Source: Candidatus Iainarchaeum sp. (GTDB lineage Archaea > Iainarchaeota > Iainarchaeia > Iainarchaeales > JAAZKV01). From it: a DNA stretch of 64,000 bases. Each line of letters starts with the position of its first letter. Position 1 is the stretch's first letter. Both the position numbers and the translations under genes were made by a program. Positions 1 through 64,000 of this stretch are shown here, piece after piece. The stretch covers positions 192,001-256,000 of the forward strand of contig JAPLVR010000003.1 of NCBI GenBank assembly GCA_026397015.1, in the 5' to 3' direction. A model generated the notes under the pieces. That model was not told where the DNA came from. It did not search any database and was given only the letters and a program-made list of their open reading frames with translations.

Positions 1-24
1 GGTGCAACTCTGGGAGGGGGGATT
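1..24 (+). repeat. Inter-cassette hairpin site 1 (left part cut by window edge)
   Basis: GGTGCAACTCTGGGAGGGGGGATT; same GCAACTCT/G-run/ATT motif as at 1210, 2760, 3422. Confidence 0.8.
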
Positions 25-88
25 ACACTTATAGTGCAATTCAATCAATTAGCAAAGATTTATATTAATTAAAAAATATTGTGTTGAT

Positions 89-322
89 ATGGGACTAAGA
101 AGATTAATACGATTGAAAAAGCTTCAACGCTTGAAGAGGGATCCGGAGCGAAGAGCGCAACTTGAAGTTGCCCGGGACTTTAGAAGATACTCTAGAATTA
201 ATCAGGAACCCAATTCACTTACTGGTGAAAAAGATCCAGGCATGTTACAAATTGCAAGCAAACAACGAGCAACCGCTAATAGAATTACAGCTGATCTGAA
301 GAAAAAAAGAAAATCTCTGTAA
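89..322 (+). CDS. Small Arg/Lys-rich hypothetical protein
   Basis: 77-aa ORF; TATA-like TTTATATT at ~59-66, about 25 nt before ATG (leaderless geometry). Confidence 0.6.
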   Translation: MGLRRLIRLKKLQRLKRDPERRAQLEVARDFRRYSRINQEPNSLTGEKDPGMLQIASKQRATANRITADLKKKRKSL

Positions 323-340
323 TTTGTTGCTAATCTACAG

Positions 341-376
341 AATGGCGCTGGCTGCGGCAGTCGAGAAGGGGGAATT
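341..376 (+). repeat. Inter-cassette hairpin site 2 (variant)
   Basis: AAT-GGCG-CTGGCTGCGGCAGTCGAG-AAGGGGGA-ATT; hairpin, purine run and ATT as in site 4. Confidence 0.55.
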
Positions 377-462
377 CCCTTTAGAGGGGCACCACCTAAA
401 CTAGTTCGACCACAAACTCTTGTTTTTACTACACACGCCCCTCAACTGCAAAAAACACGCAA

Positions 463-488
463 TCTTACTTGTAAGAAATCCTTAAATA
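463..488 (+). promoter_or_regulatory. Palindromic operator plus TATA box of the AbrB-PIN TA operon
   Basis: TCTTAC-TT-GTAAGA inverted repeat just upstream of CTTAAATA; AbrB-type antitoxins typically autoregulate via such palindromes. Confidence 0.5.
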
Positions 489-519
489 TTAGTTTGAATA
501 CAGTATTAACGGTGATTGG

Positions 520-768
520 ATGCAGCCAATAGTTGAAACAACAAAGATGTCCACAAAAGGGCAAATAATAATACCTAAAGAAGTAAGGGATTTCACCCAA
601 AGCAAGGAAAATACACTGTTTACAGTAACGCCAGTGAACACTGACACGATTATCCTCAAAAAATTAAACAGGCAAGAAATGGTGAAAGAATTCCAAAAAA
701 TAAGGCAAGAAGTAAAAGGCAAGCTTTCAGAGGATGAAATCAATGACCTCATACACAAAGTTCGATAG
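520..768 (+). CDS. AbrB/MazE/SpoVT-family antitoxin
   Basis: TKMSTKGQIIIPKEVR swapped-hairpin motif; GGTGAT RBS; overlaps PIN gene. Confidence 0.85.
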   Translation: MQPIVETTKMSTKGQIIIPKEVRDFTQSKENTLFTVTPVNTDTIILKKLNRQEMVKEFQKIRQEVKGKLSEDEINDLIHKVR

Positions 769-1177
769 CCGAAAACTCGTCCTAGACACAAACATAATAA
801 TTTCAGCGTTAATAGGAAAGCACGGCGAATCGGCAAAACTATTCGAAAAACTAATCCAGGAAGAAATTGACAACTATACAAGCAAAGAAATCATCCAAGA
901 AATAATTGACGTGCTAAACAGAAAAGAAATAATAAAAAGAACAGCAAAAGAAGCAAGAACATTCATCCTAGAACAATACCTCACACACTCAAAAATAGTT
1001 GTGCCAAAAGAAAAACACAAAATCACGGCACATGAATCAGACAACAAATTCATTGATACGGCAATTGAAGCAAAAGCAAGCTTTATCGTAAGCGGAGACA
1101 AACACTTGCTTGAAATAAAAGAATTTAAAGAAATAAAAATAATAAGAGCAAAAGAATACTTAGGCAACGGAAAATGA
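734..1177 (+). CDS. vapC: PIN-domain (VapC-like) toxin
   Basis: VLDTNIIISA, ESDNKFIDTA and VSGDKHLL PIN motifs; start may be ATG 743. Confidence 0.9.
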   Translation: MKSMTSYTKFDSRKLVLDTNIIISALIGKHGESAKLFEKLIQEEIDNYTSKEIIQEIIDVLNRKEIIKRTAKEARTFILEQYLTHSKIVVPKEKHKITAHESDNKFIDTAIEAKASFIVSGDKHLLEIKEFKEIKIIRAKEYLGNGK

Positions 1178-1200
1178 AAAGCAAACTGCCAACCAAGAAC

Positions 1201-1226
1201 AACCCGCGTGCAACTCTGGGGGGATT
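1201..1226 (+). repeat. Inter-cassette hairpin site 3
   Basis: AACCCGCGTGCAACTCTGGGGGGATT; shares GTGCAACTCTGGG and GGGATTACA with site 1. Confidence 0.85.
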
Positions 1227-1277
1227 ACATTTATATAATTCAAACGACTTATGCTTAGATTGGAGTGGTGATTTTAT

Positions 1278-1574
1278 TTGAATAAAAAATTTGGTTTAAA
1301 GTTTTTATTTGATCCGCAGTTTTTATTTGATTTACAGTTTTTAGCACTCAAAATTATAGGATTGCTGATTGCAACATATTTCATCTCAAACCTTTACTTT
1401 ACGGCAATCACAAGCACCTTTGCAAATTTGGAATATTTAACTTACTACTGGCCATTTTTTACTCTGGAAATATTAGCCGCTTTAATAGGGCTGTATTTAC
1501 TTTTTCGGCAAAAGAAATTCCCGGAAATGAAAATCCCTGAAAAACAAAAAAATGGGAATAAGAAAAAGAAATAA
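1278..1574 (+). CDS. Small membrane protein (2 TM, basic tail)
   Basis: Two hydrophobic segments; TTG start after GGAGTGGTGAT RBS and TTTATATA box. Confidence 0.7.
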   Translation: MNKKFGLKFLFDPQFLFDLQFLALKIIGLLIATYFISNLYFTAITSTFANLEYLTYYWPFFTLEILAALIGLYLLFRQKKFPEMKIPEKQKNGNKKKK

Positions 1575-1621
1575 ATATGCGGAACGGCCCCGACTGCAGC
1601 AATCGGGGAGGGGATTTATTT
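1569..1621 (+). repeat. Inter-cassette hairpin site 4 (variant)
   Basis: AAATAAAT (overlaps stop codon)...CCCCGACTGCAGCAATCGGGG-AGGGG-ATTTATTT; nested inverted repeats. Confidence 0.65.
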
Positions 1622-1648
1622 TTATACAATTCTTTGTTTGATTTAGTC

Positions 1649-2746
1649 ATGAATAAATCAATGCGAGATGCTACGACTGAGCCTATTCTGGATTATTCCA
1701 AGTTGCTGCGCCCCGCCAACTTTATCGGGGCTTCTCAGGAGGGGATTATTTCTTTTGGTTCGGGCCAACCTGACCTTGCTCCGCCGCAGGAAGTTTTTTC
1801 CGGCTTAGGGTTGCACAGGACATTCAAATACGGGCCTGTTGCCGGGCAGGACACATTAAGGGAAGCGCTTGCGAAAGAAAACCCCTTGTTTAGCAAAGAG
1901 CATTTTGTTATAACTAACGGGTCTTCGGAAGCGCTGGATATTATTTTTCGCGTACTTGCAAAACCAAAAGACAAAATACTGATACACACGCCATACTACT
2001 ATTCGTACAAACCATTACTAGAGCTAAACAATTTTGAACCCGTATTAGTAAATACCGTCAAGGGGAAAATTGATATGGGGGATTTTAGAAAAAAAGTTGT
2101 GGGGGTCAAGGCTGTGTTGATTAATTCTCCGAGCAATCCTACCGGCGTGATTCAAGAAATCAGTGCGCTTAAAGAAATTGAAAAAATAACAAAAGACCTC
2201 GATATCCCTCTGGTGTCTGATGAAGTGTATAAGGACTTGATTTATGAGAGAGAAAATTATTCTCTTTCAGGGCCGCACGTGATTACGGTGAATTCATTCT
2301 CAAAAACATTCAACCTGTGCGGTTTGCGCGTAGGGTACTTATTCTCCAATGACTTGGGCATAGTAAACAAAGTGATTAATTTCAAGTCCCATAGCTCAAT
2401 GAACACTTCAATTCTTTCCCAAGAGATGGCAGTGAAAGCGCTTAGTGTTCCGAAAAAGTTTATACGGGACCAGGTCAAGATTTGGAAGAGCAGAAGGGAT
2501 TTGATATACGAGGGGCTAACTGAAATGGGCCTTGATTTGTGGAAACCGGAAGGCGCATTTTATGTTTTCCCAAAAATCGACAACCCCGAAAAATTCGTGT
2601 ATGAGATGCATAAATACCACAAGGTTATCACTTACCCCGGAACCTGGTTTGGAGACAACGAACGGGTAAGATTTTCTTACGCTCTTAACGCAAACAAAAT
2701 TGAGGAAGGACTAGAGCGAGTGAGAAAGTACTTACACCGCCCATAA
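1649..2746 (+). CDS. PLP-dependent aminotransferase class I/II
   Basis: NSPSNPTG, SDEVY, NSFSKTFNLCGLRVG (PLP lysine), VRFSY; start moved to ATG 1649 downstream of TTTATA box. Confidence 0.92.
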   Translation: MNKSMRDATTEPILDYSKLLRPANFIGASQEGIISFGSGQPDLAPPQEVFSGLGLHRTFKYGPVAGQDTLREALAKENPLFSKEHFVITNGSSEALDIIFRVLAKPKDKILIHTPYYYSYKPLLELNNFEPVLVNTVKGKIDMGDFRKKVVGVKAVLINSPSNPTGVIQEISALKEIEKITKDLDIPLVSDEVYKDLIYERENYSLSGPHVITVNSFSKTFNLCGLRVGYLFSNDLGIVNKVINFKSHSSMNTSILSQEMAVKALSVPKKFIRDQVKIWKSRRDLIYEGLTEMGLDLWKPEGAFYVFPKIDNPEKFVYEMHKYHKVITYPGTWFGDNERVRFSYALNANKIEEGLERVRKYLHRP

Positions 2747-2778
2747 TTCTGGCACCGTAGCAACTCTGGAGGGGGATT
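2745..2778 (+). repeat. Inter-cassette hairpin site 5
   Basis: AATTCTGGCACCGTAGCAACTCTGGAGGGGGATT, starting within the aminotransferase stop codon. Confidence 0.8.
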
Positions 2779-2883
2779 TTTTTCTTATTACTGCACCGCC
2801 TTTAGGCAGTGCATATGTGTCGGTGCCAGCGGACGAAACCGCCGAACGATATGTTTAAATTCTGTAATTTACAGAATTTGTGC

Positions 2884-3246
2884 ATGACAAAGACTCGTAT
2901 AAGAACGCTTTCCAAAGAGGTAATAATTAACATAAACAAGAAATTCTCTGATGGAATAATGCGAAATGAGGGGGAAATAGACCACGTAGTGTACAAAGTT
3001 GCCGGTACCAGAGGGATAGATAGAAAAGCCGCTACATTGCTAATGGACATTGCAAGAAAGCATGCTTTCACTGACGGAAATAAAAGAACCGCTTATGAAT
3101 CAATGCTTACATTACTTGAACTGAATGGAAAAAAACTTGAAGTTGGAGAAACATCGAGATTTAATGTTGTTGTTTGGGTAGTAAAACCGAAAACAAATTT
3201 AGAGGAAATAATTACGTGGATAGCAAACCACACAAGGGGTAACTAA
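2884..3246 (+). CDS. Fic/Doc-family toxin
   Basis: HAFTDGNKRTA Doc-type motif; ATG 2884 follows TTTAAAT box. Confidence 0.9.
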   Translation: MTKTRIRTLSKEVIININKKFSDGIMRNEGEIDHVVYKVAGTRGIDRKAATLLMDIARKHAFTDGNKRTAYESMLTLLELNGKKLEVGETSRFNVVVWVVKPKTNLEEIITWIANHTRGN

Positions 3247-3247
3247 A

Positions 3248-3376
3248 ATGAAAGTAATAAAAGTCAAAGGAAAAAGAGAACCAATAACAATGGCTGAATG
3301 GAGTGACGTTAAAGAAATGGTTGAAAGACACCTAAAAGAAAACAAAACATTCTACGCACAACTAGCTGAATTATAA
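3248..3376 (+). CDS. Putative 42-aa antitoxin of the Doc toxin (not in ORF track)
   Basis: MKVIKVKGKREPITMAEWSDVKEMVERHLKENKTFYAQLAEL; starts 1 nt after toxin stop with GGGGT RBS; amphipathic C-terminal helix resembles Doc antitoxin tails. Confidence 0.65.
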   Translation: MKVIKVKGKREPITMAEWSDVKEMVERHLKENKTFYAQLAEL

Positions 3377-3400
3377 TTGTGACAAGCAACAGTTTTGACC

Positions 3401-3438
3401 GTAATCTTGAGCGCCCCGTGTGCAACTCTAGGGGCATT
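3401..3438 (+). repeat. Inter-cassette hairpin site 6
   Basis: GTAATCTTGAGC-GCCCC-GTGTGCAACTCTA-GGGGC-ATT. Confidence 0.8.
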
Positions 3439-3499
3439 CCTTTTTTCTGGTTTAGCTGCAAACAAAACTAATTTATTGCTTAGCTTGTAAAATTAGGTA

Positions 3500-3910
3500 A
3501 TGAAAATAACCTTGTGCTCGAGCTACAGATTCTTTGACAAATTATACGCAATAAAAAAGGCGCTGGAAGAAAGGGGTTACGAAGTGTTTTTACCGAGCAT
3601 GCGTGATTACCATCACCTTGAAGAAACCGCTCTCGCAAAAATACAATACAACCTAATCAAAAACCATTTCAGAAAAGTTGACAAGTCTGATGCAATCTAT
3701 GTGGCGAATTATGACAAGGACGGCGTAAAAGGTTACATAGGAGGAAACTCCTTCCTTGAGATGGGAAAGGCTTTTGACAAAGGAATTCCAATATTCCTCA
3801 TGAATGAGATCCCAACCCAATCGCCATACAGAGAAGAATTAATCGCGCTCATGCCGATAGTAATCGGCGAAGACTGGGATCTAATGAATAAATTGCTTAA
3901 AAAAAGGTGA
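3500..3910 (+). CDS. Nucleoside 2-deoxyribosyltransferase-like protein
   Basis: KITLCSS, KSDAIYVAN, GYIGGNSFLEMGKA, IPIFL pattern of NDT-like Rossmann fold. Confidence 0.65.
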   Translation: MKITLCSSYRFFDKLYAIKKALEERGYEVFLPSMRDYHHLEETALAKIQYNLIKNHFRKVDKSDAIYVANYDKDGVKGYIGGNSFLEMGKAFDKGIPIFLMNEIPTQSPYREELIALMPIVIGEDWDLMNKLLKKR

Positions 3911-3916
3911 CTAAAA

Positions 3917-4159
3917 ATGAAATTAAAAACAAAAGCTGAAAAGAAAAAGGTAAAATCGGAAAAATATGTCCGGGTATGCCCGATGTGCAGGAGCGCAAAA
4001 CTTTCAATAAACAACTCAAACCCCTTCTTTGTGAGTGCCAATATTTGGGAATACAAGTGCGGGAACTGCGGCTACAAAAATGCCCAGAGCCTATTCCCTG
4101 AAATAAAAATTCCCGAGAAACAAACAGGCGGAAAAAAGAAAAAAACGACAAAAAAATGA
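3917..4159 (+). CDS. Small Zn-ribbon protein
   Basis: CPMC...CGNCGY; GGTGA RBS. Confidence 0.7.
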   Translation: MKLKTKAEKKKVKSEKYVRVCPMCRSAKLSINNSNPFFVSANIWEYKCGNCGYKNAQSLFPEIKIPEKQTGGKKKKTTKK

Positions 4160-4223
4160 GCCTAAATGCCCCCCACAGAGAATGTTTATATACAACCAAG
4201 AAGCTAATTTGTTAAGTGGCATT

Positions 4224-4841
4224 ATGAGAAGAATCAACAGTCTGTTTGGAAGAAGAAAAAAACCGCTCAGCGAATCCGTAAAGAAAGCGCGTGAAAAAAG
4301 GTTGTTGGAGAGGAACACTCCGCCTACAAAAAAGGGTGGGAAAAAGCCGTTGAGGGAAAGTTTCTACCGCGGCTTTACTCCGAATAATTTGAGTGCAAAA
4401 GAGCAAAAGGAAACGGAAAGGGCAATCAAGGTGCTGGAAAGGGCAAGAATGAAGGGGATGAAAAATACCGTTATAAAAACCACTATTGGCACGCATGTTG
4501 GCGAGTTATACGGTTTTTGGAACGCATTACTTTCGGCCACAACAAACACATCAATAATGCGCGGGGCCGGAATTTACTTTAAAGCCACAATTGCGGGCGG
4601 CGCAATCGGATACGGAATCGGGCACGCTAAAAATGTGCCCCTTGTAAGAAGGGCGACAAAACTTGTCGGCAGGGCGCTCTACAAGGAACAGAAAAAGAAC
4701 AGGGATTTGCGAGAGTTCTTGGAAAAATACAGGTACGTTTACATCAATATGACCGGGGACATTGTCGGAACCAGGCTTCCAAAAATAATATTCGGAAGGA
4801 TGCGGCTGAGAACAAGTAAAATAATCGCCGGAAAATATTAG
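4224..4841 (+). CDS. Basic hypothetical protein with Arg/Lys-rich N-terminus and central hydrophobic Gly-rich segment
   Basis: ORF downstream of TTTATATA (4185-4192); start set at ATG 4224. Confidence 0.65.
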   Translation: MRRINSLFGRRKKPLSESVKKAREKRLLERNTPPTKKGGKKPLRESFYRGFTPNNLSAKEQKETERAIKVLERARMKGMKNTVIKTTIGTHVGELYGFWNALLSATTNTSIMRGAGIYFKATIAGGAIGYGIGHAKNVPLVRRATKLVGRALYKEQKKNRDLREFLEKYRYVYINMTGDIVGTRLPKIIFGRMRLRTSKIIAGKY

Positions 4842-4902
4842 GGGCGTTTAATCCCTGCAGCCACCCGCAACAATTTTTAATTGAATCCACAGAAACTTCA
4901 TT

Positions 4903-6021
4903 ATGATTCCGAAAAACATTTCCGAATTAGTTACCTTCTCGCCGAACAGGTTTGAGCCGATACATGACTGGTTCTACTATAAGGAAGGGTACGCAAAAAA
5001 ATTGGTTGAGTGGCTGGTAAAGGAATACAACCTGGAAGGCCCCATTTTTGACCCGTTCTGTGGAAGCGGGACAACAGTTTTGGCCGCAAAACAGATGGGC
5101 ATTGAAAGCATCGGGTGCGATGTTTCGCCGCTCGCGGTTCTTGCATCAAAAGTAAAAACAAGGAATTATGAAGTTGAAACGCTGAAAAAAAAGCTGGGCG
5201 AATTCAGGGAAATGAAAGTTCCTCCCGAGCAGTTGACGCCGCGCGACGAAAGGCTGAGAAAAATAATCAGCAGGGGAAACTGGGAAGAAATGCATTTTTT
5301 GAAAAAAAAGATTGAGGAAATTGGAGACGAAAAAGCAAGAGATTTTTTTTATTTGGCAATGGTTGATTCTTTCGGTGCAGTGGCGCAGGTGGTAAAAGTC
5401 GGGGGGTCGCTGAGAAGGGCGAAAAAAAATGTTCCATCAATGAAAAAGTTTTTCGAGAGGAAATGCGAGAGGATGATAAGGGATTTGGAAAGGGGGAAGA
5501 AGGGGGTGGAGCCGGAAGTAATCGAAGCCGATGCAAGGGTTTTCAACCTCGAGGAAAATAGTATTGGTTCCATAATTACTTCACCGCCGTACTTGAACAA
5601 AATCGAATACACTACCGTTTACAAGCTCGAGCTTATTTTGTTTTTCAAGGTGCAGGAAACGCAATTGAGGGCTTTCATCGGGGATGAGCCTCAAAACATC
5701 AGGGGAACAAAAATAAAAATCAAAAATTTTCAAAAGTTTCCGCCGATTGCGCAGGCATACTTTGAAGATATGGAAAAAGTGATGGTGAACTGCTTCCGCT
5801 GTTTAAAGCCGAAAGGGAAAATGGTTATTGTTGTGGCTGGAGGATGCCTGCCAGATAGAATAATTCAGAGCGACGAAATTTTGTGCGATTTGGGGCAGGC
5901 GATTGGATTCAAAATAATCGATATTATTGCCGCAAGAGAAATTTTTTGCCACGCAAACAGGTCGATAAAAATCGGGAAAGTAAGGGAAAGCGTTATTGTT
6001 TTGGAGAAGCCGGAAGTTTGA
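4903..6021 (+). CDS. Orphan DNA amino-methyltransferase (N4-C/N6-A family)
   Basis: IHDWFYYKEGY, SAM-binding DPFCGSGTT preceding catalytic TSPPY. Confidence 0.88.
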   Translation: MIPKNISELVTFSPNRFEPIHDWFYYKEGYAKKLVEWLVKEYNLEGPIFDPFCGSGTTVLAAKQMGIESIGCDVSPLAVLASKVKTRNYEVETLKKKLGEFREMKVPPEQLTPRDERLRKIISRGNWEEMHFLKKKIEEIGDEKARDFFYLAMVDSFGAVAQVVKVGGSLRRAKKNVPSMKKFFERKCERMIRDLERGKKGVEPEVIEADARVFNLEENSIGSIITSPPYLNKIEYTTVYKLELILFFKVQETQLRAFIGDEPQNIRGTKIKIKNFQKFPPIAQAYFEDMEKVMVNCFRCLKPKGKMVIVVAGGCLPDRIIQSDEILCDLGQAIGFKIIDIIAAREIFCHANRSIKIGKVRESVIVLEKPEV

Positions 6022-6090
6022 AAAGAAAGGTATAAATACCATGAAGAACGCTATACTTCGGGAAGGATTTCCGATTTTTGAGGTGGTTTT

Positions 6091-8340
6091 TTGAAAAGGT
6101 TTCTTGGAATAGTTTTATTGGTCGCAGTAATTATTTTATTTTCAGGGTGCATCCAACCGCCAGTATGCGGAAACGAAAGATGTGAAATAGGAGAGAACCA
6201 AGACAACTGTTCAGCGGATTGCTCGTCACAATCGCCGCCTTCGGTGCAGATCTTTGAGCCGGAAATCAACGGTCTTGTTGTGACCCAAAACGGCGTTGCA
6301 CAGCCTAACTGTGGAAGCTTTGACGAAACATACTGCGCAAACTATTCCGCTGGCCCAGACCAAAATGGAACAATATTCAACGGGCCCATTGCATTTGAAT
6401 GGGGCGACGGAAGTGTTTCATGTTCCTGGTTCCCTGCGGAACATCAATATGCACAAGCCGGTGAGTATACAATAAGCGTAAGTGCAAAAAATACCTGTAC
6501 CGAAACGATCGGCGGCGCAACCAGAATTGTGCGAATAAGTTCAGGTTCTTGCGGAAATTCAATATGCGAAGCAGAAGAAACGCCTCAAACATGTTCCGAT
6601 GATTGTAGCATAATTTCTCCGGGAGTTTACGAGCTAAATATCGGGGACAAAATATTTGTTGAAGGAGGCGGAAATTTTGCAGGCGAAATACTGTCAATAA
6701 CATTTATTGATGTGGTTCAGCCGGGAACGGGCCCAAACATGCCCTACCAAGGGAAATGGACACTAAAAAACAACTACACATTACTAAAAATTGTCCAAAA
6801 AGCGCCGGGCACTTACTTAAACGACGAATTCGGATCAAATTATTTTAACCGCAATCCGAAAATATACGTTGAAGAGGTTGCGTTTAATCTGCAAACCGAA
6901 AAATATTTCGCAAAAGTGAGGATAACAAGCGGAATAGAAATAAGGACTGACCAAGTGTTCCCGTACGATCCGGCGCAAACAACAAATCCAGAATGGACTG
7001 GGCACGCGAACACTGTTTTGGAAGGAAATAAAGTCAAACTTCTCTCAATTGAAATAATGAATAATTGGTCATATGACCAACCAACAAACGAGAGTTCGAC
7101 ACAGAAAATCGTCCTCGCAAAAAACCAATCAATAAAACTCCCTTTGGATTATGGGCACATAACTTACGAAGGCCTTCAAGGGGAAAACCCTGAAGTAACC
7201 GAAACAATTGGCGGAAACACATTAAAAATAACTGATACTTTTGGAATCCAAAGAGAAGTTCCATTAGTAATCCAGCTGGGATTCGGTCTTAACGAGATAA
7301 TGATTTCAGGAACCCCATTTGTTGTTTATCTCGCTAAGCTTGAAAACACTGAAAAGGATGTTGCCAGGTACTGGCCTTACTCTAGAACTGCCGCGGCAAT
7401 TCCCGACCCATGGAAAAACCCTCCGGCAGGTTACAATGACATCTCATATTCAAACAAAAGCGTAACAAAAACAACCCTAAGCTTCTGGGTAAATACAACC
7501 AGCATGTCGCCAAAATATGCCCTAGGGGTTGACAAAACAACCGGGCAGGCATGGCTTTTACTGTCCAGCCAGTCATTCCGCGTTAAATCTGCAAGCAGAA
7601 GCGGCATTCTTGAGGTCGGAAGCACCTGCATCCCATCAGCCACGCCGGACCAAAGGCCGTATTACCTGCCGGATTTAACCACGTTAAATGTTCTTACCGG
7701 GGCCGGCTATTCAATAATGCCGTCTGATGGGGATTCTTACGAATTCACTTCAAAAATGACACTCAAGGATTATGACAATCCGCAGGGAGTAGATTTTTAT
7801 CTCGGGACGTCGGATGATTTGCTCGTAAACAGCACAAATAATAAAGCAAGGTGCAGCACGGCGGACAATGAGGCGGAATATATTCATTGGAACCTAAATG
7901 AATACACAACCGCGGCATCCACAAAGCTGCTGCAGGGATACACTACTTACGGCACAAAGGTAACGGTCAGCGAGGGAATTGGAAAAGCATACGTTCCGCT
8001 TTACACAAAGGTCATGGCGCACACAACTGTAAACATTTCCAACCCAATTGAATTATTCCTGAGAAACAAAATACAGGATTCAAATCAATTCATTTGGGAT
8101 ATAAGCTCCAATGATGTGTACAGCGAAAAAATAATGCTTGAGGCAACCGCGAGAAATCAGACAATCGCAAACGGCTTTTATCCGGGCGAGGTTGTTTTGT
8201 CAATAGGAAAAAATGGAATAGAATACTACGTCACATTCAACCAGCCTGCCGATATCGGCACCGAAATAAATTTCATGGGCAAAAATTATAGGATTGCGGA
8301 AATCGGATTAGGGCGCGTATTCCTTGAAGAAGTGCAATAA
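6091..8340 (+). CDS. Surface lipoprotein with CGNxxCE..C..DC repeats, PKD-like domain and S-layer-like region
   Basis: Signal peptide with FSGC lipobox; WGDG..HQY...GEYTISV PKD motif; shares a domain with the 62668 ORF. Confidence 0.75.
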   Translation: MKRFLGIVLLVAVIILFSGCIQPPVCGNERCEIGENQDNCSADCSSQSPPSVQIFEPEINGLVVTQNGVAQPNCGSFDETYCANYSAGPDQNGTIFNGPIAFEWGDGSVSCSWFPAEHQYAQAGEYTISVSAKNTCTETIGGATRIVRISSGSCGNSICEAEETPQTCSDDCSIISPGVYELNIGDKIFVEGGGNFAGEILSITFIDVVQPGTGPNMPYQGKWTLKNNYTLLKIVQKAPGTYLNDEFGSNYFNRNPKIYVEEVAFNLQTEKYFAKVRITSGIEIRTDQVFPYDPAQTTNPEWTGHANTVLEGNKVKLLSIEIMNNWSYDQPTNESSTQKIVLAKNQSIKLPLDYGHITYEGLQGENPEVTETIGGNTLKITDTFGIQREVPLVIQLGFGLNEIMISGTPFVVYLAKLENTEKDVARYWPYSRTAAAIPDPWKNPPAGYNDISYSNKSVTKTTLSFWVNTTSMSPKYALGVDKTTGQAWLLLSSQSFRVKSASRSGILEVGSTCIPSATPDQRPYYLPDLTTLNVLTGAGYSIMPSDGDSYEFTSKMTLKDYDNPQGVDFYLGTSDDLLVNSTNNKARCSTADNEAEYIHWNLNEYTTAASTKLLQGYTTYGTKVTVSEGIGKAYVPLYTKVMAHTTVNISNPIELFLRNKIQDSNQFIWDISSNDVYSEKIMLEATARNQTIANGFYPGEVVLSIGKNGIEYYVTFNQPADIGTEINFMGKNYRIAEIGLGRVFLEEVQ

Positions 8341-8370
8341 ATAATACGATTCTCAAAGGGCGATTAGTTT

Positions 8371-8400
8371 TTTTCGCCAGCCTTTTTGTAAAAAAGGCTG
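8371..8400 (+). repeat. REP-like palindrome
   Basis: TTTTCGC-CAGCCTTTTT-GTA-AAAAAGGCTG. Confidence 0.85.
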
Positions 8401-8556
8401 GTTTGAAACCTTAAGTTTTGGAAAACAAGAGGTTTGCTTTTTCCATAATGCATCCTTATTAGCGGGGGCGCAACTAACATTAGTTGCCTTCTATTAAATG
8501 CACCAAAAAAGAGATGCACTGCAACTGAAGGCACAACTCCAACACGGTGAAAAAAA

Positions 8557-8913
8557 TTGAGTCTTATAAAGCTGACTTTCGGCGGAAGGAATCCAAGCGC
8601 GGCTGACGCAATAGGCAAAGGAAAATTGAAGGTTGTTAAAACCGACAAATTTTACGGAACAGAAGCCGTTTGCGTAATAGGAACACTCGTTGAAGGGGCT
8701 CTTTCTGTAAACATGTGCATTCCGGAAAAGAATGCAAAAATACAGAGCCTGGAATCGAACTATGGCGATGATTACTGCGTAAAAGAAGGTGCAAAGGTAA
8801 CACTCATGGTTTTGGGGATAAATAAGAGCGACTTTAACACGGGGGATGACATACAGTTCCAAAAGCTTGCGGTGATTGCCGGCAAACCGAAGGGAAGATT
8901 GATAATCGCATAA
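8557..8913 (+). CDS. Stand-alone EF-Tu domain II-like beta-barrel protein
   Basis: VIGTLVEG..AKIQSLE..KEGAKVTL..FNTGDDI pattern; TTG start after GGTGA RBS. Confidence 0.55.
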   Translation: MSLIKLTFGGRNPSAADAIGKGKLKVVKTDKFYGTEAVCVIGTLVEGALSVNMCIPEKNAKIQSLESNYGDDYCVKEGAKVTLMVLGINKSDFNTGDDIQFQKLAVIAGKPKGRLIIA

Positions 8914-8994
8914 ATTTTACGGATGGTGAGCAGCCCGGCCTGCCCCCGGCGGCAGGCGGGTTTAAATCCTTAATTGGACTAATTTTATTTCAGT

Positions 8995-9555
8995 ATGGCA
9001 AATCTTTTCAATCCACAAAATATCCAAGATAAACTGAAAAATCCAATGAAAAAATTGTTCTCATCGCAGGCGTCGGTTGAAACAAAACAAATAATGCTTT
9101 ATGCAACCGGTCTAATCATTATCCCGCTTTTATCCAACAATCAATTGATAACGGGCGCATTTGTAAACACAATATTGATACTTGCCGCGCTGAACTATTC
9201 CCTCAAAAAAACTTTTTTCCTCTCATTCATCCCGAGCACGACAATTTTTTTAACAGGGTTTTTCTTCGGCGGCGTAACAGCCGCAATCGCGTTGATGCTC
9301 CCTTTCATTTGGGCGGGAAACTTTTTGTTGATGCTTGCAACAAAAAAACTTTTCATTGAAAAGAAAAAAAATTATTTCATTTCTGCTACCGGGGGGGCAC
9401 TGGCAAAAACCGCTTTGCTTTTTTGTTCTGCAACAATGCTCGCTTCATTCTCGCTTATCCCAATCGTATTCGTTTCGACGTTTGGAATAATGCAGCTGGC
9501 AACAGCCGAAAGCGGCGCAATGATTGCTTTTATTTTAAAAAAAGCAAAAAGATAA
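8995..9555 (+). CDS. Membrane protein, ECF S-component-like
   Basis: About 5-6 TM segments; NQLITGAFVN, PFIWAGN and QLATA motifs. Confidence 0.6.
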   Translation: MANLFNPQNIQDKLKNPMKKLFSSQASVETKQIMLYATGLIIIPLLSNNQLITGAFVNTILILAALNYSLKKTFFLSFIPSTTIFLTGFFFGGVTAAIALMLPFIWAGNFLLMLATKKLFIEKKKNYFISATGGALAKTALLFCSATMLASFSLIPIVFVSTFGIMQLATAESGAMIAFILKKAKR

Positions 9556-9580
9556 AAACAGGCATATTCACTTTCATAGT

Positions 9581-10318
9581 ATGTTAATTGAACTTTTCCT
9601 GTCTCTTCTGGCAATTTCCCTCGTCTCGCTGATAGGCTTATTTTCATTTGCGGTAAACTCAAAAAAAATCGGGAAATTGCTCGGAGAAATGGTTGCGTTT
9701 GCGGTAGGCGCTCTTCTCGGGGACGTTTTCATCCATCTCCTTCCGGAACTTGGAAAAAACGGGTTTTCACTTGAAATTTCAATAACGATTCTTGCTGGAA
9801 TGGTTTCATTCTTCGTGCTGGAAAAATTCATCCACTGGCACCACTGCCACCACGTCGAGCATGGAAAAGCCTGCCAGAGATTCACATACATGAGCATTTA
9901 TGGCGACGCGCTGCACAATTTCATTGACGGGATAATACTTGCAGGCGCTTTTATTTCGGGAAACGTAATCGGCTTTTCAACCGCAATCGCGGTTTTTCTG
10001 CATGAAGTGCCGCAGGAAATCGGGGATTTTGGAATTCTGCTGAAAGGCGGCTTCACAAAGAAAAGAGCATTGTTTTATAATTTCGTGACGGCGCTTACGA
10101 CATTCGTGGGAGCGGGATTTGCTTTATATTTCAGCACGCTAATGGAAGGAATTGCCCCTTTTTTTATCGCTTTTGCCGCTGGAAGCTTTTTGTACATCGC
10201 CGGAACGGATTTGCTGCCGGAACTGCACAAAGAATTCTCACCAAAAAAAATATTTTCACAGATATTTTTTATCATTCTTGGCATAGGAGTAATGGGCGCG
10301 CTCTTACTGATAGGGTAG
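9581..10318 (+). CDS. ZIP-family metal transporter
   Basis: HLLPE, His-rich loop HWHHCHH, HNFIDG, HEVPQEIGDF. Confidence 0.93.
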   Translation: MLIELFLSLLAISLVSLIGLFSFAVNSKKIGKLLGEMVAFAVGALLGDVFIHLLPELGKNGFSLEISITILAGMVSFFVLEKFIHWHHCHHVEHGKACQRFTYMSIYGDALHNFIDGIILAGAFISGNVIGFSTAIAVFLHEVPQEIGDFGILLKGGFTKKRALFYNFVTALTTFVGAGFALYFSTLMEGIAPFFIAFAAGSFLYIAGTDLLPELHKEFSPKKIFSQIFFIILGIGVMGALLLIG

Positions 10319-10379
10319 ATAACAAGTCTGCAAATCTTCGAAGCGGAAGTAATTTAACCAAGAAAAGAGGAATTACTTA

Positions 10380-11081
10380 ATGAAAAAAATATTCAGAACA
10401 CCTTTTTTCAATGGAAGGAAAAAAAGAATTGAAAGAGCAGTAGAAAGGGCAAGGGCATTGCGGGCGAGAAAACGCGTTCCATGGAAAAGAGGAATATCCG
10501 AATTACACGAGATGAACGAATCGCACGCGAGAGAACTTATTGCAAGAAAAATAGTTCTTCCTGCGGCAAGAAAAGCGCTTGGAAGGCATCTAAAAGCGGT
10601 CCTGATTTTCGGGAGCGCACAGCAGGGAGTAAGGGAATCAGTGCTTGGCCACAGGAAATATTTGAATGAACGCCCCGCACTTGCCATCCCGAAAAAAAGC
10701 GATCTTGATATATTACTGATAAGCACAAAAGCACCTGACAGAGAATCTTACCAGACAATGGCAGGGCTTTCAAGCATGGTGCCAATTGACCTTGAAAATA
10801 CTTTGGGCGGGCAAATGGGTGCCGGCGGTTTCATTAGAAGAAAAACAAAAAAAATCGAAAAAACTGTTTCAGACCTGAAAATACTTAATCTGGGATTTTA
10901 TGTGCATTTCGAAATAGTGCACCCTGATGTTTTTGCGAACGAAATGCGCAACATTTTTTCTCCATTTCAAGTGATAAGCGGGAAGAAATATGTTCAGCAA
11001 ATACTTGAAGAAAAATTTTTCGAAAGGCTGCCGAGAATGAAAAAAGAACTCAAAAAAGATTATCCTTTGAAGTATTCATGA
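10380..11081 (+). CDS. Nucleotidyltransferase-fold protein with basic N-terminal extension
   Basis: VLIFGSAQQG...SDLDILLI (Pol-beta NTase GS/DxD motif). Confidence 0.6.
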   Translation: MKKIFRTPFFNGRKKRIERAVERARALRARKRVPWKRGISELHEMNESHARELIARKIVLPAARKALGRHLKAVLIFGSAQQGVRESVLGHRKYLNERPALAIPKKSDLDILLISTKAPDRESYQTMAGLSSMVPIDLENTLGGQMGAGGFIRRKTKKIEKTVSDLKILNLGFYVHFEIVHPDVFANEMRNIFSPFQVISGKKYVQQILEEKFFERLPRMKKELKKDYPLKYS

Positions 11082-11092
11082 TTAAACTTTTG

Positions 11093-11686
11093 TTAAAGCG
11101 CGGGCGAAGTAACTTTCTCAAGCGCTTCCTTCAACATTGCTTTTGCGCCGCCGTAGTTGTGCCCGGGCCAAATTATTATCTCAGGATTTTTTTTTGAGAA
11201 CGCTGAAAGCTTTTCCAGCGAAGCGCGCATTTCATTTTCATCGCCGCCGAAATCGGCTCTTCCCGTGCCGTCGGCAAACAGCACATCGCCGGTAAATAAA
11301 TTATTTTTAATCAAAAAACAAACGCTGTCGGAAGTGTGGCCGGGAAGGAAAAGCGTTTCAATTCTGAAACCCGCGACTTCAATTTCCGGGCACTTTTTTA
11401 AATCTTCAAAACTTTTCAAAAGGATTCCTTTCTCAATAAAGCAATTCACGTTTCCGGCATGGTCGAAGTGGGAATGGGTTACTAATTGAAAAATAACTTT
11501 TGCGTCATTTTTCCTTATTGCTTTTTCTATTTCTTCAATTGAGCCGGTCGCATCAATCAAAACCGCTCCGCCATTTTTTCCGATTACAAGATAAGAAAAA
11601 TTGTTGTCGAAGCCGCGGACATTTACCTGAATTATTTTTACTTTTTCCGGTTTTGGAGATTTTTTTAGGCTTTTGGAGGAAACCAT
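11093..11686 (-). CDS. Metallo-beta-lactamase fold hydrolase (glyoxalase II-like)
   Basis: THSHFDH, PGHT, FTGD, PGH motifs; start reset to avoid overlap with divergent gene. Confidence 0.9.
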   Translation of the reverse strand: MVSSKSLKKSPKPEKVKIIQVNVRGFDNNFSYLVIGKNGGAVLIDATGSIEEIEKAIRKNDAKVIFQLVTHSHFDHAGNVNCFIEKGILLKSFEDLKKCPEIEVAGFRIETLFLPGHTSDSVCFLIKNNLFTGDVLFADGTGRADFGGDENEMRASLEKLSAFSKKNPEIIIWPGHNYGGAKAMLKEALEKVTSPAL

Positions 11687-11721
11687 AATGGTTTTTATAC
11701 TGCGGAAACATCTATAATGGT

Positions 11722-12147
11722 ATGGCGGAAAGGAAACCCAGCATAGTAAGATTAGTGCTGACAATCATTGTTGCGGCAATAGTTTTCTTTGTCGTTTCGA
11801 TGGCGTTCAGCTTCCTGACAAAAATGTTCTTTCCTTATGACATGGCAGCGATTGCAGGGTCCAGGTTGGTAACGGACCCGCTAATGATGGCATTCTTCCT
11901 ACATCCACTAATATATATGGTCGGAGTAGTCATACTGTATCCTCTGCTCAATCTGAAGTGGAGCACCGTTGAGAAGGGAACCGCTTACGGTTTTATTTTG
12001 TGGCTGATGATTTCGCTTCCCGAAGCGTACGTAATATTTACAAGCATGAGTGATTACCCGACAGGATTTTACATAGACAAGCTTTTGTTCGGGCTGGTTG
12101 CATGGATTGCAACCGGAGTAACGATTGCATACCTGTTGAGAGAGTAA
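11722..12147 (+). CDS. 4-TM membrane protein of unknown function
   Basis: Four hydrophobic helices; KGTAYGFILWL. Confidence 0.75.
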   Translation: MAERKPSIVRLVLTIIVAAIVFFVVSMAFSFLTKMFFPYDMAAIAGSRLVTDPLMMAFFLHPLIYMVGVVILYPLLNLKWSTVEKGTAYGFILWLMISLPEAYVIFTSMSDYPTGFYIDKLLFGLVAWIATGVTIAYLLRE

Positions 12148-12251
12148 ACTGTTGAAAGAATATTTGTCCAACCGCTATTTGCTACGACGCGAGAACTCAA
12201 AAATACATTTAACTACTTAACTTTTCACAAAAATTTAAAGCAGCGAAAAGA

Positions 12252-12320
12252 CCTTTCATAAAAAAGGCTGTGCCGAACGAAGTGAGGCGTTTTTCGCCAG
12301 CCTTTTTCTCAAAAAGGCTG
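12252..12320 (+). repeat. REP-like cluster (partial copy, GCCGAACGAAGTGAGGC spacer hairpin, full copy 12291-12320)
   Basis: TTTTCGC-CAGCCTTTTT-CTC-AAAAAGGCTG; the last G is tRNA position 1. Confidence 0.8.
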
Positions 12321-12391
12321 CCCCGATAGTCTATTGGTTAGGATTCACCCCTGTCACGGGTGAGAGCCGGGTCCGAATCCCGGTCGGGGCG
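12320..12391 (+). tRNA. tRNA-Asp(GTC), no encoded CCA
   Basis: Acceptor GCCCCGA/TCGGGGC plus G discriminator; anticodon arm CACCC-CTGTCAC-GGGTG; T arm CCGGG-TCCGAAT-CCCGG. Confidence 0.95.
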
Positions 12392-12504
12392 TTTTGGGCG
12401 AAAGGCCTATCTATTAACAGTGTATATTTTAACAATAAAAAAAAGAAAAAGCAAAACCTTTAAATACAACCTCGATACACAAAATAATATTGGTTGCGAT
12501 TTCG

Positions 12505-15500
12505 ATGCGAAGACAAGTTTTGTTCTTATTTATGATTCTTCTTTCGGCGACTGTTTTTGCGGACTACTGTGTTAACAGGACTGGACCCGGTTATCTTGTG
12601 GGTTGCGGTGTGCTAGGAGTACAAAGCGGGTTTTCAACCTGCATTTATAACACCGACGCCGCCATGACTAAAATTAAGACTGTATTGAATTATACTGGAC
12701 CGAACTGCGGAGTAAGAGTTACTTGTTACAATATTGGCAGTGGCGCTAGTGCTGGTCTGCAAGTTTGTGCGGGATATGATACTGGTTGTTATGCGCCAGG
12801 CGCAGGGTCGTGCGTTTGCAGCCCGAATAGCCAATTTGCCCCTGAAACATGTTCAAATGGTTTTACCTATAAAACTTGTAACGGTAATGGTGACGGTTAT
12901 TCACAGGCGAACTGCCAGCGGATTGGCGGTAACTGCAGCGGTGGAGACATATTTTATACATCCAGGCTTAACACATCCTGCCCCCCAATAAACGGGCAAT
13001 GTGTTCAAGACGTTTATGGCGCCCTAAATGGCCTGGGATACTGGGAACAATCCTCAGGGGCAAGGGCTTACTGCGATACTGTGAATTATCATGGCCTTCA
13101 GGTGGCACAGGCATGCGTTAAAACAGATGGTTCATGTATCCCAAAGGTCTGTACAGCGAATGCGTATGAGACGAGGGTGTGCACCAACAACAAGGGATTC
13201 CAATGGAGACAATGCAACGGATCTGGAACAGGATACAACGCCGACTGGTCAGCCTGCATAACCATCCCGGGAGGAAACTGCACCACAACAACCGGCGACC
13301 AATTCTACACACTAAGAGCAAACACCACCTGCACCCAATCAGGACTAGCAGACGGATCATCATGCAGCCAAAACTACACTAACCAATTAAACTCACTAGG
13401 ATACAGCGGACCATACACAGGAACAAGAGTGTATTGTGAAAGCGGGTCATATGCAGGTTTTACAGCGGGAGAGGTGTGCGTAAAAACAGATGCAGCCTGC
13501 AACCCACCAATCTGCACAGCAAACGCATACGAAGCAAAAGTATGCGCCAACAACAAAGGATTCCAATACAGAAAATGCAACGCAAACGGAACAGGATACG
13601 AACCAGACTGGCAACCATGCACAGCACTGCCTGGAGGGGATTGTAAAACAATAACCGGGGATTTATTTTATACATCAAGACTGGAAGGCAAAAACTGCTC
13701 CCAATACGGGTTCGCAGGACAGACTGGATACTCGGCATGCGTACAAAGCATTAACAGAAGTGTTTTGGACGCAGTAGGATATACGGGACCATACATCGGA
13801 GCAAGAGCATACTGCGACGATGAAACATACCAAGGCGCAACTGCAGCAGAAGCATGCGTAAAAACAGATTCTTCTTGCGGAGCACCGTGCACAGTGGGGC
13901 AAATAGAAGCACAAACCTGTGACAATGACAATGGATACAAGTACAGAACATGCAACTCAACAGGAACGGCATGGAACGACTGGACCACATGCGCACCGCT
14001 ACCAGGAACAAACTGCGGAGCAGGAACAACCAAAATATTCTACAAAGCATTCCTCAACAAAACATGTGCGGAAGTCGCCCAGGGAAGAACAAATGTCTGT
14101 ATACAAGACGTATTCCAAATAGCGTGGAATAATGGGTACAGGGGCCTGGCAACGGGGGCAAAGGTATATTGTGATGATTACAGGACATCAAGCTTATACG
14201 GGGCAGGATTCTGCGTAAAGGTGGCTACGGAATGCGACCAGTCAGTCTGCACACCCGGAAAATACGAGGCAAGGGAATGCATAAACAAGAGGGCGGATAC
14301 CAAAATGCCAAGCGGATATCAATACAGGCAATGCAACACAACAGGGCAAGCATGGGGCGACTGGTCAACATGCGCACCAATACCGGGAATAAACTGCGGA
14401 ACCGGAATCACAAAAATATTCTACTACCCGAAACTCAACGTTACGTGTGCAGGGGTCGGGATACCGACAAGCGGACTATGCATACAAACAGTACTCCAAC
14501 AAGCAAAAGCACTCGGATACACCGGACCAGAAACAGGCGCAAGAGCATATTGTGATAATTACAGAACCGAAGATATATTCGGTGCGGGAGCATGCGTAAG
14601 AACGGACACAGGCTGCAATACCGGCTGCATATGCACCGACCAATACGACCCTGTTTGCGGAACAGACGGAAAAACTTATCCTAATGAATGCGCCGCGAGA
14701 TGCGCGAAAATAGCGGTCGCGTATGAAGGCGAATGCAAAGAAAACTGCGCAAAGGAAGGGGAAGGAATCTGCAACACATGCACACCGGGAAGCGGACCAA
14801 CGGAATGCTGCACCGGGCTGACAAAAATAACGCCCGCAAGTAAGCTAAATGATGATTGCACTTTGAAAAATATAGTCGGCGGACAATCATCAGTCTGCAC
14901 CCATTGTGGAGACGACATTTGCGGAACCGGAGAAAACAAATGCAACTGTCCACAGGATTGCAATCCCATTAAATGCGAAACAAGTAAAGATTGTTTAAGG
15001 GGTTGCATAGGGCCGAAAGCGACTTACGGTTCCTGCACGAACGGGCAATGTGTATATACTAGATGTGAAACGGATGGCAGTGGCATTGACAGATGTGCTG
15101 CAGACACCGCACCGCCAACGTGCGACAAAAGATGCGACGCGGACTGCGAAACCAACGCGGACTGCATGGTTACTTGCGCCCAAAATTTATGCGCGATTGG
15201 CGAAACCAATTGTGCAGAATGCCCTGAATACACCTGCAACAGAGAATCCTGCGAGTGTGAGCCGGTAGTAGTACCTGTACCGCGGTTTAATTTGACAGTG
15301 CATACTGGCTGGAATATTTTCTCGATACCCGGAGCATTGAGCCTACTGAGCAATAATTGCGATTCAAGCAGATTTAGAATTTACGAATACACCCCCTCTT
15401 CAATACCTTGGTTTGTTCCTGTAAGCAACGTTGAAATAGGAAAGGCATATTTACTATATTACCCTCTGGCAGATTGTTCGGTGAGAGGAACCATAACAGA

Positions 15501-15780
15501 GGCAATCAGTTCAAGCGAATTGCCGGCTGTCAGAACAGGCTGGAATTTCATACCTGTTCTTGTTGATATGATTGGAATGAAGGTGAGCGATCTTGTACCT
15601 GATTGTGGAGCCGTTAGGGCGTACTTCTACGATGCCGAAGCAGTTGGATTCGTTGACATAACTAATACTATTTTAACTTCAAGTGATTTAGGCCAAGGAT
15701 TCGGATTGTTTGCAATGAATGGCTGCACGGTTACAACACCATCGGAACCTGGCTTCCCTGCATTACCGGAGGCTGACTAA
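12505..15780 (+). CDS. Secreted Cys-rich repeat protein with Kazal domain
   Basis: Signal peptide; about five ~120-aa repeats (Y.G...GARAYC...CVKTD..C); CTDQYDPVCGTDGKTYPNEC Kazal; C-terminal GWN..S.P repeats. Confidence 0.85.
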   Translation: MRRQVLFLFMILLSATVFADYCVNRTGPGYLVGCGVLGVQSGFSTCIYNTDAAMTKIKTVLNYTGPNCGVRVTCYNIGSGASAGLQVCAGYDTGCYAPGAGSCVCSPNSQFAPETCSNGFTYKTCNGNGDGYSQANCQRIGGNCSGGDIFYTSRLNTSCPPINGQCVQDVYGALNGLGYWEQSSGARAYCDTVNYHGLQVAQACVKTDGSCIPKVCTANAYETRVCTNNKGFQWRQCNGSGTGYNADWSACITIPGGNCTTTTGDQFYTLRANTTCTQSGLADGSSCSQNYTNQLNSLGYSGPYTGTRVYCESGSYAGFTAGEVCVKTDAACNPPICTANAYEAKVCANNKGFQYRKCNANGTGYEPDWQPCTALPGGDCKTITGDLFYTSRLEGKNCSQYGFAGQTGYSACVQSINRSVLDAVGYTGPYIGARAYCDDETYQGATAAEACVKTDSSCGAPCTVGQIEAQTCDNDNGYKYRTCNSTGTAWNDWTTCAPLPGTNCGAGTTKIFYKAFLNKTCAEVAQGRTNVCIQDVFQIAWNNGYRGLATGAKVYCDDYRTSSLYGAGFCVKVATECDQSVCTPGKYEARECINKRADTKMPSGYQYRQCNTTGQAWGDWSTCAPIPGINCGTGITKIFYYPKLNVTCAGVGIPTSGLCIQTVLQQAKALGYTGPETGARAYCDNYRTEDIFGAGACVRTDTGCNTGCICTDQYDPVCGTDGKTYPNECAARCAKIAVAYEGECKENCAKEGEGICNTCTPGSGPTECCTGLTKITPASKLNDDCTLKNIVGGQSSVCTHCGDDICGTGENKCNCPQDCNPIKCETSKDCLRGCIGPKATYGSCTNGQCVYTRCETDGSGIDRCAADTAPPTCDKRCDADCETNADCMVTCAQNLCAIGETNCAECPEYTCNRESCECEPVVVPVPRFNLTVHTGWNIFSIPGALSLLSNNCDSSRFRIYEYTPSSIPWFVPVSNVEIGKAYLLYYPLADCSVRGTITEAISSSELPAVRTGWNFIPVLVDMIGMKVSDLVPDCGAVRAYFYDAEAVGFVDITNTILTSSDLGQGFGLFAMNGCTVTTPSEPGFPALPEAD

Positions 15781-15783
15781 AGC

Positions 15784-16005
15784 ATGGAAAAAAAATTTGT
15801 TTTAGTTATACTTATTTTGGCAATAGTTGTTTCAATGCTGCTGCTTGGCTGCACATATGAGGCGTCAGTTTGCGGCGACAGAATGTGCAACGGGCGGGAA
15901 ACAGCCAGCACATGCCCTAATGATTGCGGAAGCAACGCTGCATCGCCACCTGCACTGCCTGCCAACGGAGACAGCGGAGTAGAGCCAACAATGCCTTGGC
16001 AATAA
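15784..16005 (+). CDS. Small lipoprotein with CGD..C...E....CP.DC motif
   Basis: LLGC lipobox; starts 4 nt after upstream stop. Confidence 0.75.
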   Translation: MEKKFVLVILILAIVVSMLLLGCTYEASVCGDRMCNGRETASTCPNDCGSNAASPPALPANGDSGVEPTMPWQ

Positions 16006-16100
16006 AATATTCTAATATAAAATTAGAGTTCATCGTGGGCAAATCGAAAAATTAATTATTAAAAAAAGCAATTTATACATAACCCTGATTATTTTAAAAA

Positions 16101-17615
16101 TCATTTTTTTGCCAGCGCCTTGTTGATTCCTTTTATCAGCGCCTGCGCACTAGCCATAACGATGTCCTCGTTAATGGCTTCCGCCTCATAAATTTTTCCG
16201 CTGCCGTTTGAAACTTTTACAACAACATCTGCCAACGCATCCGTGCCGCCTGTAATCGCCTTCAAATAGTAGTCCTTCAGGAAAATCTGCTGGGGGATGA
16301 CTGATTTTATCGCATTGCTTACCGCATCAACCGGACCCAGCCCGTAACCAACCGCCTCAACACTCTTGCCGTCAATCACGAGTTTTATTTTCGCCTTCGG
16401 CCTTGTTTTGTTTCCGGTTTCAATAAACAGTTCGTCAAGAACTACACGCTGCTCTTCTTTCTTCAGTTCCTTCGTAACATCACCCGCAATCGCCACGATA
16501 TCCTCTTCAAGGACAATTTTCTGCTTGTCGGCAAGGTCCTTTATTTTTTTGGTCACTTGGGCAAGCTGCCCCTCGCTTAAAATGAAGCCCATTTCCTCAA
16601 GGACTTTTTTCGCCGCGTGCTTTCCGCTGTGCTTACCCAAAACAAGTTTTGTTTTTTTGCCGATAATTTTTGGATTAATTATTTCGTAAGTTTCTGAGTT
16701 GGCAAGGATGCCGTGCTGATGGATGCCCGATTCGTGGGAGAAGGCGTTTTCGCCGACTATGGCCTTGTTGCGCTGAACGGAAATTCCAGAAAGGCTGCTT
16801 ACCATCTGCGAAGTTGCATAAATTTCTTTCAAATTGATATTTGTTTCTGCTTTGAAAAAATTTTTGCGCGCATAAAGGTTCATTGCGACCTCTTCAAGCG
16901 CGGCATTGCCTGCGCGCTCCCCCAAACCGTTAATTGTGCACTCTACCTGCGAAGCGCCGTTCGCTACGCCGGCAAGGCTGTTTGCAACCGCAAGACCCAA
17001 ATCGTTGTGGCAATGGGTGCTTATTGCAATTCCTTCAATATTCGGCACTTCTTCCCTAATTTTTTTCACCAAGACGCCGTACTCTGCAGGCTGGGAATAG
17101 CCGACCGTATCTGCAACATTTATGGTGGAGGCGCCGGCTTCAATCGTTTTCTCGATAACCCCGAGCAAAAAAGGCACATCGGAACGGGTTGCGTCCATCG
17201 GAGAAAATTCTATGTCGTTACAGAGGTCGGAAGCGAATTTTACCGCCTCAACGGACATTTTTAGGGCATCCGCACGCGAAATTTTGAACTGCTCTTTCAA
17301 GTGGATATCCGAAGTGGACATAAATGTGTGAATGCGGGGCTTTTTCGCGCTTTGAAGCGCTTTCCACGCAACTTTTATGTCATTTTCGCGGGCGCGGGCA
17401 AGGGCGGCAATCTTGGACTTCTTAATTATCGAAGAAATTTCTGAAACAGCTTTGAAGTCTTCGTCGCTCGAAACAGGGAAGCCTGCTTCAATAATATCCA
17501 CTCCGAGTTTTTCCAGTTGCTTCGCTATGATAATTTTTTCGCGATGATTTATGGTTGCGCCGGGGCTCTGCTCGCCATCCCTTAATGTCGTGTCAAAAAT
17601 TTTTATTTTCCTCAC
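16101..17615 (-). CDS. leuA: 2-isopropylmalate synthase (LeuA/CimA family) with C-terminal regulatory domain
   Basis: [42 protein letters not shown]. Confidence 0.9.
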
Positions 17616-17709
17616 TTTATTTCCCCCACAAATTTTCCCCTATTATTTTTTCCGCATTATTTTCCCTTATTATTTCCCTCATAACCATCACACATATTTA
17701 ATATAAAAA

Positions 17710-17746
17710 CAATGAAACAGCGCCTCCCAAAAAGTAGTGGAAAGCG
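17710..17746 (-). terminator. Terminator/attenuator-like hairpin after the Leu leader peptide
   Basis: Minus strand CGCTTTCCA-CTACTTTT-TGGGAGGCG (9 bp with G-U pairs) followed by CTGTTTCATTGTTTTT. Confidence 0.55.
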
Positions 17747-17747
17747 G

Positions 17748-17849
17748 TTAACCCAGAAGCAAGAGCAAGTAAGCGAGAACTGTTCCGAGAACGAAGAGGC
17801 CTACAGCAGATGAAAAATCGCCTAAAAAACTTATTCCTGTTTGCCTCAT
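17748..17849 (-). CDS. Putative leu leader peptide, 33 aa (not in ORF track)
   Basis: MRQTGISFLGDFSSAVGLFVLGTVLAYLLLLLG*; TTG CTC TTG CTT CTG run; lies between a TTTTAAAA box (~17884-17891) and leuA. Confidence 0.7.
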   Translation of the reverse strand: MRQTGISFLGDFSSAVGLFVLGTVLAYLLLLLG

Positions 17850-18078
17850 AAAAATCTCTCTTTCCCTATTATGCGCTTCCCCCTTTTAAAAGGTTTCTTG
17901 TTTGGATACTGAAACAAAAAATACATCCAAAAAGGGTTTTCTTGCGTAAAAAAAGGCGGAAAAACTGAAAAAATTACAAACCAAAGAAATGCCAAAAATT
18001 GCATGCCAAAAAAAGAGAACTGAAAAAACCGTGCGCCAAAGAAATACAAATAAAAGGGAGTTAGGGCATAATTAATCA

Positions 18079-18660
18079 ATGAGGAAAGCCCCCAAAAAAA
18101 CAAATCCTGTTCAAAAAAAACCTTCGCAGAAAAAGCCCCGGGTTTTATCTTATGAAGAGGCCTGGGGCGGTTTTATGCCCGAAGTGGAAGAGGCACTCAT
18201 CAAGGAAAGATTGGCAAAAATGGCCCGAATTGAAAAGAGATTTGAAAGGGCTATGCCCTCCAAGGAAAGAAGCGTTTACTGGATTTATGCAAAAAGAAAA
18301 AAAGGAAATTATCCCGCGCATACCGAACGCGGCGGAAAGTGGCTGGTTTTCGTTGACGAACCTTACATTGATGCTGTTTGGAAAAAAATAAAAAAGGCGA
18401 CGGCGGACGGGCGCCTCGGTGGCTACACAAAAGTTTCAACGGCAAAACCCCTTTCGGAGGAAATGGCGAAGCGTACCGGCATGGCGGACAAGCATGTGAG
18501 AGTGGTATGTGTTTACACATATGACTATCAGGACAAAGTGGATTCCATGCGAATAAGGGAAGAACTAAGGAAGATGGGGATAATCAAAAAAATACCTTAC
18601 AAGCCCGATTATGCTGCCGGAAAATACGGCGTCGAAACTGTTGTAGAATACGAGGCTTGA
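18079..18660 (+). CDS. DUF1917/Bles03-like (eIF4E-like fold) protein with basic N-terminus
   Basis: GGKWLVF, W..I..AT..G.LG..KVST, VCVYTYD, YKPD. Confidence 0.8.
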   Translation: MRKAPKKTNPVQKKPSQKKPRVLSYEEAWGGFMPEVEEALIKERLAKMARIEKRFERAMPSKERSVYWIYAKRKKGNYPAHTERGGKWLVFVDEPYIDAVWKKIKKATADGRLGGYTKVSTAKPLSEEMAKRTGMADKHVRVVCVYTYDYQDKVDSMRIREELRKMGIIKKIPYKPDYAAGKYGVETVVEYEA

Positions 18661-18865
18661 CAGCAAAAGTTGGCGGCGCAATTTTGAGGGATTTTTCCGT
18701 TCTCCCGCCTGCAGAAAAATATAAATAAAAGGGCTTCTCTGGCCCCTTATTGTATAAACGCGAAAGTAAGGGTGATAAAATTGTACAAGAACAGAAAAAG
18801 AAAAAACAGAAAAAGGCTTATGAAAAGCAGAAGAAAGTAAGGCGCAAAAAAGACGACAAAAAATA

Positions 18866-19450
18866 ATGGTTTTTATGCAGCCGCGGGACAGAACAAGCAG
18901 TCTGATTGGCCAGATGTTTTCCGAGTGCCACAACAGACTCGGAAGAAGCGAAGACCCCGTAAATTATGCCGGCATAATGGAATCTGTCAACTCCTCGATA
19001 ACGGAGCTGCAAAAAGTACTTCCCGAAATCGGAAAAGACGAAAGGAAGCTCGTGCTTTTTGAAGCAGCAAAACAGTTAGATTTGTTGAGGGCTAGGTTCA
19101 GGGAATCAAAAAAAGCTGAAATGACCGAACACAAAAAAGGGTTCGTTACTTTTCTGAATGAAAGGATGGTAATGATTATTGCACTCCTGCTAAAGGAAGA
19201 AAAGGACTGGCAGCTGGTGAAAAGGATTGACCAGATGATTACGCCGATTTACTATTTTGAAAGGGAAAAAGTATCGGACGCAATGAACTCAAAAGTTCCG
19301 TGGACGCCGGTTGCAACAATCGACCAGGAATATGCGGTTGAAATTTTTAGCAAACGGTTTGAAAGCGTGCTTAACAGGAATCCCGAACTCAGGGAGCAGA
19401 TGGAAGAATACAAAAAATTTTTGGAGCAGAGTGCCCCAAAAATCGAATAA
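18866..19450 (+). CDS. Hypothetical helical protein
   Basis: 194-aa ORF with host-like codon usage; no recognised motif. Confidence 0.65.
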   Translation: MVFMQPRDRTSSLIGQMFSECHNRLGRSEDPVNYAGIMESVNSSITELQKVLPEIGKDERKLVLFEAAKQLDLLRARFRESKKAEMTEHKKGFVTFLNERMVMIIALLLKEEKDWQLVKRIDQMITPIYYFEREKVSDAMNSKVPWTPVATIDQEYAVEIFSKRFESVLNRNPELREQMEEYKKFLEQSAPKIE

Positions 19451-19511
19451 AAAAATTTCAAACGAAACTCGAATAAAAAAATTTTAAGAATTGAAAACCC
19501 GGTTTGCAATG

Positions 19512-19883
19512 TTAAGAATAAATTATTTTTTTCAAATCAATTTTTCTTATTCCTATTTCGAGGAAGCCGTCCGCACGCCCCTTGACAAGTTCACCGCTCA
19601 ATATCGAGCCGTCGGCTGCGCTCGCCAGAACATTCATCTTTATGATGAGTTCTTTTCCTTTCCTCTCAACAGTTCCATTGGCCGTTTCAAGTTTGAATCT
19701 CCTGTCGCGCGCATGATTCGTTACAGAACCTATTTTTCCATGGGAACTCACTTCAAAGTCGCGCATTCCGCCGTTAGAACTCACTATTAACCCATATTTT
19801 ATGTCATTTTCTTTCGTGAAGGCATCTAAACATTTGCAAATATCCTCTCCGTCATCCAAAGACATAGTTATAACCCCTGCCAT
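19512..19883 (-). CDS. PPC/DUF296 domain protein
   Basis: LDDGEDI...GG...E..NGTV...GEL pattern; GGTGGTGA RBS. Confidence 0.7.
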   Translation of the reverse strand: MAGVITMSLDDGEDICKCLDAFTKENDIKYGLIVSSNGGMRDFEVSSHGKIGSVTNHARDRRFKLETANGTVERKGKELIIKMNVLASAADGSILSGELVKGRADGFLEIGIRKIDLKKIIYS

Positions 19884-20185
19884 TTTTTCACCACCATAAA
19901 AAAAGACGATAACTCAAAAAAATTATGAAAATTACCGTTCTTTTATCACTCCGATTCAGCACTATATACCCTTTATCGGGAATATAAACCTAATCATTCA
20001 ACCGGCCTGCTGATTTTACCATAATTTTCAATTATTTTATTTTTTTTTGCGGTGTTTTTTGAAAATATTTAAAAAAAATAAAAAAACATTTTCGTCAAAC
20101 AACGTAAACAGACAATTTAAATACAACCTCTGACATAACAATAGCGATTGGTACAAACATCAAATTAAAAGATTAACAAAGCAGG

Positions 20186-23100
20186 ATGATCAATTTGGAA
20201 TTTTTCAAAAAAAATCTGATCTGTTTCGCAGTTCTATTTTTCGCTTCGATTATTCCGGGCGTTTGCGGTGCCGCAGTGCAAATTGACATAAACGGGCAGT
20301 ATTATCTCGGCGGAGCGGTGACAATATCCGGAACAGTTGCTCCGGCGGCTGCAAATGATTTGAATATTTATCTTACCAACGCGTCAAGCGGCGCGGTATT
20401 TGACAGCAACACTGTGGCTGCCGATGCAAACGGGGCGTATTCCATAACATACAATTATTTGAGCGCTGGCGACTATAACGGGCTGGTAACAGATGCAAAT
20501 TCAAGCGCGACCAATAGATTTTACCTAAAAATAACCAATTATGCAAGCATAGACATCAATTTTGTTGGAAGTATGCCGCCTTTAAATATCGGCCAGGCAT
20601 TGGTTGCGAATTTTACTTTGAGGGATTATAATAATGCAGTGGTAACAAGTGATTACAACATCGCATTAAAACTTGTTGATTCGGATGGAACCGTTGTCAA
20701 GGATCAAAACAACTATGTTCCAAAATCAGGCGGGGCAAACAGAACTGATGATTATAACTTCGGCGCTCTTCCCACTCCAGGAACATATACAATAATAGTG
20801 GACAACGGAGTAACTGGGTTTAATGTTCCAGTGATAGCGTACAACTTATTTGTTAATTCGTTCAATTCCAGCACCGGCGACCCCCAAAAGATATTTGCCG
20901 CGGGACAGGACGCGAATGTAAAGGTGTTCATGAGCAACACAAGCGGAACCCCGATAACAAGCGGAACTATTTCAGGAACAATACAAGCGCCAAGTAGCGT
21001 TACACAATCCCCACTAACTTTCACCCCATACGGCGGCTATTTCATGGCGAATACGGGCGCATTAAGCACGCAAGGAGAATATACAATAAGAGTTAGTGCG
21101 AGCGCACTCGGTTACAGCCAAAACCAGGAATTAAAACTTAAAATCCAAAGCTACTCGATGTTATTGCAGCCGAAAAAGAATGAAAGCGCCGGAAAGAAAG
21201 AGAGGATGAAGGGAGCATACAGCACTTCTTCGCAGGCGATTCTTGAACTGAGCATAACCGACTTGAACACAAACATGGCTCTCGCAGGATTGGATTTGAA
21301 TAGCGCCTGCAATAAAAACAAATTATCGCTTACTGTTTACAAGGCGGGTTCGACTGTTGGAACAAGCGTTACTTTCGATGTGAATAATGTGCCGGATAAG
21401 ACATGCGATTTGAATTTTGTTACGCCTTCATCAACAGGAGAATATCGTTACAAACTGGTCGGCACGGACATGAATGTGGCAAATACTGTGCAGGATTTGG
21501 CAACATCAACCGGATTGAAAGTGCAGAATCAGATGGTGTTCTTCGACGCGGTTGATCCATCTGCATATGCGCAGGATTCGAGCAATTCGTGGAAATTCAC
21601 TTTCTACAAAGATGAAAACATCGGGTTTGTTGCAAATGTAATTGATTTGAATGTGAGTGATGATGCGGATGTTTCTGCAGTAAGTAAGGCAACAATAATG
21701 CAGAACGGCCAGCGCATAACAATAACCAACACTGTTGATAAAAATTATCTTGATTATAACGCGGAGTCGCATGTGCTGTTAATGCTCGGAAGCGCACTCA
21801 CTGATAATAATGTTTCCGCAGGGTTCGTTCCGATAGAATTCACGGTAGATGTAAATTCAAATAATGACGCGATGGATGCGAATAGCATTACTGCATTCGG
21901 CGCGTTCAAATACAAAATAATGAATATTTCTTCGATGCCGGCGGATGAAAACGGCGGCTCAAAATCAACAATGTTCGGACCGCCGGTATTCCACTCAGAT
22001 ACCGAAGGAGTTTACCTTCAGGTTTCGGTTACGAATGCGGGCGGAACTGCGATAAAATATGCCAATGTTGAGCTTTACTCTCTTAGAAATGTAGATGACT
22101 GGAATGAACTGAGCGTTGCCCCGATAAACGCGATTTCGGATAACAATAATCTTATTACGAGCAGCGCCGGAACGGCACATCTTCACTTGGGCACACTCTC
22201 TTCAGGGATTTACTTCGGGCAGGTGAAAGTAACAAACGGAAGCACGATTGATTATGGGGATTTCTTTTTGATGGTGAAAAGTTACATTGTTAATGCACAG
22301 CCATTGACAGTGGAAAACGGCCAGTGCATGTTCATGAATTCAATCGGACAGAACAGCGATTTCAACATGGTGATAATGGCGATGAACCCTGCGCTGGGAA
22401 TGCCTGTTAATGATTATGTTCCGGATGAAAACGGCACGAAAGTGTTCCTCATGAGCATGGGGGAAGAATTCAAGGAACCGACAATATACGATGTTACTTT
22501 GAGCAGCCCGTTTGATTTCAATTGTACGGGAATGATGGGTCCTCCGGGCGAAGTGCAGACATTCAAAGCAATGACAGTTCACCCGAACGGCGATTCTAAC
22601 TGGCAGGCGGGAAATTACAGGGTGCTTGTGAAAGGAAGTTCTGCTGAGCTTGGAGCGGAAGCCGGAGACGGCTTTTTCAGGGTGCAACCATTTAAATTCA
22701 GTTTAATGCCGTTGGCAATGACGGGCATGGGCGGCGGAGACCAAAAGATGCTTAATGCGACACCGGGTTCGGCTTTTGATTTCAATGTCATATCGGACAA
22801 GAGCATTACTCTGAGAGCAATTCTTGTTGATGAAAAAACACAGCAGGATGTTAACAGCAATATTAATTTTGTTAACAACAGCAACACAGTCAATGCAAAT
22901 GAACTCACAACCGTTTCGGTTCTTATCCCGTCAAATATCCCTTTATCTGAATACCCGCTGATAGTTTTCGGTGATGACACTTCGGGCAACCAGGCGGAGC
23001 AGGATTTATTCCTAAGAATGAGCCTTTTCAATTTGGTTGTGCCAAGCGGTATTGGAAATCAAAATCTGCAGTATCAGCAAAGCAATACGGGGGCATATGA

Positions 23101-24709
23101 CACAAACATTTTGGATGATGCTACAAATGGAAACCTGCGCCATTCAAGCGGCCCTGGCGACAGCGGGCATTATTGTGATGGAAATGTTACTGTCGGCGAC
23201 ATCAACTATAACAGATGGATTATGGCCGGCACGGATTGGGCCAGAAATGATTTGAATCATTTAATGCTTGTTAACACAATCGATCAAAATGTTTGGATTG
23301 ATTATGACAATGACTGCAATTTTGTTCTGGATGATGCGGACAGCAACAGACATGTTGGGGATACAAACATAGGGTCAATGACTGATGGAAACGCCATGCT
23401 CGTAACGGACATCACCTCAATGGCATTAACATACATGAAAAAGCCGTTTGATTTTAATAATTCAAGCAGGATGCAGGGAACTTTTATCGGGCAATATCCT
23501 GTTGATGAAAATATAGGCGTGCCGATAATAATTAAGAATTTGGACGGCACCACTACTGCGGATATTAACGTAACAATAAACAGGGCGATGCTACTGCCTT
23601 CCTTTGGAATGGGAATGCCACAGGAAACAACCGGGTGGACGGCGTGGCAGGGCACAACCGACGCCGACGGCTTTGCAAGGGCAATCTTGAATGTGTCAAG
23701 ACCCGGAACGTACATGCTTGAAATAAAAGCGACCAATACTGCGGGAACGTCACAAATATTCAAGCCGTGGGAAGGAATGGTAGTTGAAGCGAAGAAGTAC
23801 AAAACTGAAATGTTCCTGCAGAACCAAATAGGAGATATTACAATTGATTTCAACAATGTGCTGGCTGGGAGCGGCGTATTTATTGAAGATGACGAAAGCA
23901 GCGGTCCCGGAGATAATGGCGACGGTTTAGACCAGACATGGTACGATGCAAATTACGGGCTGTTTGATGAAAGCGCAAGAGACTTTGATTTGGATAAGGA
24001 TGGCGCCAAAGACAAAAACTTTTATTTCATAAAACTGAACGATGCGTTCCACACGGCCAATTCTGGAATGGACGCAAATATTCTGGTTGACGATGACACT
24101 AATTTTTGCAACATACTGTACAGAGGGCCAGACAACAATAGAGATGATTGCGACCAAAATGTTTTGGGCGAAGTCGGATTGAATGAAGGCTGGTTTGACA
24201 ACACAAGCGGGCTCTTCCTGTGCCCGTACAGCAACGCCCAAGGTTCAATGCAAAACACTTCATGCGGAAACAATGAAGCGGTTTATGCGATTTCAGAGAA
24301 CGACACAAATGTCAATGATAATGATGCGATAATAATCAACAGAACCACCTGGAGGGCGCTTGATAATACAGGAAACAATTGGGGGTTATGGATGATAAAG
24401 GACGGCATAAACAATGCCGCAGGTTCAAGCACAAACACATGGACTATATTCAAAGATCTTCAGGGAGTAAAACTTAATTCTTCAGGCACGATGAGCGCAA
24501 AGCTTTTCAGGACAAGCGCCAGGCCACAGATGAACCAGCAAAATACGATGATTCCTATGCCAGGAACGTATCCGGGAACGATAACCGGCGGCATAGGAAA
24601 AATTAATTACGGCAATCTGCCGGATTCAAATTATTCAATGGCGGTCGATGTAAACATCAATAATGATTTGCAAACGCAATACGAAAACTTTGAAATAAGG
24701 TCGTCATAA
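20186..24709 (+). CDS. Giant secreted beta-rich surface protein with pervasive D-x-N motifs
   Basis: Signal peptide; Ig-like G.Y.I.V strands; Asn/Asp/Thr-rich. Confidence 0.85.
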   Translation: MINLEFFKKNLICFAVLFFASIIPGVCGAAVQIDINGQYYLGGAVTISGTVAPAAANDLNIYLTNASSGAVFDSNTVAADANGAYSITYNYLSAGDYNGLVTDANSSATNRFYLKITNYASIDINFVGSMPPLNIGQALVANFTLRDYNNAVVTSDYNIALKLVDSDGTVVKDQNNYVPKSGGANRTDDYNFGALPTPGTYTIIVDNGVTGFNVPVIAYNLFVNSFNSSTGDPQKIFAAGQDANVKVFMSNTSGTPITSGTISGTIQAPSSVTQSPLTFTPYGGYFMANTGALSTQGEYTIRVSASALGYSQNQELKLKIQSYSMLLQPKKNESAGKKERMKGAYSTSSQAILELSITDLNTNMALAGLDLNSACNKNKLSLTVYKAGSTVGTSVTFDVNNVPDKTCDLNFVTPSSTGEYRYKLVGTDMNVANTVQDLATSTGLKVQNQMVFFDAVDPSAYAQDSSNSWKFTFYKDENIGFVANVIDLNVSDDADVSAVSKATIMQNGQRITITNTVDKNYLDYNAESHVLLMLGSALTDNNVSAGFVPIEFTVDVNSNNDAMDANSITAFGAFKYKIMNISSMPADENGGSKSTMFGPPVFHSDTEGVYLQVSVTNAGGTAIKYANVELYSLRNVDDWNELSVAPINAISDNNNLITSSAGTAHLHLGTLSSGIYFGQVKVTNGSTIDYGDFFLMVKSYIVNAQPLTVENGQCMFMNSIGQNSDFNMVIMAMNPALGMPVNDYVPDENGTKVFLMSMGEEFKEPTIYDVTLSSPFDFNCTGMMGPPGEVQTFKAMTVHPNGDSNWQAGNYRVLVKGSSAELGAEAGDGFFRVQPFKFSLMPLAMTGMGGGDQKMLNATPGSAFDFNVISDKSITLRAILVDEKTQQDVNSNINFVNNSNTVNANELTTVSVLIPSNIPLSEYPLIVFGDDTSGNQAEQDLFLRMSLFNLVVPSGIGNQNLQYQQSNTGAYDTNILDDATNGNLRHSSGPGDSGHYCDGNVTVGDINYNRWIMAGTDWARNDLNHLMLVNTIDQNVWIDYDNDCNFVLDDADSNRHVGDTNIGSMTDGNAMLVTDITSMALTYMKKPFDFNNSSRMQGTFIGQYPVDENIGVPIIIKNLDGTTTADINVTINRAMLLPSFGMGMPQETTGWTAWQGTTDADGFARAILNVSRPGTYMLEIKATNTAGTSQIFKPWEGMVVEAKKYKTEMFLQNQIGDITIDFNNVLAGSGVFIEDDESSGPGDNGDGLDQTWYDANYGLFDESARDFDLDKDGAKDKNFYFIKLNDAFHTANSGMDANILVDDDTNFCNILYRGPDNNRDDCDQNVLGEVGLNEGWFDNTSGLFLCPYSNAQGSMQNTSCGNNEAVYAISENDTNVNDNDAIIINRTTWRALDNTGNNWGLWMIKDGINNAAGSSTNTWTIFKDLQGVKLNSSGTMSAKLFRTSARPQMNQQNTMIPMPGTYPGTITGGIGKINYGNLPDSNYSMAVDVNINNDLQTQYENFEIRSS

Positions 24710-24741
24710 AATAAGTTTGAAGTTATGAAAACGGTGGAAAG

Positions 24742-26253
24742 ATGAAAAGGATTTTGGCAGTTTTAATAATGCTTGTTGCGATGGTCGGCTTTGCGGCTGC
24801 AGCGAGCGTTTCTCTCTCGCTAAATTCGCTGGAAACGATTGCGGAAGGCGAAACAGTCACGCTGACCGCCACTGTCACCGCCGTCGGGGATTCTGTGGGC
24901 AATGTTTCACTTCAATTGGGCGACCTGTCGCCGGGCGTAAGCACTTCAGACTCATCAACTCAATCCGTTGGGACATTGAGTTCCGGGCAAAGTTCTTCGA
25001 AGAGTTGGACAATTAGGGGGGATGTCGCAGGAACTTATTCTTTTAACGTCACGGCGTCCGGCACGGATGTAAGCGATGTGTTTCAGAATGCTTCAATGGT
25101 TGTGAACACCGCTGCATTTATCGAAATAAGCGACAAGACCTGCAGTGAAACGACGATGGATATCGGAGAAACAATAACAATGAATTTTATTGTAAAAAAC
25201 ACCGGTGGAAGTTCTGCAACTGTAACGACGACAATGAGCGGTTATTCAAGCAGATTTACTCTCACATCCGGAAGCGTAACTTCAAGCGCGGAGATAACGG
25301 CCGGTTCACAAAGCAGCAAATCTTATTTGTTCACGGCGGCAAGCGCCGGAACGGCAACAATAACCGCCACGGTAACTTCCACAGAAAATAATCCGACGGC
25401 ACAAACTTGCGCCGTAACAATAAACGCCGCTTTAGATACGAGCGACGACGATTCAGAAACTGTCAGCGGAGTCCCCGCAGGGGATATAATACTCAGCAGG
25501 GTGCTTGATCAAAATCCAAGTGTGGAAGAAATAACTGCAATCTTAAGTTCTGCCGGTTTAACGCAGGAATCGATTGACAGAGCAGTAAGCCTGCTTGAAA
25601 AAATCGGCGTAAAAAAAGAAGTAATTGTTCGTAAAAGAACGTTGACTAACGGCACCACAGCTTACACTACCACAATAACATTCACAATAAAAAATAAAGA
25701 CGGCACAAATCTTTTGAAAAATGTCAAAGTAATTTTGGAAATTCCGAAAACGGTTGCGGAAAATGCTTCCGAACTTGTGATTCCTTCAAATGAAAATTAC
25801 ACCATAATAAAGGCCGACCCAATACTTGAATTTGAAATTGCGGAAATAGCGCCAAACGGCACTGGAAAAGTTGACATCGACATAAATAAGCAGATAAGCG
25901 GCGCGTTGGCGGATTCAATATTACAAGCAGTAGTTGCCGATTTCGAAGAGGCCGCTGATTTGTGCGTCGGAAAAAACTGTGATGATGAAAATCCCTGTAC
26001 GACTGATGCATGCAGTGGGGGCAATTGCTCAAATACCAGCGTCACTAATGGAACTGTGTGCGGCGAGGGAAAAAGTTGTAAGGCAGGGGCATGTGTTTTA
26101 ATCGCTGCTGAAGAAAATCAAGAAGGAGAGCAAACTCCTGAGCAGAAGGCGGCACAGGACCAGACCAATTTACTACTCATAATCGGCGCAGTAGTTGCAC
26201 TAATACTTATCATCGCAATAATTGGGGCAATTGTACTCAAAAAAAGAAAGTAA
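24742..26253 (+). CDS. Membrane-anchored surface protein (Ig-like domains, CDD.NPCT.D.C motif, C-terminal TM and KKRK tail)
   Basis: Signal peptide, Ser/Thr-rich beta domains, terminal TM helix. Confidence 0.8.
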   Translation: MKRILAVLIMLVAMVGFAAAASVSLSLNSLETIAEGETVTLTATVTAVGDSVGNVSLQLGDLSPGVSTSDSSTQSVGTLSSGQSSSKSWTIRGDVAGTYSFNVTASGTDVSDVFQNASMVVNTAAFIEISDKTCSETTMDIGETITMNFIVKNTGGSSATVTTTMSGYSSRFTLTSGSVTSSAEITAGSQSSKSYLFTAASAGTATITATVTSTENNPTAQTCAVTINAALDTSDDDSETVSGVPAGDIILSRVLDQNPSVEEITAILSSAGLTQESIDRAVSLLEKIGVKKEVIVRKRTLTNGTTAYTTTITFTIKNKDGTNLLKNVKVILEIPKTVAENASELVIPSNENYTIIKADPILEFEIAEIAPNGTGKVDIDINKQISGALADSILQAVVADFEEAADLCVGKNCDDENPCTTDACSGGNCSNTSVTNGTVCGEGKSCKAGACVLIAAEENQEGEQTPEQKAAQDQTNLLLIIGAVVALILIIAIIGAIVLKKRK

Positions 26254-26304
26254 ACCGAAAAAAATCCAAAATCAGCCCCCGTTACCGAATAAAATGACCC
26301 GAAC

Positions 26305-26889
26305 TTATTCTTGTTCCTCAGTTGCCAATATAGCTCCATACCTGAAAACTCTCATTCCAAGTCTGACCCATTCGTCAGGGGCAAGGCCTGCTTTGAGACA
26401 GAGGTGCGAAAGAAATTCCTCTTTTGTTTCAATTTCTTCCCAGACACTTGGAAGGAATGTCGCGCTGCGGAAGCCTTTCCGGATTATCAAACCGTCTTTT
26501 CCTGCAACAATTTTTTTCAGCAAATCGGCGGGAGAAGAAAATTTCATTTCAACAGCATCTGTGAGAACTGAAACCTCGATTTTCAAATCGGAAAGTTCAT
26601 TTTTTGAGAGAGGGTTGAAACGCGAATCCTGAAATGCGGCGTTAACTGCATTTTCTATAATGTCAAGGTAAAGGGGCTGCATCGCGTCAAGGTGGCCGAT
26701 ACACCCTCTCAGCTCGCTCCCATTTGTCAAGGTAACAAAGCAGGCCTTTTCTTCCAACAAGTTTTTTGGAACCACTTTTTCGGAAAGTTTTAGAAGCGCG
26801 CCGCCGCTAAAAAAATATTCTATTGATTTGCGCGCAAGCGAAACACAGAACTTTTTTTCTTTTTCATTCAAGGAAAATTTTGAACCCAT
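26305..26889 (-). CDS. amrA: AmmeMemoRadiSam protein A (AMMECR1)
   Basis: FVTL...LRGCIG, DSRF.P, ATFLPSVW, LCLKAG. Confidence 0.93.
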   Translation of the reverse strand: MGSKFSLNEKEKKFCVSLARKSIEYFFSGGALLKLSEKVVPKNLLEEKACFVTLTNGSELRGCIGHLDAMQPLYLDIIENAVNAAFQDSRFNPLSKNELSDLKIEVSVLTDAVEMKFSSPADLLKKIVAGKDGLIIRKGFRSATFLPSVWEEIETKEEFLSHLCLKAGLAPDEWVRLGMRVFRYGAILATEEQE

Positions 26890-26951
26890 TATTTCACCCT
26901 CAACACAAAATTACCACGCAAAATTATTTATTATTGCCCCTTACTTCCCCC

Positions 26952-27710
26952 CTATTCCACAAAAACAATCGAAGCGTAGCCGACCACTTTGCTTTTGTCT
27001 CCGGCGGTATCGCCCGAATTTTTGTACTCAACCAAAACCGGTTTCCACTTAAATTTTTTTGCAATAATCATCAATGCGGCGATTCCGGTTTTGCCGCAGG
27101 CGTCGCCCGAAAGCAGAAATTTTTTCAAATCGAGAGAAATAATCGCAGCGATTGTTGCGTTATCAATTCTGTTTGCGTCGTCATAACGAAGATAATGACT
27201 TAAGTCGGAGCTTGCAACCAGCACGGAATCTTTTGAAACAAGCGGCTTAATTTTTTCAGCCAGTTCTTCGGCGGAAATTTCGCCGTAAATTAATGGCACG
27301 AGAACAAATTGTTTGAAAATTTTCTGGAGAAAAGGCACTTGAACTTCTAAGGAATGCTCCACATCGCCCCGAATTGCATCAATGCCCGGCGCCTTTTCTA
27401 CTTTCACTAATCCTAATGGTGTTTCCCAATTCTGGTCAAACGAATATGCACCTTCAAAATACGCCTGATGAGAAGGACCGAACAGCACAACTTTCTTTGC
27501 TCTTGACCTTTTTAGCAAAACATATGCGGGGGAGGCAACGGATGCGGAATACACATAACCTGCATGGGGAACTATTGCGCCGCGGATTTTTCCTGAAATT
27601 TTTTCAGAAATTGTTTTGCTTTCAAAAAGCAATTTGTCAATAAGTTCTGAAAGTTCGTCCTTATCGGCGGGATAAAATTGGCCGGCATAAACCGGCTCTC
27701 TTATATTCAC
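26952..27710 (-). CDS. amrB: AmmeMemoRadiSam protein B (MEMO1)
   Basis: AGQFYP, VPHAGYVYS, GPSH, EHSLEVQVPFLQ, SSDLSHY, VGYAS. Confidence 0.93.
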   Translation of the reverse strand: MNIREPVYAGQFYPADKDELSELIDKLLFESKTISEKISGKIRGAIVPHAGYVYSASVASPAYVLLKRSRAKKVVLFGPSHQAYFEGAYSFDQNWETPLGLVKVEKAPGIDAIRGDVEHSLEVQVPFLQKIFKQFVLVPLIYGEISAEELAEKIKPLVSKDSVLVASSDLSHYLRYDDANRIDNATIAAIISLDLKKFLLSGDACGKTGIAALMIIAKKFKWKPVLVEYKNSGDTAGDKSKVVGYASIVFVE

Positions 27711-27742
27711 TCACACGCCCCCTGTTTTTTCTTTTTCAACTT

Positions 27743-28789
27743 TTATTCAAAAACACCTTCTATTTTTTCGCCGCAATCCGCACATCTTGCGCTCCTCGAA
27801 AGGCCCCCCGCTTTTTCTAGCCCGCCCATGGCGACGCCGTAAAGGCTTCTCTCAATAATTTTCGCACCGCAATTCGGGCAATAGGTGCTTTCCAAATCCG
27901 AATCAGAAAGATTGCCGCCGTAAACAAATCTCAGCCCTGCATCCTTCCCTATTTTCATCGCCTCTTTTATCTGGTTCGCAGAAGTTTTTGGAATTCCCGC
28001 CATCTTGTGGCACGGATGAAAAGCGGAAACGTGCCACGGAATGCTTTTATCAACGGAAGAGATAAAATCCGCCAACTGCTTCAAATTATCATGCGAAGTG
28101 TTTTTACCCGGAATTAGAAGCGTAGTAATTTCGGTCCACGTTTTGTTTTTATGGAAGGATTTTATTGTTTCGAGAACTCCTTCAAGTTTTGCGCCGCAAA
28201 TTTTTTTATAAAATTCGTCATCGAAACTTTTCAAATCAATATTAATCGCGTCAAGTTTTCGCCGCAATGATTTTATTTGTTCTTCGCTTTCGTATCCGTT
28301 GCTTACAAAAACGGTTCCGAAATTTTTTTTTCTTGCAAGGGCGATTGCGTCAAGGCAATATTCGATTGAAATGGCGGATTCGTTGTATGTGAATGCGACG
28401 CTTTTTGCGCCGCTTTCTTCCGTAAGGGAAATGAATTTTTCCGGGCTCACTTCCTGCATTCCCGGCAAAAGTTTTTCAACCTGTTCGCCTTTCACGGCGG
28501 AAATATCATAATTTTGGCAGAAGGCGCAGGAAAAGTTGCAGCCGAAGAAGCCGATGCTCATTATTTCAGTTCCGGGCTTGTAGTGGAACAGCGGCTTTTT
28601 TTCCATCGGATCAAGATGGATGCTGCAAGGTTTTGCATAAGTAATGAGAAAAAGCTTGCCGCCAATATTTTTGCGCACGCCGCAGATACCGAAGCGGCTT
28701 TCGGCTATTGTGCAGCCGTGCCTGCACGCGCTGCATTTCACCGCGTTCTCCGGCTTTTCAAGCCGCTTATAAAATGTGCATTCCTTCAT
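27743..28789 (-). CDS. amrS: AmmeMemoRadiSam radical SAM enzyme
   Basis: DPMEKKPLFH, GCNFSCAFCQN, NIDLKSF, C-terminal CP.CG. Confidence 0.93.
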   Translation of the reverse strand: MKECTFYKRLEKPENAVKCSACRHGCTIAESRFGICGVRKNIGGKLFLITYAKPCSIHLDPMEKKPLFHYKPGTEIMSIGFFGCNFSCAFCQNYDISAVKGEQVEKLLPGMQEVSPEKFISLTEESGAKSVAFTYNESAISIEYCLDAIALARKKNFGTVFVSNGYESEEQIKSLRRKLDAINIDLKSFDDEFYKKICGAKLEGVLETIKSFHKNKTWTEITTLLIPGKNTSHDNLKQLADFISSVDKSIPWHVSAFHPCHKMAGIPKTSANQIKEAMKIGKDAGLRFVYGGNLSDSDLESTYCPNCGAKIIERSLYGVAMGGLEKAGGLSRSARCADCGEKIEGVFE

Positions 28790-28899
28790 TTTCTACCCGC
28801 GAGAAAATTATCCTGGGAAGTTGTTAAAAAACCGCGGGCAGAGAATGTTTTAATAGGTTTCGCAGACAAAATACTTCAATAAAAAAACAGGCGCCGAAC

Positions 28900-29949
28900 A
28901 TGGATTTGTACTCCCAAATTTATTTTGGAAATTCCATAATGCAATTTCTGCAGTTTTTCGGAATAATAGTTGCATCCATACTGGCGGGAAAGGCGATAAG
29001 CTTTATTTTTGCAAACGCCCTGACAAAGATTGCAAAAAAGTCCAATAACACTTTTGACGATTTCTTGATTGCGGCGCTGAAAAAGCCGATAACCGTTTTC
29101 GCAATACTTGCAGGAATGTATTTCGCATTTGGATCCCTCACTCTGGAGGAAAGCGCGCGGCATCTGGCCAACAGGGGCTTTGAAATAGCAGTCATAATTT
29201 ATTCGGCGTGGCTGGCTACAAAAGCAACAGATTCGTTCATTCAAAAGGTGCTTAAGCCGCTGGCAAAAAAAACCGATTCAAAACTTGATAACCAATTGCT
29301 GCCAATTTTTTCGAAATCGGTCAAAGTGGTTGTCTGGATTATGGCGGGAATAATAATCATAAGGAGTTTCGGCTATGACATAACGGCGATTCTTGCAGGG
29401 CTTGGAATCGGCGGCCTGGCATTTGCCTTCGCTGCGCAGAGAACAATTGCGGACATTTTCGGCGGAATAAGCATTCTTTTTTCAAAACCTTTTGTGATAG
29501 GCGACACCATTGAGACGGGCAGAGTGATGGGAAAAGTCGAAGAAATTGATTTGAGGAACACAAAAATAAGGGATTCGGACGGAAGGATAGTTACGGTGCC
29601 CAATTCGACGATTTCCTCCGAAGAGATAAAAAATATAACTTCGGAGCCTACAAGGAAAATCACGGCAAACCTCGGGCTGACTTATGGCACTTCGACGGAA
29701 AAAATAAAGCAGGCGATGAAGATAATCACAAAAGTAGTAAATTCAAATGAAAACTGCAAGCCGGAGCCGCAAATTTATTTCAGCGAATTCAGGGATTTTT
29801 CCGTTAACCTCCTGGTGATGTACTATGTCACCGACAAGGAAAACTGGCAGCAGATTAGGCACGACGTTAATATGAAAATTAAGTCTGAATTCGACAAGGC
29901 AAAAATCGATTTTGCTTTCCCGACGCAGACGGTTCATGTGCAAAAATAA
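28900..29949 (+). CDS. mscS: Small-conductance mechanosensitive channel
   Basis: AGLGIGGLAFAFAAQ, KPFVIGD, VPNS, FAFPTQTV. Confidence 0.93.
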   Translation: MDLYSQIYFGNSIMQFLQFFGIIVASILAGKAISFIFANALTKIAKKSNNTFDDFLIAALKKPITVFAILAGMYFAFGSLTLEESARHLANRGFEIAVIIYSAWLATKATDSFIQKVLKPLAKKTDSKLDNQLLPIFSKSVKVVVWIMAGIIIIRSFGYDITAILAGLGIGGLAFAFAAQRTIADIFGGISILFSKPFVIGDTIETGRVMGKVEEIDLRNTKIRDSDGRIVTVPNSTISSEEIKNITSEPTRKITANLGLTYGTSTEKIKQAMKIITKVVNSNENCKPEPQIYFSEFRDFSVNLLVMYYVTDKENWQQIRHDVNMKIKSEFDKAKIDFAFPTQTVHVQK

Positions 29950-30111
29950 AAATCCCAAAAAGTTAATTTTTTTGCCCAAAAACAAAGAAGTGCTACATAA
30001 CCGCACCGGCTTTTGAACAATCACTTTACTTTCGGTCTTTTACCGTGTGAAAAAAAATTACAAAGTAAACAAAAAAGCAAGCTTAAATACACAAAAGACA
30101 TTATTTTGTGG

Positions 30112-33021
30112 ATGAAAAAAGCCGTCTTAATCGCGGGCATTCTTTTGTCGCTAATCATACTTTCTGGGGCAGCGCTCGCGGAGGATTGTGTTTGTACCGA
30201 TGTATACGAGCCCGTATGCGGAGTCGACAAAAAAACATATGGAAATGAGTGCAACGCAAACTGCGCCGGAATTGAAATTGCTTATAAGACAGGATGCTCT
30301 CACACCTGCGAAGATATCTCCTGCACACTTACCTGCCCATATGGAGTTAAAGCTGATGAATACGGCTGCAAGCTCTGCGAATGCAACGAAATTAGCTGCG
30401 CCGGAGAAGGAATGGGAATCGCGGTAATACCAAATCCGCCGAGCTGCTGTGAGGGACTCAATCAAATACCCCCGAAAAGCGGGGACCTCTTAGGCATTTC
30501 CGGAATATGCACTGCAAAATGCGGCAACGGAAACTGCGACACAGGAACAGAAACTAATTATAATTGCCCCGAAGACTGCCAGCCAGTGCCATGCAAAAAC
30601 GATGGAGAAGACATTCCGGTTATTGAGAATCCTCCTGTATGCTGTGAAGGATTAAGGGCTGAACCAATATATGACAGGAAAGGAGTTAGTGCGATATGCA
30701 AAAAGCCGACCCCTTGCATCGGCACCATCGACGAACAAGGGTGCAAAGTAGTGAAATGCGATGATGGCAGGTATGAAAGAAATTGTCCAACCACCCCGAC
30801 ACCGGTAACATGCGAAAAGCAGGAAGATCCTGCAACTAAATGTGTAATAAAAAAATGCAGCGATGGATACATTGATAGATGGTGCCCGACACAGCCCACT
30901 GAATGCAAAACTTATATTGATGAAAAGGGCTGCAAAGTAACTTCCTGCGCAGATGGGACCAGACGAGATTGTCCGACGCCCGCACAAGAGGAATGCACGA
31001 AATATGTTAGGGAAGACGGCTGCGTAGTGAAGAAGTGCAAAGAGGGTGCCGTAATGATTGATTGCCCGACTAGTACAGTACTTCCTGCAAGTGCGGTACC
31101 CACAAGCTGCATCGAAGTGAGAGATGAAAGCGGAAATGTTGTAAGCAGGCAATGCCAAGCGGTTGCAGTAAATGAAGTGCCAATTTTCACAACCGCCTGC
31201 CCAACAGATGAAGACAATAAGAGAAAAATAGAAGCGTGCAGGCTCTCAAACGGAAATCCATTTACCGAAGCATCCTCAAATGGGTGCAAAGTAATCAATT
31301 GCCGGATGGCAACATCAAGTACCACCAGTGGCGACGCAACGCCGGCCGTTGCAACAACCTGTCCGGGGCAGCCAATTGAGGAAATTAGAAAAATAAAGGA
31401 TGACTGCAAGCAAAATGCCGGCGAAATAATTGTGAAGTTTGATGGTGGCGGATGCGAGAAATATTACTGCATAAAAAACTGGGAGCAGGACTGCAGAAAG
31501 GAAAAGGACATTCCTGCTGAAAAGAAGGATTCCTGCGAAAAGCAGGGCGGGCAATTTATATTAAAAACAAACGAAAAGGGCTGCATTACATTCATTGACT
31601 GCATCACGACCGGACAGAGTAGCTATGCTTCATCGGAAATAAAAAAGACGCCCGATGTTGCAGAGCTCACTGATTTGGCTTTTAAACTGGAAAGCCTGAA
31701 AATAGAATTTGAGGGCCTTGGAAAGAAAGCAGACGGAATTGCAGCATATTACGAAGAAAACGGAAATGAGGCGGATGCGAACAGGTTCAAGAGGGTTGCA
31801 GGCATGCTCTACTCCGCAAAGGACAAAATCGATGAAATCAAGAATATGATACGGGAAAACCTTGATAACTTCGATGAAAGCATGGCAAGGGAAGTAAAAG
31901 ATTCCATAAGGTACATAAAGGAAATACTGCTGAAAGACATTCTTTACATTATGCTCGGTGGGGAGGGAAAAGCCGGGGAAACCTGCAAAAACATTTCCTG
32001 CTTTGAGAGGGCATTAAGGGCTTGCCTCCCGACAACGATAACAGTAAGCGAAGGCGGAAAAGAAATGGAAATAAATATTCTCGGGGTGGAGGACAACCTT
32101 TGCAAATTAGAGGCAAAGACGGGCGATGAAAGCGGAACATACGAAATGATCTGCAAAATCCCCGACTTTTCTATGATAGGCTTGGGGCAATTCAAGCCGG
32201 AAAAATACTGCGAGGGAACGCTGCTTGATTATATGGCAGGAAGTATAAGCCCAAAAACGTCAACAAGCAACCAGATACAAGCCCCATTAGAAGGACCAGA
32301 GCTGATAATAGAGTCTGTGAAATGCGTATTTAATAATAACGCCAGTGGAACGCAGAAATGCTACGACAGCACAGGGGCATACGGGTGCGCAAATGAGCCT
32401 AAAAGAGACAAAAGAGACTACTCAACAATGTGCACGCCCAAAACGGAACAGATTAAAGTCGGGGAAAGGATCGCAGTGAACGGCGGCGGGGCATATGAAG
32501 GCAAAACACTGACAATAAACTTAACGGATACAACCGCCACAAACACCGACGAAACGACTATAAAAAGCGCATGGGCATTAAAAAACGGCGATGAAATGCT
32601 GAAAACCGCCGAAACCATAAGGGGCAACACAAGCTCACAGGACGATCTCAGCTTGATATTCCGCGAATACATTGCCACAGGCACCTATATCCGCATCACG
32701 GGCATAGTGCCAACAGGGGATAAATATGCCGTAACGCTGGTAACCACCTGCGAAACGTCCGATTACACTTCGTGCACTGCTGAAGTAAAGGGGGCCAAAG
32801 GCACAAAGCTTACTTGGAAAAGCACATGCGGAGGATATGCATACACAACAGTGGACGGGGAAAACGAATATGCAGAATTCAAATGCGGATTCTGCGACAG
32901 CTTAGACGAAGCGGGCTGTGAAAAAACAGAAGGATGCACCACCGTCCGTATTTCTGCACCACCAACAGGAGCAACAAGCGATACTGGTAAATTTGTTAGA
33001 TGCGAGGCGATAGTTCAATGA
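30112..33021 (+). CDS. Secreted Cys-rich modular protein (Kazal, antistasin-like, short Cys repeats, coiled coil, TWKSTCGGYAYT module)
   Basis: Signal peptide from ATG 30112; CTDVYEPVCG..KTYGNEC; C...CPYG...DEYGC..CEC. Confidence 0.82.
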   Translation: MKKAVLIAGILLSLIILSGAALAEDCVCTDVYEPVCGVDKKTYGNECNANCAGIEIAYKTGCSHTCEDISCTLTCPYGVKADEYGCKLCECNEISCAGEGMGIAVIPNPPSCCEGLNQIPPKSGDLLGISGICTAKCGNGNCDTGTETNYNCPEDCQPVPCKNDGEDIPVIENPPVCCEGLRAEPIYDRKGVSAICKKPTPCIGTIDEQGCKVVKCDDGRYERNCPTTPTPVTCEKQEDPATKCVIKKCSDGYIDRWCPTQPTECKTYIDEKGCKVTSCADGTRRDCPTPAQEECTKYVREDGCVVKKCKEGAVMIDCPTSTVLPASAVPTSCIEVRDESGNVVSRQCQAVAVNEVPIFTTACPTDEDNKRKIEACRLSNGNPFTEASSNGCKVINCRMATSSTTSGDATPAVATTCPGQPIEEIRKIKDDCKQNAGEIIVKFDGGGCEKYYCIKNWEQDCRKEKDIPAEKKDSCEKQGGQFILKTNEKGCITFIDCITTGQSSYASSEIKKTPDVAELTDLAFKLESLKIEFEGLGKKADGIAAYYEENGNEADANRFKRVAGMLYSAKDKIDEIKNMIRENLDNFDESMAREVKDSIRYIKEILLKDILYIMLGGEGKAGETCKNISCFERALRACLPTTITVSEGGKEMEINILGVEDNLCKLEAKTGDESGTYEMICKIPDFSMIGLGQFKPEKYCEGTLLDYMAGSISPKTSTSNQIQAPLEGPELIIESVKCVFNNNASGTQKCYDSTGAYGCANEPKRDKRDYSTMCTPKTEQIKVGERIAVNGGGAYEGKTLTINLTDTTATNTDETTIKSAWALKNGDEMLKTAETIRGNTSSQDDLSLIFREYIATGTYIRITGIVPTGDKYAVTLVTTCETSDYTSCTAEVKGAKGTKLTWKSTCGGYAYTTVDGENEYAEFKCGFCDSLDEAGCEKTEGCTTVRISAPPTGATSDTGKFVRCEAIVQ

Positions 33022-33215
33022 AAAAAATAATCGCAATAATGTTTGTCGGATTGCTTTTGGTAAGCATGATTTTCATTAACGGATGTACGGCTCCGGCTGA
33101 AGACGACAAGCCAAAAAATGATAATGAAGCAAGCAATGCCCTTTCAGACATGGGGAGCGATATCAAAGGAATAGGCGGCACGCTTGATGAAATCGACCAA
33201 AACTTCGGCCAATGA
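33018..33215 (+). CDS. Small lipoprotein
   Basis: ATGA overlap with upstream stop; signal peptide ending INGC. Confidence 0.75.
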   Translation: MKKIIAIMFVGLLLVSMIFINGCTAPAEDDKPKNDNEASNALSDMGSDIKGIGGTLDEIDQNFGQ

Positions 33216-33291
33216 CCAACAATAAACCAAAAATGCACTCTCAAACTTCTTTTCTTATTATTTTATTAATCTCTTTGCGCAGGATTAATTC

Positions 33292-34170
33292 ATGCGAAAA
33301 ACTTTTTTCCCGCCGCAATTCATCGAAAAATACAAAAAATTCTGCGGAAGCGAGTGGGGCGGCTTCTTCGAGTGCATTCAAAGAAAACAGCCGAAAGCAT
33401 TTTGGGTTAACACGGACAGGGCAACCGTCGAAGAGGTGAAAAAATCCCTCACCGCACAAAAAATAAAATTCGGACAGCTGCCCTTTCACGAGCAGGCATT
33501 TGCAATCGAGCTTCAAAGGCCCGGGAATTTGAGGGAATTCAAGGAAGGAAAAATTTCAATACAGGAAAAAGCGGCGATGCTGCCCGTGCTGGCGCTTGCG
33601 CCTACAAAAAAAGATTATGTTTTGGATGCATGCGCTGCACCGGGAGTGAAAACGATTCAATTGAGCAATTTTGCTGGAAAAGTGCTTGCGGTTGATGTGA
33701 ACAGCACGAGGATAAAGAGCCTGCTTTACAACAAAAAAGTTTTCGGGCTGAAAAATGTTGAGGTGGCGCGTAGCGACGCCAGAAATGTGAAGGAAACATT
33801 CGACAAAATACTGCTGGATGCGCCGTGCTCAAGCGAGGGGCTTGTAAGGAAAAGAATGGATGCGCTGGAGGGATGGTCGCAGAAGCTCGTACAAAGGAAA
33901 GCAAAGGTGCAAAAAGGGCTTATTTTGGGGGCGTTTGATTTATTGAAACCGAAGGGCGAAATGGTTTATGCAACATGCTCTTTCGCGCCGGAAGAGAATG
34001 AGGAAGTCGTGAAACTGCTGCTGGACAAGAGGAAAAATGCGGAGGTTCTGCCTGTTGAATTTAAAGGAGTTAAAATAAGGGAGAATAATTTGTGCAAAAA
34101 TTGCATTCGGCTTTGGCCGCAGGACAATGATACGCAGCAGTTCTTCTTCGCAAAAATTAGGAAAAATTAA
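33292..34170 (+). CDS. RsmB/NOP2-family RNA m5C methyltransferase
   Basis: DACAAPGVKT, DAPCSSEG, YATCS..PEENE. Confidence 0.93.
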   Translation: MRKTFFPPQFIEKYKKFCGSEWGGFFECIQRKQPKAFWVNTDRATVEEVKKSLTAQKIKFGQLPFHEQAFAIELQRPGNLREFKEGKISIQEKAAMLPVLALAPTKKDYVLDACAAPGVKTIQLSNFAGKVLAVDVNSTRIKSLLYNKKVFGLKNVEVARSDARNVKETFDKILLDAPCSSEGLVRKRMDALEGWSQKLVQRKAKVQKGLILGAFDLLKPKGEMVYATCSFAPEENEEVVKLLLDKRKNAEVLPVEFKGVKIRENNLCKNCIRLWPQDNDTQQFFFAKIRKN

Positions 34171-35277
34171 TTAGGGGATTATTTCGGCACAATTATATTT
34201 TAGGAATTCGAGCTGCTTCTTTTTTATTTTTCCGGAGGCGAGCAGCTTTTTTATTTCCGGAGAGATTCTTTCCATTTCACGGAGCAGATGTTTTACCGTT
34301 GCGCAAAGCTCATTTCTCCCTCTTTCCAGCCAGGGCTTTGTGATGTTTGAGTAAAGGCAGCGGCCGCCGCAGAGCCCGAAATCGGCACAGGAAACGCAGG
34401 GCTCTTTCACGGTTAATTTGAAAGGCAAATCGGTTGGATTCGAAGTCCGGATATCGCCGAGGTAGTAATCATTCATGCCGGACATTATGGGGCAGGCAGA
34501 AATCTTTCCGTTCGGGAGGATTGTGAAATTCCCTATTCCTGAGCCGCATCTCAAATAATACTTTTTTCCAAAAATAAGTGAATTAATTATTCCCATAAAC
34601 GGGTAAAGGCGCAGGACTTTTCCTTTCTTCAACTCTTTCAGCCAAAAATTCGCAAGCTTTGTTATTTGCTTGTTGTAATTCTTCGACCATTCCGGAAAGT
34701 TCCTTTTTTTATAGTCGTGCCACATGTTCGCATCAAGCTGCCAGTGGATTGAAACGAAAGGAAATTCCTTGTTTTTGAGCAGATGCATTAAGTCCTTGTA
34801 AAAATCGGTCGGCTCTTCGACGCACATCCGAGCGATTATTTCGCCTTTGAAGCCGTTCTTCTTCAGCAACTTTAAATTTGAAATTATTTTTTCATATGTT
34901 CCTTCGCCCCTGTTTCTGTCGGTCGTTTCCTTTGTGCCGTCAATGGAAACAAGTACTGTGTGAAATTTGTTTGAATACTTTGTGGGAAGCTTGTCGAAAA
35001 GAATTCCGTTGGTTTGAATCAGAAAATTTCTTGCTTTTGTAGAATCCATTATTTGCTTTATCGAATCGATTTCAAGCAGCGGCTCGCCGCCGTAAAAAAT
35101 TATTGAAACTCCTTCCTTGTCCTTTGAAAGAAAATTGTTGAGCTCTTGCATTGAGTATTGGATTTTTTGGGGAACTTGCTCGAATTTCAAATCGATTTCG
35201 GGTTCGTCAAAGGCTTTTTCGCAGCAGTATTTGCAGCACAAATTACATTCCGGAGTCGTTATTATGTGATAAATCAT
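34171..35277 (-). CDS. Radical SAM/SPASM protein (AF0577/TIGR04084-like)
   Basis: CNLCCKYC, YGGEPL, QTNG, SIDG, SPASM C..C.....CGGRC, C-terminal EIIP; start after GGTGGT RBS. Confidence 0.85.
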   Translation of the reverse strand: MIYHIITTPECNLCCKYCCEKAFDEPEIDLKFEQVPQKIQYSMQELNNFLSKDKEGVSIIFYGGEPLLEIDSIKQIMDSTKARNFLIQTNGILFDKLPTKYSNKFHTVLVSIDGTKETTDRNRGEGTYEKIISNLKLLKKNGFKGEIIARMCVEEPTDFYKDLMHLLKNKEFPFVSIHWQLDANMWHDYKKRNFPEWSKNYNKQITKLANFWLKELKKGKVLRLYPFMGIINSLIFGKKYYLRCGSGIGNFTILPNGKISACPIMSGMNDYYLGDIRTSNPTDLPFKLTVKEPCVSCADFGLCGGRCLYSNITKPWLERGRNELCATVKHLLREMERISPEIKKLLASGKIKKKQLEFLKYNCAEIIP

Positions 35278-35323
35278 AAAAAAAACCACCATTTCAATCA
35301 AATGAAAAATCTGAAATTAAAAG

Positions 35324-36196
35324 CTAAAATGCCGTTTCAAAGCTTAATCCTTTGGTATATCTATTCAAGCCAACCATTTTTTCTGGAATTTTTTCCCTGT
35401 CGGCGAATTTCTTGTAATCTAAAACTTTTTTCTTCCGAAGGAAGAGCGGAAGCTTTGAGGCGACGCCGTTGCCGCCGATGCAGCCGCCTTTGCAGAACAA
35501 AATGTCATAAAAAATTTTGTCGGAATGCGTTTCAAATAGTTTTAGCAAATCTGCGCAACCATCGCGGGAAACAGTCTCCCCCTCTTTCAAAATATCTTTT
35601 GAATGCAGTGTTTTACCGAGTCCCCCGGAGAGCGGGTAAATTTTAGTGTAATCGTTGTAGAAGCGGTCGAACAGATGCGAGCGACCGGACTTTTTTGGCT
35701 TTTCTTTTTCAATAATTCCTTTCATTTCCCTAAAAGTAAGCGCTGCTGAAATCAACCTGCCATTTTTTGCTTCAATTTTTTTCGCGGAGCAGGGGGCAAG
35801 AAAAACGATTTTGTGCTTCGGATATTCCTTATGAAGTATCTTTGCCATTGAAATCACTGGAGAATCAAAAGGCAAAAGGAATTTTTTTAATTCAGGGTGA
35901 CGGTTTTTCACCATTTCAACGGAAGTAGGGCAGACAGAGGAAATGAATTTCTCGTAGCCTTTCTTTCCTTTATTTTCTTTTATGTATTTGTGATAGTGTT
36001 CATTTACTATTTTTGCGCCGAAAGTGAGCTCGGTTATCCTGTCGAAGCCGAGCCCTTTCATCAAGGGAACAAAAGAAAGATAATCGAAGTCGACAACAAA
36101 AGAGGGCGCCGCCATCAAGCAAACTTTTTGCTTTTCATTCAAAAGCGACAGAACTTTTTTCTGGTCAGTGGAATAACTAAAATTTAGATCGACCAT
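35324..36196 (-). CDS. Minimal [FeFe]-hydrogenase-like H-domain protein (290 aa)
   Basis: APS, SSVCP (L1), APCSAKKIE (L2), FCKGGCIGG (L3); no accessory ferredoxin domain. Confidence 0.8.
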   Translation of the reverse strand: MVDLNFSYSTDQKKVLSLLNEKQKVCLMAAPSFVVDFDYLSFVPLMKGLGFDRITELTFGAKIVNEHYHKYIKENKGKKGYEKFISSVCPTSVEMVKNRHPELKKFLLPFDSPVISMAKILHKEYPKHKIVFLAPCSAKKIEAKNGRLISAALTFREMKGIIEKEKPKKSGRSHLFDRFYNDYTKIYPLSGGLGKTLHSKDILKEGETVSRDGCADLLKLFETHSDKIFYDILFCKGGCIGGNGVASKLPLFLRKKKVLDYKKFADREKIPEKMVGLNRYTKGLSFETAF

Positions 36197-36222
36197 CCTA
36201 AATGAGATGGAAAAGAAAGTAT

Positions 36223-37449
36223 TTATTTGTTGGGTTTGCGCTTCAGAACGAAAACCTTGTCATTCGGCCTGCATCTGCCGGAAACTTTTATTCCAACGAA
36301 TTCGCCTTGCCTAGCTTTTTTTATTTTCTTATGGTTGATTTCCATTGAGTCGAGTTTTTGCTCGATAAAAGTAGTTACGCCTTCAATAATTAATTTTTCA
36401 CCGGCAGAGAGCGGAGCAAAGAGTTTTACTTCTGCCACGCCCGGCTTAACAAAATAATGGGTTATGATGCCTACGTTAAATCTCTTCTGTGTTTGGACTG
36501 AACCCTGTCCTTTAGCTAAATCTTTTTCATCAGGAACGGAAAAAAAGAAACCATTTGAGAAGCCGCGGTTGTAAACTTTTTCAAGTTCTGAGTTCCAACG
36601 GGCAATTTTTTCTTTTGAAAAAGTGCCTTCAAAAACGGAGTCGATTGCCTGACGGTAACAGCGCGTTGCAACTGCAATGTAATCGGAAGGCTTTGTCCGC
36701 CCTTCAATTTTAAGCGAATCAACCCCCACCCAGATTATTTTGTCCAAAAAATCTATTGTTTTCAGGTCTTTGGCGGAAAGGATGGTGCTTCCGTCCAAAA
36801 AAATCTCCTTCTTTTCGAAATTCGGGAAGTCGCCGTCCAAAAAGTAGGCGCGGCGGCAGGGCTGGAGGCATTGTCCGCGGTTCGCGCTTCTTCCAAACAG
36901 TTCATGGCTAAGGAAGCAGCGGCCGGAAACGGAAATGCACATGGCGCCATGAATGAAACACTCAACTTCAATCCCAAGCTTTTTTGCAATTTTCTTTATT
37001 TTTGAAATCTGTTTCAGGCTGAGTTCGCGGGCGAGAATTATTCTTTTTATTCCTAGGGATGAGTATTGCTTCAATGCTTCCGAGTTGGAAACGCTGGCCT
37101 GCGTGCTGAGGAACGGTTTTAGTTTGAATTTTTTTGCGAGCGAAAGGACGGAAAAATCCCACAAAATTACGCCGTCAACTTTTGCCCTTTTTGCTTCCTT
37201 TAATATTTTTTCCACTTGCTTTATTTCCCCGTCAAAAATTATTGTATTCAGCGCAAGGTAGCCTTTCATGTCGCTCGCGTGAAGGGAAGCCATTAATTTC
37301 TTCATGTCGCTGGCGGAGAAGTTGGTGCCGAGGTCGCGCATATTGAAGCCGCGGACGCCGAAGTAAACCGCATCGGCGCCGTTCGTGGCTGCGGCTATCG
37401 CCGAGGCAAAGTCGCCGACGCCCACGCACAATTCGGGCTTTTTCGACAT
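36223..37449 (-). CDS. Peptidase U32 family Fe-S protein (TrhP-like RNA hydroxylation)
   Basis: GADAVYFG, LARELSL, HGAMCISVSGRC, NRGQCLQPCR, KIEGR; start may be 37485. Confidence 0.9.
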   Translation of the reverse strand: MSKKPELCVGVGDFASAIAAATNGADAVYFGVRGFNMRDLGTNFSASDMKKLMASLHASDMKGYLALNTIIFDGEIKQVEKILKEAKRAKVDGVILWDFSVLSLAKKFKLKPFLSTQASVSNSEALKQYSSLGIKRIILARELSLKQISKIKKIAKKLGIEVECFIHGAMCISVSGRCFLSHELFGRSANRGQCLQPCRRAYFLDGDFPNFEKKEIFLDGSTILSAKDLKTIDFLDKIIWVGVDSLKIEGRTKPSDYIAVATRCYRQAIDSVFEGTFSKEKIARWNSELEKVYNRGFSNGFFFSVPDEKDLAKGQGSVQTQKRFNVGIITHYFVKPGVAEVKLFAPLSAGEKLIIEGVTTFIEQKLDSMEINHKKIKKARQGEFVGIKVSGRCRPNDKVFVLKRKPNK

Positions 37450-37528
37450 TGGAATCTTTTTTGCAGTTGAGTGATTACGGCGCATGATAGCATAAATTAA
37501 ATAAAGAAACGCTTATAATTTTCTGCAT

Positions 37529-38722
37529 ATGAACGCGATTGACATAACCGAGTTTGTAATAAAGACGTTCAGGGAGGGCAAACTTAGGACGTTTCTTACA
37601 CTTGTGGGGATAGTAATAGGCGTTGCGGCGATAACGACTCTTTTTTCAGTGGGCACTTCGTTGAATGCGACTATCGAAAACGTTTTTCTCGCATTTGGGA
37701 CCGACATGATTTACATAGAACCGGGAATGAGCATAAGCGAAATGATGACGACAAAGATAAGCGACGACGCGATAAAACTTGCTGAAGGGGTAAGGGGCGT
37801 AAAAGAAGTAATTCCCTTTTATGAGACGAGCAGCGTCGGAAAAATTGGAAGCACGGAAAGTGGTTTTTTTATATTCGGAATTGACCCGGCCAAATTTGCA
37901 ACGTTCGATGAGTCTGGTTATTTCACCGTGCTGGAAGGCAGACCGCTGAATAAGGGCGAGATATATTCAGTGCTTACATATAAAGACGCGCTAAAAAAAT
38001 CTTTCGGAAAGGAAATAAAACTCGGGCAGTCAATTGAATTCAACAAAAAAAAGTTCAAAATAGTCGGATTTCTCGCGGAAAACTCGATGATGAGCGTGAG
38101 CCTCGGAGGAACCAATCTGCTGATAGTAAGCGACACGGCTGCAAAGGAATTGTTCGATACAAAAGATGCGATGGAAGCGGCTGTGACAGTGTTTGAAGGC
38201 TATGACTTAACAGATGTCGGCAGCAAAATTGAAACCAAACTGGATGACAAATACGGAAAAGGGGTTTACACAATTCTGACGCCGGACGAGGCATTAGCGC
38301 AGGTCGGCCAAATAATACTTATTGTGCAGGTGGTGCTAGGGTTCATTGCATTCATTTCGCTTATCGTCGGAGGAATAGGAATAATCAACACGATGGTAAT
38401 GAATGTGAATGAAAGGGTTCAGGAAATAGGGACTATGAAAGCTATAGGCGCGACAAATACTACGATTGAAATGTTGTTTCTTTTTGAAGCGCTGATAATG
38501 GGGCTCGGGGGCGGACTGATAGGAGTTGTGATAGGATACATAATGACTTTTGCAGTGGTGCTGGTTGCAGGCGCAACAGGATTCCCGATGATTTTTACCA
38601 TTGACTGGGGGCTTGCAGGCGGAATGATTATTTTTGCGTGCGCAATGGGCGCGGTAGCGGGAATAATTCCCGCAAGAATTGCCGCATCAATGGAACCTAC
38701 AAAAGCGCTGAGGTACGAGTAA
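37529..38722 (+). CDS. ABC transporter permease, MacB/FtsX family
   Basis: RTFLTLVGIVIGV, GGIGIINTM, EIGTMKAIGA, PARIAA. Confidence 0.92.
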   Translation: MNAIDITEFVIKTFREGKLRTFLTLVGIVIGVAAITTLFSVGTSLNATIENVFLAFGTDMIYIEPGMSISEMMTTKISDDAIKLAEGVRGVKEVIPFYETSSVGKIGSTESGFFIFGIDPAKFATFDESGYFTVLEGRPLNKGEIYSVLTYKDALKKSFGKEIKLGQSIEFNKKKFKIVGFLAENSMMSVSLGGTNLLIVSDTAAKELFDTKDAMEAAVTVFEGYDLTDVGSKIETKLDDKYGKGVYTILTPDEALAQVGQIILIVQVVLGFIAFISLIVGGIGIINTMVMNVNERVQEIGTMKAIGATNTTIEMLFLFEALIMGLGGGLIGVVIGYIMTFAVVLVAGATGFPMIFTIDWGLAGGMIIFACAMGAVAGIIPARIAASMEPTKALRYE

Positions 38723-38766
38723 ATATGTTTTGGGCGCAAACAAATATTTTTTGGGTGGCGAGTTAA

Positions 38767-39954
38767 ATGATTGACTTGGAACTTGTTAGGAGAGGATTTG
38801 GCAACATAAAAAATTACGGGCTCAGGAGCGCGCTCACAATACTTGGAATAATTGTTGCTGTTGCGTTAATAGTTGCGCTGATTTCAATAAGCAACGGTTT
38901 TTCCGCGAGCATTGACAAGCAGTTCGAATCGTTCGGAACGAACACCCTTATAGTAATGCCGGGAAAGAGTTCCATGGAAGGAATGTTTGCAAAACTTCAG
39001 GAAGGAGACGGAGCCGTTATTGAAAAAGTTTCAAGGGTAAAACTCGCGGTTGAAATATTTACCTCTTCCGTTGACGTAACTTTCAAAGGCGAAACAAAAA
39101 GAACGCCTGTTTACGGGGGATCGAGAAAAAACTTTTCAAATCTTGAATTCAATAATTTTATCACAATAGGGGAAGGAGCGCTCATACAAAAACAGAGCGG
39201 GCTGTTGGTCGGAGGGAAGTTTGCAACTGAAAAATTTGACAAAGAAATAACTCTCGGGTCGATGCTCCAACTGGGCGGAAAAGAATTCAATGTTGTCGGG
39301 ATTCTCAAAACATCGCAAAATTTCACATCTTCGATGTTTTCAAGCGCAATACTGATGGATTCTGATGAACTTAAGAAAATTCAACCGAGTATAGTGCCTT
39401 CAAGAATATTCGTGAAATTTGACGATACCGCAGATGTCGAAGAAATTAAAGACAAAATTACAAAAAAACTGAAGGATGCGCATGGAAAAGAAGATTTCAG
39501 GATAGTTGATTCGAAACAGCTGGCCCAATCGGCGACTTCCGTACTTGGAACAATACAGGTGGTGGTGCTCGGAATCGCATTCATTTCCCTCCTTGTGGGT
39601 GCAATCGGTGTAATGAATTTAATGTTCATGAACGTAAGCAACAGAACAAAAGAAATAGGGACTATGAAAGCGATAGGCGCGACCAATTATCAGGTGATGG
39701 TAATTTTCCTGACGGAAGCAATGCTTATCGGCACAATAGGGGGGCTAATAGGGGCGACAATCGGCATCGCGGTCGGAATTGCTTCGGAAGCGGTTGCAAA
39801 TGCCGCCGGGTTCGAACTGATACCGGTAATGGGAATCGATTTGATTTTGTTTGCAATATTTTTTGCCGGAATCATAGGGATACTTTCAGGCGTGCTGCCT
39901 GCAATAAGGGCTTCGCGGCTTGATCCTGTTGACGCAATAAGGCAAAGCAACTGA
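38767..39954 (+). CDS. ABC transporter permease, MacB/FtsX family (paralogue)
   Basis: RSALTILGI, EIGTMKAIGA, PAIRASRLDPVDAIR. Confidence 0.92.
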   Translation: MIDLELVRRGFGNIKNYGLRSALTILGIIVAVALIVALISISNGFSASIDKQFESFGTNTLIVMPGKSSMEGMFAKLQEGDGAVIEKVSRVKLAVEIFTSSVDVTFKGETKRTPVYGGSRKNFSNLEFNNFITIGEGALIQKQSGLLVGGKFATEKFDKEITLGSMLQLGGKEFNVVGILKTSQNFTSSMFSSAILMDSDELKKIQPSIVPSRIFVKFDDTADVEEIKDKITKKLKDAHGKEDFRIVDSKQLAQSATSVLGTIQVVVLGIAFISLLVGAIGVMNLMFMNVSNRTKEIGTMKAIGATNYQVMVIFLTEAMLIGTIGGLIGATIGIAVGIASEAVANAAGFELIPVMGIDLILFAIFFAGIIGILSGVLPAIRASRLDPVDAIRQSN

Positions 39955-40009
39955 CACGCGAAACGAAATTGATCAATGGGCAATCGGGCTGAAAAAAATA
40001 AAAAATGTT

Positions 40010-40291
40010 TTACAGCGCGAGAATAATTCTTCTGATGTCGAGAAGCAGAGCCATTATTGAAACCATGAGCGCAATTTGAAGGTAAATAAAAATCTGGGAT
40101 TTTGGGAGTCCTGCCTGAATTGAGATTGCACCAAACATTATGCCGCCCAAAAAAACAAGAACAATTTTTACGAGAGAATGATGAGAAGTCCTTTCCCCGT
40201 CGAGGAACGACGAATTATGGTGGACCAAGCGCTCAAGGCTTCGCTGTTTTAAGGAAAATTTTTTTGAAAAGCCCCCGCTTTTTTGAACCAT
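40010..40291 (-). CDS. Small 2-TM membrane protein
   Basis: Two C-terminal hydrophobic helices; upstream CTTAAATA box. Confidence 0.6.
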   Translation of the reverse strand: MVQKSGGFSKKFSLKQRSLERLVHHNSSFLDGERTSHHSLVKIVLVFLGGIMFGAISIQAGLPKSQIFIYLQIALMVSIMALLLDIRRIILAL

Positions 40292-40408
40292 AAAATAATT
40301 ACTCGCCTCTCCTATTTAAGCTTTTGTTTGCCAAAATTTAGCGCCGATTTTCAAAAAATTTCTCGTGCCCTTCAGGTTTTTTAAATGTTTCCAGGCACTT
40401 TTTCTGCT

Positions 40409-40837
40409 ATGGGCATAACATATTTTTCTCTGCAGGGCGCAAATGAAAAAATACAAAAAATAAAGCCGATTATAGAAAGGATGCGCCAGCTTGTCGAGGA
40501 GCTTGATTTTCTTGATAACACAAAAATAGAACTAGAAAATGAGAGTACGGAAAGCCTTATGCTCGAGGTTGCATTGAACAAAAGCTTCCACGAAAAAAAT
40601 CTGGAATTGTATTCCCTGATAGAAAAGGTGATACGCGAAGGCTGCATAGTAAGGGACTTGCAAAGCATGGAAATCGATTTTTATTCAAAATTGGGGGAGC
40701 GAAATATTCTCCTGTGCTGGAAACGCGGAGAGGAAAAAGTACAGTGCTGGCACGAAACATTCGAGGATTGCTCGAAAAGGAAACCCGCCGTTTTAATCGA
40801 AAAAAATTACTTTGAGCAGCTCAAAAGGCTGCGGTAA
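40409..40837 (+). CDS. DUF2203 family protein
   Basis: YFSL..AN, G..VRD....IDF, LCWKRGE..V..WH, RKP. Confidence 0.8.
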   Translation: MGITYFSLQGANEKIQKIKPIIERMRQLVEELDFLDNTKIELENESTESLMLEVALNKSFHEKNLELYSLIEKVIREGCIVRDLQSMEIDFYSKLGERNILLCWKRGEEKVQCWHETFEDCSKRKPAVLIEKNYFEQLKRLR

Positions 40838-40923
40838 ACCGATGTTTTTGCGGAGGCTGGAAAAGCTGCGTCCTCATAAAGACTTTTAAAGCTTTCTTAA
40901 TTAGAATCTGTTTGAAAATAATT

Positions 40924-41103
40924 GCTTGGTAGCCATCGGCAGGTTAATTTTTTGGACGCGGGCTTTTATGGTTTTTAAAGGCCTAAGAAACGGAAGAGGG
41001 GCGGAGTTGCGTAATCATTGGGAAAATAACCTTTTATGGAAGTAAAAGCGCGTTATTTTTCCATTTAGCCTTTTTGCTGATGAATTGCTTGGCAGTTACA
41101 AGC
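40924..41103 (+). ncRNA. Candidate structured 5' leader RNA of the RNAP operon
   Basis: Nested helices with G-U pairs and a GGAA tetraloop, between TTTTAAAG box (~40884) and rpoH RBS. Confidence 0.45.
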
Positions 41104-41120
41104 GCGAGCCTGGTGATTGA

Positions 41121-41351
41121 TTGGACTTTGAAATCAAAGATCATTATTTGGTTCCTGAGCACGTCCTAATTAGGAAGGAAAAGGTCGAAGAGTTAATGGC
41201 CGGGCTAGGAATAAGAAAAGAATCTTTGCCGAGAATTTCGAAAGTTGATCCTGCAATAAAACTTTTAAAACCGAAAAAAGGCGACGTTGTAAAAATAATC
41301 CGCGATTCGATAACCGCCGGGCAGACGGTATACTACAGGATTGTGGAGTAA
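41121..41351 (+). CDS. rpoH: RNA polymerase subunit Rpo5 (H)
   Basis: HYLVPEH, LPRI...DP, GDVVKIIR.S.TAG...YYR. Confidence 0.96.
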   Translation: MDFEIKDHYLVPEHVLIRKEKVEELMAGLGIRKESLPRISKVDPAIKLLKPKKGDVVKIIRDSITAGQTVYYRIVE

Positions 41352-41394
41352 AATTTTTTGATTTCGGAACGATGAAGGATTGTGAGGGGTTTTT

Positions 41395-42858
41395 GTGGGC
41401 TGGGAACTGATTGAATCTTACTTCAAGAACAAAAACATCGCACAGATGGAGATTGATTCATACAACCAGTTCATCGAAAAAAAGCTTGACAATATTGTGA
41501 AGGAAAACGCGCTGATTGTTCCGAAAATAGAAGAAGTAAAAGTAGAGCTTTCAAATATCGAAATTCTGAAACCGAAAATTACTGAAGCGGATGGTTCGCC
41601 GCGCGAAGAGTTTACGCCGATGGAAGCGAGGCTGAGAAACAGGACTTATGCCGGACCGATTTATTTGGAAATGAGGCTTTACAGAAGGGATGTGGAACAG
41701 GATGCGAGAAGGGCGTACATCGGCGACATACCCGTAATGCTGAAATCAAAACTTTGCTGGCTGGACGGAAAAAGCCCGGAAGAACTTACTGAAATGGGCG
41801 AGGACCCCAAAGATTTCGGCGGATACTTTATTGTGAACGGTTCTGAAAAGGCGTTAATGACCCAGGAAGTTCTTGCATCCGACAGGGTATTAATTTCAGA
41901 AAGCGAAAAGGGGGTTGCCGCGGAAGTTATTTCAACGCGCGGAGCATTTAAAGGAAGAACAAGGGTTACGAGAAGCCCTGAGGGAATAATTTATGTTTCA
42001 TTCCCGACAAGCCCGAGAAAATTAATGATTGTCACGCTTTTCAAAGCGCTTGGATTAAAAACGAAGTCGGACGTCTTCGGCGCATTTCCGGAAGAAGTCG
42101 AAGTGGTAAACGATTTGTTATTGAACTGGGAAGAGTGCGAAATAAAGGATGAGGAGGAGGCGCTGGACAAAATCGGAAAATACGTTGCGCCCGGGCAGGT
42201 AATTGATTACAGGCTTAGAAGGGCAAGGGAAGTAATTGACGGCTTTTTGCTGCCTCACATAGGGCAGGAGGAACCGGCCAGATTGACGAAGGCATACTAT
42301 CTGGCAATGATGGCAACAAAAGCGATTGAAAGAAGCTACGGTTTAAGGGGAGAGGACGACAAGGACCATTACGCAAACAAGAGATTGGAGTTGAGCGGAA
42401 AACTGATGGAACACTTGTTCAGGTATTCATTCAAGTATTTTGTAAAGGATTTGAGATTCCAGATCGACAGGACTGTTACGAGAAGAAGAAAATTAAATAT
42501 TTCAACAATAGTCAGACCGGGCGCGATGACGGAAAGAGTCAGGTTTGCGATGAGCACGGGAAACTGGATAGGGAGAAGCACGGGCGTGGCAAAATTCATG
42601 GACAGGGTAAATTATTTGAGCCCTCTTACTGACATAAGAAAAATAAAGAGCCAGCTGAGCAAAACAAGGGAACTTTACGAGGCAAGGGACGTTCACGGAA
42701 CGCACTGGGGAAGATTGTGCCCGGTGGAAACGCCTGACGGTCCGCAATGCGGATTAGTAAAAAATCTCGGATTATTGGCGGAAGTTACGACCGAATCTGA
42801 TGAGAAGCCGATTGAGGATTTCCTGCACAATCAGGGAGTAAAGCTGAAGAAATTGTAG
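41395..42858 (+). CDS. rpoB2: RNA polymerase subunit Rpo2N (B'')
   Basis: EARLRNRTY, GGYFIVNGSE, DDKDHYANKRL, CPVETPDG..CGLVKNL. Confidence 0.96.
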   Translation: MGWELIESYFKNKNIAQMEIDSYNQFIEKKLDNIVKENALIVPKIEEVKVELSNIEILKPKITEADGSPREEFTPMEARLRNRTYAGPIYLEMRLYRRDVEQDARRAYIGDIPVMLKSKLCWLDGKSPEELTEMGEDPKDFGGYFIVNGSEKALMTQEVLASDRVLISESEKGVAAEVISTRGAFKGRTRVTRSPEGIIYVSFPTSPRKLMIVTLFKALGLKTKSDVFGAFPEEVEVVNDLLLNWEECEIKDEEEALDKIGKYVAPGQVIDYRLRRAREVIDGFLLPHIGQEEPARLTKAYYLAMMATKAIERSYGLRGEDDKDHYANKRLELSGKLMEHLFRYSFKYFVKDLRFQIDRTVTRRRKLNISTIVRPGAMTERVRFAMSTGNWIGRSTGVAKFMDRVNYLSPLTDIRKIKSQLSKTRELYEARDVHGTHWGRLCPVETPDGPQCGLVKNLGLLAEVTTESDEKPIEDFLHNQGVKLKKL

Positions 42859-42891
42859 TTTATATTTTTAAGTTTGAAACGGTGAAAAAAG

Positions 42892-44706
42892 ATGGCAAAA
42901 TTTGCAAAGGTTTACATCAATGGAAGGCTGATAGGATTCCATGAAAACCCTGAAGAACTTACTGAAAAAACAATCGAATCGAGAAGAGCGGGAAGGATTC
43001 CAAAAGAAGTCAATGTGGCATTCCACAAGGACACAAACGAAGTCTACATCAACTCCGATGCGGGAAGATTGCAAAGGCCGGTAATTGTTGTAAAAAACGG
43101 GAAAAGCCTTTACACCGAAGAAATAAAAAAGAAGGTTGAAGACGGAAAGGCTTCCTTCAAACAGATTGTTGAAATGGGAATAATCGAATTTTTGGACGCG
43201 GAAGAAGAGGAAAATGCATTCATCGCGCAAGTGGACGAAGAACCTACAAAGGAACACACTCATCAGGAAATTGACGGCGCAAGCGTATTGAGCATAATAA
43301 CAAACCTCATACCTTACCTTGAGCATAACATGGCGGGAAAGGTTTTGCACGGTGCGAAAATGTTCAAACAGGCAATAGGAATGGGGGCAACAAACTACAA
43401 TTTGAGACACGACACCGAAGGGTACACTCTTTACTATCCGCAAAAAAGCATTGTAAAAACAAAAACGATGGACATACTGGAATTGGACAAAAGACCGTTA
43501 AACCAAAATTTTGTTGTCGCAATACTTCCATATTATGGGTACAATACGATGGATGCCGTTGTAATAAATCGCGGAGCGATTGAAAGGGGACTGGGCAGGG
43601 GCTCATATTACAGGAATTATGAAACGAATGAAAACAGGTATCCCGGCGGACAGAGGGACAGATTCGAGGTTCCGACCGAAGACAAGGTTGAGTTTGTTGA
43701 TGAAAAAGAATTCACAAAAATCGGGCAGGATGGATTAATACAATTGGAAGAGTTTGCCGGAGACCATGAAGTAATTATAGGAAAAACTTCGCCCCCAAGA
43801 TTTTTGGAAGAAATGAGCGATTTCGGAGTCGACCAGGAAAAGAGAAGGGACAGCTCTGTAAGGGTAAAAAAAGGAAAGCCCGGCTACGTGGACACCATAA
43901 TAATGACCGAAGGAGAAGACGGAAGCAGGCTTGTTAAATTGAAGGTAAGAACGCCGCTGATTCCAAGCGTTGGAGATAAGTTCTCTTCAAAACACGGGCA
44001 AAAAGGAATCGTTTCAATGATAGTTCCGGAAGAGGACATGCCTTTTACAATTGACGGGATAAAACCTGATTTAATTTTGAACCCGCACTCAATCCCTTCA
44101 AGAATGACGATGGGGCATCTGCTTGAAATGCTTGCGGGAAAAGCGGGGTGCATGAGCGGCCAAATAATTGACGGAACGCCTTTTGCCTCAATGAAAAGAG
44201 AGGAACTTGAACAGATGCTTTTTGAAAGGGGATTCAGGTCGGACAACAATCAGATTTTGTATGACGGGATTACCGGAAAGAGATTAGAGGGCGCGGTATT
44301 TACCGGAGTAATTGCTTACAAAAAACTTTATCACGTCGTTGCACACAAATTGCAGGCGAGGGCACGCGGGCCTGTACAAGTGCTGACAAGGCAGCCGACG
44401 GAAGGAAAAGAAAAAGAGGGAGGGCTAAGATTCGGAGAGATGGAGGGAGAAACTCTTGTCGGGCACGGAGCGGCGATGCTGTTGCATGAAAAATTACTTG
44501 AGGATTCGGATAAGACGGTTGAATTGGTGTGCGAAAAATGCGGCGTTGTCGCAATAAACGATGAAATAAGAAACAAGAGGTACTGCCCGTTATGCAAAGG
44601 TTCAAGCGTTTACCCTGTTGAGATGAGCTACGGCTTCAAGCTTTTGCTTGAAGAACTTAAGGCGCTGGGCATTTTGACTAAACTCAATCTGGCGGACAAG
44701 GTTTGA
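42892..44706 (+). CDS. rpoB1: RNA polymerase subunit Rpo2C (B')
   Basis: GDKFSSKHGQKG, PSRMTMG, RQPTEG...GGLRFGEME. Confidence 0.96.
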   Translation: MAKFAKVYINGRLIGFHENPEELTEKTIESRRAGRIPKEVNVAFHKDTNEVYINSDAGRLQRPVIVVKNGKSLYTEEIKKKVEDGKASFKQIVEMGIIEFLDAEEEENAFIAQVDEEPTKEHTHQEIDGASVLSIITNLIPYLEHNMAGKVLHGAKMFKQAIGMGATNYNLRHDTEGYTLYYPQKSIVKTKTMDILELDKRPLNQNFVVAILPYYGYNTMDAVVINRGAIERGLGRGSYYRNYETNENRYPGGQRDRFEVPTEDKVEFVDEKEFTKIGQDGLIQLEEFAGDHEVIIGKTSPPRFLEEMSDFGVDQEKRRDSSVRVKKGKPGYVDTIIMTEGEDGSRLVKLKVRTPLIPSVGDKFSSKHGQKGIVSMIVPEEDMPFTIDGIKPDLILNPHSIPSRMTMGHLLEMLAGKAGCMSGQIIDGTPFASMKREELEQMLFERGFRSDNNQILYDGITGKRLEGAVFTGVIAYKKLYHVVAHKLQARARGPVQVLTRQPTEGKEKEGGLRFGEMEGETLVGHGAAMLLHEKLLEDSDKTVELVCEKCGVVAINDEIRNKRYCPLCKGSSVYPVEMSYGFKLLLEELKALGILTKLNLADKV

Positions 44707-44741
44707 TTTTGATTAATGTGAAGTGTGAACGGTGTTGAAAA

Positions 44742-47357
44742 ATGTTGATGAAAAAAATCGGGAGCGTTGAATTCAATTTCCTGACCCCTGAACTGGTAAG
44801 GAAGATGAGCGCAATCGAAATAACAACGCCCGAAACTTACGATAAAGACGGATTCCCTATGGAAGGCGGCCTGATGGACCCGCATCTCGGGGTAATAAAT
44901 CCGGGCATAAGATGCAAGACATGCGGCCAGCAAATGAGGCAGTGCTCCGGCCACTTTGGGCATCTCGAACTTGAAAGGCCCATTGTTCATTCCGAATTCG
45001 GAAAAAAACTCGAACTTTTAATGCAAGCAACTTGCAAAGAATGCGGAAAAATACTTTTGCCGGATGACCAGATAGCAAAATTAAAGGAAATGTCAAGAGG
45101 CAGAACTGTAGATTACACAAAAAAAATAGTGCTCAAAACGAAGGACGTAAAAAAATGCCCTCACTGCAAAGGAGAGCATGGAAAAATGCTGCTGGACAAG
45201 CCAACGAACTTTTTCTACGACAAAGAAAGAATCTATCCGACACAGATAAGGGAATGGGTGGAAAAAATTACAAACGAAGACATCAAACTTTTCGGTTACA
45301 ATCCGGAAAGAATAAGGCCGGAGTGGTTCATACCGACAGTGCTGCAGGTTCCGCCGATTACGATAAGGCCGAGCATCACACTTGATTCCGGAATAAAGAG
45401 CGAAGATGACCTGACCCACAAATTGGTTGACATCATAAGAATTAATCTGAGGCTGAAGGACAACATCGAAGCCGGAGCGCCGCAATTAATCATTGAAGAT
45501 TTGTGGGATTTGCTCCAATACCACGTGACAACTTACTTCGATAATAACACTGCAGGGGTTCCACCGGCAAAGCACAGAAGCGGAAGGCCGCTGAGAACGA
45601 TTATTCAAAGGTTGAAGGGAAAGAAGGGAAGATTCAGGTATAACTTAACCGGAAAAAGGGTTAATCACGCGGCAAGATCAATTATTGTTCCGGACCCTTA
45701 CATAGATATTTCAGAACTCGGAGTTCCCGAAGACGCGGCAAAGGAACTTACTGTTCCTGAATTTGTAACGGAGTGGAATCTTGCGAACGTGAAAACACAA
45801 ATCAAGGAAAGCACCGCGCACGTTTACATAATAAGGCCGAACGGGACGAGAAGGAAAGTAACTGAAGAAAACAGGGAAGAAATTTTGAAGGAAGTTGACA
45901 CGGGATACAGAATCGAAAGAAATTTGCAAGACGGGGACATAGTGCTGTTTAACAGGCAGCCTTCACTGCACAGGATTTCAATGCTCGGCCACAAGGCAAG
46001 AATCTTGCCGGGAAAAGTTTTCAGGCTCAATCCGATTGTTTGTGCACCGTACAACGCAGACTTTGACGGAGATGAAATGAATTGCCACGTTCCGCAGACC
46101 GAAGAAGGAAAAGTGGAGGCAAAAAGGCTGATGATGGTTAGGGACCACATTATTTCTCCGAGGTATGGCGCGCCGATAATTGCGCCGAAAGAAGATATTG
46201 TTTCCGGAGCATTTGCTTTAACGATTCCGCAGACAAAATTCACGAAAGAAGAAGCGATGAGGCTGCTTTACAGCATGGGAGTAACGGAACTTCCAAAACC
46301 GGATTTGGGAAAAAATTATTCGGGCAGAATGATATTTTCGCACACGTTGCCGAAGGATTTGAACCTTGAATACGATTCTTACACGCACAAGATTCTGAAG
46401 AAAGCCGGGATATGCGAAGAAGATTGTAAGGAAAACTGCAAACACGGCGCATATGTGAAAATCGTTGACGGAAAATTGGTGAGCGGAATAATTGATTCCG
46501 CGTCGCTGAGCGAAGGAAAAGGAATTATAATTGACACGATTGCAAGAAACTATCCGAGCGAAGTAATTGAAAAGTTCTACCACAATTTGGCGAGACTGAC
46601 GAGCCACATTCTGACCGAAGAGGGAATGACTGCGAGCCTTGCGGAGTTTGACATCAGCGAAAATGCGAGGGCGATAAAGAAAAGAGTTTTAAGCGAAACG
46701 CTGAGAAAGGGCGAAGAACTCGTTGAGAAATACAAAAAAGAAACGCTTGAAATAATTCCGGGAAGAACGCTGGACGAAAGCTTTGAAATTTACATGATGA
46801 GGCTGGGCACGGAGGCAAAGGAAAAAGTTGAAATCGAAATAATGAAGGAAAAACTTGATTATGTTTTGTGCGAAAAAGTAATATTTAACACAATCGCAAT
46901 GATACTCGCAAAGTCAAGGGGAAGCGCAACTAACCTGATGAACATAGGCGGGTTCTGGGGACAGGCGTCCGTAAGGGAAGGAAGACCGAAAAAGGGCTTC
47001 GATAAAAGGCTTATCTCTTCAAATGAAAAGGGAGACGTTGGAATTCACGCAGGCGGTTTCATCGAGAGCAACTTCCTCGAAGGAATGACACCGAAAGAAT
47101 ACTTCTACCATTCGATGGGAGGAAGACAGGGAGAGGTTGATACAGGAGTATCGACAAAGGTTTCGGGTTACCTTTACAGAAGGCTTGCGAATTCGCTGAA
47201 AGATGTTCTGGCTGCGCCGGACGGAACTGTTAGGACTGCGGCAAACAACATAGTTCAATACACATACGGAGAAGACGGGGTATTCCCGAAAAACACAAAG
47301 AGAGGAGTGGGCGTAGACGTAAAAGAAGAATACGCCAAAATGAAAAGCGGAAATTAA
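44742..47357 (+). CDS. rpoA1: RNA polymerase subunit Rpo1N (A')
   Basis: C.GHFGH, NRQPSLH, catalytic NADFDGDEM. Confidence 0.97.
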   Translation: MLMKKIGSVEFNFLTPELVRKMSAIEITTPETYDKDGFPMEGGLMDPHLGVINPGIRCKTCGQQMRQCSGHFGHLELERPIVHSEFGKKLELLMQATCKECGKILLPDDQIAKLKEMSRGRTVDYTKKIVLKTKDVKKCPHCKGEHGKMLLDKPTNFFYDKERIYPTQIREWVEKITNEDIKLFGYNPERIRPEWFIPTVLQVPPITIRPSITLDSGIKSEDDLTHKLVDIIRINLRLKDNIEAGAPQLIIEDLWDLLQYHVTTYFDNNTAGVPPAKHRSGRPLRTIIQRLKGKKGRFRYNLTGKRVNHAARSIIVPDPYIDISELGVPEDAAKELTVPEFVTEWNLANVKTQIKESTAHVYIIRPNGTRRKVTEENREEILKEVDTGYRIERNLQDGDIVLFNRQPSLHRISMLGHKARILPGKVFRLNPIVCAPYNADFDGDEMNCHVPQTEEGKVEAKRLMMVRDHIISPRYGAPIIAPKEDIVSGAFALTIPQTKFTKEEAMRLLYSMGVTELPKPDLGKNYSGRMIFSHTLPKDLNLEYDSYTHKILKKAGICEEDCKENCKHGAYVKIVDGKLVSGIIDSASLSEGKGIIIDTIARNYPSEVIEKFYHNLARLTSHILTEEGMTASLAEFDISENARAIKKRVLSETLRKGEELVEKYKKETLEIIPGRTLDESFEIYMMRLGTEAKEKVEIEIMKEKLDYVLCEKVIFNTIAMILAKSRGSATNLMNIGGFWGQASVREGRPKKGFDKRLISSNEKGDVGIHAGGFIESNFLEGMTPKEYFYHSMGGRQGEVDTGVSTKVSGYLYRRLANSLKDVLAAPDGTVRTAANNIVQYTYGEDGVFPKNTKRGVGVDVKEEYAKMKSGN

Positions 47358-48860
<1,503 letters not shown>

Positions 48861-48890
48861 TTTTCACCAGCCTTTTTCGCAAAAAGGCTG
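48861..48890 (+). repeat. REP-like palindrome
   Basis: TTTTCAC-CAGCCTTTTT-CGC-AAAAAGGCTG directly after the rpoA'' stop and before a TTTAAAAA box. Confidence 0.85.
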
Positions 48891-48933
48891 ATTTAAAAAC
48901 GTTAATGAAAGGGATTGTATAGTAATTGTTTTG

Positions 48934-49008
48934 CCTTGGGAAGCGGAAAGCGCGGAGTAAGGCGGTTAAAGAGTTAACTGCTTTTAATCCAGTGCTCCTC
49001 GACCCAGG
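48934..49008 (+). ncRNA. Candidate structured leader upstream of rpl30e
   Basis: CCTTGGG/CCCAGG, GGAGTA/TGCTCC and AGGCGGTTAA/TTAACTGCTT nested helices. Confidence 0.4.
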
Positions 49009-49039
49009 TTATTGGTGGGCGGACAGAAAGTGATTTATC

Positions 49040-49336
49040 GTGGAAATAAACAAGGAAATCAGGCGTGCGGTTGACACCGGAAAGGTTTCATTCGGGCAGA
49101 GACAGTGCCTAAAAAACCTTGCGAGCGGAAAGGGCGAACTGGTAATAGTCAGCGAAAATCTCCCGCGCAACGAAAAAGAAAAAGTAGAGCATATGGCAAA
49201 AATTGAAAATAAAAAATTCTACGTATTCAGCGGAAACGGGCTGACGCTCGGAAGCATCTGCGGAAAACCATTCGTAGTTTCGACAATGCTCGTGCTCGAC
49301 GCTGGAAAAAGCAAGGTGCTTGAAGCCGTGCAGTAG
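49040..49336 (+). CDS. rpl30e: 50S ribosomal protein L30e
   Basis: AVDTGKV.FG, LG.ICGKPF.VS, DAGKS. Confidence 0.95.
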   Translation: MEINKEIRRAVDTGKVSFGQRQCLKNLASGKGELVIVSENLPRNEKEKVEHMAKIENKKFYVFSGNGLTLGSICGKPFVVSTMLVLDAGKSKVLEAVQ

Positions 49337-49369
49337 AAACAAAACAACATAAAAAAAGCAGTGGGAACA

Positions 49370-49765
49370 ATGAAGCTTTCAATGGATGAAATTCGTTTGA
49401 TGAACGCGCTTGAAAAAATTTCGGGGGCTAACGCAAAGGACTGCCTCGTTTCAGACGGCATGGTTTCGTTTCTTGTAAACGAAAGGGATGTCGGGAAGGC
49501 GATTGGAAAGAAAGCCTCCAATGCCAGGGCACTCGAAGAAAGCGTCAAAAAAAGAATTGAAATAATCGGCTTTCAGGAAAATCCTGAAGAGATGGTGAAA
49601 AAGGCGCTCGAAATAGAAACGATAGGGGCAAGAAAGGACTCTGAGAAAATTGTAATAAGATTGGATTCGATGAACAAAAGAAAATTGCTCAAAAAAAGCG
49701 CAAAGCTGAAGAGGGTAAGGGAATTCATAAAAAGAAATTTTAACTTGAATTTAACGGTAAATTAA
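49370..49765 (+). CDS. nusA: Archaeal NusA (KH domains)
   Basis: AKDC, VGKAIGKK; conserved position between L30e and S12. Confidence 0.85.
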   Translation: MKLSMDEIRLMNALEKISGANAKDCLVSDGMVSFLVNERDVGKAIGKKASNARALEESVKKRIEIIGFQENPEEMVKKALEIETIGARKDSEKIVIRLDSMNKRKLLKKSAKLKRVREFIKRNFNLNLTVN

Positions 49766-49835
49766 GATAGGTTAAAATAGTATTGTTACAAGAGAAATTA
49801 TGAGGATAAGAGAGTAAAAATTACAAGTGATTTTA

Positions 49836-50267
49836 ATGGGAAGAGGGGAGTTCGCAGCACTGAGCCTCGAGAAAAAGAGGAAAAAGTGGAAGAGAAAGGA
49901 CGGAAGGCATGCCAGAAAAATGAAGGCAAAGAACCGCGAATTTGACGACCTGCTGGAAGGAGCGCCGCAGGGAAGAGGAATCGTATTAGAAAAAAGAGGG
50001 GTAACGGCAAAGCAGCCCCACTCCGGAATAAGAAAATGCGTAAGGGTTCAGCTCATTAAAAACGGAAAACAGTTGACCGCATTGGCGCCAAGAGACGGGG
50101 CAATAAAATTTATTGACGAACATGACGAAGTAACTGTAAGCGGACTGGGGGGAGCGCAAGGCGGGCCTTCAGGAGACCTTTGGGGGGTAAAGTACAAAGT
50201 AACGCACGTGAACGGAATAAGCCTCGAAATGCTTAGGACAGGAAGAAAGGAGAAAGTAAAAAGGTAA
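49836..50267 (+). CDS. rps12: 30S ribosomal protein S12
   Basis: [28 protein letters not shown]. Confidence 0.97.
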
Positions 50268-50555
50268 AAGCAAAAAAACTAAAAAAAATCAAAATGAAAT
50301 TAAGATAAAAGTAAATTAAGAAGAGAAAAAGTAAAATAGAACAAGGTAAAAAAATTAAAATAAAAGTAAATTAAAAAAAGAAAAATTAAAATAGAATAAG
50401 GCAAAATAAAGTAAAAAAATTGAAACTTAAAAAAGGAAAAATAAAATAAGTCATAAAAAAACAAATCTGGAAAAAATGAAAAATAATAATTAAAAAAATA
50501 AAGCAAAAAAAAATGGAAAAAGCAAATCTGAAAAAAACATAATGAAAAATAATAC
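50268..50555. repeat. A-rich low-complexity spacer with ~55-bp imperfect tandem duplication
   Basis: 50298-50351 and 50353-50406 are near copies; CAAATCTG..AAAAA..ATGAAAAATAATA occurs twice. Confidence 0.7.
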
Positions 50556-50570
50556 TTGGAATGTGGTAAT

Positions 50571-51419
50571 ATGGGCGCGGAAAAAGAAGAAAAAAAAGAA
50601 AAACAGGCAAAGGAAAAAGAACCTTCGGCGAAACCGGTGAAAGAAATGAAACCAGAAGTTAAGGCTGAGGTTCAGAAAACTGCGCCGCAGGAACACAAAC
50701 TTAATGCAAAGACACCGCAGGAAAACAAACCACGTGCCGAGCATTTGGCGGAAAAACAGTTCGCCGTTAATCCGGCGCCGAAAATTTTGGTGCCACAGAG
50801 AAAAAATCTTTTCCCTGAAAACAAGGTTTTCAACAGATGGTCATTCAATGACGTCAGAATAACTGATTTGGGCTTGGCAAGATACATATGCCTCGATTCA
50901 ATGATTCTGCCGCATTCTTTCGGAAGAAAGACCGGCGGAAAATTCGGGAAATCAAAAATTAATCTCGTTGAGAGGCTGGTAAACAAAGTTATGCGCTCGG
51001 GCCAGGGAAAAAGAAAACTCAGCGGAAAATTTATCAGAGGAAGGGGAAGCTGCGGAAAAAAAATGCAGGCAATGAGAATAGTCGAGGGAGCTTTTGAAAT
51101 AGTTGAAAAGAAAACAGGAAAAAATCCTGTTCAGGTGCTTGTTACCGCTATTGAAAACACTGCTCCGAGAGAAGACGTTACAAGAATAAAGAGAGGAGGA
51201 GTTCCGTACACCGTTGCAGTAGATGTTTCGCCGCAGATAAGGCTCGATGAAGCACTAAAAAACATCGCACTGGCCGGATTTGGAAATTCTTTCAACAAAA
51301 AAGTGAGCGCTGCGGAAGCCCTTGCGGAAGAAATGGTTGCGGCTTCGACCAACGACACGAAAAGCAGCGCGGCAAAGAGAAGGGATGAAATCGAGAGAAT
51401 CGCGAAGGCCTCAAGATAA
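50571..51419 (+). CDS. rps7: 30S ribosomal protein S7 with N-terminal extension
   Basis: VERLVNKVM, NPVQVLV.AIEN.APRE, AVDVSP, RDEIERIAKASR. Confidence 0.95.
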   Translation: MGAEKEEKKEKQAKEKEPSAKPVKEMKPEVKAEVQKTAPQEHKLNAKTPQENKPRAEHLAEKQFAVNPAPKILVPQRKNLFPENKVFNRWSFNDVRITDLGLARYICLDSMILPHSFGRKTGGKFGKSKINLVERLVNKVMRSGQGKRKLSGKFIRGRGSCGKKMQAMRIVEGAFEIVEKKTGKNPVQVLVTAIENTAPREDVTRIKRGGVPYTVAVDVSPQIRLDEALKNIALAGFGNSFNKKVSAAEALAEEMVAASTNDTKSSAAKRRDEIERIAKASR

Positions 51420-51456
51420 AAAAAAGTTCCCGATTATTTTATTTTTTGGTGGTACG

Positions 51457-53649
51457 GTGGGAAGACAGGAAGACATGGCTTTGCTTGTTGAGAAGCTGAT
51501 GAGCTCGAGGGAAAATATCAGGAACATCGGCACTGTCGCACACATCGACCACGGAAAAACAACGCTAAGTGACACGCTAATTGCTGCTGCAGGGCTAATT
51601 AACCCTGAACTTTCGGGAAAAGTCCAGCTGATGGATTACGAGGACCAGGAGCAGGACAGGGGAATAACTATAAATGCGGCGAACATTTCAATGGCTTTTG
51701 ATTATGATGGAAAGAAAAATCTGGTTAATTTGATTGACACACCAGGGCACGTGGATTTTACAGGAGAAGTTATAAGGGCGATGAGGGCGGTTGACGGTGT
51801 AATACTTGTGGTGGATGCAGTCGAGGGAGTGATGCCGCAGACGGAAACTGTGATAAGGCAGGCGCTGAGGGAATATGTGAAGCCGGTGCTGTTCATCAAC
51901 AAAGTGGACAGGATAATAAAAGAATTGAACGCGACGCAGGAACAGATGCAGGAAAAATTTGTAAAAGTAATTGCACAGGTAAACATGCTGATTGAGAGGA
52001 ACGCACCTGCGCAATTTAAAGAAAAATGGAAAGTTAGGATAGAGGACGGCTCTGTTTCCTTCGGTTCGGCTAAGAGAAAGTGGGGGGTTTCGGTTCCTTA
52101 CATAAAAAAGACCGGAATAACGTTGAAGGATACTTATAATTATTTGAGGGAGGACAAGCAGGATGAGCTTGCAAAAAAGAGCCCTGTGAGCGAAGTGGTT
52201 CTGCAAATGGTTGTGGACCACCTTCCGAGCCCAATAGAAGCGCAGAAATACAGGATACAAAAAATATGGGGAGGCGATAGGGAAACAGAAGTTGGTAAGG
52301 CAATGGAATCATGCGACCCGAACGGACCGCTTTCAATGGTTATTACTGATGTGAGCGTTGACCCTCACGCGGGGGATGTTGCAACCGGAAGGATTTATTC
52401 AGGAACAATAAAAAACGGGGGCTTGGTTGTGCTGACGGGCTCGAAGAAGGAAATAAAGATACAAAAAGTCGGAATCTTCATGAGCAACGATTTTTTGACA
52501 ATCTCGAAGGCGCAAGCGGGAAACATTGCGGCGCTCGTCGGAATAAAGGATATTTATGCTGGCGAAACGGTTTCAACCCATGAAATGAAGCCCTTTGAAA
52601 GTTTCATGAGCAGGGTTGAACCGGTAATGACGATCGCAATTGAAGCAAAAAATCCGAAGGACCTTCCGAAACTTATCGAAGTGCTGAGAAAACTGGCGAA
52701 AGAGGATCCCAACCTAAGAGCGACAATAAACCAGGAAACGGGCGAGCATCTTCTTTCAGGAATGGGAGAGCTTCACCTGGAAGTAAATGTTTACAGGATT
52801 ACGACTACGAACAAAGTTCCTGTTCAGACGTCTGCGCCGATTGTGGTTTATCACGAAGCGATTAATGGAACGAGCCAGACTCTTGAAACAAAGAGCCCGA
52901 ACAAGCACAACAAATTCAAGATGAGGGCGCTTCCGCTGGACAAAAAAATTTTTGACAATTTAATCGAAGCAAAAATCGAGGGAAAATTAAAATTGAAGCA
53001 CGCGGAAACGATTGCAAAACTGCAGGCGGCCGGCTTTGATACGGACACTTCGAAAAAGGTTTGGGCGATTAGTAACGGCTCTGTTTTGATTGATAGGTCA
53101 AGAGGGGTACAGGCGCTGCACGAAATAAGGGAACTTGTAATTGAAGGGTTCATGGACGCGATGGCGGAAGGGCCGCTGGCGAAAGAAAAGTGCCAGGGGG
53201 CAGTAATAGAACTCGAAGATGCAATACTTCACGAGGACTCAATTCACAGGGGACCGGCACAAGTATTGCCTGCAATTACACGCGGAATATTTGCAACAAT
53301 GCTGCAAGCTGGCGCGGTTCTCTTTGAACCGAAACAAATACTTTCAATTATGGTCCCTGAAAATTACATGGGCGCGGCTTCGCGAGAACTGGGGTCGAGA
53401 AGGGTGCAAATAACAGAAATGAGGACGGAAGGGGATTCGAGCGTTATTATTGGAAAGGCACCTGTGAAGGAATTGATTGGGTTCAGCAGCACAATGAGAA
53501 GCGCGACACAAGGAAGGGCCGTTTGGACGGCGGAGTATTACGGCTATGAAATGCTGCCGAAGGAATTGCAAGCAAGCACAATAAAAGAAATAAGAAAGAG
53601 AAAGGGAATGGACGAGGAAGTAAAGAGCTGGCAGTTCTTCGTCGACTAA
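51457..53649 (+). CDS. fusA: Elongation factor aEF-2
   Basis: AHIDHGKTT, DTPGHVDF, NKVD, diphthamide loop HEDSIHRG; GTG start after GGTGGT RBS. Confidence 0.97.
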   Translation: MGRQEDMALLVEKLMSSRENIRNIGTVAHIDHGKTTLSDTLIAAAGLINPELSGKVQLMDYEDQEQDRGITINAANISMAFDYDGKKNLVNLIDTPGHVDFTGEVIRAMRAVDGVILVVDAVEGVMPQTETVIRQALREYVKPVLFINKVDRIIKELNATQEQMQEKFVKVIAQVNMLIERNAPAQFKEKWKVRIEDGSVSFGSAKRKWGVSVPYIKKTGITLKDTYNYLREDKQDELAKKSPVSEVVLQMVVDHLPSPIEAQKYRIQKIWGGDRETEVGKAMESCDPNGPLSMVITDVSVDPHAGDVATGRIYSGTIKNGGLVVLTGSKKEIKIQKVGIFMSNDFLTISKAQAGNIAALVGIKDIYAGETVSTHEMKPFESFMSRVEPVMTIAIEAKNPKDLPKLIEVLRKLAKEDPNLRATINQETGEHLLSGMGELHLEVNVYRITTTNKVPVQTSAPIVVYHEAINGTSQTLETKSPNKHNKFKMRALPLDKKIFDNLIEAKIEGKLKLKHAETIAKLQAAGFDTDTSKKVWAISNGSVLIDRSRGVQALHEIRELVIEGFMDAMAEGPLAKEKCQGAVIELEDAILHEDSIHRGPAQVLPAITRGIFATMLQAGAVLFEPKQILSIMVPENYMGAASRELGSRRVQITEMRTEGDSSVIIGKAPVKELIGFSSTMRSATQGRAVWTAEYYGYEMLPKELQASTIKEIRKRKGMDEEVKSWQFFVD

Positions 53650-53702
53650 TTAAATCGAGTAGTAAAACATGGTTGAAATTGCGAAGCGTGACAAAACAGT
53701 TG

Positions 53703-53825
53703 TTTTGCCACGGTCTTTTTTTCGAAAAAAGGGCACTCCTGCGAAGCAGACAGTTTTTCGCCAGCCTTTTTCGTAAAAAGGCTGATGTGAAGCATTTTTT
53801 CGCCGGCCTTTTGCTAAAAGGCCGG
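53703..53825 (+). repeat. REP-like cluster: one degenerate and two intact palindromes with GAA mini-hairpin spacers
   Basis: 53755-53784 CAGCCTTTTT-CGT-AAAAAGGCTG; 53797-53825 CGGCCTTTT-GCT-AAAAGGCCG; spacer CTGCGAAGCAG. Confidence 0.85.
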
Positions 53826-53937
53826 GGGCAAGTATTTAAAAGGTTTCTTTAAAGGAATAGTAATATAGTTTTGCTGCGCAACTGGTGGGCGCGGCCGCAA
53901 CGATAAAATTTGGAATTTTTATTCGGAGGAATGTAAG

Positions 53938-55206
53938 ATGGCTGAAAAAAGTCTGATGAACATAGTTTTTATTGGTCACGTGGACCATGGTAAATCCACT
54001 TTAATCGGAAGATTGCTTTATGACGGTGGAGCTCTTTCAGAACAGGAATACAGAAAATTGGAAGCGGAAGCGAAGGAAAGGGGAAAGGGAACATTCGCCT
54101 TTGCATACGCAATGGACAAACTGAAAGAAGAAAGAGAAAGGGGAGTAACAATTGACGTTTCATACAGGAAGTTCGAGGCGAAGAAAAACACTTTCACAAT
54201 AATTGACGCGCCCGGACACAGGGACTTCGTAAAGAACATGATAACGGGAACTTCACAGGCGGATGCTGCAGTATTGGTAGTCGCCGCAAAAGAAGGCGTT
54301 CAGCCGCAGACAAAGGAGCACGCGTTCCTCGCCCAGGTAATGGGGATAAAACAATTAGTCGTTGTAATAAACAAAATGGACGAAGTGAATTATGAAGAGG
54401 CAAAATTCAACACTGTAAGCGCCGAAGTGGTAAAATTGCTGACAGGCGTTGGATACAAAGCTGATAACCTGAAAGTTGTTCCGGTTTCGGCTTGGAAAGG
54501 AGACAATGTAGTAAAAGCTACTAATAATCTAAAATGGTTCAAGGGAAAAACACTTTTGGATACGCTTGATGATTTGAAGGCGCCTCCATCACCGACAGAC
54601 AAACCGTTGAGGCTGCCGATACAGGACGTTTACAATATAAAAGGAATTGGAGCGATTCCTGTTGGAAGAATTGAAACCGGAATAATGAAGCCCGGCGACC
54701 AAATAATAGTAATGCCTTCGAAGAAAACCGGGGAAGTGAAAACAATCGAAGAGCATCACGAACAGCTGAGCCAGGGAGGTCCGGGAAACAACGTCGGTTT
54801 CAGCGTAAGAGGATTGAGCAAGGATGACTTGAACAGGGGAGATGTTGTTGGGCCGGTAAGCAAACCGCCGACGGTTGCAAAATCGTTCATCGGGCAGATA
54901 GTTGTGTTGAATCACCCTACTGCAATACCTGTGAATTACACGCCAGTGTTCCATGTCCATACTGCACAGATGTCAATGAGACTTGCTGAACTGCAGAAGA
55001 AACTGGACCCTAAAACGGGCGCTGTTGTGGAACTGAATCCAAAGTTCCTGAAAACCGGCGATGCGGCAATCGTAAAGATTGTTCCGTCAAAGCCGCTCTG
55101 TATTGAAAAATACTCTGAGTTCCCTCAATTGGGAAGGTTCGCAATCAGGGATATGGGTCAAACTGTTGCGGCGGGAATCGTTCTTGACATTGAAAAGGCG
55201 GAATAA
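53938..55206 (+). CDS. tuf: Elongation factor aEF-1alpha
   Basis: [30 protein letters not shown]. Confidence 0.98.
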
Positions 55207-55217
55207 TCCCGTAGGGA

Positions 55218-55293
55218 TTTTCGCAGGCCTTTGAAAAAGCTGGCAAAAGTTTTTCGCGAAAGTTTTTCGCCAGCCTTTTTCGCAAAAAGGCTG
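55218..55293 (+). repeat. REP-like cluster (degenerate/inverted part plus intact copy 55264-55293)
   Basis: TTTTCGC-CAGCCTTTTT-CGC-AAAAAGGCTG. Confidence 0.85.
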
Positions 55294-55360
55294 TGGGGGA
55301 GAGAGTTTTTTCTTTCTTCCAGCCATTGTTTTTATTTCAAATGGAAAGTAGGCGACAAAG

Positions 55361-55666
55361 ATGCAGACAGCACGAATAAAGCTTTCGAGCACTAATTACG
55401 GAACGCTGGAAGAAATTTGCAACAAAATAATAGATGTCGCCGAAAGAACCGGGGCAAAACACTCCGGAAAAATTCCTTTGCCGACAAAAAAATTAATTGT
55501 TCCCACTAGAAAGGGGCCTTCCGGCGGAGGAACTGAAAGTTATGAACACTGGCAGATGAGGATACACAAAAGGATGATTGACATACAAGCGGATGAAAGA
55601 ACTTTGAAAAGAGTAATGAGAGTTGAGATACCTGAAGATGTCCATCTTGAAATTGAATTGAAATAA
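55361..55666 (+). CDS. rps10: 30S ribosomal protein S10
   Basis: GKIPLPTKKL..PTRK.P.G.G, WQMRIHKR. Confidence 0.97.
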   Translation: MQTARIKLSSTNYGTLEEICNKIIDVAERTGAKHSGKIPLPTKKLIVPTRKGPSGGGTESYEHWQMRIHKRMIDIQADERTLKRVMRVEIPEDVHLEIELK

Positions 55667-55703
55667 GCTTTCTTTTTTTAATTGATTCGTGCCTAATTCG
55701 TCT

Positions 55704-56126
55704 ATGTTCGAGCTGTTTGAGCACAAGGCGGATATCGGTGTGCGCGGAATCGGCGAAACGAAAGAAGGGGCTTTTGCCGAATGCGCAAAAGCGCTTTTTG
55801 AAATAATGTGCGACACGAAAAAAGTAATTCCCTCGCAAAAAACCGAAATAATTGTTTCTTCAAACAAATTGGACGAACTACTTGTAGAATTTCTTAACGA
55901 ATTGCTGTATTTGAAAGACACCGAAAGAATGCTTTTCTCAAAATTCGAAATAAAAATAAAAAAAGTCGGAAAAAAATTCGGGCTGGAGGGAATCGCGTTC
56001 GGGGAAAAAATTGACGCAAAAAGGCACGAATTGAAAACGGAGGCGAAGGCGGCGAGCTACTCGCAACTGCTTGTTGAAAAAAACAAAAATGGAAAATGGA
56101 CGGCGCAGTGCATTGTTGATGTTTAA
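55704..56126 (+). CDS. Archease
   Basis: EHKADIG, FLNELLY, KAASY, C-terminal VDV; adjacent to rtcB. Confidence 0.92.
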   Translation: MFELFEHKADIGVRGIGETKEGAFAECAKALFEIMCDTKKVIPSQKTEIIVSSNKLDELLVEFLNELLYLKDTERMLFSKFEIKIKKVGKKFGLEGIAFGEKIDAKRHELKTEAKAASYSQLLVEKNKNGKWTAQCIVDV

Positions 56127-56151
56127 AAAAATGGTTGAAAAAGTGAAAAAA

Positions 56152-57603
56152 ATGGGTGAAATAAAAAAAATCAGCGAATTCATTTACGAAGTTCCGAAGG
56201 AGGGAAATATGCGTGTTCCTGGCAGAATTTACGGAAATGAAAACACCATCGCCGCGCTCAACGATGAATTCCAAAAAAACCCGAACTGGAATTCATTACA
56301 GCAAATGGAAAACGGTGCGGGGTTACCCGGAATTCAAAAATATTTATTTGCCTTGGCCGATGTGCACTGTGGGTACGGACTGCCGATTGGTTCGGTTTTT
56401 GCAGCAGATCCAAATGAGGGGGTAATCACCTTTGGCGGTATCGGTTTTGACATCAACTGCGGCGTGCATTCGCTGATTGTTCCTCTTAAAGCAAGCGAGG
56501 TGGAGAAAAAAAAGAAAGAAATCGCGGAGCAACTGTTCAGGGATGTTCCTGCGGGGCTCGGGAGCAAGGGAAACTTGGAATTGGGGAGCGGGGAGTTGGA
56601 TGAAGTGATGGAGAAGGGCGCCGAGTTTGTGGTGGAAAGAGGGTGCGGGAGAAGGGAGGAATTAAAATTCATTGAAGAAAACGGGTGCGTGAATGGCGCG
56701 GATCCGAAAAATGTTTCGGAGAAGGCGAAGCAAAGGGCGCTGAGGCAAATCGGAACGCTGGGCTCGGGAAACCATTACTGCGAAATCCAGGAAATTGAAA
56801 AAATATTTGATGAAGAGGCGGCAGAAGCGTTTGGGCTTGAAAAGGAAGGAGTTTTAGTTAGCATCCACTGCGGCTCGCGCGCTCTCGGACACCAAATCGG
56901 AACTGATTACCTTTCAATTTTGGCAGAGGCTTCGAGGAAATACAAAATAAATATTCCCGACAGGGAGCTGGTTTGCGCGCCGATTGAAAGCGAAGAAGGG
57001 CAGGATTTTTTTTCGGCTGTAAAATGCGGAATGAACGCCGCGTTTGCGAACAGGCAGGCGATTGCTTCGCTGGTTCGCAGAAGCTTTGCAAAAGTTTTCG
57101 GAATTTCTGAGGCGGAAGTAAAAACTCTCTATGATGTGGGGCACAATACCGCGAAAATGGAGAGGCACAAGGTGAATGGGAAAATGAAGGAGCTGTTAGT
57201 GCAAAGGAAGGGGTCGACGAGAGGATTCGGGCCGGATAGGGGAGAAGTTCCTTCGAAGTATAGGAAAGTCGGGCAGCCGGTTATTGTGGGCGGAACGATG
57301 GGAACGCATTCATTTATTTTGAAAGGAACGGAAAAAGCGATGGAGGAAACTTTCGGAAGCACGATTCATGGCGCGGGGAGGGCAATGTCAAGGACGCGGG
57401 CTTTAAAAATGTGGACTGGGTCGCAGATGGTTCAGGAGCTGGAAAAAAAAGGAATCCTGATAAAGGCAAAATCGCTGAAGGGGCTGCCGGAGGAGGCGCC
57501 GCTCGCGTATAAGGACGTGGAAGAGGTTGTGAACATAATGCACAAGGCGGGAATTTCAACAAAGGTTGCGATGGTTAAGCCGATGGTTTGCGTGAAGGGG
57601 TAG
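56152..57603 (+). CDS. rtcB: RNA-splicing ligase RtcB
   Basis: DVHCGYGLPIG, GFDINCG, GTLGSGNH, HCGSR, HGAGR; alternative start 56131. Confidence 0.96.
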   Translation: MGEIKKISEFIYEVPKEGNMRVPGRIYGNENTIAALNDEFQKNPNWNSLQQMENGAGLPGIQKYLFALADVHCGYGLPIGSVFAADPNEGVITFGGIGFDINCGVHSLIVPLKASEVEKKKKEIAEQLFRDVPAGLGSKGNLELGSGELDEVMEKGAEFVVERGCGRREELKFIEENGCVNGADPKNVSEKAKQRALRQIGTLGSGNHYCEIQEIEKIFDEEAAEAFGLEKEGVLVSIHCGSRALGHQIGTDYLSILAEASRKYKINIPDRELVCAPIESEEGQDFFSAVKCGMNAAFANRQAIASLVRRSFAKVFGISEAEVKTLYDVGHNTAKMERHKVNGKMKELLVQRKGSTRGFGPDRGEVPSKYRKVGQPVIVGGTMGTHSFILKGTEKAMEETFGSTIHGAGRAMSRTRALKMWTGSQMVQELEKKGILIKAKSLKGLPEEAPLAYKDVEEVVNIMHKAGISTKVAMVKPMVCVKG

Positions 57604-57740
57604 AGAAATATGGACAAAAAGAGCATTGAAGAGTTTGCGCCTAAATTGATGGAAAATAATAATTTTGAGTGCAACTTAATTTTAGATGAAAGGCGAAGAA
57701 AAAAGGAACTAATATATACCTGTTCACGCCTTTATTAACT

Positions 57741-60380
57741 GTGAAAAAAGCCCTTTTAATAATCGCTGTAAGCGCCATTCTGCTCTTGTTTGGGTGCATA
57801 ATAGAAGGCCCCATGATGGAAGACATCGCAAAGAGTTCAGGAACAATTAACAGCTTTCTTGCAGAATACCCCGATGCGGAAGTAACCATCCAATTATTGA
57901 AAAAAGATGTTGTGGCAGCCGATCCAGATTTTATCGGATACTGCTCACAAGTCGAACCAAACGAATATTACAAAGTAACATTCACAGACAAAGCCTCCGG
58001 CTTGAAGGCTTTTGCATTCGTTGACAAAGACATAGGGGTAGTGTGCGCCCACAAAGAAGGCACGGAGAAAAAATGCGACAAAACAAAGGGCGCGGAATGT
58101 GAAACTGATTACGATTGCAGGGTTGGCTGCAAAAAAGAACCCTGCCCGCAACCGACATGCAACAAAGAAACCTGCAAATGCGAACCAGAGAAAAAGGAAG
58201 ACAAATGCAGTTGGATGCCACCACAACCAGGAGAAACAACCTGTGCCATGGTAATCGGGCCAGGATATTATTATGACTCGACAAATGTTGCTCAAACAAC
58301 GAGCTGTAAATATTTCTCAGGGGGCAGCGGATGCAGCGGCCCTCCGTTTAAAACAATTGAGGAATGCCAAGCGACCTGCGAAAATGAGCGCCACAAATGC
58401 AAAACGGATGCAGATTGTATGGTATTATACGAAGTGTTGGAAAAATGGGGCTGCAATGCAGGATGCTACAATAGAAACACTGTTTCTGGCGACAAAAAAT
58501 GCAAAAACATAAAATGGGAACTTATTCCTCCAGAAAACTGCAAATGCATAAATAACCAATGCAGGCTTGCCACTGAAAAATGTGGAATAACGAATTGCCA
58601 TGGATTGGATGTCACCTGCGGTTTTGTGACGAAACCACAAGCGTGCACTGCAGTTTACGAACTTGGGGACAGGTGCAGGAAATACGCTTCCTGTGGCACG
58701 ATTAACGGAGAATGCCTGCACAAATTGGAAAAAAAATTCGAACAATGCAAATCCTGCGTCGAAAAATGCAAGGATGAATTTGGAAACGACCCTGGGAACT
58801 ACATTAACCTCTTTAAATGCGAAGCAAAATGCGAGCCTGTTGCGGAACCCATTTGTGGCGACGGAAAGTGCGAGGCGAGCGAACAGAATCCACTAACTTG
58901 TGTGACTGTCGGCGGCAGGTGCGCGGGAAGCACGGGAATTGCCGAAACAATACCTTCTGTTAGCGCAATTTCGACAATAGATTCGAATAGCATAGACTCA
59001 AATATTGTGGATTCGAATAGCATGGAAGGCAGCACGGGAACCGGCAGCGCGGTAGTGGGCACAGGGGTGGCGGTGGATAGATGTGAAATAATAGAGGATT
59101 GCAGGCCGAATCCAAATTATTGCCCGGCAGACTGCAAAGAACCGATAAAAGAAACGGTTAAATGTGTATTTAGCGGCGCGAATGCTGCCCAAATTTGTTA
59201 TTCCATAAAAGGAAGCTGCACTGCCACGCCTATAACAACAGGCAGTACAAACGGCATGACAACAACAATCAGCACGAGTGCTGCAACGTGCACAGTGGAT
59301 GTGGAAGGGTATAAAGGGGAAAAAGTAACTTGGAAAAGCACCTGTGGGGGATACGCTTATACAACAATGGAGGGAATAAACGATTACGCAAAATTCCAGT
59401 GCCAAAAAGAATGTGAAACGGATAATGACTGTTACATATGCGGAGGCGACGGAGGTTCCAGCGGCACATCCTGCATAAACGGAATATGCAAGTGTGGTGA
59501 AAATACAGATCAAGGCCCTGTCACATGCACCTCGTGGGGAAAAACATGCGACAAACGGTGCGGCGCATCATGTGAAATTGATGCAGACTGCCCGCAAATA
59601 ACAAACTATCCGGAATGCGCCCTTGACGGCGCCTGCCTAAGAAATGTGTGCAATAAAGAAACTTGCAAATGCGAAACCCAAAAAAATACATGCTTGTCGA
59701 ACGCCGACTGCAAAAAAAATGAATTCTGTAACCGCGAAGGCTGCGTAGAAAAAGGAATTTGCACGGAACTTGGCAATGCCTGCATAACGCTCTATGACCC
59801 TGTTTGCGGGTGCGACGGAAAAACTTACTCAAACAGCTGCTTCGCAAATATGGCAAAAGTCTCAGTGGCATACAATGGGGAATGCGGGGCATGCGCGAAA
59901 GAAGGAGAACATACTTGCCCTAGTTGTACTGGAGGCTGGCACACGAAATGCTGCAGTGGATTGACAGAGATCGCACCTTCAGAATCATTTAATGAGACAT
60001 GCAACAACTTACAAGTATTAGGCCCGGGACCAGTCTGTACTAAATGTGGGAATGGAATCTGCGGAACAGGGGAAAACATTTGCAACTGCCCACAGGACTG
60101 CAAGGAACCCGTAAAAGAGACTGTTAAGTGTGTGTTCAGCAATGCCGGCGAAACACAGAAATGCTATGATGTCACAGGGACATATGGCTGTACAGCCAGC
60201 GCAACTCCTCCAATTGGCACTACGACTTCGTCGGCGACCGGCGCAACTGCTACATGTACGGTAGATGTGAAAGGAACCAAAGGGACAACAATAACCTGGA
60301 AAAGCACATGCGGAGAGTACGCATACACAATAATAGACGGGGAAAGCGAGTACGCTAATTTTGAATGCCAAGCAGAATAG
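57741..60380 (+). CDS. Cys-rich modular surface lipoprotein (Kunitz-like, Kazal, two TWKSTCG.YAYT modules)
   Basis: LFGC lipobox; six-Cys Kunitz-like pattern ending GC...FKTIEECQATC; CITLYDPVCGCDGKTYSNSC Kazal. Confidence 0.85.
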   Translation: MKKALLIIAVSAILLLFGCIIEGPMMEDIAKSSGTINSFLAEYPDAEVTIQLLKKDVVAADPDFIGYCSQVEPNEYYKVTFTDKASGLKAFAFVDKDIGVVCAHKEGTEKKCDKTKGAECETDYDCRVGCKKEPCPQPTCNKETCKCEPEKKEDKCSWMPPQPGETTCAMVIGPGYYYDSTNVAQTTSCKYFSGGSGCSGPPFKTIEECQATCENERHKCKTDADCMVLYEVLEKWGCNAGCYNRNTVSGDKKCKNIKWELIPPENCKCINNQCRLATEKCGITNCHGLDVTCGFVTKPQACTAVYELGDRCRKYASCGTINGECLHKLEKKFEQCKSCVEKCKDEFGNDPGNYINLFKCEAKCEPVAEPICGDGKCEASEQNPLTCVTVGGRCAGSTGIAETIPSVSAISTIDSNSIDSNIVDSNSMEGSTGTGSAVVGTGVAVDRCEIIEDCRPNPNYCPADCKEPIKETVKCVFSGANAAQICYSIKGSCTATPITTGSTNGMTTTISTSAATCTVDVEGYKGEKVTWKSTCGGYAYTTMEGINDYAKFQCQKECETDNDCYICGGDGGSSGTSCINGICKCGENTDQGPVTCTSWGKTCDKRCGASCEIDADCPQITNYPECALDGACLRNVCNKETCKCETQKNTCLSNADCKKNEFCNREGCVEKGICTELGNACITLYDPVCGCDGKTYSNSCFANMAKVSVAYNGECGACAKEGEHTCPSCTGGWHTKCCSGLTEIAPSESFNETCNNLQVLGPGPVCTKCGNGICGTGENICNCPQDCKEPVKETVKCVFSNAGETQKCYDVTGTYGCTASATPPIGTTTSSATGATATCTVDVKGTKGTTITWKSTCGEYAYTIIDGESEYANFECQAE

Positions 60381-60721
60381 CAGATGTGTGGAATACGCGG
60401 TACACAACAATAAAAAGGAGAGACAAAAATTCAATGACGTAAGCGAACTAACTGCCAAACTCATAATTTCGATTCCGTCGACTGCTTATTTCACTTATTA
60501 CTATTCTTTGCATCCAATAATGGGGGCAATGGCTAGAACGCTGGCTGGACTTACGCCACCACAATTTACCTTGACCTAAAAAAAAAGGCAAATAGCACGA
60601 AACGGCTGAAAACCGCTTAAAATGCAGTTGAAAGCCACCTGCTTAAACTAACTTCTTCCCGTTAATAAGCGAAAGGTATTTATACTTGTTTGTAAGGGAT
60701 TACATTAGTGGGTTGAGGAAA

Positions 60722-62500
60722 ATGAAAAACAAAATCTTGCTTACAGCATGCTTTTTGATTGCAATAATAATTTTGGCGGGCGGAGTCATGGCTTGTTCGA
60801 TAGGAATAAGCAACTCTATGACGCAGCTCAGAAGCAATACCGACGGTTACGCGGAAGAAATCAGGGCTGAAAATAATTCGCCAATAGACATAAAAACTTC
60901 ATTTACGGTAGACAGTGTTTCCGGAAGCGACTGTTCAAACACAATTTATTCGAGGGCAAAAATTTACAGATACAATGACACGAACGGCGGATGGGATGAA
61001 ATAAAAACAACTACCTCACAAGGGAGAACTTTGAGCGCGGACGATTTTATTTTTACCTGGCCGGATGAATTTACAGCAAGTGAAACCTACCAAAAGTACA
61101 AAGTAGACGGGCAAATTCTTGACGGCAACACTGTTTTGGACACTACAAGCGGTTACGTTTACATAGGAGAAGGAGAATGCACCGGAATCGAACTTACAAC
61201 AAAAACGATTAATGTGGACGAAGGAAGCGACGCAACTGAAACTTTTAAAATAAAAAATACCACGGGAACGGATTTTAGAATAGAAAACGCGGACGTCACT
61301 TTTTCAAGCTCATTGATAAGTTCCGGACACGTATGGTTTGACAGCAGGACTGTTGAAAGCCATTCAACCGTGAACGTGGATGTCGAAGTCGAGGCAATCG
61401 AAGTTACAACTGACAGGAGCACGAGCGGAACATTCAAGGTTTCGGGATACCTCGGAAACACTTTTTGTTCATACACTTCGATAGGGCAGAAAAATTTTAG
61501 TGTAAATATAAAAAATCTGGAGGACGAGGGAGAGCCGAGCGCGGACTGCGCCGACTTGAGCCTGCACACCGCGGATTTTTCAATAAATGAGGGGGAAACT
61601 TTAATACAAAGCTTTTACCTTTCAAACGATTCGGAAAGAAAGTTTGAAATAACTGAGATAAGGCTTTCAAGCGAAGGCGTTGATTTGAGCGAATATTATT
61701 ACAAGCCGGCAATACCAAGCGGAGAAATCGGGGACATATTGATAAAGGCGGACGCGTCGACAAATGTGAATTATGACCAGACATACAGCAACACGATTGA
61801 AGTCGAAGGAAAATTCGGCGATGGAAAGAGATGTTCGTTTAACAGCATCGGCGGAAAGGGATTCAAGGTAACGATAAAAAATGTTTTTAGCGAACAGGCA
61901 AAGCCTGCTGTTCCATCACAAAGCTCCTATGCGGGATATGAAAATTATGCGCCGTCTTCGATTTATTTGACCGCGGAAGAGTGCAAAAATTTTTCAATTT
62001 TGGCAATAAACAATGTTTCAGTGAACGGGAGCGGAAATGTCCCTATAACAATAAAAAACGGCACCGGAAAAAGGGTTACAATAATCGTTGAAAGCAACGC
62101 GAAAACGGACCCTTCACAAATATCGGTTCCGGAATACACTTACATTACAAGGGAAATAAGCTTTGAAATGAACACAAGGGAAGGCGAAATAAAGCTGATT
62201 CCGCAGATGGACGGGTGCGCGATTGCCTCAACAACTATAAGCATACACAATAATTCGAATGTGATCGGAGGAACAAGCGGCGGAACAGGCACAGGCGGGA
62301 GCGGCAGTCTTCTTGGCTCGCTATTCTCCCTCGGAACCTCGGAATTTTTCGGAGCGCTGGCTTTGATAGGGCTGGTTGCCCTTGCCATCCTAATAATCGG
62401 GCAAGCAAGCCTTGGAACCGAGTACATATTAAGCGCTAATCTGACTGCGGAAGAGATTGAACAATTGAAAAGATGGAAAGCATACGGCGAAAACGCTTAA
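60722..62500 (+). CDS. Membrane-anchored surface protein with duplicated Ig-like domains
   Basis: Signal peptide; two repeats ending CS..SIG.K.F.V.IKN; C-terminal TM. Confidence 0.8.
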   Translation: MKNKILLTACFLIAIIILAGGVMACSIGISNSMTQLRSNTDGYAEEIRAENNSPIDIKTSFTVDSVSGSDCSNTIYSRAKIYRYNDTNGGWDEIKTTTSQGRTLSADDFIFTWPDEFTASETYQKYKVDGQILDGNTVLDTTSGYVYIGEGECTGIELTTKTINVDEGSDATETFKIKNTTGTDFRIENADVTFSSSLISSGHVWFDSRTVESHSTVNVDVEVEAIEVTTDRSTSGTFKVSGYLGNTFCSYTSIGQKNFSVNIKNLEDEGEPSADCADLSLHTADFSINEGETLIQSFYLSNDSERKFEITEIRLSSEGVDLSEYYYKPAIPSGEIGDILIKADASTNVNYDQTYSNTIEVEGKFGDGKRCSFNSIGGKGFKVTIKNVFSEQAKPAVPSQSSYAGYENYAPSSIYLTAEECKNFSILAINNVSVNGSGNVPITIKNGTGKRVTIIVESNAKTDPSQISVPEYTYITREISFEMNTREGEIKLIPQMDGCAIASTTISIHNNSNVIGGTSGGTGTGGSGSLLGSLFSLGTSEFFGALALIGLVALAILIIGQASLGTEYILSANLTAEEIEQLKRWKAYGENA

Positions 62501-62667
62501 ATTGTTTCGCCATTTCAAAACCCCAAACTTTTTTTGCTAATTTTCAATATTTTCAGCGTTTTTCTTTTGCTGAAGATTACAATGGAAATCCAATAGGGTT
62601 TCTACATCGCCCCCAAAAAGCCAATCCTTTTAAACTTGAAAAACCCTATTTTTGACAAGGTTTTAGG

Positions 62668-64000
62668 TTGAAGAATTTAACATTTACAGCGGCTTGCCTG
62701 TTCGCGTTGCTTTTAGTTCTTGGCTGCACAATTAATGACCCGTTAGAAGCGGCGAAGTCTTCGCCGACTATTAAGGAGTTCCTCTTGCAATACCCCGATG
62801 CAAAGATAAACATTCAAATGACATCTGAAGCGGCGATAAAGACGGACTCTGACTTTAAATCCGACTGTAACGCTGTGGAACCGGCTGAATACTACAAGAT
62901 AGTGTTAACGGATAAAAATTCAGGATTGAAAGCGGTCGCCTTTGTTGGCATGCAGAGTCAAATGTCACTTGCACATTTAACTGTCGTTTGCGCATTTGAG
63001 TCGCAACCCTGCAATGAGGATTGGTCTTGCGAAGAATGGGCAGCCTGTACAAATGGAACCCAAAAAAGAAATTGTGATGATTTGAACAAGTGTTCGACAA
63101 CAGGCAACAAGCCGGTAACAAGCAAATCCTGTCAGGATGCAATAAAAACCTGCACTGAGAGCGACTGGTCGTCGACATTAAGCCCGAGCACTTGCCCGCA
63201 ATCAGAACAGCAAACAAAAATTTGGATAAAAACAAATGACTGCAACGCAGGAGTTACGCATCCATCGACAGAATCTATAACCTGTGACAGCCAGGCACCG
63301 ACATGCACCTCTTTTACATATTCTCTCTGGGAAAGCTGCACCCAAGGCGGAACACAAACAAGAACCATCGCCACCTCTTCACCAAGCGGCTGCACCGGCG
63401 GAAGCCCGGTAACTTCGCAAAGTTGCATCTATGTTCCAGTTTGCAGTGAAAACTGGTCCTGCACGAGCTGGACCGCCTGCAGCAGCAACGGCACACAGAC
63501 AAAGACGTGCACAGATTTGAGCTCTTGCGGAACGACAACAAGCAAGCCTTCTTTGAGCCAGAACTGCACTTATCACGCTCCAATTGAAATTAAAAATGAC
63601 CAGGTGTTTCCATACGATGCAACTCAAACAACCAACCCGGCATGGAAAGCATATGTGACATCTAACGGATCGGCAATAACTGGAATTTCAATCAAAAACA
63701 ACTGGAGCTATAACCAGCCGAAAACGGAAACATCCAATTCAAAATTAATGCTTGTCAAGGATGGCAACCTTAATTTCCCGCAAAACTATATAGTGTTTAC
63801 TTACAAAGGGCTGCAGGACCGCACAACAAATAACGCCACTATTGGCGGAAGCAGCATCACAATCACAGACACGAAAGGTATTTTGAGAACAATACCGTTG
63901 GTAATAGAGCTTGGAAGCGGGACAAATGAAATAACGATTGGCGGAAAACCATACATAATAGATGTAAACAAGCAAATTAACGCTGCAAGGTATTGGACAC
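62668..64000 (+). CDS. Surface lipoprotein, runs off window (not in ORF track): shared N-terminal domain, TSP1-like Cys/Trp repeats, S-layer-like domain
   Basis: TTG start, VLGC lipobox; FL..YPDA...YYK...DK.SGLKA.AFV as in 57741; C.E.WSC..W..C..GTQ...C.DL..C repeats; DQVFPYD..QTTNP.W as in 6091. Confidence 0.8.
   Translation, partial: MKNLTFTAACLFALLLVLGCTINDPLEAAKSSPTIKEFLLQYPDAKINIQMTSEAAIKTDSDFKSDCNAVEPAEYYKIVLTDKNSGLKAVAFVGMQSQMSLAHLTVVCAFESQPCNEDWSCEEWAACTNGTQKRNCDDLNKCSTTGNKPVTSKSCQDAIKTCTESDWSSTLSPSTCPQSEQQTKIWIKTNDCNAGVTHPSTESITCDSQAPTCTSFTYSLWESCTQGGTQTRTIATSSPSGCTGGSPVTSQSCIYVPVCSENWSCTSWTACSSNGTQTKTCTDLSSCGTTTSKPSLSQNCTYHAPIEIKNDQVFPYDATQTTNPAWKAYVTSNGSAITGISIKNNWSYNQPKTETSNSKLMLVKDGNLNFPQNYIVFTYKGLQDRTTNNATIGGSSITITDTKGILRTIPLVIELGSGTNEITIGGKPYIIDVNKQINAARYWT

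What the first reader, a model, noticed from the sequence alone, without database searches (positions are those of the whole stretch)
1..3910. Integron-like gene-cassette array delimited by a non-canonical hairpin site
Seen: six unrelated units follow one another on the same strand (basic orphan; AbrB-PIN TA; membrane protein; aminotransferase; Doc TA; NDT-like). A related 25-50 nt site sits at every junction (1, 341, 1201, 1569, 2745, 3401). Four sites share GCAACTCT (4-11, 1210-1217, 2760-2767, 3422-3429) followed by a G-run and ATT; two are variants (TGC.GCA.TCG, G-run, ATT). The sites fold into imperfect stems around a GCA-containing loop. Four are bracketed by AAT...ATT, and in two of these the AAT overlaps the upstream stop codon. 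Each unit has its own TATA-like box, base composition shifts between units, and I did not notice the full motif elsewhere in the window. Established: integron arrays show this architecture and are rich in TA cassettes, but attC uses RYYYAAC/GTTRRRY cores and is about 55 nt or longer; GNA triloops are especially stable in ssDNA. Inference: a cassette capture/shuffling system with a short AAT/ATT ssDNA-hairpin site, whose recombinase would lie left of the window or act in trans.
Basis: partly seen in the sequence, partly recalled or inferred. Interest (0 to 1): 0.85.

Follow-up and report, generated by a model that had tools for sequence, protein, structure and literature searches.

The report
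Gene-cassette array behind tRNA-Tyr
Five small gene units sit in a row behind the tyrosine tRNA gene of a small archaeal genome, each ending in a copy of the tRNA's tail, so they look like DNA pieces inserted one after another by a site-specific recombinase: an integron-like gene-capture site built on a tRNA gene.

Summary
The repeated "hairpin site" is real, but it is not a new kind of site. Site 1 (window 1-24) is the 3' end (T-loop to acceptor end, plus TT) of an intron-bearing tRNA-Tyr(GTA) gene that starts 151 nt left of the window. ARAGORN finds it only with introns allowed. The other five sites are same-strand partial copies of that tail. Three are canonical (1209, 2759, 3421). Two belong to a recurrent variant class (352, 1594). 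Genome-wide the motif occurs only here.

Relatives show the same architecture. Fifteen of 37 other same-family genomes carry 2-7 stringent copies. Of 64 metagenome contigs, 24 carry two or more. Units have a median length of about 0.85 kb. In 58 of 60 the main ORF lies on the tRNA strand.

Near-identical contigs diverge exactly at the core. The same cassettes recur at different array positions. A dedicated tyrosine-integrase family sits 17-123 nt after the core in 13 loci, though not in this genome.

The hairpin/ssDNA idea fails. The sixth unit (NDT-like) is conserved flank, not a cassette.

Verdict: this is a tRNA-anchored, integron-like cassette array. It is a new variant of tRNA-targeted integrative islands.

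The parts
1..24 (+). 3' end of the tRNA-Tyr(GTA) gene: T-stem 3' part, T-loop TGCAACT, acceptor 3' strand and discriminator A at window 22, followed by TT. This is the head att core of the array. The whole gene is G000:C5:191849-192022 (window -151 to 22) and has a 101-nt intron at position 37/38.
   Evidence: ARAGORN with introns allowed. It is the only tRNA-Tyr among the 37 tRNAs found. ARAGORN without introns and Rfam both missed it.
25..351 (+). Cassette 1: a 77-aa basic orphan ORF at 89-322, with a TATA-like TTTATATT at about 60-67.
   Evidence: ORF list. No Pfam family. Absent from the same place in the same-genus genome G001.
352..376 (+). Site 2, variant-class core CTGCGGCAGTCGAGAAGGGGGAATT. 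Its left arm ACAGAATGGCGCTGG starts at about 337.
   Evidence: Matches the variant consensus with 3 mismatches in 25. The same class lies at the far end of G006/G036a-type integrase elements and at the terminal site of G001.
377..1208 (+). Cassette 2: a toxin-antitoxin pair, AbrB/MazE-like at 520-768 and PIN at 734-1177. The palindromic promoter region TCTTACTTGTAAGAA and a TTAAATA box lie at about 463-490.
   Evidence: Pfam PIN_3 3.9e-20 and MazE 0.0073. The same cassette is first in the arrays of G007 and G008 (72-86% aa identity) and follows an interior core in metagenome contig L106.
1209..1226 (+). Site 3, canonical core TGCAACTCTGGGGGGATT. It is a copy of the tRNA tail with a 4-nt deletion in the G-run.
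1227..1593 (+). Cassette 3: a 98-aa hydrophobic protein at 1278-1574, with TATA-like TTTATATA at about 1233-1243.
   Evidence: No Pfam family. GC 0.31.
1594..1616 (+). Site 4, variant-class core CTGCAGCAATCGGGGAGGGGATT, with left arm GCGGAACGG at 1579-1587.
   Evidence: The left arm matches the ACGGAACGG arm of variant sites in G036a and G006.
1617..2758 (+). Cassette 4: a class I/II aminotransferase, with likely start ATG at 1649 and end at 2746.
   Evidence: Pfam Aminotran_1_2 4.2e-56. There is no close homologue in 37 other same-family genomes; the best is 27-28% identical and lies elsewhere. GC 0.42.
2759..2778 (+). Site 5, decayed canonical core AGCAACTCTGGAGGGGGATT.
2779..3420 (+). Cassette 5: a Doc/Fic-family toxin gene at 2884-3246, followed by a 42-aa ORF at 3248-3376.
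   Evidence: Pfam Fic/DOC 3.1e-07. Only one broken relative was found in 37 other same-family genomes.
3421..3438 (+). Site 6, the terminal decayed core TGCAACTCTAGGGGCATT, followed by a T-run.
   Evidence: Homology with G001 resumes at 3461.
3461..3941 (+). Conserved chromosomal flank holding the NDT-like gene (3500-3910). It is not a cassette.
   Evidence: 77% nucleotide identity to G001 at the corresponding place. Proteins are 81% identical.

Best explanation
Window 1-3440 is a tRNA-Tyr-anchored array of five small gene cassettes. Each cassette ends in a copy of the tRNA's 3' tail (T-loop to acceptor end plus TT, 16-22 nt). That tail is the att core of a dedicated family of tyrosine integrases.

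Shown here:
- Site 1 is the tRNA-Tyr 3' end.
- The copies are confined to this locus and lie on the same strand.
- Related genomes and metagenome contigs carry arrays of the same build with other cassettes.
- Breakpoints between near-identical sequences fall at the edges of the core.
- The same cassettes occur at different array positions.
- The integrase genes sit directly behind a core.

Inferred:
- The integrase recombines a core carried on an incoming circular DNA with the core in the tRNA, or with an interior core.
- Strand exchange lies inside the shared TC(T/G)GGGAGGGGGGATT. The incoming DNA then restores the tRNA tail and the old tail is pushed outward, where it decays. This matches the increasingly damaged cores at 1209, 2759 and 3421.
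- Two att classes (canonical and CTGCGGCA-type) correspond to two integrase subfamilies.
- In this genome no such integrase is present, so the array is either served in trans by a visiting 8-10 kb integrase element or is currently frozen.

The cassettes are toxin-antitoxin pairs, an aminotransferase and small membrane or basic proteins. Each has its own TATA-like box and is expressed on its own. In relatives the cassettes are mostly TA modules, Fic proteins and lipoproteins.
For: tRNA identity.

Locus-specific motif: 4 matches against 0.83 expected in the window. Genome-wide it occurs only at C5:192000-195440. No other tRNA of the genome has extra tail copies.

Relatives: 15 of 37 other same-family genomes have 2-7 copies at 2 or fewer mismatches in 22 nt, co-oriented wherever they share a contig. 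The reversed-pattern control gave 0 everywhere. Only 3 of 158 genomes of other families in the order have 2 copies. 24 of 64 metagenome contigs have 2 or more same-strand sites.

Unit geometry: 60 inter-site intervals of 250-3000 nt in 31 dereplicated loci. Median length is 880 nt, the longest ORF is on the tRNA strand in 58 of 60, and the longest ORF covers a median 0.73 of the interval. A hand-curated set gave 48 of 52.

Gain and loss at the sites:
- G000 and G001 (same genus) share both flanks but none of the array.
- L082 and L084 are 100% identical over 8.8 kb up to GGATT. One then continues with a small cassette, the other with an integrase element.
- L063, L106 and L048 are identical up to the same core and then have three different continuations.
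- G020 and L093 (94% identical flanks) differ by two cassettes at the tRNA head and one at an interior degenerate site.

Shared cassettes: AbrB-PIN in G000 (position 2), G007 (position 1), G008 (position 1) and L106. Fic, MazF, RelE, HicB and lipoprotein cassettes are shared between genomes.

Integrases: PF00589 plus a SAM-like N-terminal domain. The gene starts 17-123 nt after a core, on the same strand, in 13 loci, 11 of them non-duplicate. All three inter-site intervals longer than 3 kb start with one.
Against: - No integrase of this family is in G000, which is 85% complete. The best match is 30-33% identical and lies next to tRNA-Ser on contig C3. None lies in the 16 kb to the left.
- No circular or empty-site junction was seen, because only contigs could be laid, not reads.
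- The interior cores of G000 are decayed, so the local array may be inactive.
- Cassette arm pairs show no more inverted repeats than random pairs, so a full attP on each small cassette is not shown.
- In G007 a duplicated cassette is 100% identical from the core to about 50 nt before the next core. The left arm did not travel with it, which does not fit simple core-to-core excision.
- The spacer between the core and the conserved start of the AbrB-PIN cassette is 10-100 nt in different genomes.
- All relatives are metagenome assemblies. Joins at repeats could be chimeric, although identical arrays were assembled from three samples.
Confidence: 0.8

Rival explanations
1. The units are decay remnants. 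Each was once a full 4-10 kb integrase-bearing element inserted at tRNA-Tyr. Deletions removed the integrase and most genes, leaving att-flanked stubs (CIME-type), and later arrivals piled up by accretion. Under this reading the cassettes never move on their own.
For: - Full integrase elements do use the same site.
- Decay to att-flanked elements and tandem accretion are documented for bacterial ICE/IME (PMC5704250, passages) and for tycheposon islands (bioRxiv 10.1101/2020.12.28.424599, passages).
- G000 has no integrase and its cores are decayed.
- No attP-like arm symmetry was found on the small units.
Against: - The longest ORF lies on the tRNA strand in 58 of 60 units, whereas the integrase elements carry genes on both strands.
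- The units are intact genes or operons that fill a median 0.73 of the interval.
- No integrase fragments were found between sites at E<=1e-10. The only partial hit sits at a contig start.
- The sequence just right of cassette cores differs from the right arms of the two integrase elements.
- The same small cassette recurs with different neighbours.
- A single cassette is inserted at an interior site in G020 relative to L093.
Confidence: 0.14
2. It is a true integron or an integron-type ssDNA system. The sites are folded hairpins recombined as single strands by an IntI-like or HUH enzyme.
For: The architecture resembles one: co-oriented single-gene cassettes, many of them TA modules. The first site contains a stem-loop.
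Against: - That stem-loop is the tRNA T-arm.
- The stem is lost in 41 of 43 interior sites.
- 5 of 6 local sites fold no better than shuffles.
- The cores contain no RYYYAAC/GTTRRRY pair (read).
- The associated recombinases are ordinary Phage_integrase/SAM-like proteins placed behind the site.
- Each cassette has its own promoter-like box.
Confidence: 0.02
3. The repeats are not recombination sites. They are regulatory or RNA-level elements (terminator, processing signal, REP-like repeat, tRNA-like 3' UTR) that happen to resemble the tRNA tail. The gene order arose by ordinary rearrangement or homologous recombination.
For: - Each repeat lies between a stop codon and the next promoter.
- Some right arms carry small hairpins or T-runs.
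Against: - The motif occurs nowhere else in the genome.
- It is always downstream of tRNA-Tyr and co-oriented with it.
- It coincides with breakpoints between near-identical contigs and with integrase genes.
Confidence: 0.03

Closest known systems
tRNA-targeted integrative elements and tRNA-anchored genomic islands built by serial integration (Islander-type islands; Prochlorococcus tycheposon islands; archaeal integrated elements)
   Same: - A tyrosine integrase acts on an att core that is the 3' part of a tRNA gene.
- The incoming DNA restores the tRNA.
- Displaced partial tRNA copies mark the element ends.
- Repeated use of the site pushes older elements outward.
Sources: Islander abstract in the listing; tycheposon passages; PMC6563490 passage on arrays of integrated elements; PMC9897764 passages.
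   Different: - Here the units between partial tRNA copies are mostly single genes of 0.35-1.5 kb with no integrase.
- Arrays reach 7-9 sites.
- The units are almost all co-oriented with the tRNA (58 of 60).
- The known islands contain kb-scale elements, fragmented integrases and scattered partial tRNAs.
CIMEs and site-specific accretion (Streptococcus ICESt-type elements)
   Same: Att-flanked elements that lack their own recombination genes sit in tandem with integrase-bearing elements at the 3' end of a gene. They depend on an integrase supplied by a neighbour (PMC5704250, passages).
   Different: - CIMEs are described as decayed ICE/IME of several kb.
- Here the units look like compact, intact, uniformly oriented cassettes, and the same cassette recurs in other arrays.
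- The host is an archaeon, and no conjugation module is involved.
Integrons, especially chromosomal arrays rich in toxin-antitoxin cassettes (including the archaeal integrons of PMC9668308, for which I saw only the listing and the start of the abstract)
   Same: - An ordered, co-oriented array of mostly single-gene cassettes, each followed by a recombination site.
- TA modules are frequent.
- Cassette content differs between close relatives.
- A tyrosine recombinase is involved.
   Different: - No IntI and no attI/Pc platform; the anchor is a tRNA gene.
- The sites are 16-22 nt sequence-conserved copies of the tRNA tail, not structure-conserved attC hairpins.
- The cassettes carry their own promoters.
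- When present, the integrase travels on an 8-10 kb element inside the array.

Membership tests
Integron | IntI-type integrase gene next to an attI site and a Pc promoter at the head of the array | tested here: not met
   The head of the array is a tRNA-Tyr gene. There is no PF00589 match within 16 kb to the left or in the array. The three matches in the genome lie elsewhere. The integrases of relatives are Phage_integrase plus SAM-like proteins placed behind the core. The IntI-specific insertion was not examined.
Integron | attC sites: imperfect palindromes with R''/L''...L'/R' boxes (RYYYAAC / GTTRRRY), conserved in structure rather than sequence | tested here: not met
   The sites are conserved in sequence (22-nt core). 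The 5-bp stem is intact in only 2 of 43 interior sites. ssDNA folds of 5 of 6 local sites are no better than shuffles. No GTTRRRY/RYYYAAC pair is seen in the cores. IntegronFinder itself could not be run.
tRNA-targeted integrative element / genomic island (tyrosine integrase) | Direct repeats at the element ends that are identical to the 3' part of an intact tRNA gene at one end | tested here: met
   The tRNA-Tyr tail lies at window 1-24, with partial copies at 1209, 2759 and 3421 and variant copies at 352 and 1594, all on the + strand.
tRNA-targeted integrative element / genomic island (tyrosine integrase) | A tyrosine integrase gene next to one att site | tested here: not met
   Not met in this genome. 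Met in relatives at the same site: 13 loci have the gene 17-123 nt behind a core.
tRNA-targeted integrative element / genomic island (tyrosine integrase) | Presence/absence polymorphism whose breakpoints coincide with the att repeats | tested here: met
   G000 vs G001; L082 vs L084 and L063/L106/L048; G020 vs L093.
CIME (cis-mobilizable element) with accretion | Flanked by attL/attR, without integration or transfer genes, and derived by decay from an ICE/IME | tested here: inconclusive
   Att-flanked and integrase-less: met. Derivation by decay: no integrase fragments were found and the orientation bias is strong, which argues against it without excluding it.
REP / terminator-type dispersed repeat | Copies scattered genome-wide behind unrelated genes | tested here: not met
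   Copies occur only at C5:192000-195440 in 898 kb.

The most novel reading that the evidence does not exclude
This family of small-genome archaea has evolved its own functional counterpart of the integron. The 3' end of tRNA-Tyr serves as the capture site. Single genes with their own promoters circulate as tiny integrase-less circles that carry only a copy of the tRNA tail. They are inserted, excised and shuffled one at a time, at the tRNA or at any interior core, by integrases lent in trans by 8-10 kb mobile elements. This would give genome-reduced, probably host-dependent archaea a dedicated locus for swapping TA/defence genes and surface lipoproteins.
Probability: 0.45. Interest if true: 0.8.

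Novelty: new variant of a known kind. Interest (0 to 1): 0.68.

Why it matters
Integrons are the textbook example of a dedicated gene-capture platform, and where their cassettes come from is still unknown.

Here a different lineage, archaea with genomes of about 1 Mb, appears to reach the same architecture by a simpler route. The array consists of co-oriented single-gene cassettes rich in TA modules, with content that turns over between close relatives. The route uses an ordinary tRNA att core and an ordinary tyrosine integrase.

If single cassettes do move, the system offers three things:
- a tractable model for how cassette arrays arise from tRNA-targeted integrative elements;
- a marker (a 22-nt core downstream of tRNA-Tyr) for finding the flexible genes of these uncultured archaea, about a third of which look like lipoproteins;
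- a caution for annotation, because the key tRNA is missed by default tRNA and Rfam scans owing to its 101-nt intron.

Tried and rejected
- ARAGORN without introns and Rfam at E<=1 did not report the tRNA-Tyr. Only ARAGORN with -i found it.
- ssDNA hairpin idea: rejected.
- Arm symmetry test. I compared the longest inverted repeat between the right and left arms of the same cassette with random arm pairs. Means were 4.35 and 4.48, so there is no signal.
- A scan of viral contigs for the 22-nt core found 0 stretches. No free viral or plasmid form was found there.
- Metagenome contig L103 has a core near both ends, but its ends do not overlap. It is an integrated 10.1-kb element, not a circle.
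- The look-up of sequencing runs and read laying. All four runs are kept as contigs, so no reads could show circles or empty sites.
  - X1 may be the source of this DNA and spans the stretch in one piece.
  - X3 holds short contigs identical to parts of the array.
  - One joint in X3 (L001 16024 to 16449, side 28, likeness threshold 85) would put the AbrB-PIN promoter region right behind a tRNA-Tyr tail. It is too weak to count and probably comes from another organism.
  - Parts without cover say nothing.
- The two identical HicB cassettes of G007 were considered as proof of cassette duplication. I did not use them, because the right boundary does not fit and the join may be an assembly of two strain variants.
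- The protein-atlas search on the neighbouring TYW1-like gene showed only that the organism is an archaeon. The lineage name was not determined, and 'DPANN-like' is my inference from genome size and habitat labels.
- Literature. Six searches returned no paper whose listed title or abstract start describes single-gene cassette arrays bounded by tRNA-tail copies. Only the four papers cited were opened, and then only as passages. This covers the held open-access library only. Supplementary files were not consulted, and supplements of the tycheposon and archaeal-integron papers could hold similar cases. Williams 2002 (NAR 30:866) was seen only as a reference entry; its content is recalled.

Full report
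WHAT IS THERE. The window is G000:C5:192001-256000 of an 898-kb, 6-contig genome with GC 0.42. I read 16 kb to the left and noticed a cloverleaf-like sequence interrupted by about 100 nt. ARAGORN with introns allowed reports tRNA-Tyr(GTA) at C5:191849-192022, with a 101-nt intron at position 37/38. It is the only tRNA-Tyr among the 37 tRNAs found. Default ARAGORN and Rfam both miss it. Its last base is window position 22. The neighbouring TYW1-like gene shows that the organism is an archaeon.

THE REPEATS. GCAACTCT followed by a G-run lies at 4, 1210, 2760 and 3422, all on the + strand. That is 4 matches against 0.83 expected by shuffling, and 1 of 100 shuffles reached 4. Aligned, the copies begin at the T-loop and run to the discriminator A plus TT:
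- tRNA: TGCAACTCTGGGAGGGGGGATT
- 1209: the same with a 4-nt deletion in the G-run
- 2759: AGCAACTCTGGAGGGGGATT
- 3421: TGCAACTCTAGGGGCATT

The two other sites (352-376 and 1594-1616) belong to a second class, CTGCRGCARTCGRGRAGGGGRATT. This class recurs in relatives with a left arm ACGGAACGG. Genome-wide, both classes occur only at this locus. No other tRNA of the genome has spare tail copies.

THE HAIRPIN IDEA FAILS. The stem-loop in site 1 is the T-arm. In relatives the 5-bp T-stem is intact in 19 of 19 tRNA copies but in only 2 of 43 interior sites. The other 41 have 4, 3, 2 or 1 pairs in 6, 23, 9 and 3 sites respectively. Folded as ssDNA, 5 of the 6 local sites are no more stable than shuffles. 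The repeat therefore starts after the 5' strand of the stem. It is a sequence repeat, not a structure.

THE UNITS. Five units lie between the six sites:
- a basic orphan
- an AbrB/MazE-PIN pair
- a 98-aa membrane protein
- an aminotransferase
- Doc plus a 42-aa ORF

Each unit has a TATA-like box 22-35 nt before its start codon. GC ranges from 0.31 to 0.42. The sixth unit (NDT-like) is not part of the array. Comparison with the same-genus genome G001 shows conserved sequence up to the tRNA tail and again from window 3461 onward, at 77% identity. Nothing between is shared. G001 instead has a lipoprotein cassette and a Fic cassette, bounded by a canonical site and a variant site.

RELATIVES. I searched 61 related genomes with the tRNA gene and fetched 20 loci. 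Arrays of same-strand tail copies lie downstream of tRNA-Tyr in many of them. G017 has the tRNA plus 8 sites. G004 has 5 extra sites, G007 and G036 have 4, and G023 and G012 have 3.

A pattern search over 196 genomes of the order found 2-7 copies in 15 of 37 other same-family genomes. The threshold was 2 or fewer mismatches in 22 nt. Only 3 of 158 genomes of other families had 2 copies. The reversed-pattern control gave 0 everywhere. Copies that share a contig are always co-oriented. G000 itself scores 1 at this stringency, because its interior cores are decayed. An exact-match scan of metagenome contigs gave 64 stretches, and 24 of them hold 2 or more same-strand sites.

With one automatic criterion on dereplicated loci there are 60 inter-site intervals of 250-3000 nt in 31 loci. 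Median length is 880 nt. The longest ORF lies on the tRNA strand in 58 of 60 and covers a median 0.73 of the interval. Twenty-one of 60 begin with a lipobox-like signal. An earlier count that included some hand-added sites gave 53 of 56 intervals at 3 kb or less, and 48 of 52 on the tRNA strand.

INTEGRASES. The three intervals longer than 3 kb each start with a tyrosine recombinase gene (G017 7.9 kb, G036a 3.9 kb, G006 8.8 kb). These proteins match PF00589 and carry a SAM-like N-terminal domain. Homologues at 50-100% identity begin 17-123 nt behind a core, on the same strand, in 13 loci, 11 of them non-duplicate.

The G006/G036a-type elements end in a variant-class site, and their arms contain ACGGAAC...GTTCCGT in inverted orientation. 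The G017-type element ends in a canonical site. This suggests two att classes matched to two integrase subfamilies, which is an inference.

G000 has three PF00589 genes, none near the array. The closest to the tRNA-Tyr integrases is 30-33% identical and lies beside tRNA-Ser on contig C3.

EVIDENCE THAT THE CORE IS WHERE DNA IS EXCHANGED. All-against-all comparison of the loci and alignments give four cases.
(a) L082 and L084 are 100% identical over 8.8 kb through an intron-less tRNA-Tyr up to ...GGGAGGGGGGATT. From there L082 continues with a 0.6-kb cassette and L084 with a G017-type integrase element.
(b) L063, L106 and L048 come from three assemblies. They are identical up to an interior core and then have three different continuations. 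One of these is the AbrB-PIN cassette of G000.
(c) G023 and L086 share one 554-nt cassette at 97.6% identity. The identity starts at the T-loop of the preceding site, and the neighbours differ.
(d) G020 and L093 have 94% identical flanks. G020 has two extra cassettes between the tRNA and a decayed tail copy that is followed by the common flank. It also has one extra cassette at an interior position where L093 has only a strongly degenerate site.

The T-loop position that differs between species (C, T or G) also differs among the interior sites of one array, while the tRNA keeps its own base. Both att classes share only TC(T/G)GGGAGGGGGGATT. I therefore place strand exchange inside that 16-nt stretch. 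This is an inference.

SHARED CASSETTES. Protein clustering shows the following:
- AbrB-PIN in G000 (position 2), G007 (position 1) and G008 (position 1), at 72-86% identity
- Fic in G001, G007 (twice) and G036 (twice)
- MazF/PemK, RelE/HigB-like and HicB pairs, and lipoproteins, in several arrays (Pfam)

The aminotransferase of G000 has no close relative in 37 other same-family genomes. The Doc gene has one broken relative.

MECHANISM. The most economical reading is the textbook one for tRNA-targeted elements. An integrase recombines a core on incoming circular DNA with the core in the tRNA. The incoming copy becomes the new tRNA tail, and the old one is displaced outward and decays. The literature passages I read describe exactly this, including stacking of elements separated by partial tRNAs (tycheposons; arrays of integrated elements; CIME and accretion; one full plus one partial tRNA copy).

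What is unusual here is the unit. Mostly it is a single intact gene or a TA pair of 0.35-1.5 kb. It has no integrase, carries its own promoter, and is almost always co-oriented with the tRNA. Arrays reach up to 9 sites. That is the architecture of an integron, reached with a tRNA att core. The six searches I ran returned no paper whose listed title or abstract start describes this (only four papers were opened, as passages).

WHAT REMAINS OPEN. It is not settled whether single cassettes move as circles in trans (my estimate is 0.45), or whether they are compact relics, or whether they travel only as part of larger elements.

Against simple core-to-core mobility:
- There is no arm symmetry on the small units.
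- The boundary of the G007 duplicate is odd.
- The spacer between the core and the start of the cassette is variable.

Against the relic view:
- The orientation bias is strong, the genes are intact and no integrase fragments are seen.
- The same cassette recurs with different neighbours.
- One cassette is inserted at an interior site.

No reads were available to look for circles. The local array has decayed cores and no integrase, so it may be inactive.

VERDICT.

Noticed in passing
L001:15849-16022 (window -151 to 22) and loci L025-L044: The tRNA-Tyr intron at position 37/38 varies widely in length among relatives. ARAGORN reports 0, 33, 37, 40, 58, 84, 101, 106-111 and 139 nt. Contigs in runs X3 and X5 join the two exons without the 101 nt. 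Many other tRNAs of G000 also carry 58-148-nt introns. Default tRNA and Rfam scans miss these genes.
   Followed up: partly
L001:5970-6737 (-), which is G000:C5:181970-182737: A 255-aa LAGLIDADG_3 ORF (Pfam 3.8e-08) overlaps tRNA-Thr(TGT) on the opposite strand. It lies next to a second T-arm-like stretch at about L001:6796. It could be a homing-endonuclease gene associated with a split or intron-bearing tRNA.
   Followed up: no
G000:C5:163309-163734 (+) and G000:C3:120396-120893 (+): Two further tyrosine recombinase genes of this genome lie just downstream of tRNA-Glu(CTC) and tRNA-Ser(GCT). They are probably other integrated elements. No spare tail copy of those tRNAs was found. The C3 copy sits at a contig end.
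   Followed up: partly
window 3942-4900, 6021-8370 and 10285-11111: Between the array and tRNA-Asp(GTC) at 12319-12392, G000 has three stretches with no counterpart in the same-genus genome G001. G001 in turn has a 2.4-kb stretch of its own. No tRNA-tail copies were seen at these boundaries. A conserved N6/N4 DNA methylase gene lies at 4903-6021.
   Followed up: no
interior sites of arrays in L025-L108: Two flanking modules recur next to unrelated genes. A left arm begins with ATGA[AG] 35-80 nt before the core, in 37 of 72 interior sites against 5 of 40 tRNA copies. A right arm consists of a short hairpin, then ACCGAGCAGA-AATAGA, then a TATA box, in 18 of 72 interior sites and 8 of 40 tRNA copies. 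Their role is unknown.
   Followed up: partly
L030 (G007), oriented 2926-3490 and 4577-5135: Two 100% identical copies of a HicB cassette lie in one array, separated by a Fic cassette. The identity ends about 50 nt before the next core. This is either an unusual recombination product or an assembly of two strain variants.
   Followed up: partly
cassette ORFs in arrays of relatives: About a third of the cassettes (21 of 60) encode proteins with a lipobox-like N-terminus (MKK...LFGC). This suggests that the arrays diversify the cell surface of these small archaea.
   Followed up: partly

Follow-up and report, generated by a model that had tools for sequence, protein, structure and literature searches.

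We propose that leuA in the archaeon Candidatus Iainarchaeum sp. is controlled by a leader peptide, and that this leader belongs to the first archaeal family of ribosome-mediated attenuators, in which the charging of tRNA-Leu and tRNA-Val controls leu and ilv genes, through several read-outs and across a whole order. We give this reading a probability of about 0.7. The members would share one design in these small-genome archaea, with a run of sensing codons at the end of a short ORF and a hairpin that abuts its stop codon. They would differ in the read-out, which may be a hairpin with an oligo-U tract, a mask over a Shine-Dalgarno sequence, or a pseudoknot-like fold. A full-text search of the published literature found no report of an archaeal leader-peptide attenuator. 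The window, by which we mean the whole 64,000-nt stretch of DNA that was analyzed, comes from an organism that is known from metagenomes only.

The first-pass annotation of the window described, on the minus strand, a promoter box, an ORF with a Leu run, a hairpin, a U-rich tract and leuA, in that order, and all of these are present as stated (Table 1). The sequence also bears out its account of the ORF (33 codons with nine Leu, including five consecutive Leu codons of four types). The last Leu codon, CTG, is the second codon before the stop and is followed by GGT and then TAA. The downstream gene, which had been called leuA and placed 132 nt after the leader stop, is confirmed by Pfam (domains HMGL-like, HCS_D2 and LeuA_dimer) and scores above the cut-offs of two NCBIfam equivalogs (NF002086, 677.7 vs 532; TIGR00973, 632.5 vs 598.7). 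Its GTG start, at 17615, is 105 nt past the hairpin and is preceded by a GGGGG of its own. leuA stands alone, as the long ORF that comes next downstream lies on the other strand.

Table 1. Coordinates of the leuA leader and neighboring features in the window
Feature	Positions	Strand	Basis	Details
TATA-like box of the leader transcript	17891-17884	minus	read from sequence	TTTTAAAA
Leader ORF	17849-17748	minus		33 codons plus stop; encodes MRQTGISFLGDFSSAVGLFVLGTVLAYLLLLLG and then the stop; 9 Leu; ATG at 17849
Five-Leu codon run	17768-17754	minus	sequence	TTG CTC TTG CTT CTG; four codon types
Hairpin S1	17746-17721	minus	fold	9 bp (5 G-C); 8-nt loop ending in U5
U-rich tract after the hairpin	17701-17720	minus	sequence and terminator scan	T5 at 17709-17705
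Purine-rich spacer	17632-17679	minus	Tandem Repeats Finder	3-4 degenerate tandem units of 13-14 nt
leuA, 2-isopropylmalate synthase	16101-17615	minus	Pfam and NCBIfam	504 aa

The TATA-like box ends 34 nt upstream of the leader ATG, and its position predicts a transcript with a short 5' UTR of ~11 nt. Among 46 related leaders, the centers of TATA-like hexamers peak at −27 to −24 from the ATG. This upholds the archaeal promoter of the first-pass annotation. The archaeal SSU rRNA of the host and a TBP gene on the same contig mark the organism as an archaeon. Because the archaeal TATA box is 26 nt ahead of most leaders, most of the related transcripts are probably leaderless; the window, with its box 34 nt upstream, is an exception to this layout. 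(An 85-aa ORF at 17846-18103 overlaps the T-rich promoter region. It has no Pfam match and we took it to be spurious.)

Hairpin S1 begins 1 nt after the leader stop, has a helix energy of −11.4 kcal/mol, and has a G-rich, Shine-Dalgarno-like 3' arm (GGGAGGCG). It is the top-ranked terminator-like site in a 20-kb scan; as a class, terminator-like hairpins are not enriched in this region of the genome (19 observed vs 26.1 in shuffles). The local fold at 17770-17700 has an energy of −14.8 kcal/mol (z = −1.78), but 11 of 200 shuffles are equally stable, and taken alone this energy is weak evidence for anything beyond chance. The whole 301-nt leader region is no more stable than its shuffles (z = +1.23), and only the local hairpin stands out. 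The U-rich tract that follows is a candidate oligo-U termination signal. A search of sequencing runs for 16900-18100 turned up no RNA run that covers the locus.

The 0.9-Mb genome as a whole contains 12,765 small ORFs (15-60 aa), and 13 of them have five or more Leu among their last eight residues. Of these 13, the window leader is the only one with all of four features: it is not nested inside a longer frame, its start codon is ATG, it has a stable hairpin directly after its stop, and a long ORF on the same strand begins within 400 nt. No Rfam leader family, the Leu leader included, was found at 17300-18300 (cmscan with E up to 10 gave three weak, unrelated matches), and none of 14 related loci had an Rfam match at the gathering score.

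The strongest evidence is comparative. The first-pass annotation had suggested looking upstream of leuA orthologues for a conserved Leu run with divergent flanks, and this is what we found: 48 of 49 leuA orthologue loci are preceded by a small ORF in which Leu, or Leu+Val, codons form a run close to the end. The loci come from 10 families in a single order (which accounts for 196 of the phylum's 215 genomes in our collection); they are related, and so their number overstates their independence. Such an ORF, on the same strand, is present at 13 of 14 loci of close orthologues and at 34 of 35 further loci; at the locus in G049 no leader ORF was found, and in G028 the leader is at the head of the operon. 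The distance from the end of the run to the stop is 1-3 codons in 47 of the 48 leaders and 6 codons in the atypical one, L058; measured from the last Leu or Val codon, it is 1 or 2 codons in 44 of 47 related leaders. The N-termini of the leaders are divergent and often hydrophilic. The window leader begins with M-R-Q-T and ends with LLG before the stop, much like the leaders of family f23.

The leader also keeps to particular genes. A covariance model of the element in families f23 and f24 matched 19 of 151 genomes, once in each, and every match was directly upstream of leuA (17) or ilvB (2). No leader was found upstream of the CimA-like paralogue, which is roughly 30% identical to LeuA (0 of 14 loci), and neither of the two bacterial LeuA loci that turned up in a search of genome contigs (48-51% identity) has a Leu-run ORF upstream. 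Given these comparative data, we consider a chance origin of the window leader to be out of the question. Comparison establishes the leader, its codon run, the link to leuA or ilvB, the hairpin and the promoter layout.

The composition of the run suggests that selection acts on the codons rather than on hydrophobicity or on nucleotides. Among the 10 final codons of 47 leaders, Leu accounts for 61% and Val for 15%, but Ile accounts for 1.5% and Phe for 0%; the free replacement of Leu by Ile, Val or Phe, which would have pointed to a generic hydrophobic peptide, is not seen. The Leu share is 14% and 7% in the other two frames. At least three Leu codon types occur in 45 of the 47 tails, and all six are used overall. 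In 19 of 47 leaders, the penultimate sense codon is CTA, which is the rarest Leu codon in the window genome (4.5%).

Moreover, two or more Val occur only in leaders of operons that contain ilvB. We asked for at least two Val among the last 10 residues of the leader. This holds for 22 of 25 leuA leaders with ilvB in the cluster, for none of 22 leuA leaders without ilvB, and for all eight leaders of stand-alone ilvB genes. Three genomes (G017, G020 and G156) have both a Leu-only leader at leuA and a Val+Leu leader at ilvB. The run in the window is Leu-only, like those of other loci with leuA only, while its nearest relatives have Leu+Val, which suggests that the window leader adapted after the loss of ilvB.

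These patterns bear on two other explanations. First, the leader could encode a functional hydrophobic peptide (membrane or toxin-like), with the hairpin and U tract as its own terminator and the position upstream of leuA incidental. The peptides of the window and of f23 do contain an unbroken hydrophobic stretch of about 17-22 residues, which is long enough to form a single membrane helix. However, in many leaders the hydrophobic stretch is just 5-11 residues behind a polar N-terminus, and the window peptide has no Pfam match. A peptide of this kind would also have to be built from Leu and Val with almost no Ile or Phe, to gain Val where ilvB is present, and to occur once per genome and solely before leuA or ilvB. 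We consider it extremely improbable.

Second, the RNA itself could sense a protein, a tRNA or a metabolite, with the Leu codons as a by-product of a pyrimidine-rich strand. Some families do have conserved blocks beyond what pairing needs: CAGAAGUC-N-UUAGA in f23, f24 and related families, and two invariant U-G pairs with a 2x2 purine loop in g3. Also, a protein-binding reading is put forward in the passages of Seliverstov et al. (PMC1262725) on the actinobacterial LEU element. But the blocks of f24/f23 and g3 differ between families and are absent from the window, and what is universal is the codon run at the end of the ORF. The enrichment of Leu is specific to the frame and involves all six codons, and the element matches no Rfam family. 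So, this explanation seems very unlikely.

The first-pass annotation had also suggested looking for leaders with cognate codons at other amino-acid genes. This succeeded for ilvB and failed for trpE. Among the upstream regions of 18 TPP_enzyme_N genes that are not next to leuA, eight have clear Val+Leu leaders, two have doubtful ones (L167 and L175), and in the other eight no leader was seen. Seven of these last eight have a longer ORF upstream, and several of the genes have a different N-terminus and are possibly another TPP enzyme. The upstream regions of trpE at 30 loci had no Trp leader, and therefore leader control is not general in the order. (A peptide W-G-x-S-I-T-W before trpE is the translation of a tRNA-Trp gene and not a leader.) Nor was a leader found within about 700 nt upstream of the leuB clusters that are apart from leuA (G024 and G012).

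The 9-bp hairpin that the first-pass annotation placed after the stop has counterparts at the same position in all 47 loci analyzed, where it starts 0-7 nt after the stop (median 1; 0-3 nt in most loci). Covariation supports the helix: in sub-family A1, five of seven pairs have changes on both sides, and in sub-family A2, seven of 11 pairs do, with a covariation score that none of 500 shuffles reached. Within 30 nt after the hairpin, four or more consecutive T are present at 29 of 47 loci, and five or more at 14 of 47. The U runs are closest to the hairpin at L013, L055, L056 and in family f23 (4-8 U within 0-2 nt), while g3 and g5 have U6-9 within 4-9 nt. G028 has another arrangement: the 3' arm contains GGGUGG, and the AUG of the next ORF is 4 nt past the stem. 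Finally, family f24 has no U run after the hairpin but has a second conserved helix that crosses it. Two crossing helices are found in f24, f6, f29 and f30; the second helix is absent from the window.

Alternative pairings of the leader tail do not generalize. As the first-pass annotation noted, the Leu-codon segment can pair with the 3' arm in the window (GCUUCU with the arm, −9.3 kcal/mol vs −6.4 for shuffled arms, z = −1.58), but the corresponding z is below −1.5 at only 7 of 40 loci. For the 5' arm, pairing in the window does not exceed that of shuffled arms (z = +1.06), in line with the earlier remark that no classical antiterminator is evident there, and pairing with this arm is significant at 13 of 47 loci. 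We rejected pairing with either arm as a general feature. We also rejected pairing of the Leu run with the Shine-Dalgarno sequence of leuA, as the mean duplex energy over 47 loci is −9.6 kcal/mol for cognate combinations, −9.3 for non-cognate ones and −9.1 for shuffled tails.

How might the element work? The leader ORF very likely senses the charging of tRNA-Leu. The hairpin probably is an OFF element, either a terminator or a mask over a Shine-Dalgarno sequence; we favor this reading because U runs adjoin the hairpin, because the Shine-Dalgarno sequence is masked in G028, and because the hairpin is the top terminator-like site in 20 kb. For the combination of this sensor with an OFF hairpin, we put the odds at a little better than even. 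Stalling, the OFF role of the hairpin, and occlusion as the read-out of stalling are the parts that we infer.

In detail, the archaeal promoter would yield a short RNA that opens with the frame of a disposable leader peptide, and this frame would end in Leu codons. With ample charged tRNA-Leu, the ribosome would complete the leader and depart, and the hairpin would fold. The folded hairpin and the U-rich tract would then stop or limit the expression of leuA. In most relatives the OFF step would be oligo-U termination, and in G028 the hairpin would mask the Shine-Dalgarno sequence of the next gene. With little charged tRNA-Leu, the ribosome would be parked on the terminal Leu codons, with its leading edge over or against the foot of the hairpin. 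This would weaken the hairpin and turn leuA on. In some families, pairing of the last leader codons with the 5' arm may help. The second helix of f24 has no place in this scheme.

Direct occlusion by the stalled ribosome is a tentative choice for the coupling step, at somewhat less than even odds. In bacterial toeprints, the leading edge of the ribosome is about 12 nt from the first base of the A site. With this footprint, a ribosome with the last Leu codon of the window in its A site would reach ~2 nt into the 9-bp stem, and stalls earlier in the run would leave the stem untouched, so the occlusion geometry in the window is only marginal. Once at the stop codon, a ribosome would sit over almost all of the 5' arm; this is also the geometry of the classical trp leader, in which the arm is part of the antiterminator.

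The same sensor could work with the opposite logic, as in the trp leader, with the hairpin as the ON structure; it would then serve as an antiterminator or protect against the termination factor FttA/aCPSF1. A stall upstream in the run would free the 5' arm and let the hairpin fold, while a ribosome at the stop would cover the 5' arm and leave the U-rich RNA single-stranded and open to termination. The footprint fits this, as a terminating ribosome would cover 6-9 nt of the 5' arm and a stalled one 0-6 nt, and a run of 5-9 sensing codons is sensible only if any stall counts. Also, the pairing of the tail with the 5' arm at a minority of loci resembles region 1:2 of trp, and the second helix of f24 could act as region 3:4. 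As described in passages of PMC13681488 and PMC11616081, FttA receives RNA directly at the exit channel, with a preference for U-rich RNA; the former also states that archaeal oligo-U termination needs no hairpin, which counts against the hairpin as an OFF element. On the other hand, the 5-8 U that adjoin the hairpin in L013, L055 and L056 look like terminators, and so do the U4-5 after the f23 hairpin, which are not what an antiterminator would have. In G028, folding of the hairpin covers the next gene's Shine-Dalgarno sequence and should switch that gene off. The window has no partner for a region 4, and the f24 helices share just 0-5 nt and could coexist as a pseudoknot. Overall, we consider an ON hairpin unlikely.

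The pathway context raises a different question, which is whether the element is still in use in the window genome. No match to Iso_dh, Aconitase or TPP_enzyme_N was found in this genome (G000, 85% complete), and it appears to lack leuBCD. In a genome with no match for leuB, leuC or ilvB (at 85% completeness), it is doubtful what would be gained from a leucine sensor at a lone leuA, and this counts against our reading. The element could be a relic that came with leuA from a lineage with a leuA-ilvB operon, by inheritance or transfer, and that has lost its role in making leucine, as the other steps of the pathway are absent. A genome of the same genus (G001) has no leuA orthologue of the window type, and the closest LeuA proteins (66-72% identity) are in f23, which is not the family of the window genome. 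Also, no match to leuB or leuC was found in six more genomes with a leader-bearing leuA (G005, G006, G014, G015, G019 and G020). However, leuA is intact and above its equivalog cut-offs, the leader, hairpin and promoter box are intact as well, and the Leu-only run suggests adaptation after the loss of ilvB; the incompleteness of the genome also counts against a relic. We think that a relic is quite improbable.

If the element is instead an attenuator, as we propose, it can be compared to several known systems. Like leuL and the other classical attenuators (trp, his, thr and ilv), it has a short ORF with codons for the amino acid in question, a hairpin and U-rich RNA. The leuL leader carries rare CUA codons, and many of the archaeal leaders likewise have the rare CTA at a key position. 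Unlike leuL, the archaeal leaders have a TATA-box promoter and mostly leaderless transcripts, the run is at the very end of the ORF with the hairpin abutting the stop, the window has no conserved four-region pair of terminator and antiterminator, and Rfam models, those of Leu leaders included, do not match. To our knowledge, hairpin-dependent termination is not established for the archaeal polymerase. The leader of enterobacterial ilvBN (ivbL in E. coli) mixes Val and Leu codons (multivalent attenuation), as do the archaeal leaders before ilvB or leuA-ilvB operons. Here, though, one leader often serves a fused leuA-ilvB operon, and the differences from leuL also apply. The proposed melting of the 5' arm by a stalled ribosome, which turns on the downstream gene, is reminiscent of translational attenuation at ermC, but at ermC the stall is due to a drug and the nascent peptide rather than tRNA charging, and the read-out is purely translational.

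The actinobacterial LEU element also has a Leu-run ORF upstream of leuA and a pseudoknot-like fold, according to the sections of PMC1262725 that describe it, and f24, f6, f29 and f30 resemble it in their crossing helices. The base stem of the LEU element, which those sections form from the Leu run and the Shine-Dalgarno box of leuA, is not seen in the 47 archaeal loci, and the window is without a second helix. The same sections of Seliverstov et al. (2005) doubt that the LEU element works by a leader peptide (PMC1262725). Another relative is the mycobacterial polycysteine ORF, which, as presented in parts of Canestrari et al. (bioRxiv 10.1101/834739), is a leaderless sensory ORF with a run of a single amino acid; the layout in G028, with GGGUGG in the 3' arm before the next AUG, is of this type. 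In contrast to it, the window and most of its relatives have the regulated gene 77-260 nt further on with its ribosome-binding site outside of the hairpin, the U tracts point to termination rather than translation, and the host is an archaeon.

If our proposal is correct, then the sensing of amino acids by ribosome stalling is not restricted to bacteria, and a translating ribosome can steer the archaeal polymerase or the archaeal mRNA. Translation, coupled to transcription or to the folding of the mRNA, would control archaeal genes, possibly through interplay with oligo-U or FttA-dependent termination, and the attenuator design would have been re-wired for leaderless transcripts. The element would thus be a compact handle (~250 nt) on how transcription is coupled to translation in archaea and on oligo-U/FttA termination. 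It also prompts one to ask what a lone LeuA under such regulation does where the rest of the leucine pathway seems to be missing.

A minor feature of the locus is the purine-rich spacer between the U-rich tract and leuA. Its repeat units resemble the ribosome-binding region of leuA (GGGAAAAUAAU-like), and purine-rich spacers of a similar kind are also present at related loci.

The arrangement that the first-pass annotation had read on the minus strand (a box, a small ORF with a run of Leu codons, a hairpin, a U-rich tract, and then leuA) was confirmed. The final seven codons of the leader are TTG CTC TTG CTT CTG GGT TAA. The leuA product contains HMGL-like, HCS_D2, and LeuA_dimer domains and exceeds the curated cut-offs for two equivalogs of 2-isopropylmalate synthase. 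The gene stands alone, as the next long ORF past it is convergent. The tandem units in the spacer could be standby sites for ribosomes; similar purine-rich spacers are also found at three related loci (L050, L040, and L043).

Features of the window's leader region and of related loci (G, genomes; L, loci; A1 and A2, alignments of related leader regions)
Feature	Position	Strand	Remarks
Box TTTTAAAA	17891-17884	-	34 nt upstream of the leader ATG (17849)
Leader ORF, product MRQTGISFLGDFSSAVGLFVLGTVLAYLLLLLG	17849-17748	-	read from sequence
Hairpin	17746-17721	-	9 bp, 5 G-C pairs, loop end U5; starts 1 nt past the leader stop
U-rich tail	3' of hairpin; T5 at 17709-17705	-	read from sequence
Spacer tandem units	17632-17679	-	3-4 degenerate 13-14-nt copies, like the leuA ribosome-binding region
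leuA start GTG	17615	-	132 nt from the leader stop, beyond the purine-rich spacer
G028 operon	L070 (G028:C11) 395-9280	-	121-aa ORF has no Pfam match
tRNA-Trp(CCA) genes	L109 582-655, L110 3110-3184, L112 589-662, L118 3138-3211, L126 542-617
Crossing-helix blocks	A1 columns 45-53 and 77-92		e.g., L047, L053, L057, L068, L169 (upstream of ilvB)
g3 U-G pairs and purine loop (GA or AA per strand)	A2 columns 34-38 and 52-56		L009-L014, L062-L067

Taken alone, the evidence from the window is weak. The local fold at the hairpin has a z score of −1.78, and the entire leader region has z = +1.23. In a 20-kb scan, the hairpin and its tail ranked first among terminator-like sites, which overall were not enriched (19 observed versus 26.1 in shuffles). 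Genome-wide, a count of five or more Leu within the last eight residues is reached by 13 of 12,765 small ORFs, and the window's leader is the sole one of the 13 that is free-standing, starts with ATG, has a stable hairpin right after its stop, and is followed within 400 nt by a long ORF on the same strand.

We consider the comparative data to be the decisive evidence against chance. LeuA orthologues (E ≤ 1e-80) were found in 50 of the 196 genomes of the window's order (the collection has 215 for the whole phylum), and upstream sequence was obtained from 49. A small ORF on the same strand that carries a run of Leu or Leu+Val codons close to its 3' end precedes leuA at 13 of the first 14 loci and at 34 of 35 further loci. 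At the fourteenth (G028), the leader is at the head of the operon rather than directly before leuA, which brings the total to 48 of 49. (This includes the atypical locus L058 of G175, where the run is six codons from the stop; no leader was found upstream of leuA in G049.) By comparison, a Leu-run ORF was found at 0 of 14 loci of a paralogue that is about 30% identical to LeuA and that matches citramalate synthase best.

Toward their N-termini, the leaders vary freely and are often hydrophilic, and the C-terminal run is the conserved part. Thus, the search that the first-pass annotation had proposed, for a Leu run with divergent flanks upstream of leuA orthologues, gave a positive result. Of the final ten codons in 47 leaders, 61% are Leu, 15% are Val, 1.5% are Ile, and none are Phe, so Leu is not freely replaced by other hydrophobic residues, as it would be in a generic hydrophobic helix. 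The other two frames of the same nucleotides contain 14% and 7% Leu. Selection therefore acts on the in-frame codons, and not on a pyrimidine strand or on general hydrophobicity. At least three types of Leu codon occur in 45 of the 47 tails, and in 44 of 47 leaders at most one codon separates the last Leu or Val codon from the stop. The penultimate sense codon is CTA in 19 of 47 leaders; of the Leu codons, CTA is the one used least in the window's genome (4.5%).

The composition of the leaders also tracks the genes behind them. We located ilvB by searching for the N-terminal domain of acetolactate synthase: it is directly behind leuA in families f23, f24, f25, f29, and f6 and lies within the leuA cluster in G018 and G148. 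At least two Val are present in the last ten residues of 22 of 25 leaders of leuA clusters with ilvB and of 0 of 22 leaders of leuA without it; these counts come from related loci and hence are not independent, which does not affect the contrasts within a genome or genus. Three genomes (G017, G020, and G156) have a Leu-only leader at leuA and a Val+Leu leader at ilvB, and in genus g3, Val is found in the leader only at the two loci with ilvB in the cluster. Leaders also precede stand-alone ilvB genes, and all 8 of the clear ones are rich in Val and Leu. The LeuA proteins closest to the window's (66–72% identity) belong to f23, in which a leader with mixed Leu and Val precedes a leuA-ilvB operon, as against a pure Leu run and a lone leuA in the window. 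This would fit a change in the window's leader upon loss of ilvB.

Together, these comparisons support the reading of the first-pass annotation, tRNA-Leu-charging-dependent control under an archaeal promoter, and we put the probability that the leader ORF senses the supply of charged tRNA-Leu at about 0.85. Control by a leader would make sense for the many f1 orthologues that are short forms (about 377 amino acids) and lack the LeuA_dimer feedback domain. No matches to the leuB, leuC, or ilvB families were found in the window's genome, and none to leuB or leuC in G005, G006, G014, G015, G019, and G020, despite their leader-bearing leuA; all of the genomes without leuB or leuC matches are incomplete (85–94%). 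In G028, the order is leader, 121-aa ORF, ilvE, leuA, leuB, leuC, leuD, and leuS, so that a single Leu leader heads both the pathway genes and the gene for leucyl-tRNA synthetase. (A Trp-rich leader peptide before trpE was rejected, as it is a six-frame translation of a tRNA-Trp gene; tRNA-Trp(CCA) is directly 5' of trpE on the same strand at 5 of 8 checked f23/f24 loci.)

The hairpin begins 0–7 nt past the stop in all 47 analysed loci (median gap 1 nt, median energy −11.4 kcal/mol), and covariation supports its helix. Among the 22 sequences of A1 (f23/f24 and allies), both partners changed in 5 of 7 pairs, and pairing is kept in 92% of cells, versus 39–52% when the 3' partner is slid by 1–3 columns. 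Among the 12 of A2 (genus g3), 7 of 11 pairs changed on both sides, 94% of cells are paired, and 0 of 500 shuffles reached the covariation score. The g3 hairpin also has two U-G pairs, each invariant in all 12 sequences, that adjoin a symmetric 2x2 purine internal loop, and such conservation beyond pairing might mark a binding site. No Rfam family matched the window's leader region or the related loci examined. When 151 genomes were searched with a covariance model built from the f23/f24 element, 19 had exactly one match each, all directly upstream of leuA (17) or ilvB (2), and the window's genome had none.

A ribosome on the Leu codons would report the supply of charged tRNA-Leu, a role that the anatomy supports well, and the folded hairpin would be the OFF state of downstream expression. 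The hairpin is probably an OFF element because several separate families have U runs just 3' of it (U6–9 within 4–9 nt in g3 and g5; U4–8 within 0–2 nt in f23, L013, L055, and L056) and because in G028 it would hide a ribosome-binding site (its 3' arm contains GGGUGG just 5' of the AUG of the next ORF). Under leucine shortage, a stalled ribosome would keep the hairpin unfolded and switch expression on. As a coupling step, we tentatively suggest direct occlusion, which would fit because the run and the hairpin both abut the stop and because CTA is often second before it. Pairing of the 5' arm with the final codons of the leader is also possible at 13 of 47 loci (z < −1.5) and may serve as an antiterminator for stalls further upstream. 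In toeprints of bacterial ribosomes, the leading edge lies about 12 nt ahead of the first base in the A site. With that footprint, a ribosome with the last Leu codon of the window's leader in its A site would enter the stem by only about 2 nt, and one on the stop codon would cover nearly the whole 5' arm. The latter geometry is that of the trp leader, whose corresponding arm belongs to the antiterminator, and it would suit the same sensor with the opposite logic: the hairpin would be the ON structure, perhaps shielding U-rich RNA from FttA. We consider this the less likely alternative, as both the U runs and the G028 hairpin are hard to reconcile with it.

Neither occlusion nor the opposite logic accounts for a second helix in f24. 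There, and in f6, f29, and f30, the U run is absent, and a conserved helix of GACUUCUG with CAGAAGUC crosses the hairpin, so the two could form a pseudoknot. The CAGAAGUC-N-UUAGA block and its partner are conserved in sequence across these families and f23, and A-rich and U-rich loops border the blocks.

In 46 leaders aligned on the first ATG, positions −30 to −26 are T-rich, −25 to −23 are A-rich, and the centres of TATA-like hexamers peak at −27 to −24. As the usual archaeal spacing from box to start site is about 26 nt, we infer that most of the transcripts begin at the leader AUG and are leaderless. The window departs from this pattern, as the position of its box implies a 5' UTR of about 11 nt.

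We propose that the archaeal leaders, which belong to none of the Rfam leader families, work like the enterobacterial leu and ilvBN leaders. They share the idea of a leaderless sensory ORF with the mycobacterial polycysteine ORFs (10.1101/834739). According to PMC8448881, archaea had, as of 2021, no known mechanism of attenuation or antitermination, and the word archaea is absent from a 2024 review of microbial uORFs. Our literature search found no archaeal leader-peptide attenuator, although one may have been reported elsewhere. This kind of control, already known in bacteria, would thus be present in a domain previously without a known case.

The window is on contig 5 of a six-contig, 0.9-Mb genome (85% complete; relatives, 0.5–1.5 Mb), whose SSU rRNA is archaeal and whose TBP gene is on the same contig. 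Its small size would fit a DPANN-like archaeon. Divergent from the leader's promoter is a 193-aa ORF (18079-18660, +) with a Pfam match to Bles03 (PF08939, E = 3e-19), which takes its name from a mammalian protein. Two very large ORFs (12490-15780, +, 1096 aa; 20186-24709, +, 1507 aa) look like they encode secreted or surface proteins, and the former is extremely Cys-rich, with repeated modules and a hydrophobic N-terminal segment.

Follow-up and report, generated by a model that had tools for sequence, protein, structure and literature searches.

D-x-N as an enriched motif of Iainarchaeia surface proteins: candidate modification signal or structural device

To our knowledge, every oligosaccharyltransferase (OST) characterised so far requires Ser or Thr at position +2 from the acceptor Asn. 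In Campylobacter, the sequon of PglB is given as D/E-X-N-X-S/T in PMC7226087, according to which residue R331 of the enzyme sits 12 residues past E319. A motif D-(S/T)-(A/I/L/V/M/T) is described for O-glycosylation in Bacteroidetes (PMC8550257), and AglB-dependent glycans on three non-canonical sites are reported for Haloferax volcanii (PMC8241124). Among the archaea studied, S-layer proteins and pilins are, as classes, glycoproteins (see PMC5131992). Here we describe a protein of a tiny uncultured archaeon, Candidatus Iainarchaeum sp., in which D-x-N occurs at about four times chance, and which may point to a new sugar tag or to a new structural device. The window, i.e. the whole stretch of 64,000 nucleotides analysed, includes the following features.

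20186..24709, + strand: gene of P0001, a secreted D-x-N-rich surface protein (ORF, translation)
20186..20272, + strand: putative signal peptide, about residues 1-29, ending in GVCGAA (hydrophobic N-terminus read from the translation; predicted helix 4-21)
20471..20500, + strand: D96-Y-N98 and D103-A-N105, among the best conserved motifs, each D-x-N in 13/15 distant homologues and invariant in the six close ones
23099..23107, + strand: D972-T-N974, D-x-N in 12/13 distant homologues; in the model it caps a short helix, from the loop directly before helix 215-220 (residues 975-980)
23312..23320, + strand: D1043-C-N1045, D-x-N in 12/12 distant homologues with residues there
23846..23854, + strand: D1221-F-N1223, D-x-N in 12/12 distant rows; among the close six, NFD in three and NFN in one
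24742..26253, + strand: downstream partner gene, 503-aa protein with signal peptide, BatD/CARDB-like beta-sandwich and C-terminal membrane anchor
58977..59021, + strand: IDSNSIDSNIVDSNS linker in a lipoprotein-like protein of 879 aa (57741-60380), position verified

P0001 (1507 aa) belongs to no family found in Pfam or NCBIfam, its matches to MG2 and Y_Y_Y being weak and below cut-off. Its AF2 models are all-beta, with fold matches to MG, filamin and FN3 domains and to S-layer proteins (Z 7-10). By these models it consists of Ig/macroglobulin-like beta-sandwich domains in tandem, and it is a candidate canopy protein of an S-layer. The 24742 protein matches Pfam BatD (5.1e-08) and carries a C-terminal hydrophobic stretch visible in the sequence; its homologue lies directly downstream of the P0001 homologue in 9/9 loci, own locus counted. 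With its signal peptide, beta-sandwich and C-terminal anchor, it is a candidate for the stalk or anchor in a surface layer of two components.

D-x-N occurs 55 times in P0001, matching the estimate of the initial annotation, whose rough expectation of 10-15 also agrees with the 12.5 computed from the amino acid composition of P0001 (in 20,000 shuffles the mean was 12.5, with sd 3.2 and max 27; z = 13.2). Motifs hold 47% of its Asp. Several details that had been read by eye proved exact: the first nine Asp (34, 58, 73, 80, 96, 103, 123, 147, 156) all lie within D-x-N, Pro is never found at x (0/55), x-S/T follows nine of the 55 motifs, and the motifs are dispersed through non-repetitive sequence, on which the search for tandem repeats (none in P0001), self-BLAST (identity match only) and a near-random motif-to-motif spacing agree. 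The IDSNSIDSNIVDSNS linker is also where it had been placed, in a protein not D-x-N-enriched overall (3 vs 2.4). Other spacings are close to expectation, with D-N found 9 times vs 12.5, D-xx-N 13 and D-xxx-N 15 times (observed/expected 0.72, 1.04 and 1.20 for gaps of 0, 2 and 3). N-x-D occurs 8 times vs 12.5 expected, D-x-D 12 vs 9.1, E-x-N 0 vs 4.4, and N-x-S/T is at chance (26 vs 25.7); neither in P0001 nor in the exported proteins of the genome are E-x-N, N-x-D, D-x-D or D-x-S/T enriched.

P0001 is very acidic (E 2.7%, K+R 5.6%) and its richness in N (10.7%) and D (7.8%) could suggest an artefact of composition, of local D/N-rich patches, of internal repeats or of a DNA-level motif. Yet per-protein composition is already included in the expectation, no shuffle came near 55, the neighbouring gaps stay near chance and repeats are lacking. 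Moreover, GAYNNNAAY is present 55 times in frame, whereas the remaining forward frames hold 0 and 2 copies and the reverse strand 3, and D and N codon usage is equal within and outside motifs; thus the signal lies at the protein level. The motif is also kept across homologues despite synonymous codon variation. These controls already refute the artefact explanation, to which we leave practically no probability.

In the 0.9-Mb Iainarchaeial genome, exported or anchored proteins contain 448 D-x-N vs 207.3 expected (z 16.7, ratio 2.16), the top outlier among all 400 a-x-b pairs, whereas cytoplasmic-like proteins are at chance (264 vs 268.8, ratio 0.98), as is broadly the same class in relatives (0.57-1.15). 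Since the enrichment outlasts composition correction and is absent from the cytoplasm, a comparison on which the initial annotation had made its proposal depend, the effect is real. In one anchored protein, 35 motifs vs 6.1 precede the membrane anchor and the 262-aa tail holds 2 vs 0.4. Polytopic proteins show no more than a weak enrichment in their outside loops (20 vs 14.0; inside 16 vs 14.9). A good many exported proteins of this cell show no enrichment, including the giant proteins (11 vs 9.7, 10 vs 10.7) and those at window 12490 and 30013, and neither is the AglB ectodomain (29 vs 35). The 24742 neighbour, as had been seen, is not enriched on its own (3 vs 1.4); its pooled orthologues give 22 vs 9.8 in summed rows.

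The proteins so marked are unrelated and comprise an S-layer-like protein, anchored proteins and pilins. The P0001-family HMM matches P0001 alone in its own genome, the 20 richest proteins have no more than 8 local BLAST pairs in common, and their domains include Big_13, fn3, Laminin_G_3, HYR and class III signal peptides. Pilin-like ORFs contain 79 motifs vs 25.6, among them pilins of 102-168 aa with 3-4 motifs each. Within the order, 12 families show the enrichment, and so do two further orders; all 24 members of the P0001 family display it (2.8-8.4 fold), N-x-S/T ranging across this family from 0.85 to 1.69 of expectation.

At 23-54% identity, 39% of the D-x-N sites of the P0001 family are kept in place. 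In close homologues (59-72% identity), motif D and N are invariant in 69-71% of cases vs 41% for all residues, and in distant ones they are conserved about as well as Cys and Gly (0.47 and 0.46 vs 0.28 overall), while position x is free. Half-motifs (DxD, DxS, NxN, TxN etc.) are found at 0.25-0.36 of expectation. Judged from the sequences compared, D and N are selected as a pair, and the cell-surface proteins of Iainarchaeia carry D-x-N as a linear motif under selection. Where motif residues are replaced, D most often gives way to N, S or T and N to D, T or S, N to D changes affecting 9% of motif N vs 13% of non-motif N, and some orthologues have D-x-N swapped to N-x-D. The usual residues at x and +1 are V, L, I, A, F and Y (about half the motifs have V, I, A, F or L at +1), and in the exported proteins of the own genome +3 shows an excess of I and L. 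Among 937 motifs, Pro is found 5 times at x and once at +1 vs 32 expected, and 38 times at -1. Over 71 rich proteins, Ser/Thr at +2 shows a modest excess of about 1.3-fold (450 vs 338, summed), hydrophobic residues being likewise raised there.

As best explanation we tentatively propose that a modifying enzyme on the outer side of the membrane would recognise D-x-N and use its Asn as acceptor, most plausibly in glycosylation, a plausible reading to which we give somewhat less than even weight. Surface proteins would be exported via Sec, the -2 Asp would dock on a basic side chain in the transferase, much as that of the Campylobacter sequon docks on PglB R331, and the Asn would be modified with or without Ser/Thr at +2; abundant structural surface proteins (S-layer-like, anchored, pilins) would then be selected for dense sites. 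Both the modification and its enzyme are putative. The restriction of the enrichment to exported proteins, across unrelated proteins and folds, speaks for modification, as do an enzyme-like specificity (sister pairs not enriched, Pro shunned, half-motifs rare), the behaviour of motifs as independent sites, with near-random spacing, no repeats and partial positional retention, the existence of AglB and lipid-sugar genes, and the precedents from Campylobacter, Bacteroidetes and Haloferax cited above. Against it stand Ser/Thr at +2 of P0001 motifs at chance level, the many exported proteins without enrichment together with the weak signal of polytopic outside loops, a positional conservation that is high for glycosites, and the placement of Asn near strand starts (p 0.005, see below) together with N-x-D swaps in some orthologues.

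The genome encodes a single STT3/AglB (1.9e-29), whose EL1 Asp, acidic motif and EL5 Glu align with STT3A and AfAglB, leaving the catalytic motifs intact. Genes of a lipid-sugar pathway are also present, with an AglH-like GT4, seven GT2 matches and a second GT-C (PMT_2-like). The WWD motif binds the +2 hydroxyl. Where STT3A has WWDYG, the own AglB has WWNQG, and the WWD Asp is replaced in 22/63 AglBs of the class, a loss that fits a relaxed +2 recognition as far as sequences tell. The D-x-N sequon proposed in the initial annotation remains the leading, still tentative reading, and the altered WWD that it anticipated is indeed present, but this change does not track the enrichment. Surface proteins of WWD genomes such as G039, G042, G022 and G026 are equally rich, and no D-x-N-rich surface protein was found within 100 kb in the WWN genome G044. 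The +2 Ser/Thr coupling is similar in WWD (1.39) and non-D genomes (1.28; permutation p 0.06); an earlier contrast of 1.37 vs 0.97 was not upheld by this count. An invariant Lys lies 11 residues past the EL5 catalytic Glu in 30/30 AglBs (own Lys379), in D-x-N-poor and D-x-N-rich genomes alike, which, like the uncoupled WWD change, counts against modification. Lys379 may be the R331 counterpart, the match being one of offset. A search of the literature for a D-x-N sequon found nothing in print.

The main rival is a structural motif acting in strand entry or cation binding, two possibilities that we consider, taken jointly, serious but on balance doubtful. In the strand-entry version, rather unlikely by itself, D-x-N would be a device of beta-rich surface proteins without any modification, the loop Asp capping the backbone as an Asx-turn and the Asn opening the next beta-strand; the pair would fix the register of strands and shield their ends, both its side chains being exposed and x, +1 and +3 turned toward the core. 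In AF2 models, Asp is in coil in 24/37 motifs and Asn in strand in 22/37, and 13 of 37 motif Asn vs 9 of 76 others lie at most one residue from a predicted strand start (Fisher p 0.005), an excess that points to a structural role. The hydrophobic preference at x, +1 and +3, the Cys- and Gly-like conservation of D and N, the nature of their replacements, the avoidance of Glu, which is unable to form an Asx-turn, and enzyme ectodomains devoid of the motif are in agreement. However, Asn is a poor strand former, 24/37 motifs are off strand starts (mid-strand, strand ends, loops, one helix cap), exported beta-sandwich proteins of the same cell lack the motif, and in P0001 there are five motifs in each of domains 1 and 2 but a single one in domain 3. 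A generic cap should also accept S, T or D at i+2 and N at i, whereas D-x-N alone is enriched; the motif is moreover present in tiny Cys-rich pilin heads and ConA-like domains, and a cap peculiar to one archaeal class, in a comparison within the phylum, is left unexplained. In the cation-binding version, D/N pairs would be low-affinity Ca2+/Mg2+ ligands that stiffen domain junctions or bridge S-layer or pilus subunits. The acidity of P0001 and its excess of Asp over Glu suit it, as do one canonical DxDxDG loop at residue 1268, a MopE-like metal-binding motif in two rich proteins, the putative polymer- or lattice-forming nature of rich proteins, four domain 2 motifs at strand ends that we place at the same pole of the model (not significant), and N-x-D swaps that preserve one carboxylate and one amide. 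The many Ca2+ sites envisaged in the initial annotation found no direct support in the sequences, though: among 2071 motifs, 35 run on as an EF-hand-like loop, D-x-N-x-[DNS]-G, and 3 as cadherin D-x-N-D-N, RTX repeats are lacking in P0001, and no enrichment is seen for D-x-D (0.96-1.3), ordinarily the stronger ligand pair. Motif N to D changes are rarer than elsewhere, spacing is random rather than periodic, a single carboxylate per site would bind weakly, and 3-4 metal sites in a pilin head of 40-60 residues seem implausible, all of which makes cation binding quite improbable.

Some other Asn chemistry or recognition could be involved, either Asp-assisted Asn cross-links, as in isopeptide-bonded pili, or docking of an assembly or sorting factor, and a strict requirement for an amide beside a carboxylate would suit acid-assisted chemistry. 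Asn isopeptide bonds do occur in an archaeal surface filament, the Saci_0406 threads, in which, as described in PMC9715654, Asn57 is linked to the N-terminal amine of Asp24, but that bond uses a chain terminus and not an internal D-x-N. In close homologues of P0001, 25/56 Lys are invariant vs 41% of all residues, and the near-invariant columns of the wide alignment include no Lys, so that no conserved set of partners emerges. We know of no precedent for 55 cross-links or docking sites per chain, and hold this explanation to be very improbable.

Among described surface layers, SlaA/SlaB of Sulfolobales resembles the locus, with an anchorless secreted protein of about 1500 aa followed by a C-terminally anchored one of about 500 aa, and SlaB (8qox_B) is among the fold matches of P0001 (Z 9.9, rmsd 14.6, 183 residues aligned). 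The two share no sequence family, however, the fold match is that of a generic beta-sandwich, and the lattice here is putative. Ca2+ codes (EF-hand-like DxDxDG, cadherin DxNDN, RTX GGxGxD) are likewise short Asp motifs recurrent in acidic extracellular beta-proteins, but they are longer, contain Gly, are usually periodic and tolerate D/N exchange, whereas D-x-N spacing is random.

Regarding modification, the Bacteroidetes O-motif as described in PMC8550257 is also a lineage-wide, Asp-anchored motif of three residues on exported proteins, with a hydrophobic residue past the acceptor; there, Ser/Thr right after Asp is O-linked, whereas the candidate acceptor here is Asn at +2. The Campylobacter PglB system shares the acidic residue two positions before the acceptor Asn, the avoidance of Pro around it, exported targets and a single-subunit reader of the STT3 family, here the candidate AglB, and its basic residue 12 past the EL5 Glu (PMC7226087) recalls the invariant Lys 11 past the homologous Glu. 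It differs in that +2 Ser/Thr is dispensable here, Glu is unused, the host is an archaeon with AglB and the glycan is putative. Finally, while N-x-S/T is about at chance here, the enriched motif lacks the +2 hydroxyl and the own AglB carries WWN, the canonical AglB sequon N-X-S/T is borne by the same protein classes (S-layer glycoproteins, archaellins, pilins), in the presence of AglB and lipid-sugar genes.

The secreted surface protein P0001 contains 55 D-x-N tripeptides, where 12.5 are predicted by its composition, in which N, G, S, T and D are abundant (z = 13.2; maximum of 27 among 20,000 shuffles of the protein). Its gene belongs to a conserved pair:

Window 20186-24709, + strand: P0001, one ORF of 1507 codons from ORF calling and translation
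Window 24742-26253, + strand: 503-aa protein with a C-terminal hydrophobic segment visible in the sequence
Window 20186-26253: gene pair for a ~1500-aa secreted and a ~500-aa C-terminally anchored protein; in 9/9 loci the gene for the ~500-aa protein (signal peptide and C-terminal anchor) directly follows the P0001-family gene

P0001 begins with a hydrophobic signal-like segment and has no further membrane segment. With D and N spaced by 0, 2 or 3 residues, the ratio of observed to expected pairs (O/E) is 0.72, 1.04 and 1.20, so that the gap of one is specific. The reversed N-x-D occurs 8 times versus 12.5 expected and E-x-N is absent (4.4 expected; O/E 0.84 in the exported proteins of the genome). 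N-x-S/T is about as frequent as chance predicts (26 vs 25.7), and S/T occupies +2 of the Asn in 9 of the 55 D-x-N, for about 8.8 expected, unlike a canonical sequon. At the DNA level, the motif occurs in frame only and with ordinary codon use. Every detail of the initial annotation on D-x-N in P0001 was reproduced, and the comparison with other residue pairs that it proposed left E-x-N, N-x-D and N-x-S/T without enrichment in this protein. Neither tandem repeats nor internal protein repeats were found in P0001 and the spacing between motifs is near random, which rules out a periodic or solenoid arrangement.

The initial annotation had also proposed to contrast secreted with cytoplasmic proteins, and this contrast is pronounced in the 0.9-Mb genome (6 contigs, the window being C5:192001-256000), whose ORFs were called crudely (longest ORFs, at least 100 aa) and then classed by hydrophobicity.

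D-x-N in protein classes and D-x-N-rich proteins of the genome (observed vs expected from composition)
Cytoplasmic-like class, 485 ORFs: 264 vs 268.8, O/E 0.98
Exported class (N-terminal hydrophobic segment, at most 2 TM), 132 ORFs: 448 vs 207.3, O/E 2.16
Three ~930-aa proteins: 37 vs 5.7, 33 vs 4.7 and 19 vs 4.1
Pilin-like proteins with class III signal peptides, 23 ORFs: 79 vs 25.6, the set being regex-defined and including some cytoplasmic proteins
Also rich: P0001 and some lipoproteins

D-x-N is the top outlier among all 400 a-x-b pairs in the exported class (z 16.7), and the excess of the genome is concentrated in about 20 proteins. These are barely related to one another (8 local BLAST pairs) and carry diverse domains (Big_13, fn3, Big_7, Laminin_G_3, HYR); an HMM of the P0001 family matches P0001 alone in this genome. 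In two orthologous anchored proteins, 66 D-x-N (11.0 expected) lie ahead of the anchor and 2 (0.7 expected) beyond it, and the loops of polytopic proteins give a weak signal (O/E 1.43 outside, 1.08 inside). Enrichment is absent from other exported proteins, namely giant proteins of 2000-3000 aa and the products of window 12490-15780, 30013-33021 and 57741-60380, as well as from the ectodomain of AglB, the archaeal STT3-family OST, over 30 genomes (29 vs 35). The product of 30013-33021, a 1002-aa exported protein with an antistasin-like Cys-rich match (2.6e-05), has one D-x-N for 2.8 expected, an example of how a large protein can be exported by this cell without carrying the signature.

Elsewhere in the window, a 193-aa protein encoded upstream of the P0001 gene (18079-18660) matches Bles03 (PF08939, 3.2e-19), a family that takes its name from a eukaryotic protein. 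A DNA methylase gene (N6_N4_Mtase) lies at 4903-6021 and its flanking ORFs, 4182-4841 and 6091-8340, have no Pfam match; this part of the window may be mobile or serve restriction-modification.

The motif is conserved as a unit. In six close homologues of P0001 (59-72% identity), motif Asp and Asn are identical in 88% and 86% of cases (invariant: 69% and 71%), against 57% and 62% for non-motif Asp and Asn (invariant: 32% and 31%), while the intervening residue is average (66%); 35 of the 55 motifs are preserved in all seven sequences. An exhaustive representative search recovered 25 clusters of homologues, down to 26% identity. Enrichment extends to all 24 aligned family members, which carry 22-75 motifs apiece (2.8-8.4 fold), and density is constant across the family. 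At 23-54% identity D-x-N is retained at 39% of P0001 sites, with sites 1043 and 1221 kept in every aligned row and others in none. Over 937 motifs from 18 representatives, half-motifs are heavily depleted (0.25-0.36 of expectation), and Pro is found 5 times at x and once at +1, versus 32 expected, with a normal 38 at -1. A wider set agrees, with Pro at +1 in 13 of 2071 motifs for about 75 expected; exclusion of Pro at +1 of the Asn is a trait that D-x-N shares with canonical sequons. Both x and +1 are mostly hydrophobic.

The P0001 family itself is patchy: full-length members occur in 8 of the 101 genomes sampled from the order, and none was found in the same genus. The signature is independent of this family. 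Twenty-nine proteins fetched from relatives and representing 12 families contain 492 D-x-N for 101.7 expected (4.8 fold), 26 of them at 2.7 fold or above, and proteins from two other orders of the class show 61 vs 8.5, 68 vs 12.2 and 46 vs 10.8. In 100-kb samples of 12 relatives, O/E is 0.68-3.55 in the exported class, varying with the proteins sampled, and 0.57-1.15 in the cytoplasmic class. A DNA pattern of two motifs matched 99 of 101 genomes and serves as a pointer only, as its reversed control varies widely. All this sampling covers genomes within the phylum. A wider search for relatives of the locus matched one MAG contig, word-index searches started from the domain of the 955-aa protein and from the C-terminus of AglB found just self or 4 close relatives, and the ESM Atlas gave weak leads only (at most 0.84). 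The anchored 955-aa protein encoded on contig C3 (116438-119305; L113) forms with its relatives L124-L152 a type I anchored surface-protein family sharing a membrane-proximal domain of ~120 aa, which lacks a Pfam or NCBIfam name and occurs in 63 of 101 genomes from the order; nearly all members of the family are D-x-N-rich. Another D-x-N-rich ORF, in a relative's locus L063 (G042, contig C3, 20001-40000; ORF 4446-6812, - strand), contains a run of X (masked or N stretch), so that its count of 19 vs 7.0 comes from a partly unreadable gene.

Two glycosylation genes bear on the interpretation:

Contig C5 19728-21851 (L001, 1390-3513), outside the window: sole STT3/AglB of the genome, PF02516 at 1.9e-29, above the cut-off
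Contig C5 57810-58274: second GT-C, PMT_2-like, in the glycosylation island

The island (C5, 19.7-61 kb) comprises AglB, an AglH-like GT4 (22905), 5 of 7 GT2 matches and the second GT-C; a D-x-N-rich 926-aa protein (62620-65400) adjoins it. The catalytic acidic residues of AglB are present, EL1 EFD and the acidic motif aligning with STT3A and EL5 GEE with AfAglB-L. The enzyme reads WWNQG where human STT3A and P. furiosus AglB have WWDYG, a motif described as highly conserved, whose Asp and Trp bind the +2 hydroxyl (PMC7226087). Of 63 AglBs examined in the class, 41 have D as the third residue of this motif; the Asp is recurrently lost, in several families, from the other 22 (14 N, 5 S, 3 G), a result that stands by itself. 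The altered motif for which the initial annotation suggested searching is thus present, but its state is not tied to enrichment: no relation was found in the 100-kb samples of 12 relatives, where a WWD genome (G039) has an O/E of 2.64 and a WWN genome (G044) 0.68. A difference in S/T excess at +2, at first 1.37 for WWD versus 0.97 for AglBs with another residue, shrank to 1.39 versus 1.28 (permutation p 0.06) in a larger, objectively chosen set of 71 proteins from 48 genomes, and was not retained; S/T at +2 over 71 rich proteins amounts, by our own summation, to 450 for 338 expected. As for a residue resembling PglB R331, also suggested, an invariant Lys379 sits 11 residues past EL5 Glu368 in 30/30 AglBs, Glu368 being aligned with AfAglB E360, and R331 of PglB is located 12 residues after E319. 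The alignment did not extend to PglB around R331, since the whole-protein AglB profile covers PglB from residue 337 only, and an EL5 sub-profile matched no OST; Lys379 may be the counterpart of R331, as a lead only.

AF2 models of P0001 are all-beta, with pLDDT 74.7 and pTM 0.67 for the C half, and a poor pLDDT of 47.3 for the N half, of which residues 40-320 alone were used. Fold searches retrieved macroglobulin, filamin and FN3 sandwiches together with S-layer proteins (Sap, SbsC, Haloferax csg, SlaB) at Z 7-10, which probably reflects a generic beta-sandwich signal. In these models motif Asp is in coil in 24 of 37 cases and motif Asn in strand in 22 of 37. A strand begins at most one residue away from 13 of the 37 motif Asn, against 9 of 76 other Asn (p 0.005); the remaining 24 occupy mid-strand, strand-end or loop positions or cap a helix. 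As x and +1 are mostly hydrophobic, D and N would share the exposed face in a strand.

We tentatively place first the reading of D-x-N as a modification sequon, a serious possibility though less likely than not. It would suit a motif limited to exported proteins, strict in residue identity and direction, excluding Pro, randomly spaced, and turning over in site at constant density; it would also suit its presence in unrelated folds, down to tiny pilin heads, and its concentration in those classes of protein that other archaea glycosylate. Two Asp-anchored precedents exist, PglB and a Bacteroidetes motif (PMC8550257). Positional conservation is nevertheless high, AglB features do not co-vary with the signature, and the strand-entry bias suggests structure. 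Moreover, the known OSTs all depend on S/T at +2, and we know of none that works without it. The more precise proposal, that D-x-N with a non-Pro, usually hydrophobic residue is a new N-glycosylation sequon of Iainarchaeia, read via the -2 Asp by AglB or the second GT-C without need for +2 S/T, is rather doubtful; it would account for the loss of the WWD Asp from one third of the AglBs in this class.

The same strand-entry bias suggests a structural role, as a strand-entry motif, which we rate below the sequon as rather unlikely. Cation binding, the other option of the initial annotation, appears improbable. The EF-hand-like continuation x-[DNS]-G follows no D-x-N in P0001 and 35 of 2071 motifs in the wider set, the cadherin-type D-x-N-D-N is found in none and 3 of 2071, respectively, and P0001 has one canonical loop, DLDKDG at 1268, which contains no D-x-N; judged on such patterns, D-x-N does not follow the known metal-binding codes. 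Some other chemistry at D-x-N is likewise improbable, an isopeptide being ruled out since Lys is not specially conserved, and the chance that the enrichment is an artefact is negligible. This ranking, in which part of the probability goes to no named reading, follows from the points for and against a sequon and from the mismatch with metal-binding codes.

In the titles, abstracts and passages returned by a literature search, no D-x-N sequon or D-x-N enrichment of surface proteins was found, and the titles and abstract openings retrieved under DxN or Asp-X-Asn contained none on surface proteins or sequons. Should D-x-N prove to be a modification site, it would rank as the first sequon of the OST type without a +2 hydroxy residue, would change the prediction of archaeal glycoproteomes and would offer new enzymes for glyco-engineering at sites without N-x-S/T; as a new sequon, it would imply that S-layer proteins, anchored surface proteins and pilins carry one glycan per 20-30 residues. 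If structural, it would constitute an unusually strict, lineage-wide rule for exposed beta-sandwich surfaces, of potential use in protein design. Under either reading, D-x-N is a simple sequence-only marker of the structural surface proteome in these organisms and poses a concrete question that can be tested with peptides and recombinant AglB.

Two known systems serve for comparison. The PglB-type extended sequon takes D or E at -2, whereas here Asp is strongly used and Glu is not; a modification site would be a natural counterpart of this bacterial -2 Asp rule in uncultured archaea of one DPANN class. The order and architecture of the two genes lead us to infer that P0001 and the 503-aa protein are a candidate surface layer with two components, of the SlaA/SlaB type. 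No Pfam or NCBIfam match was obtained, and SlaB is only a generic beta-sandwich match (Z 9.9, rmsd 14.6); as in SlaA/SlaB, a large anchorless secreted protein is encoded beside a smaller C-terminally anchored one.
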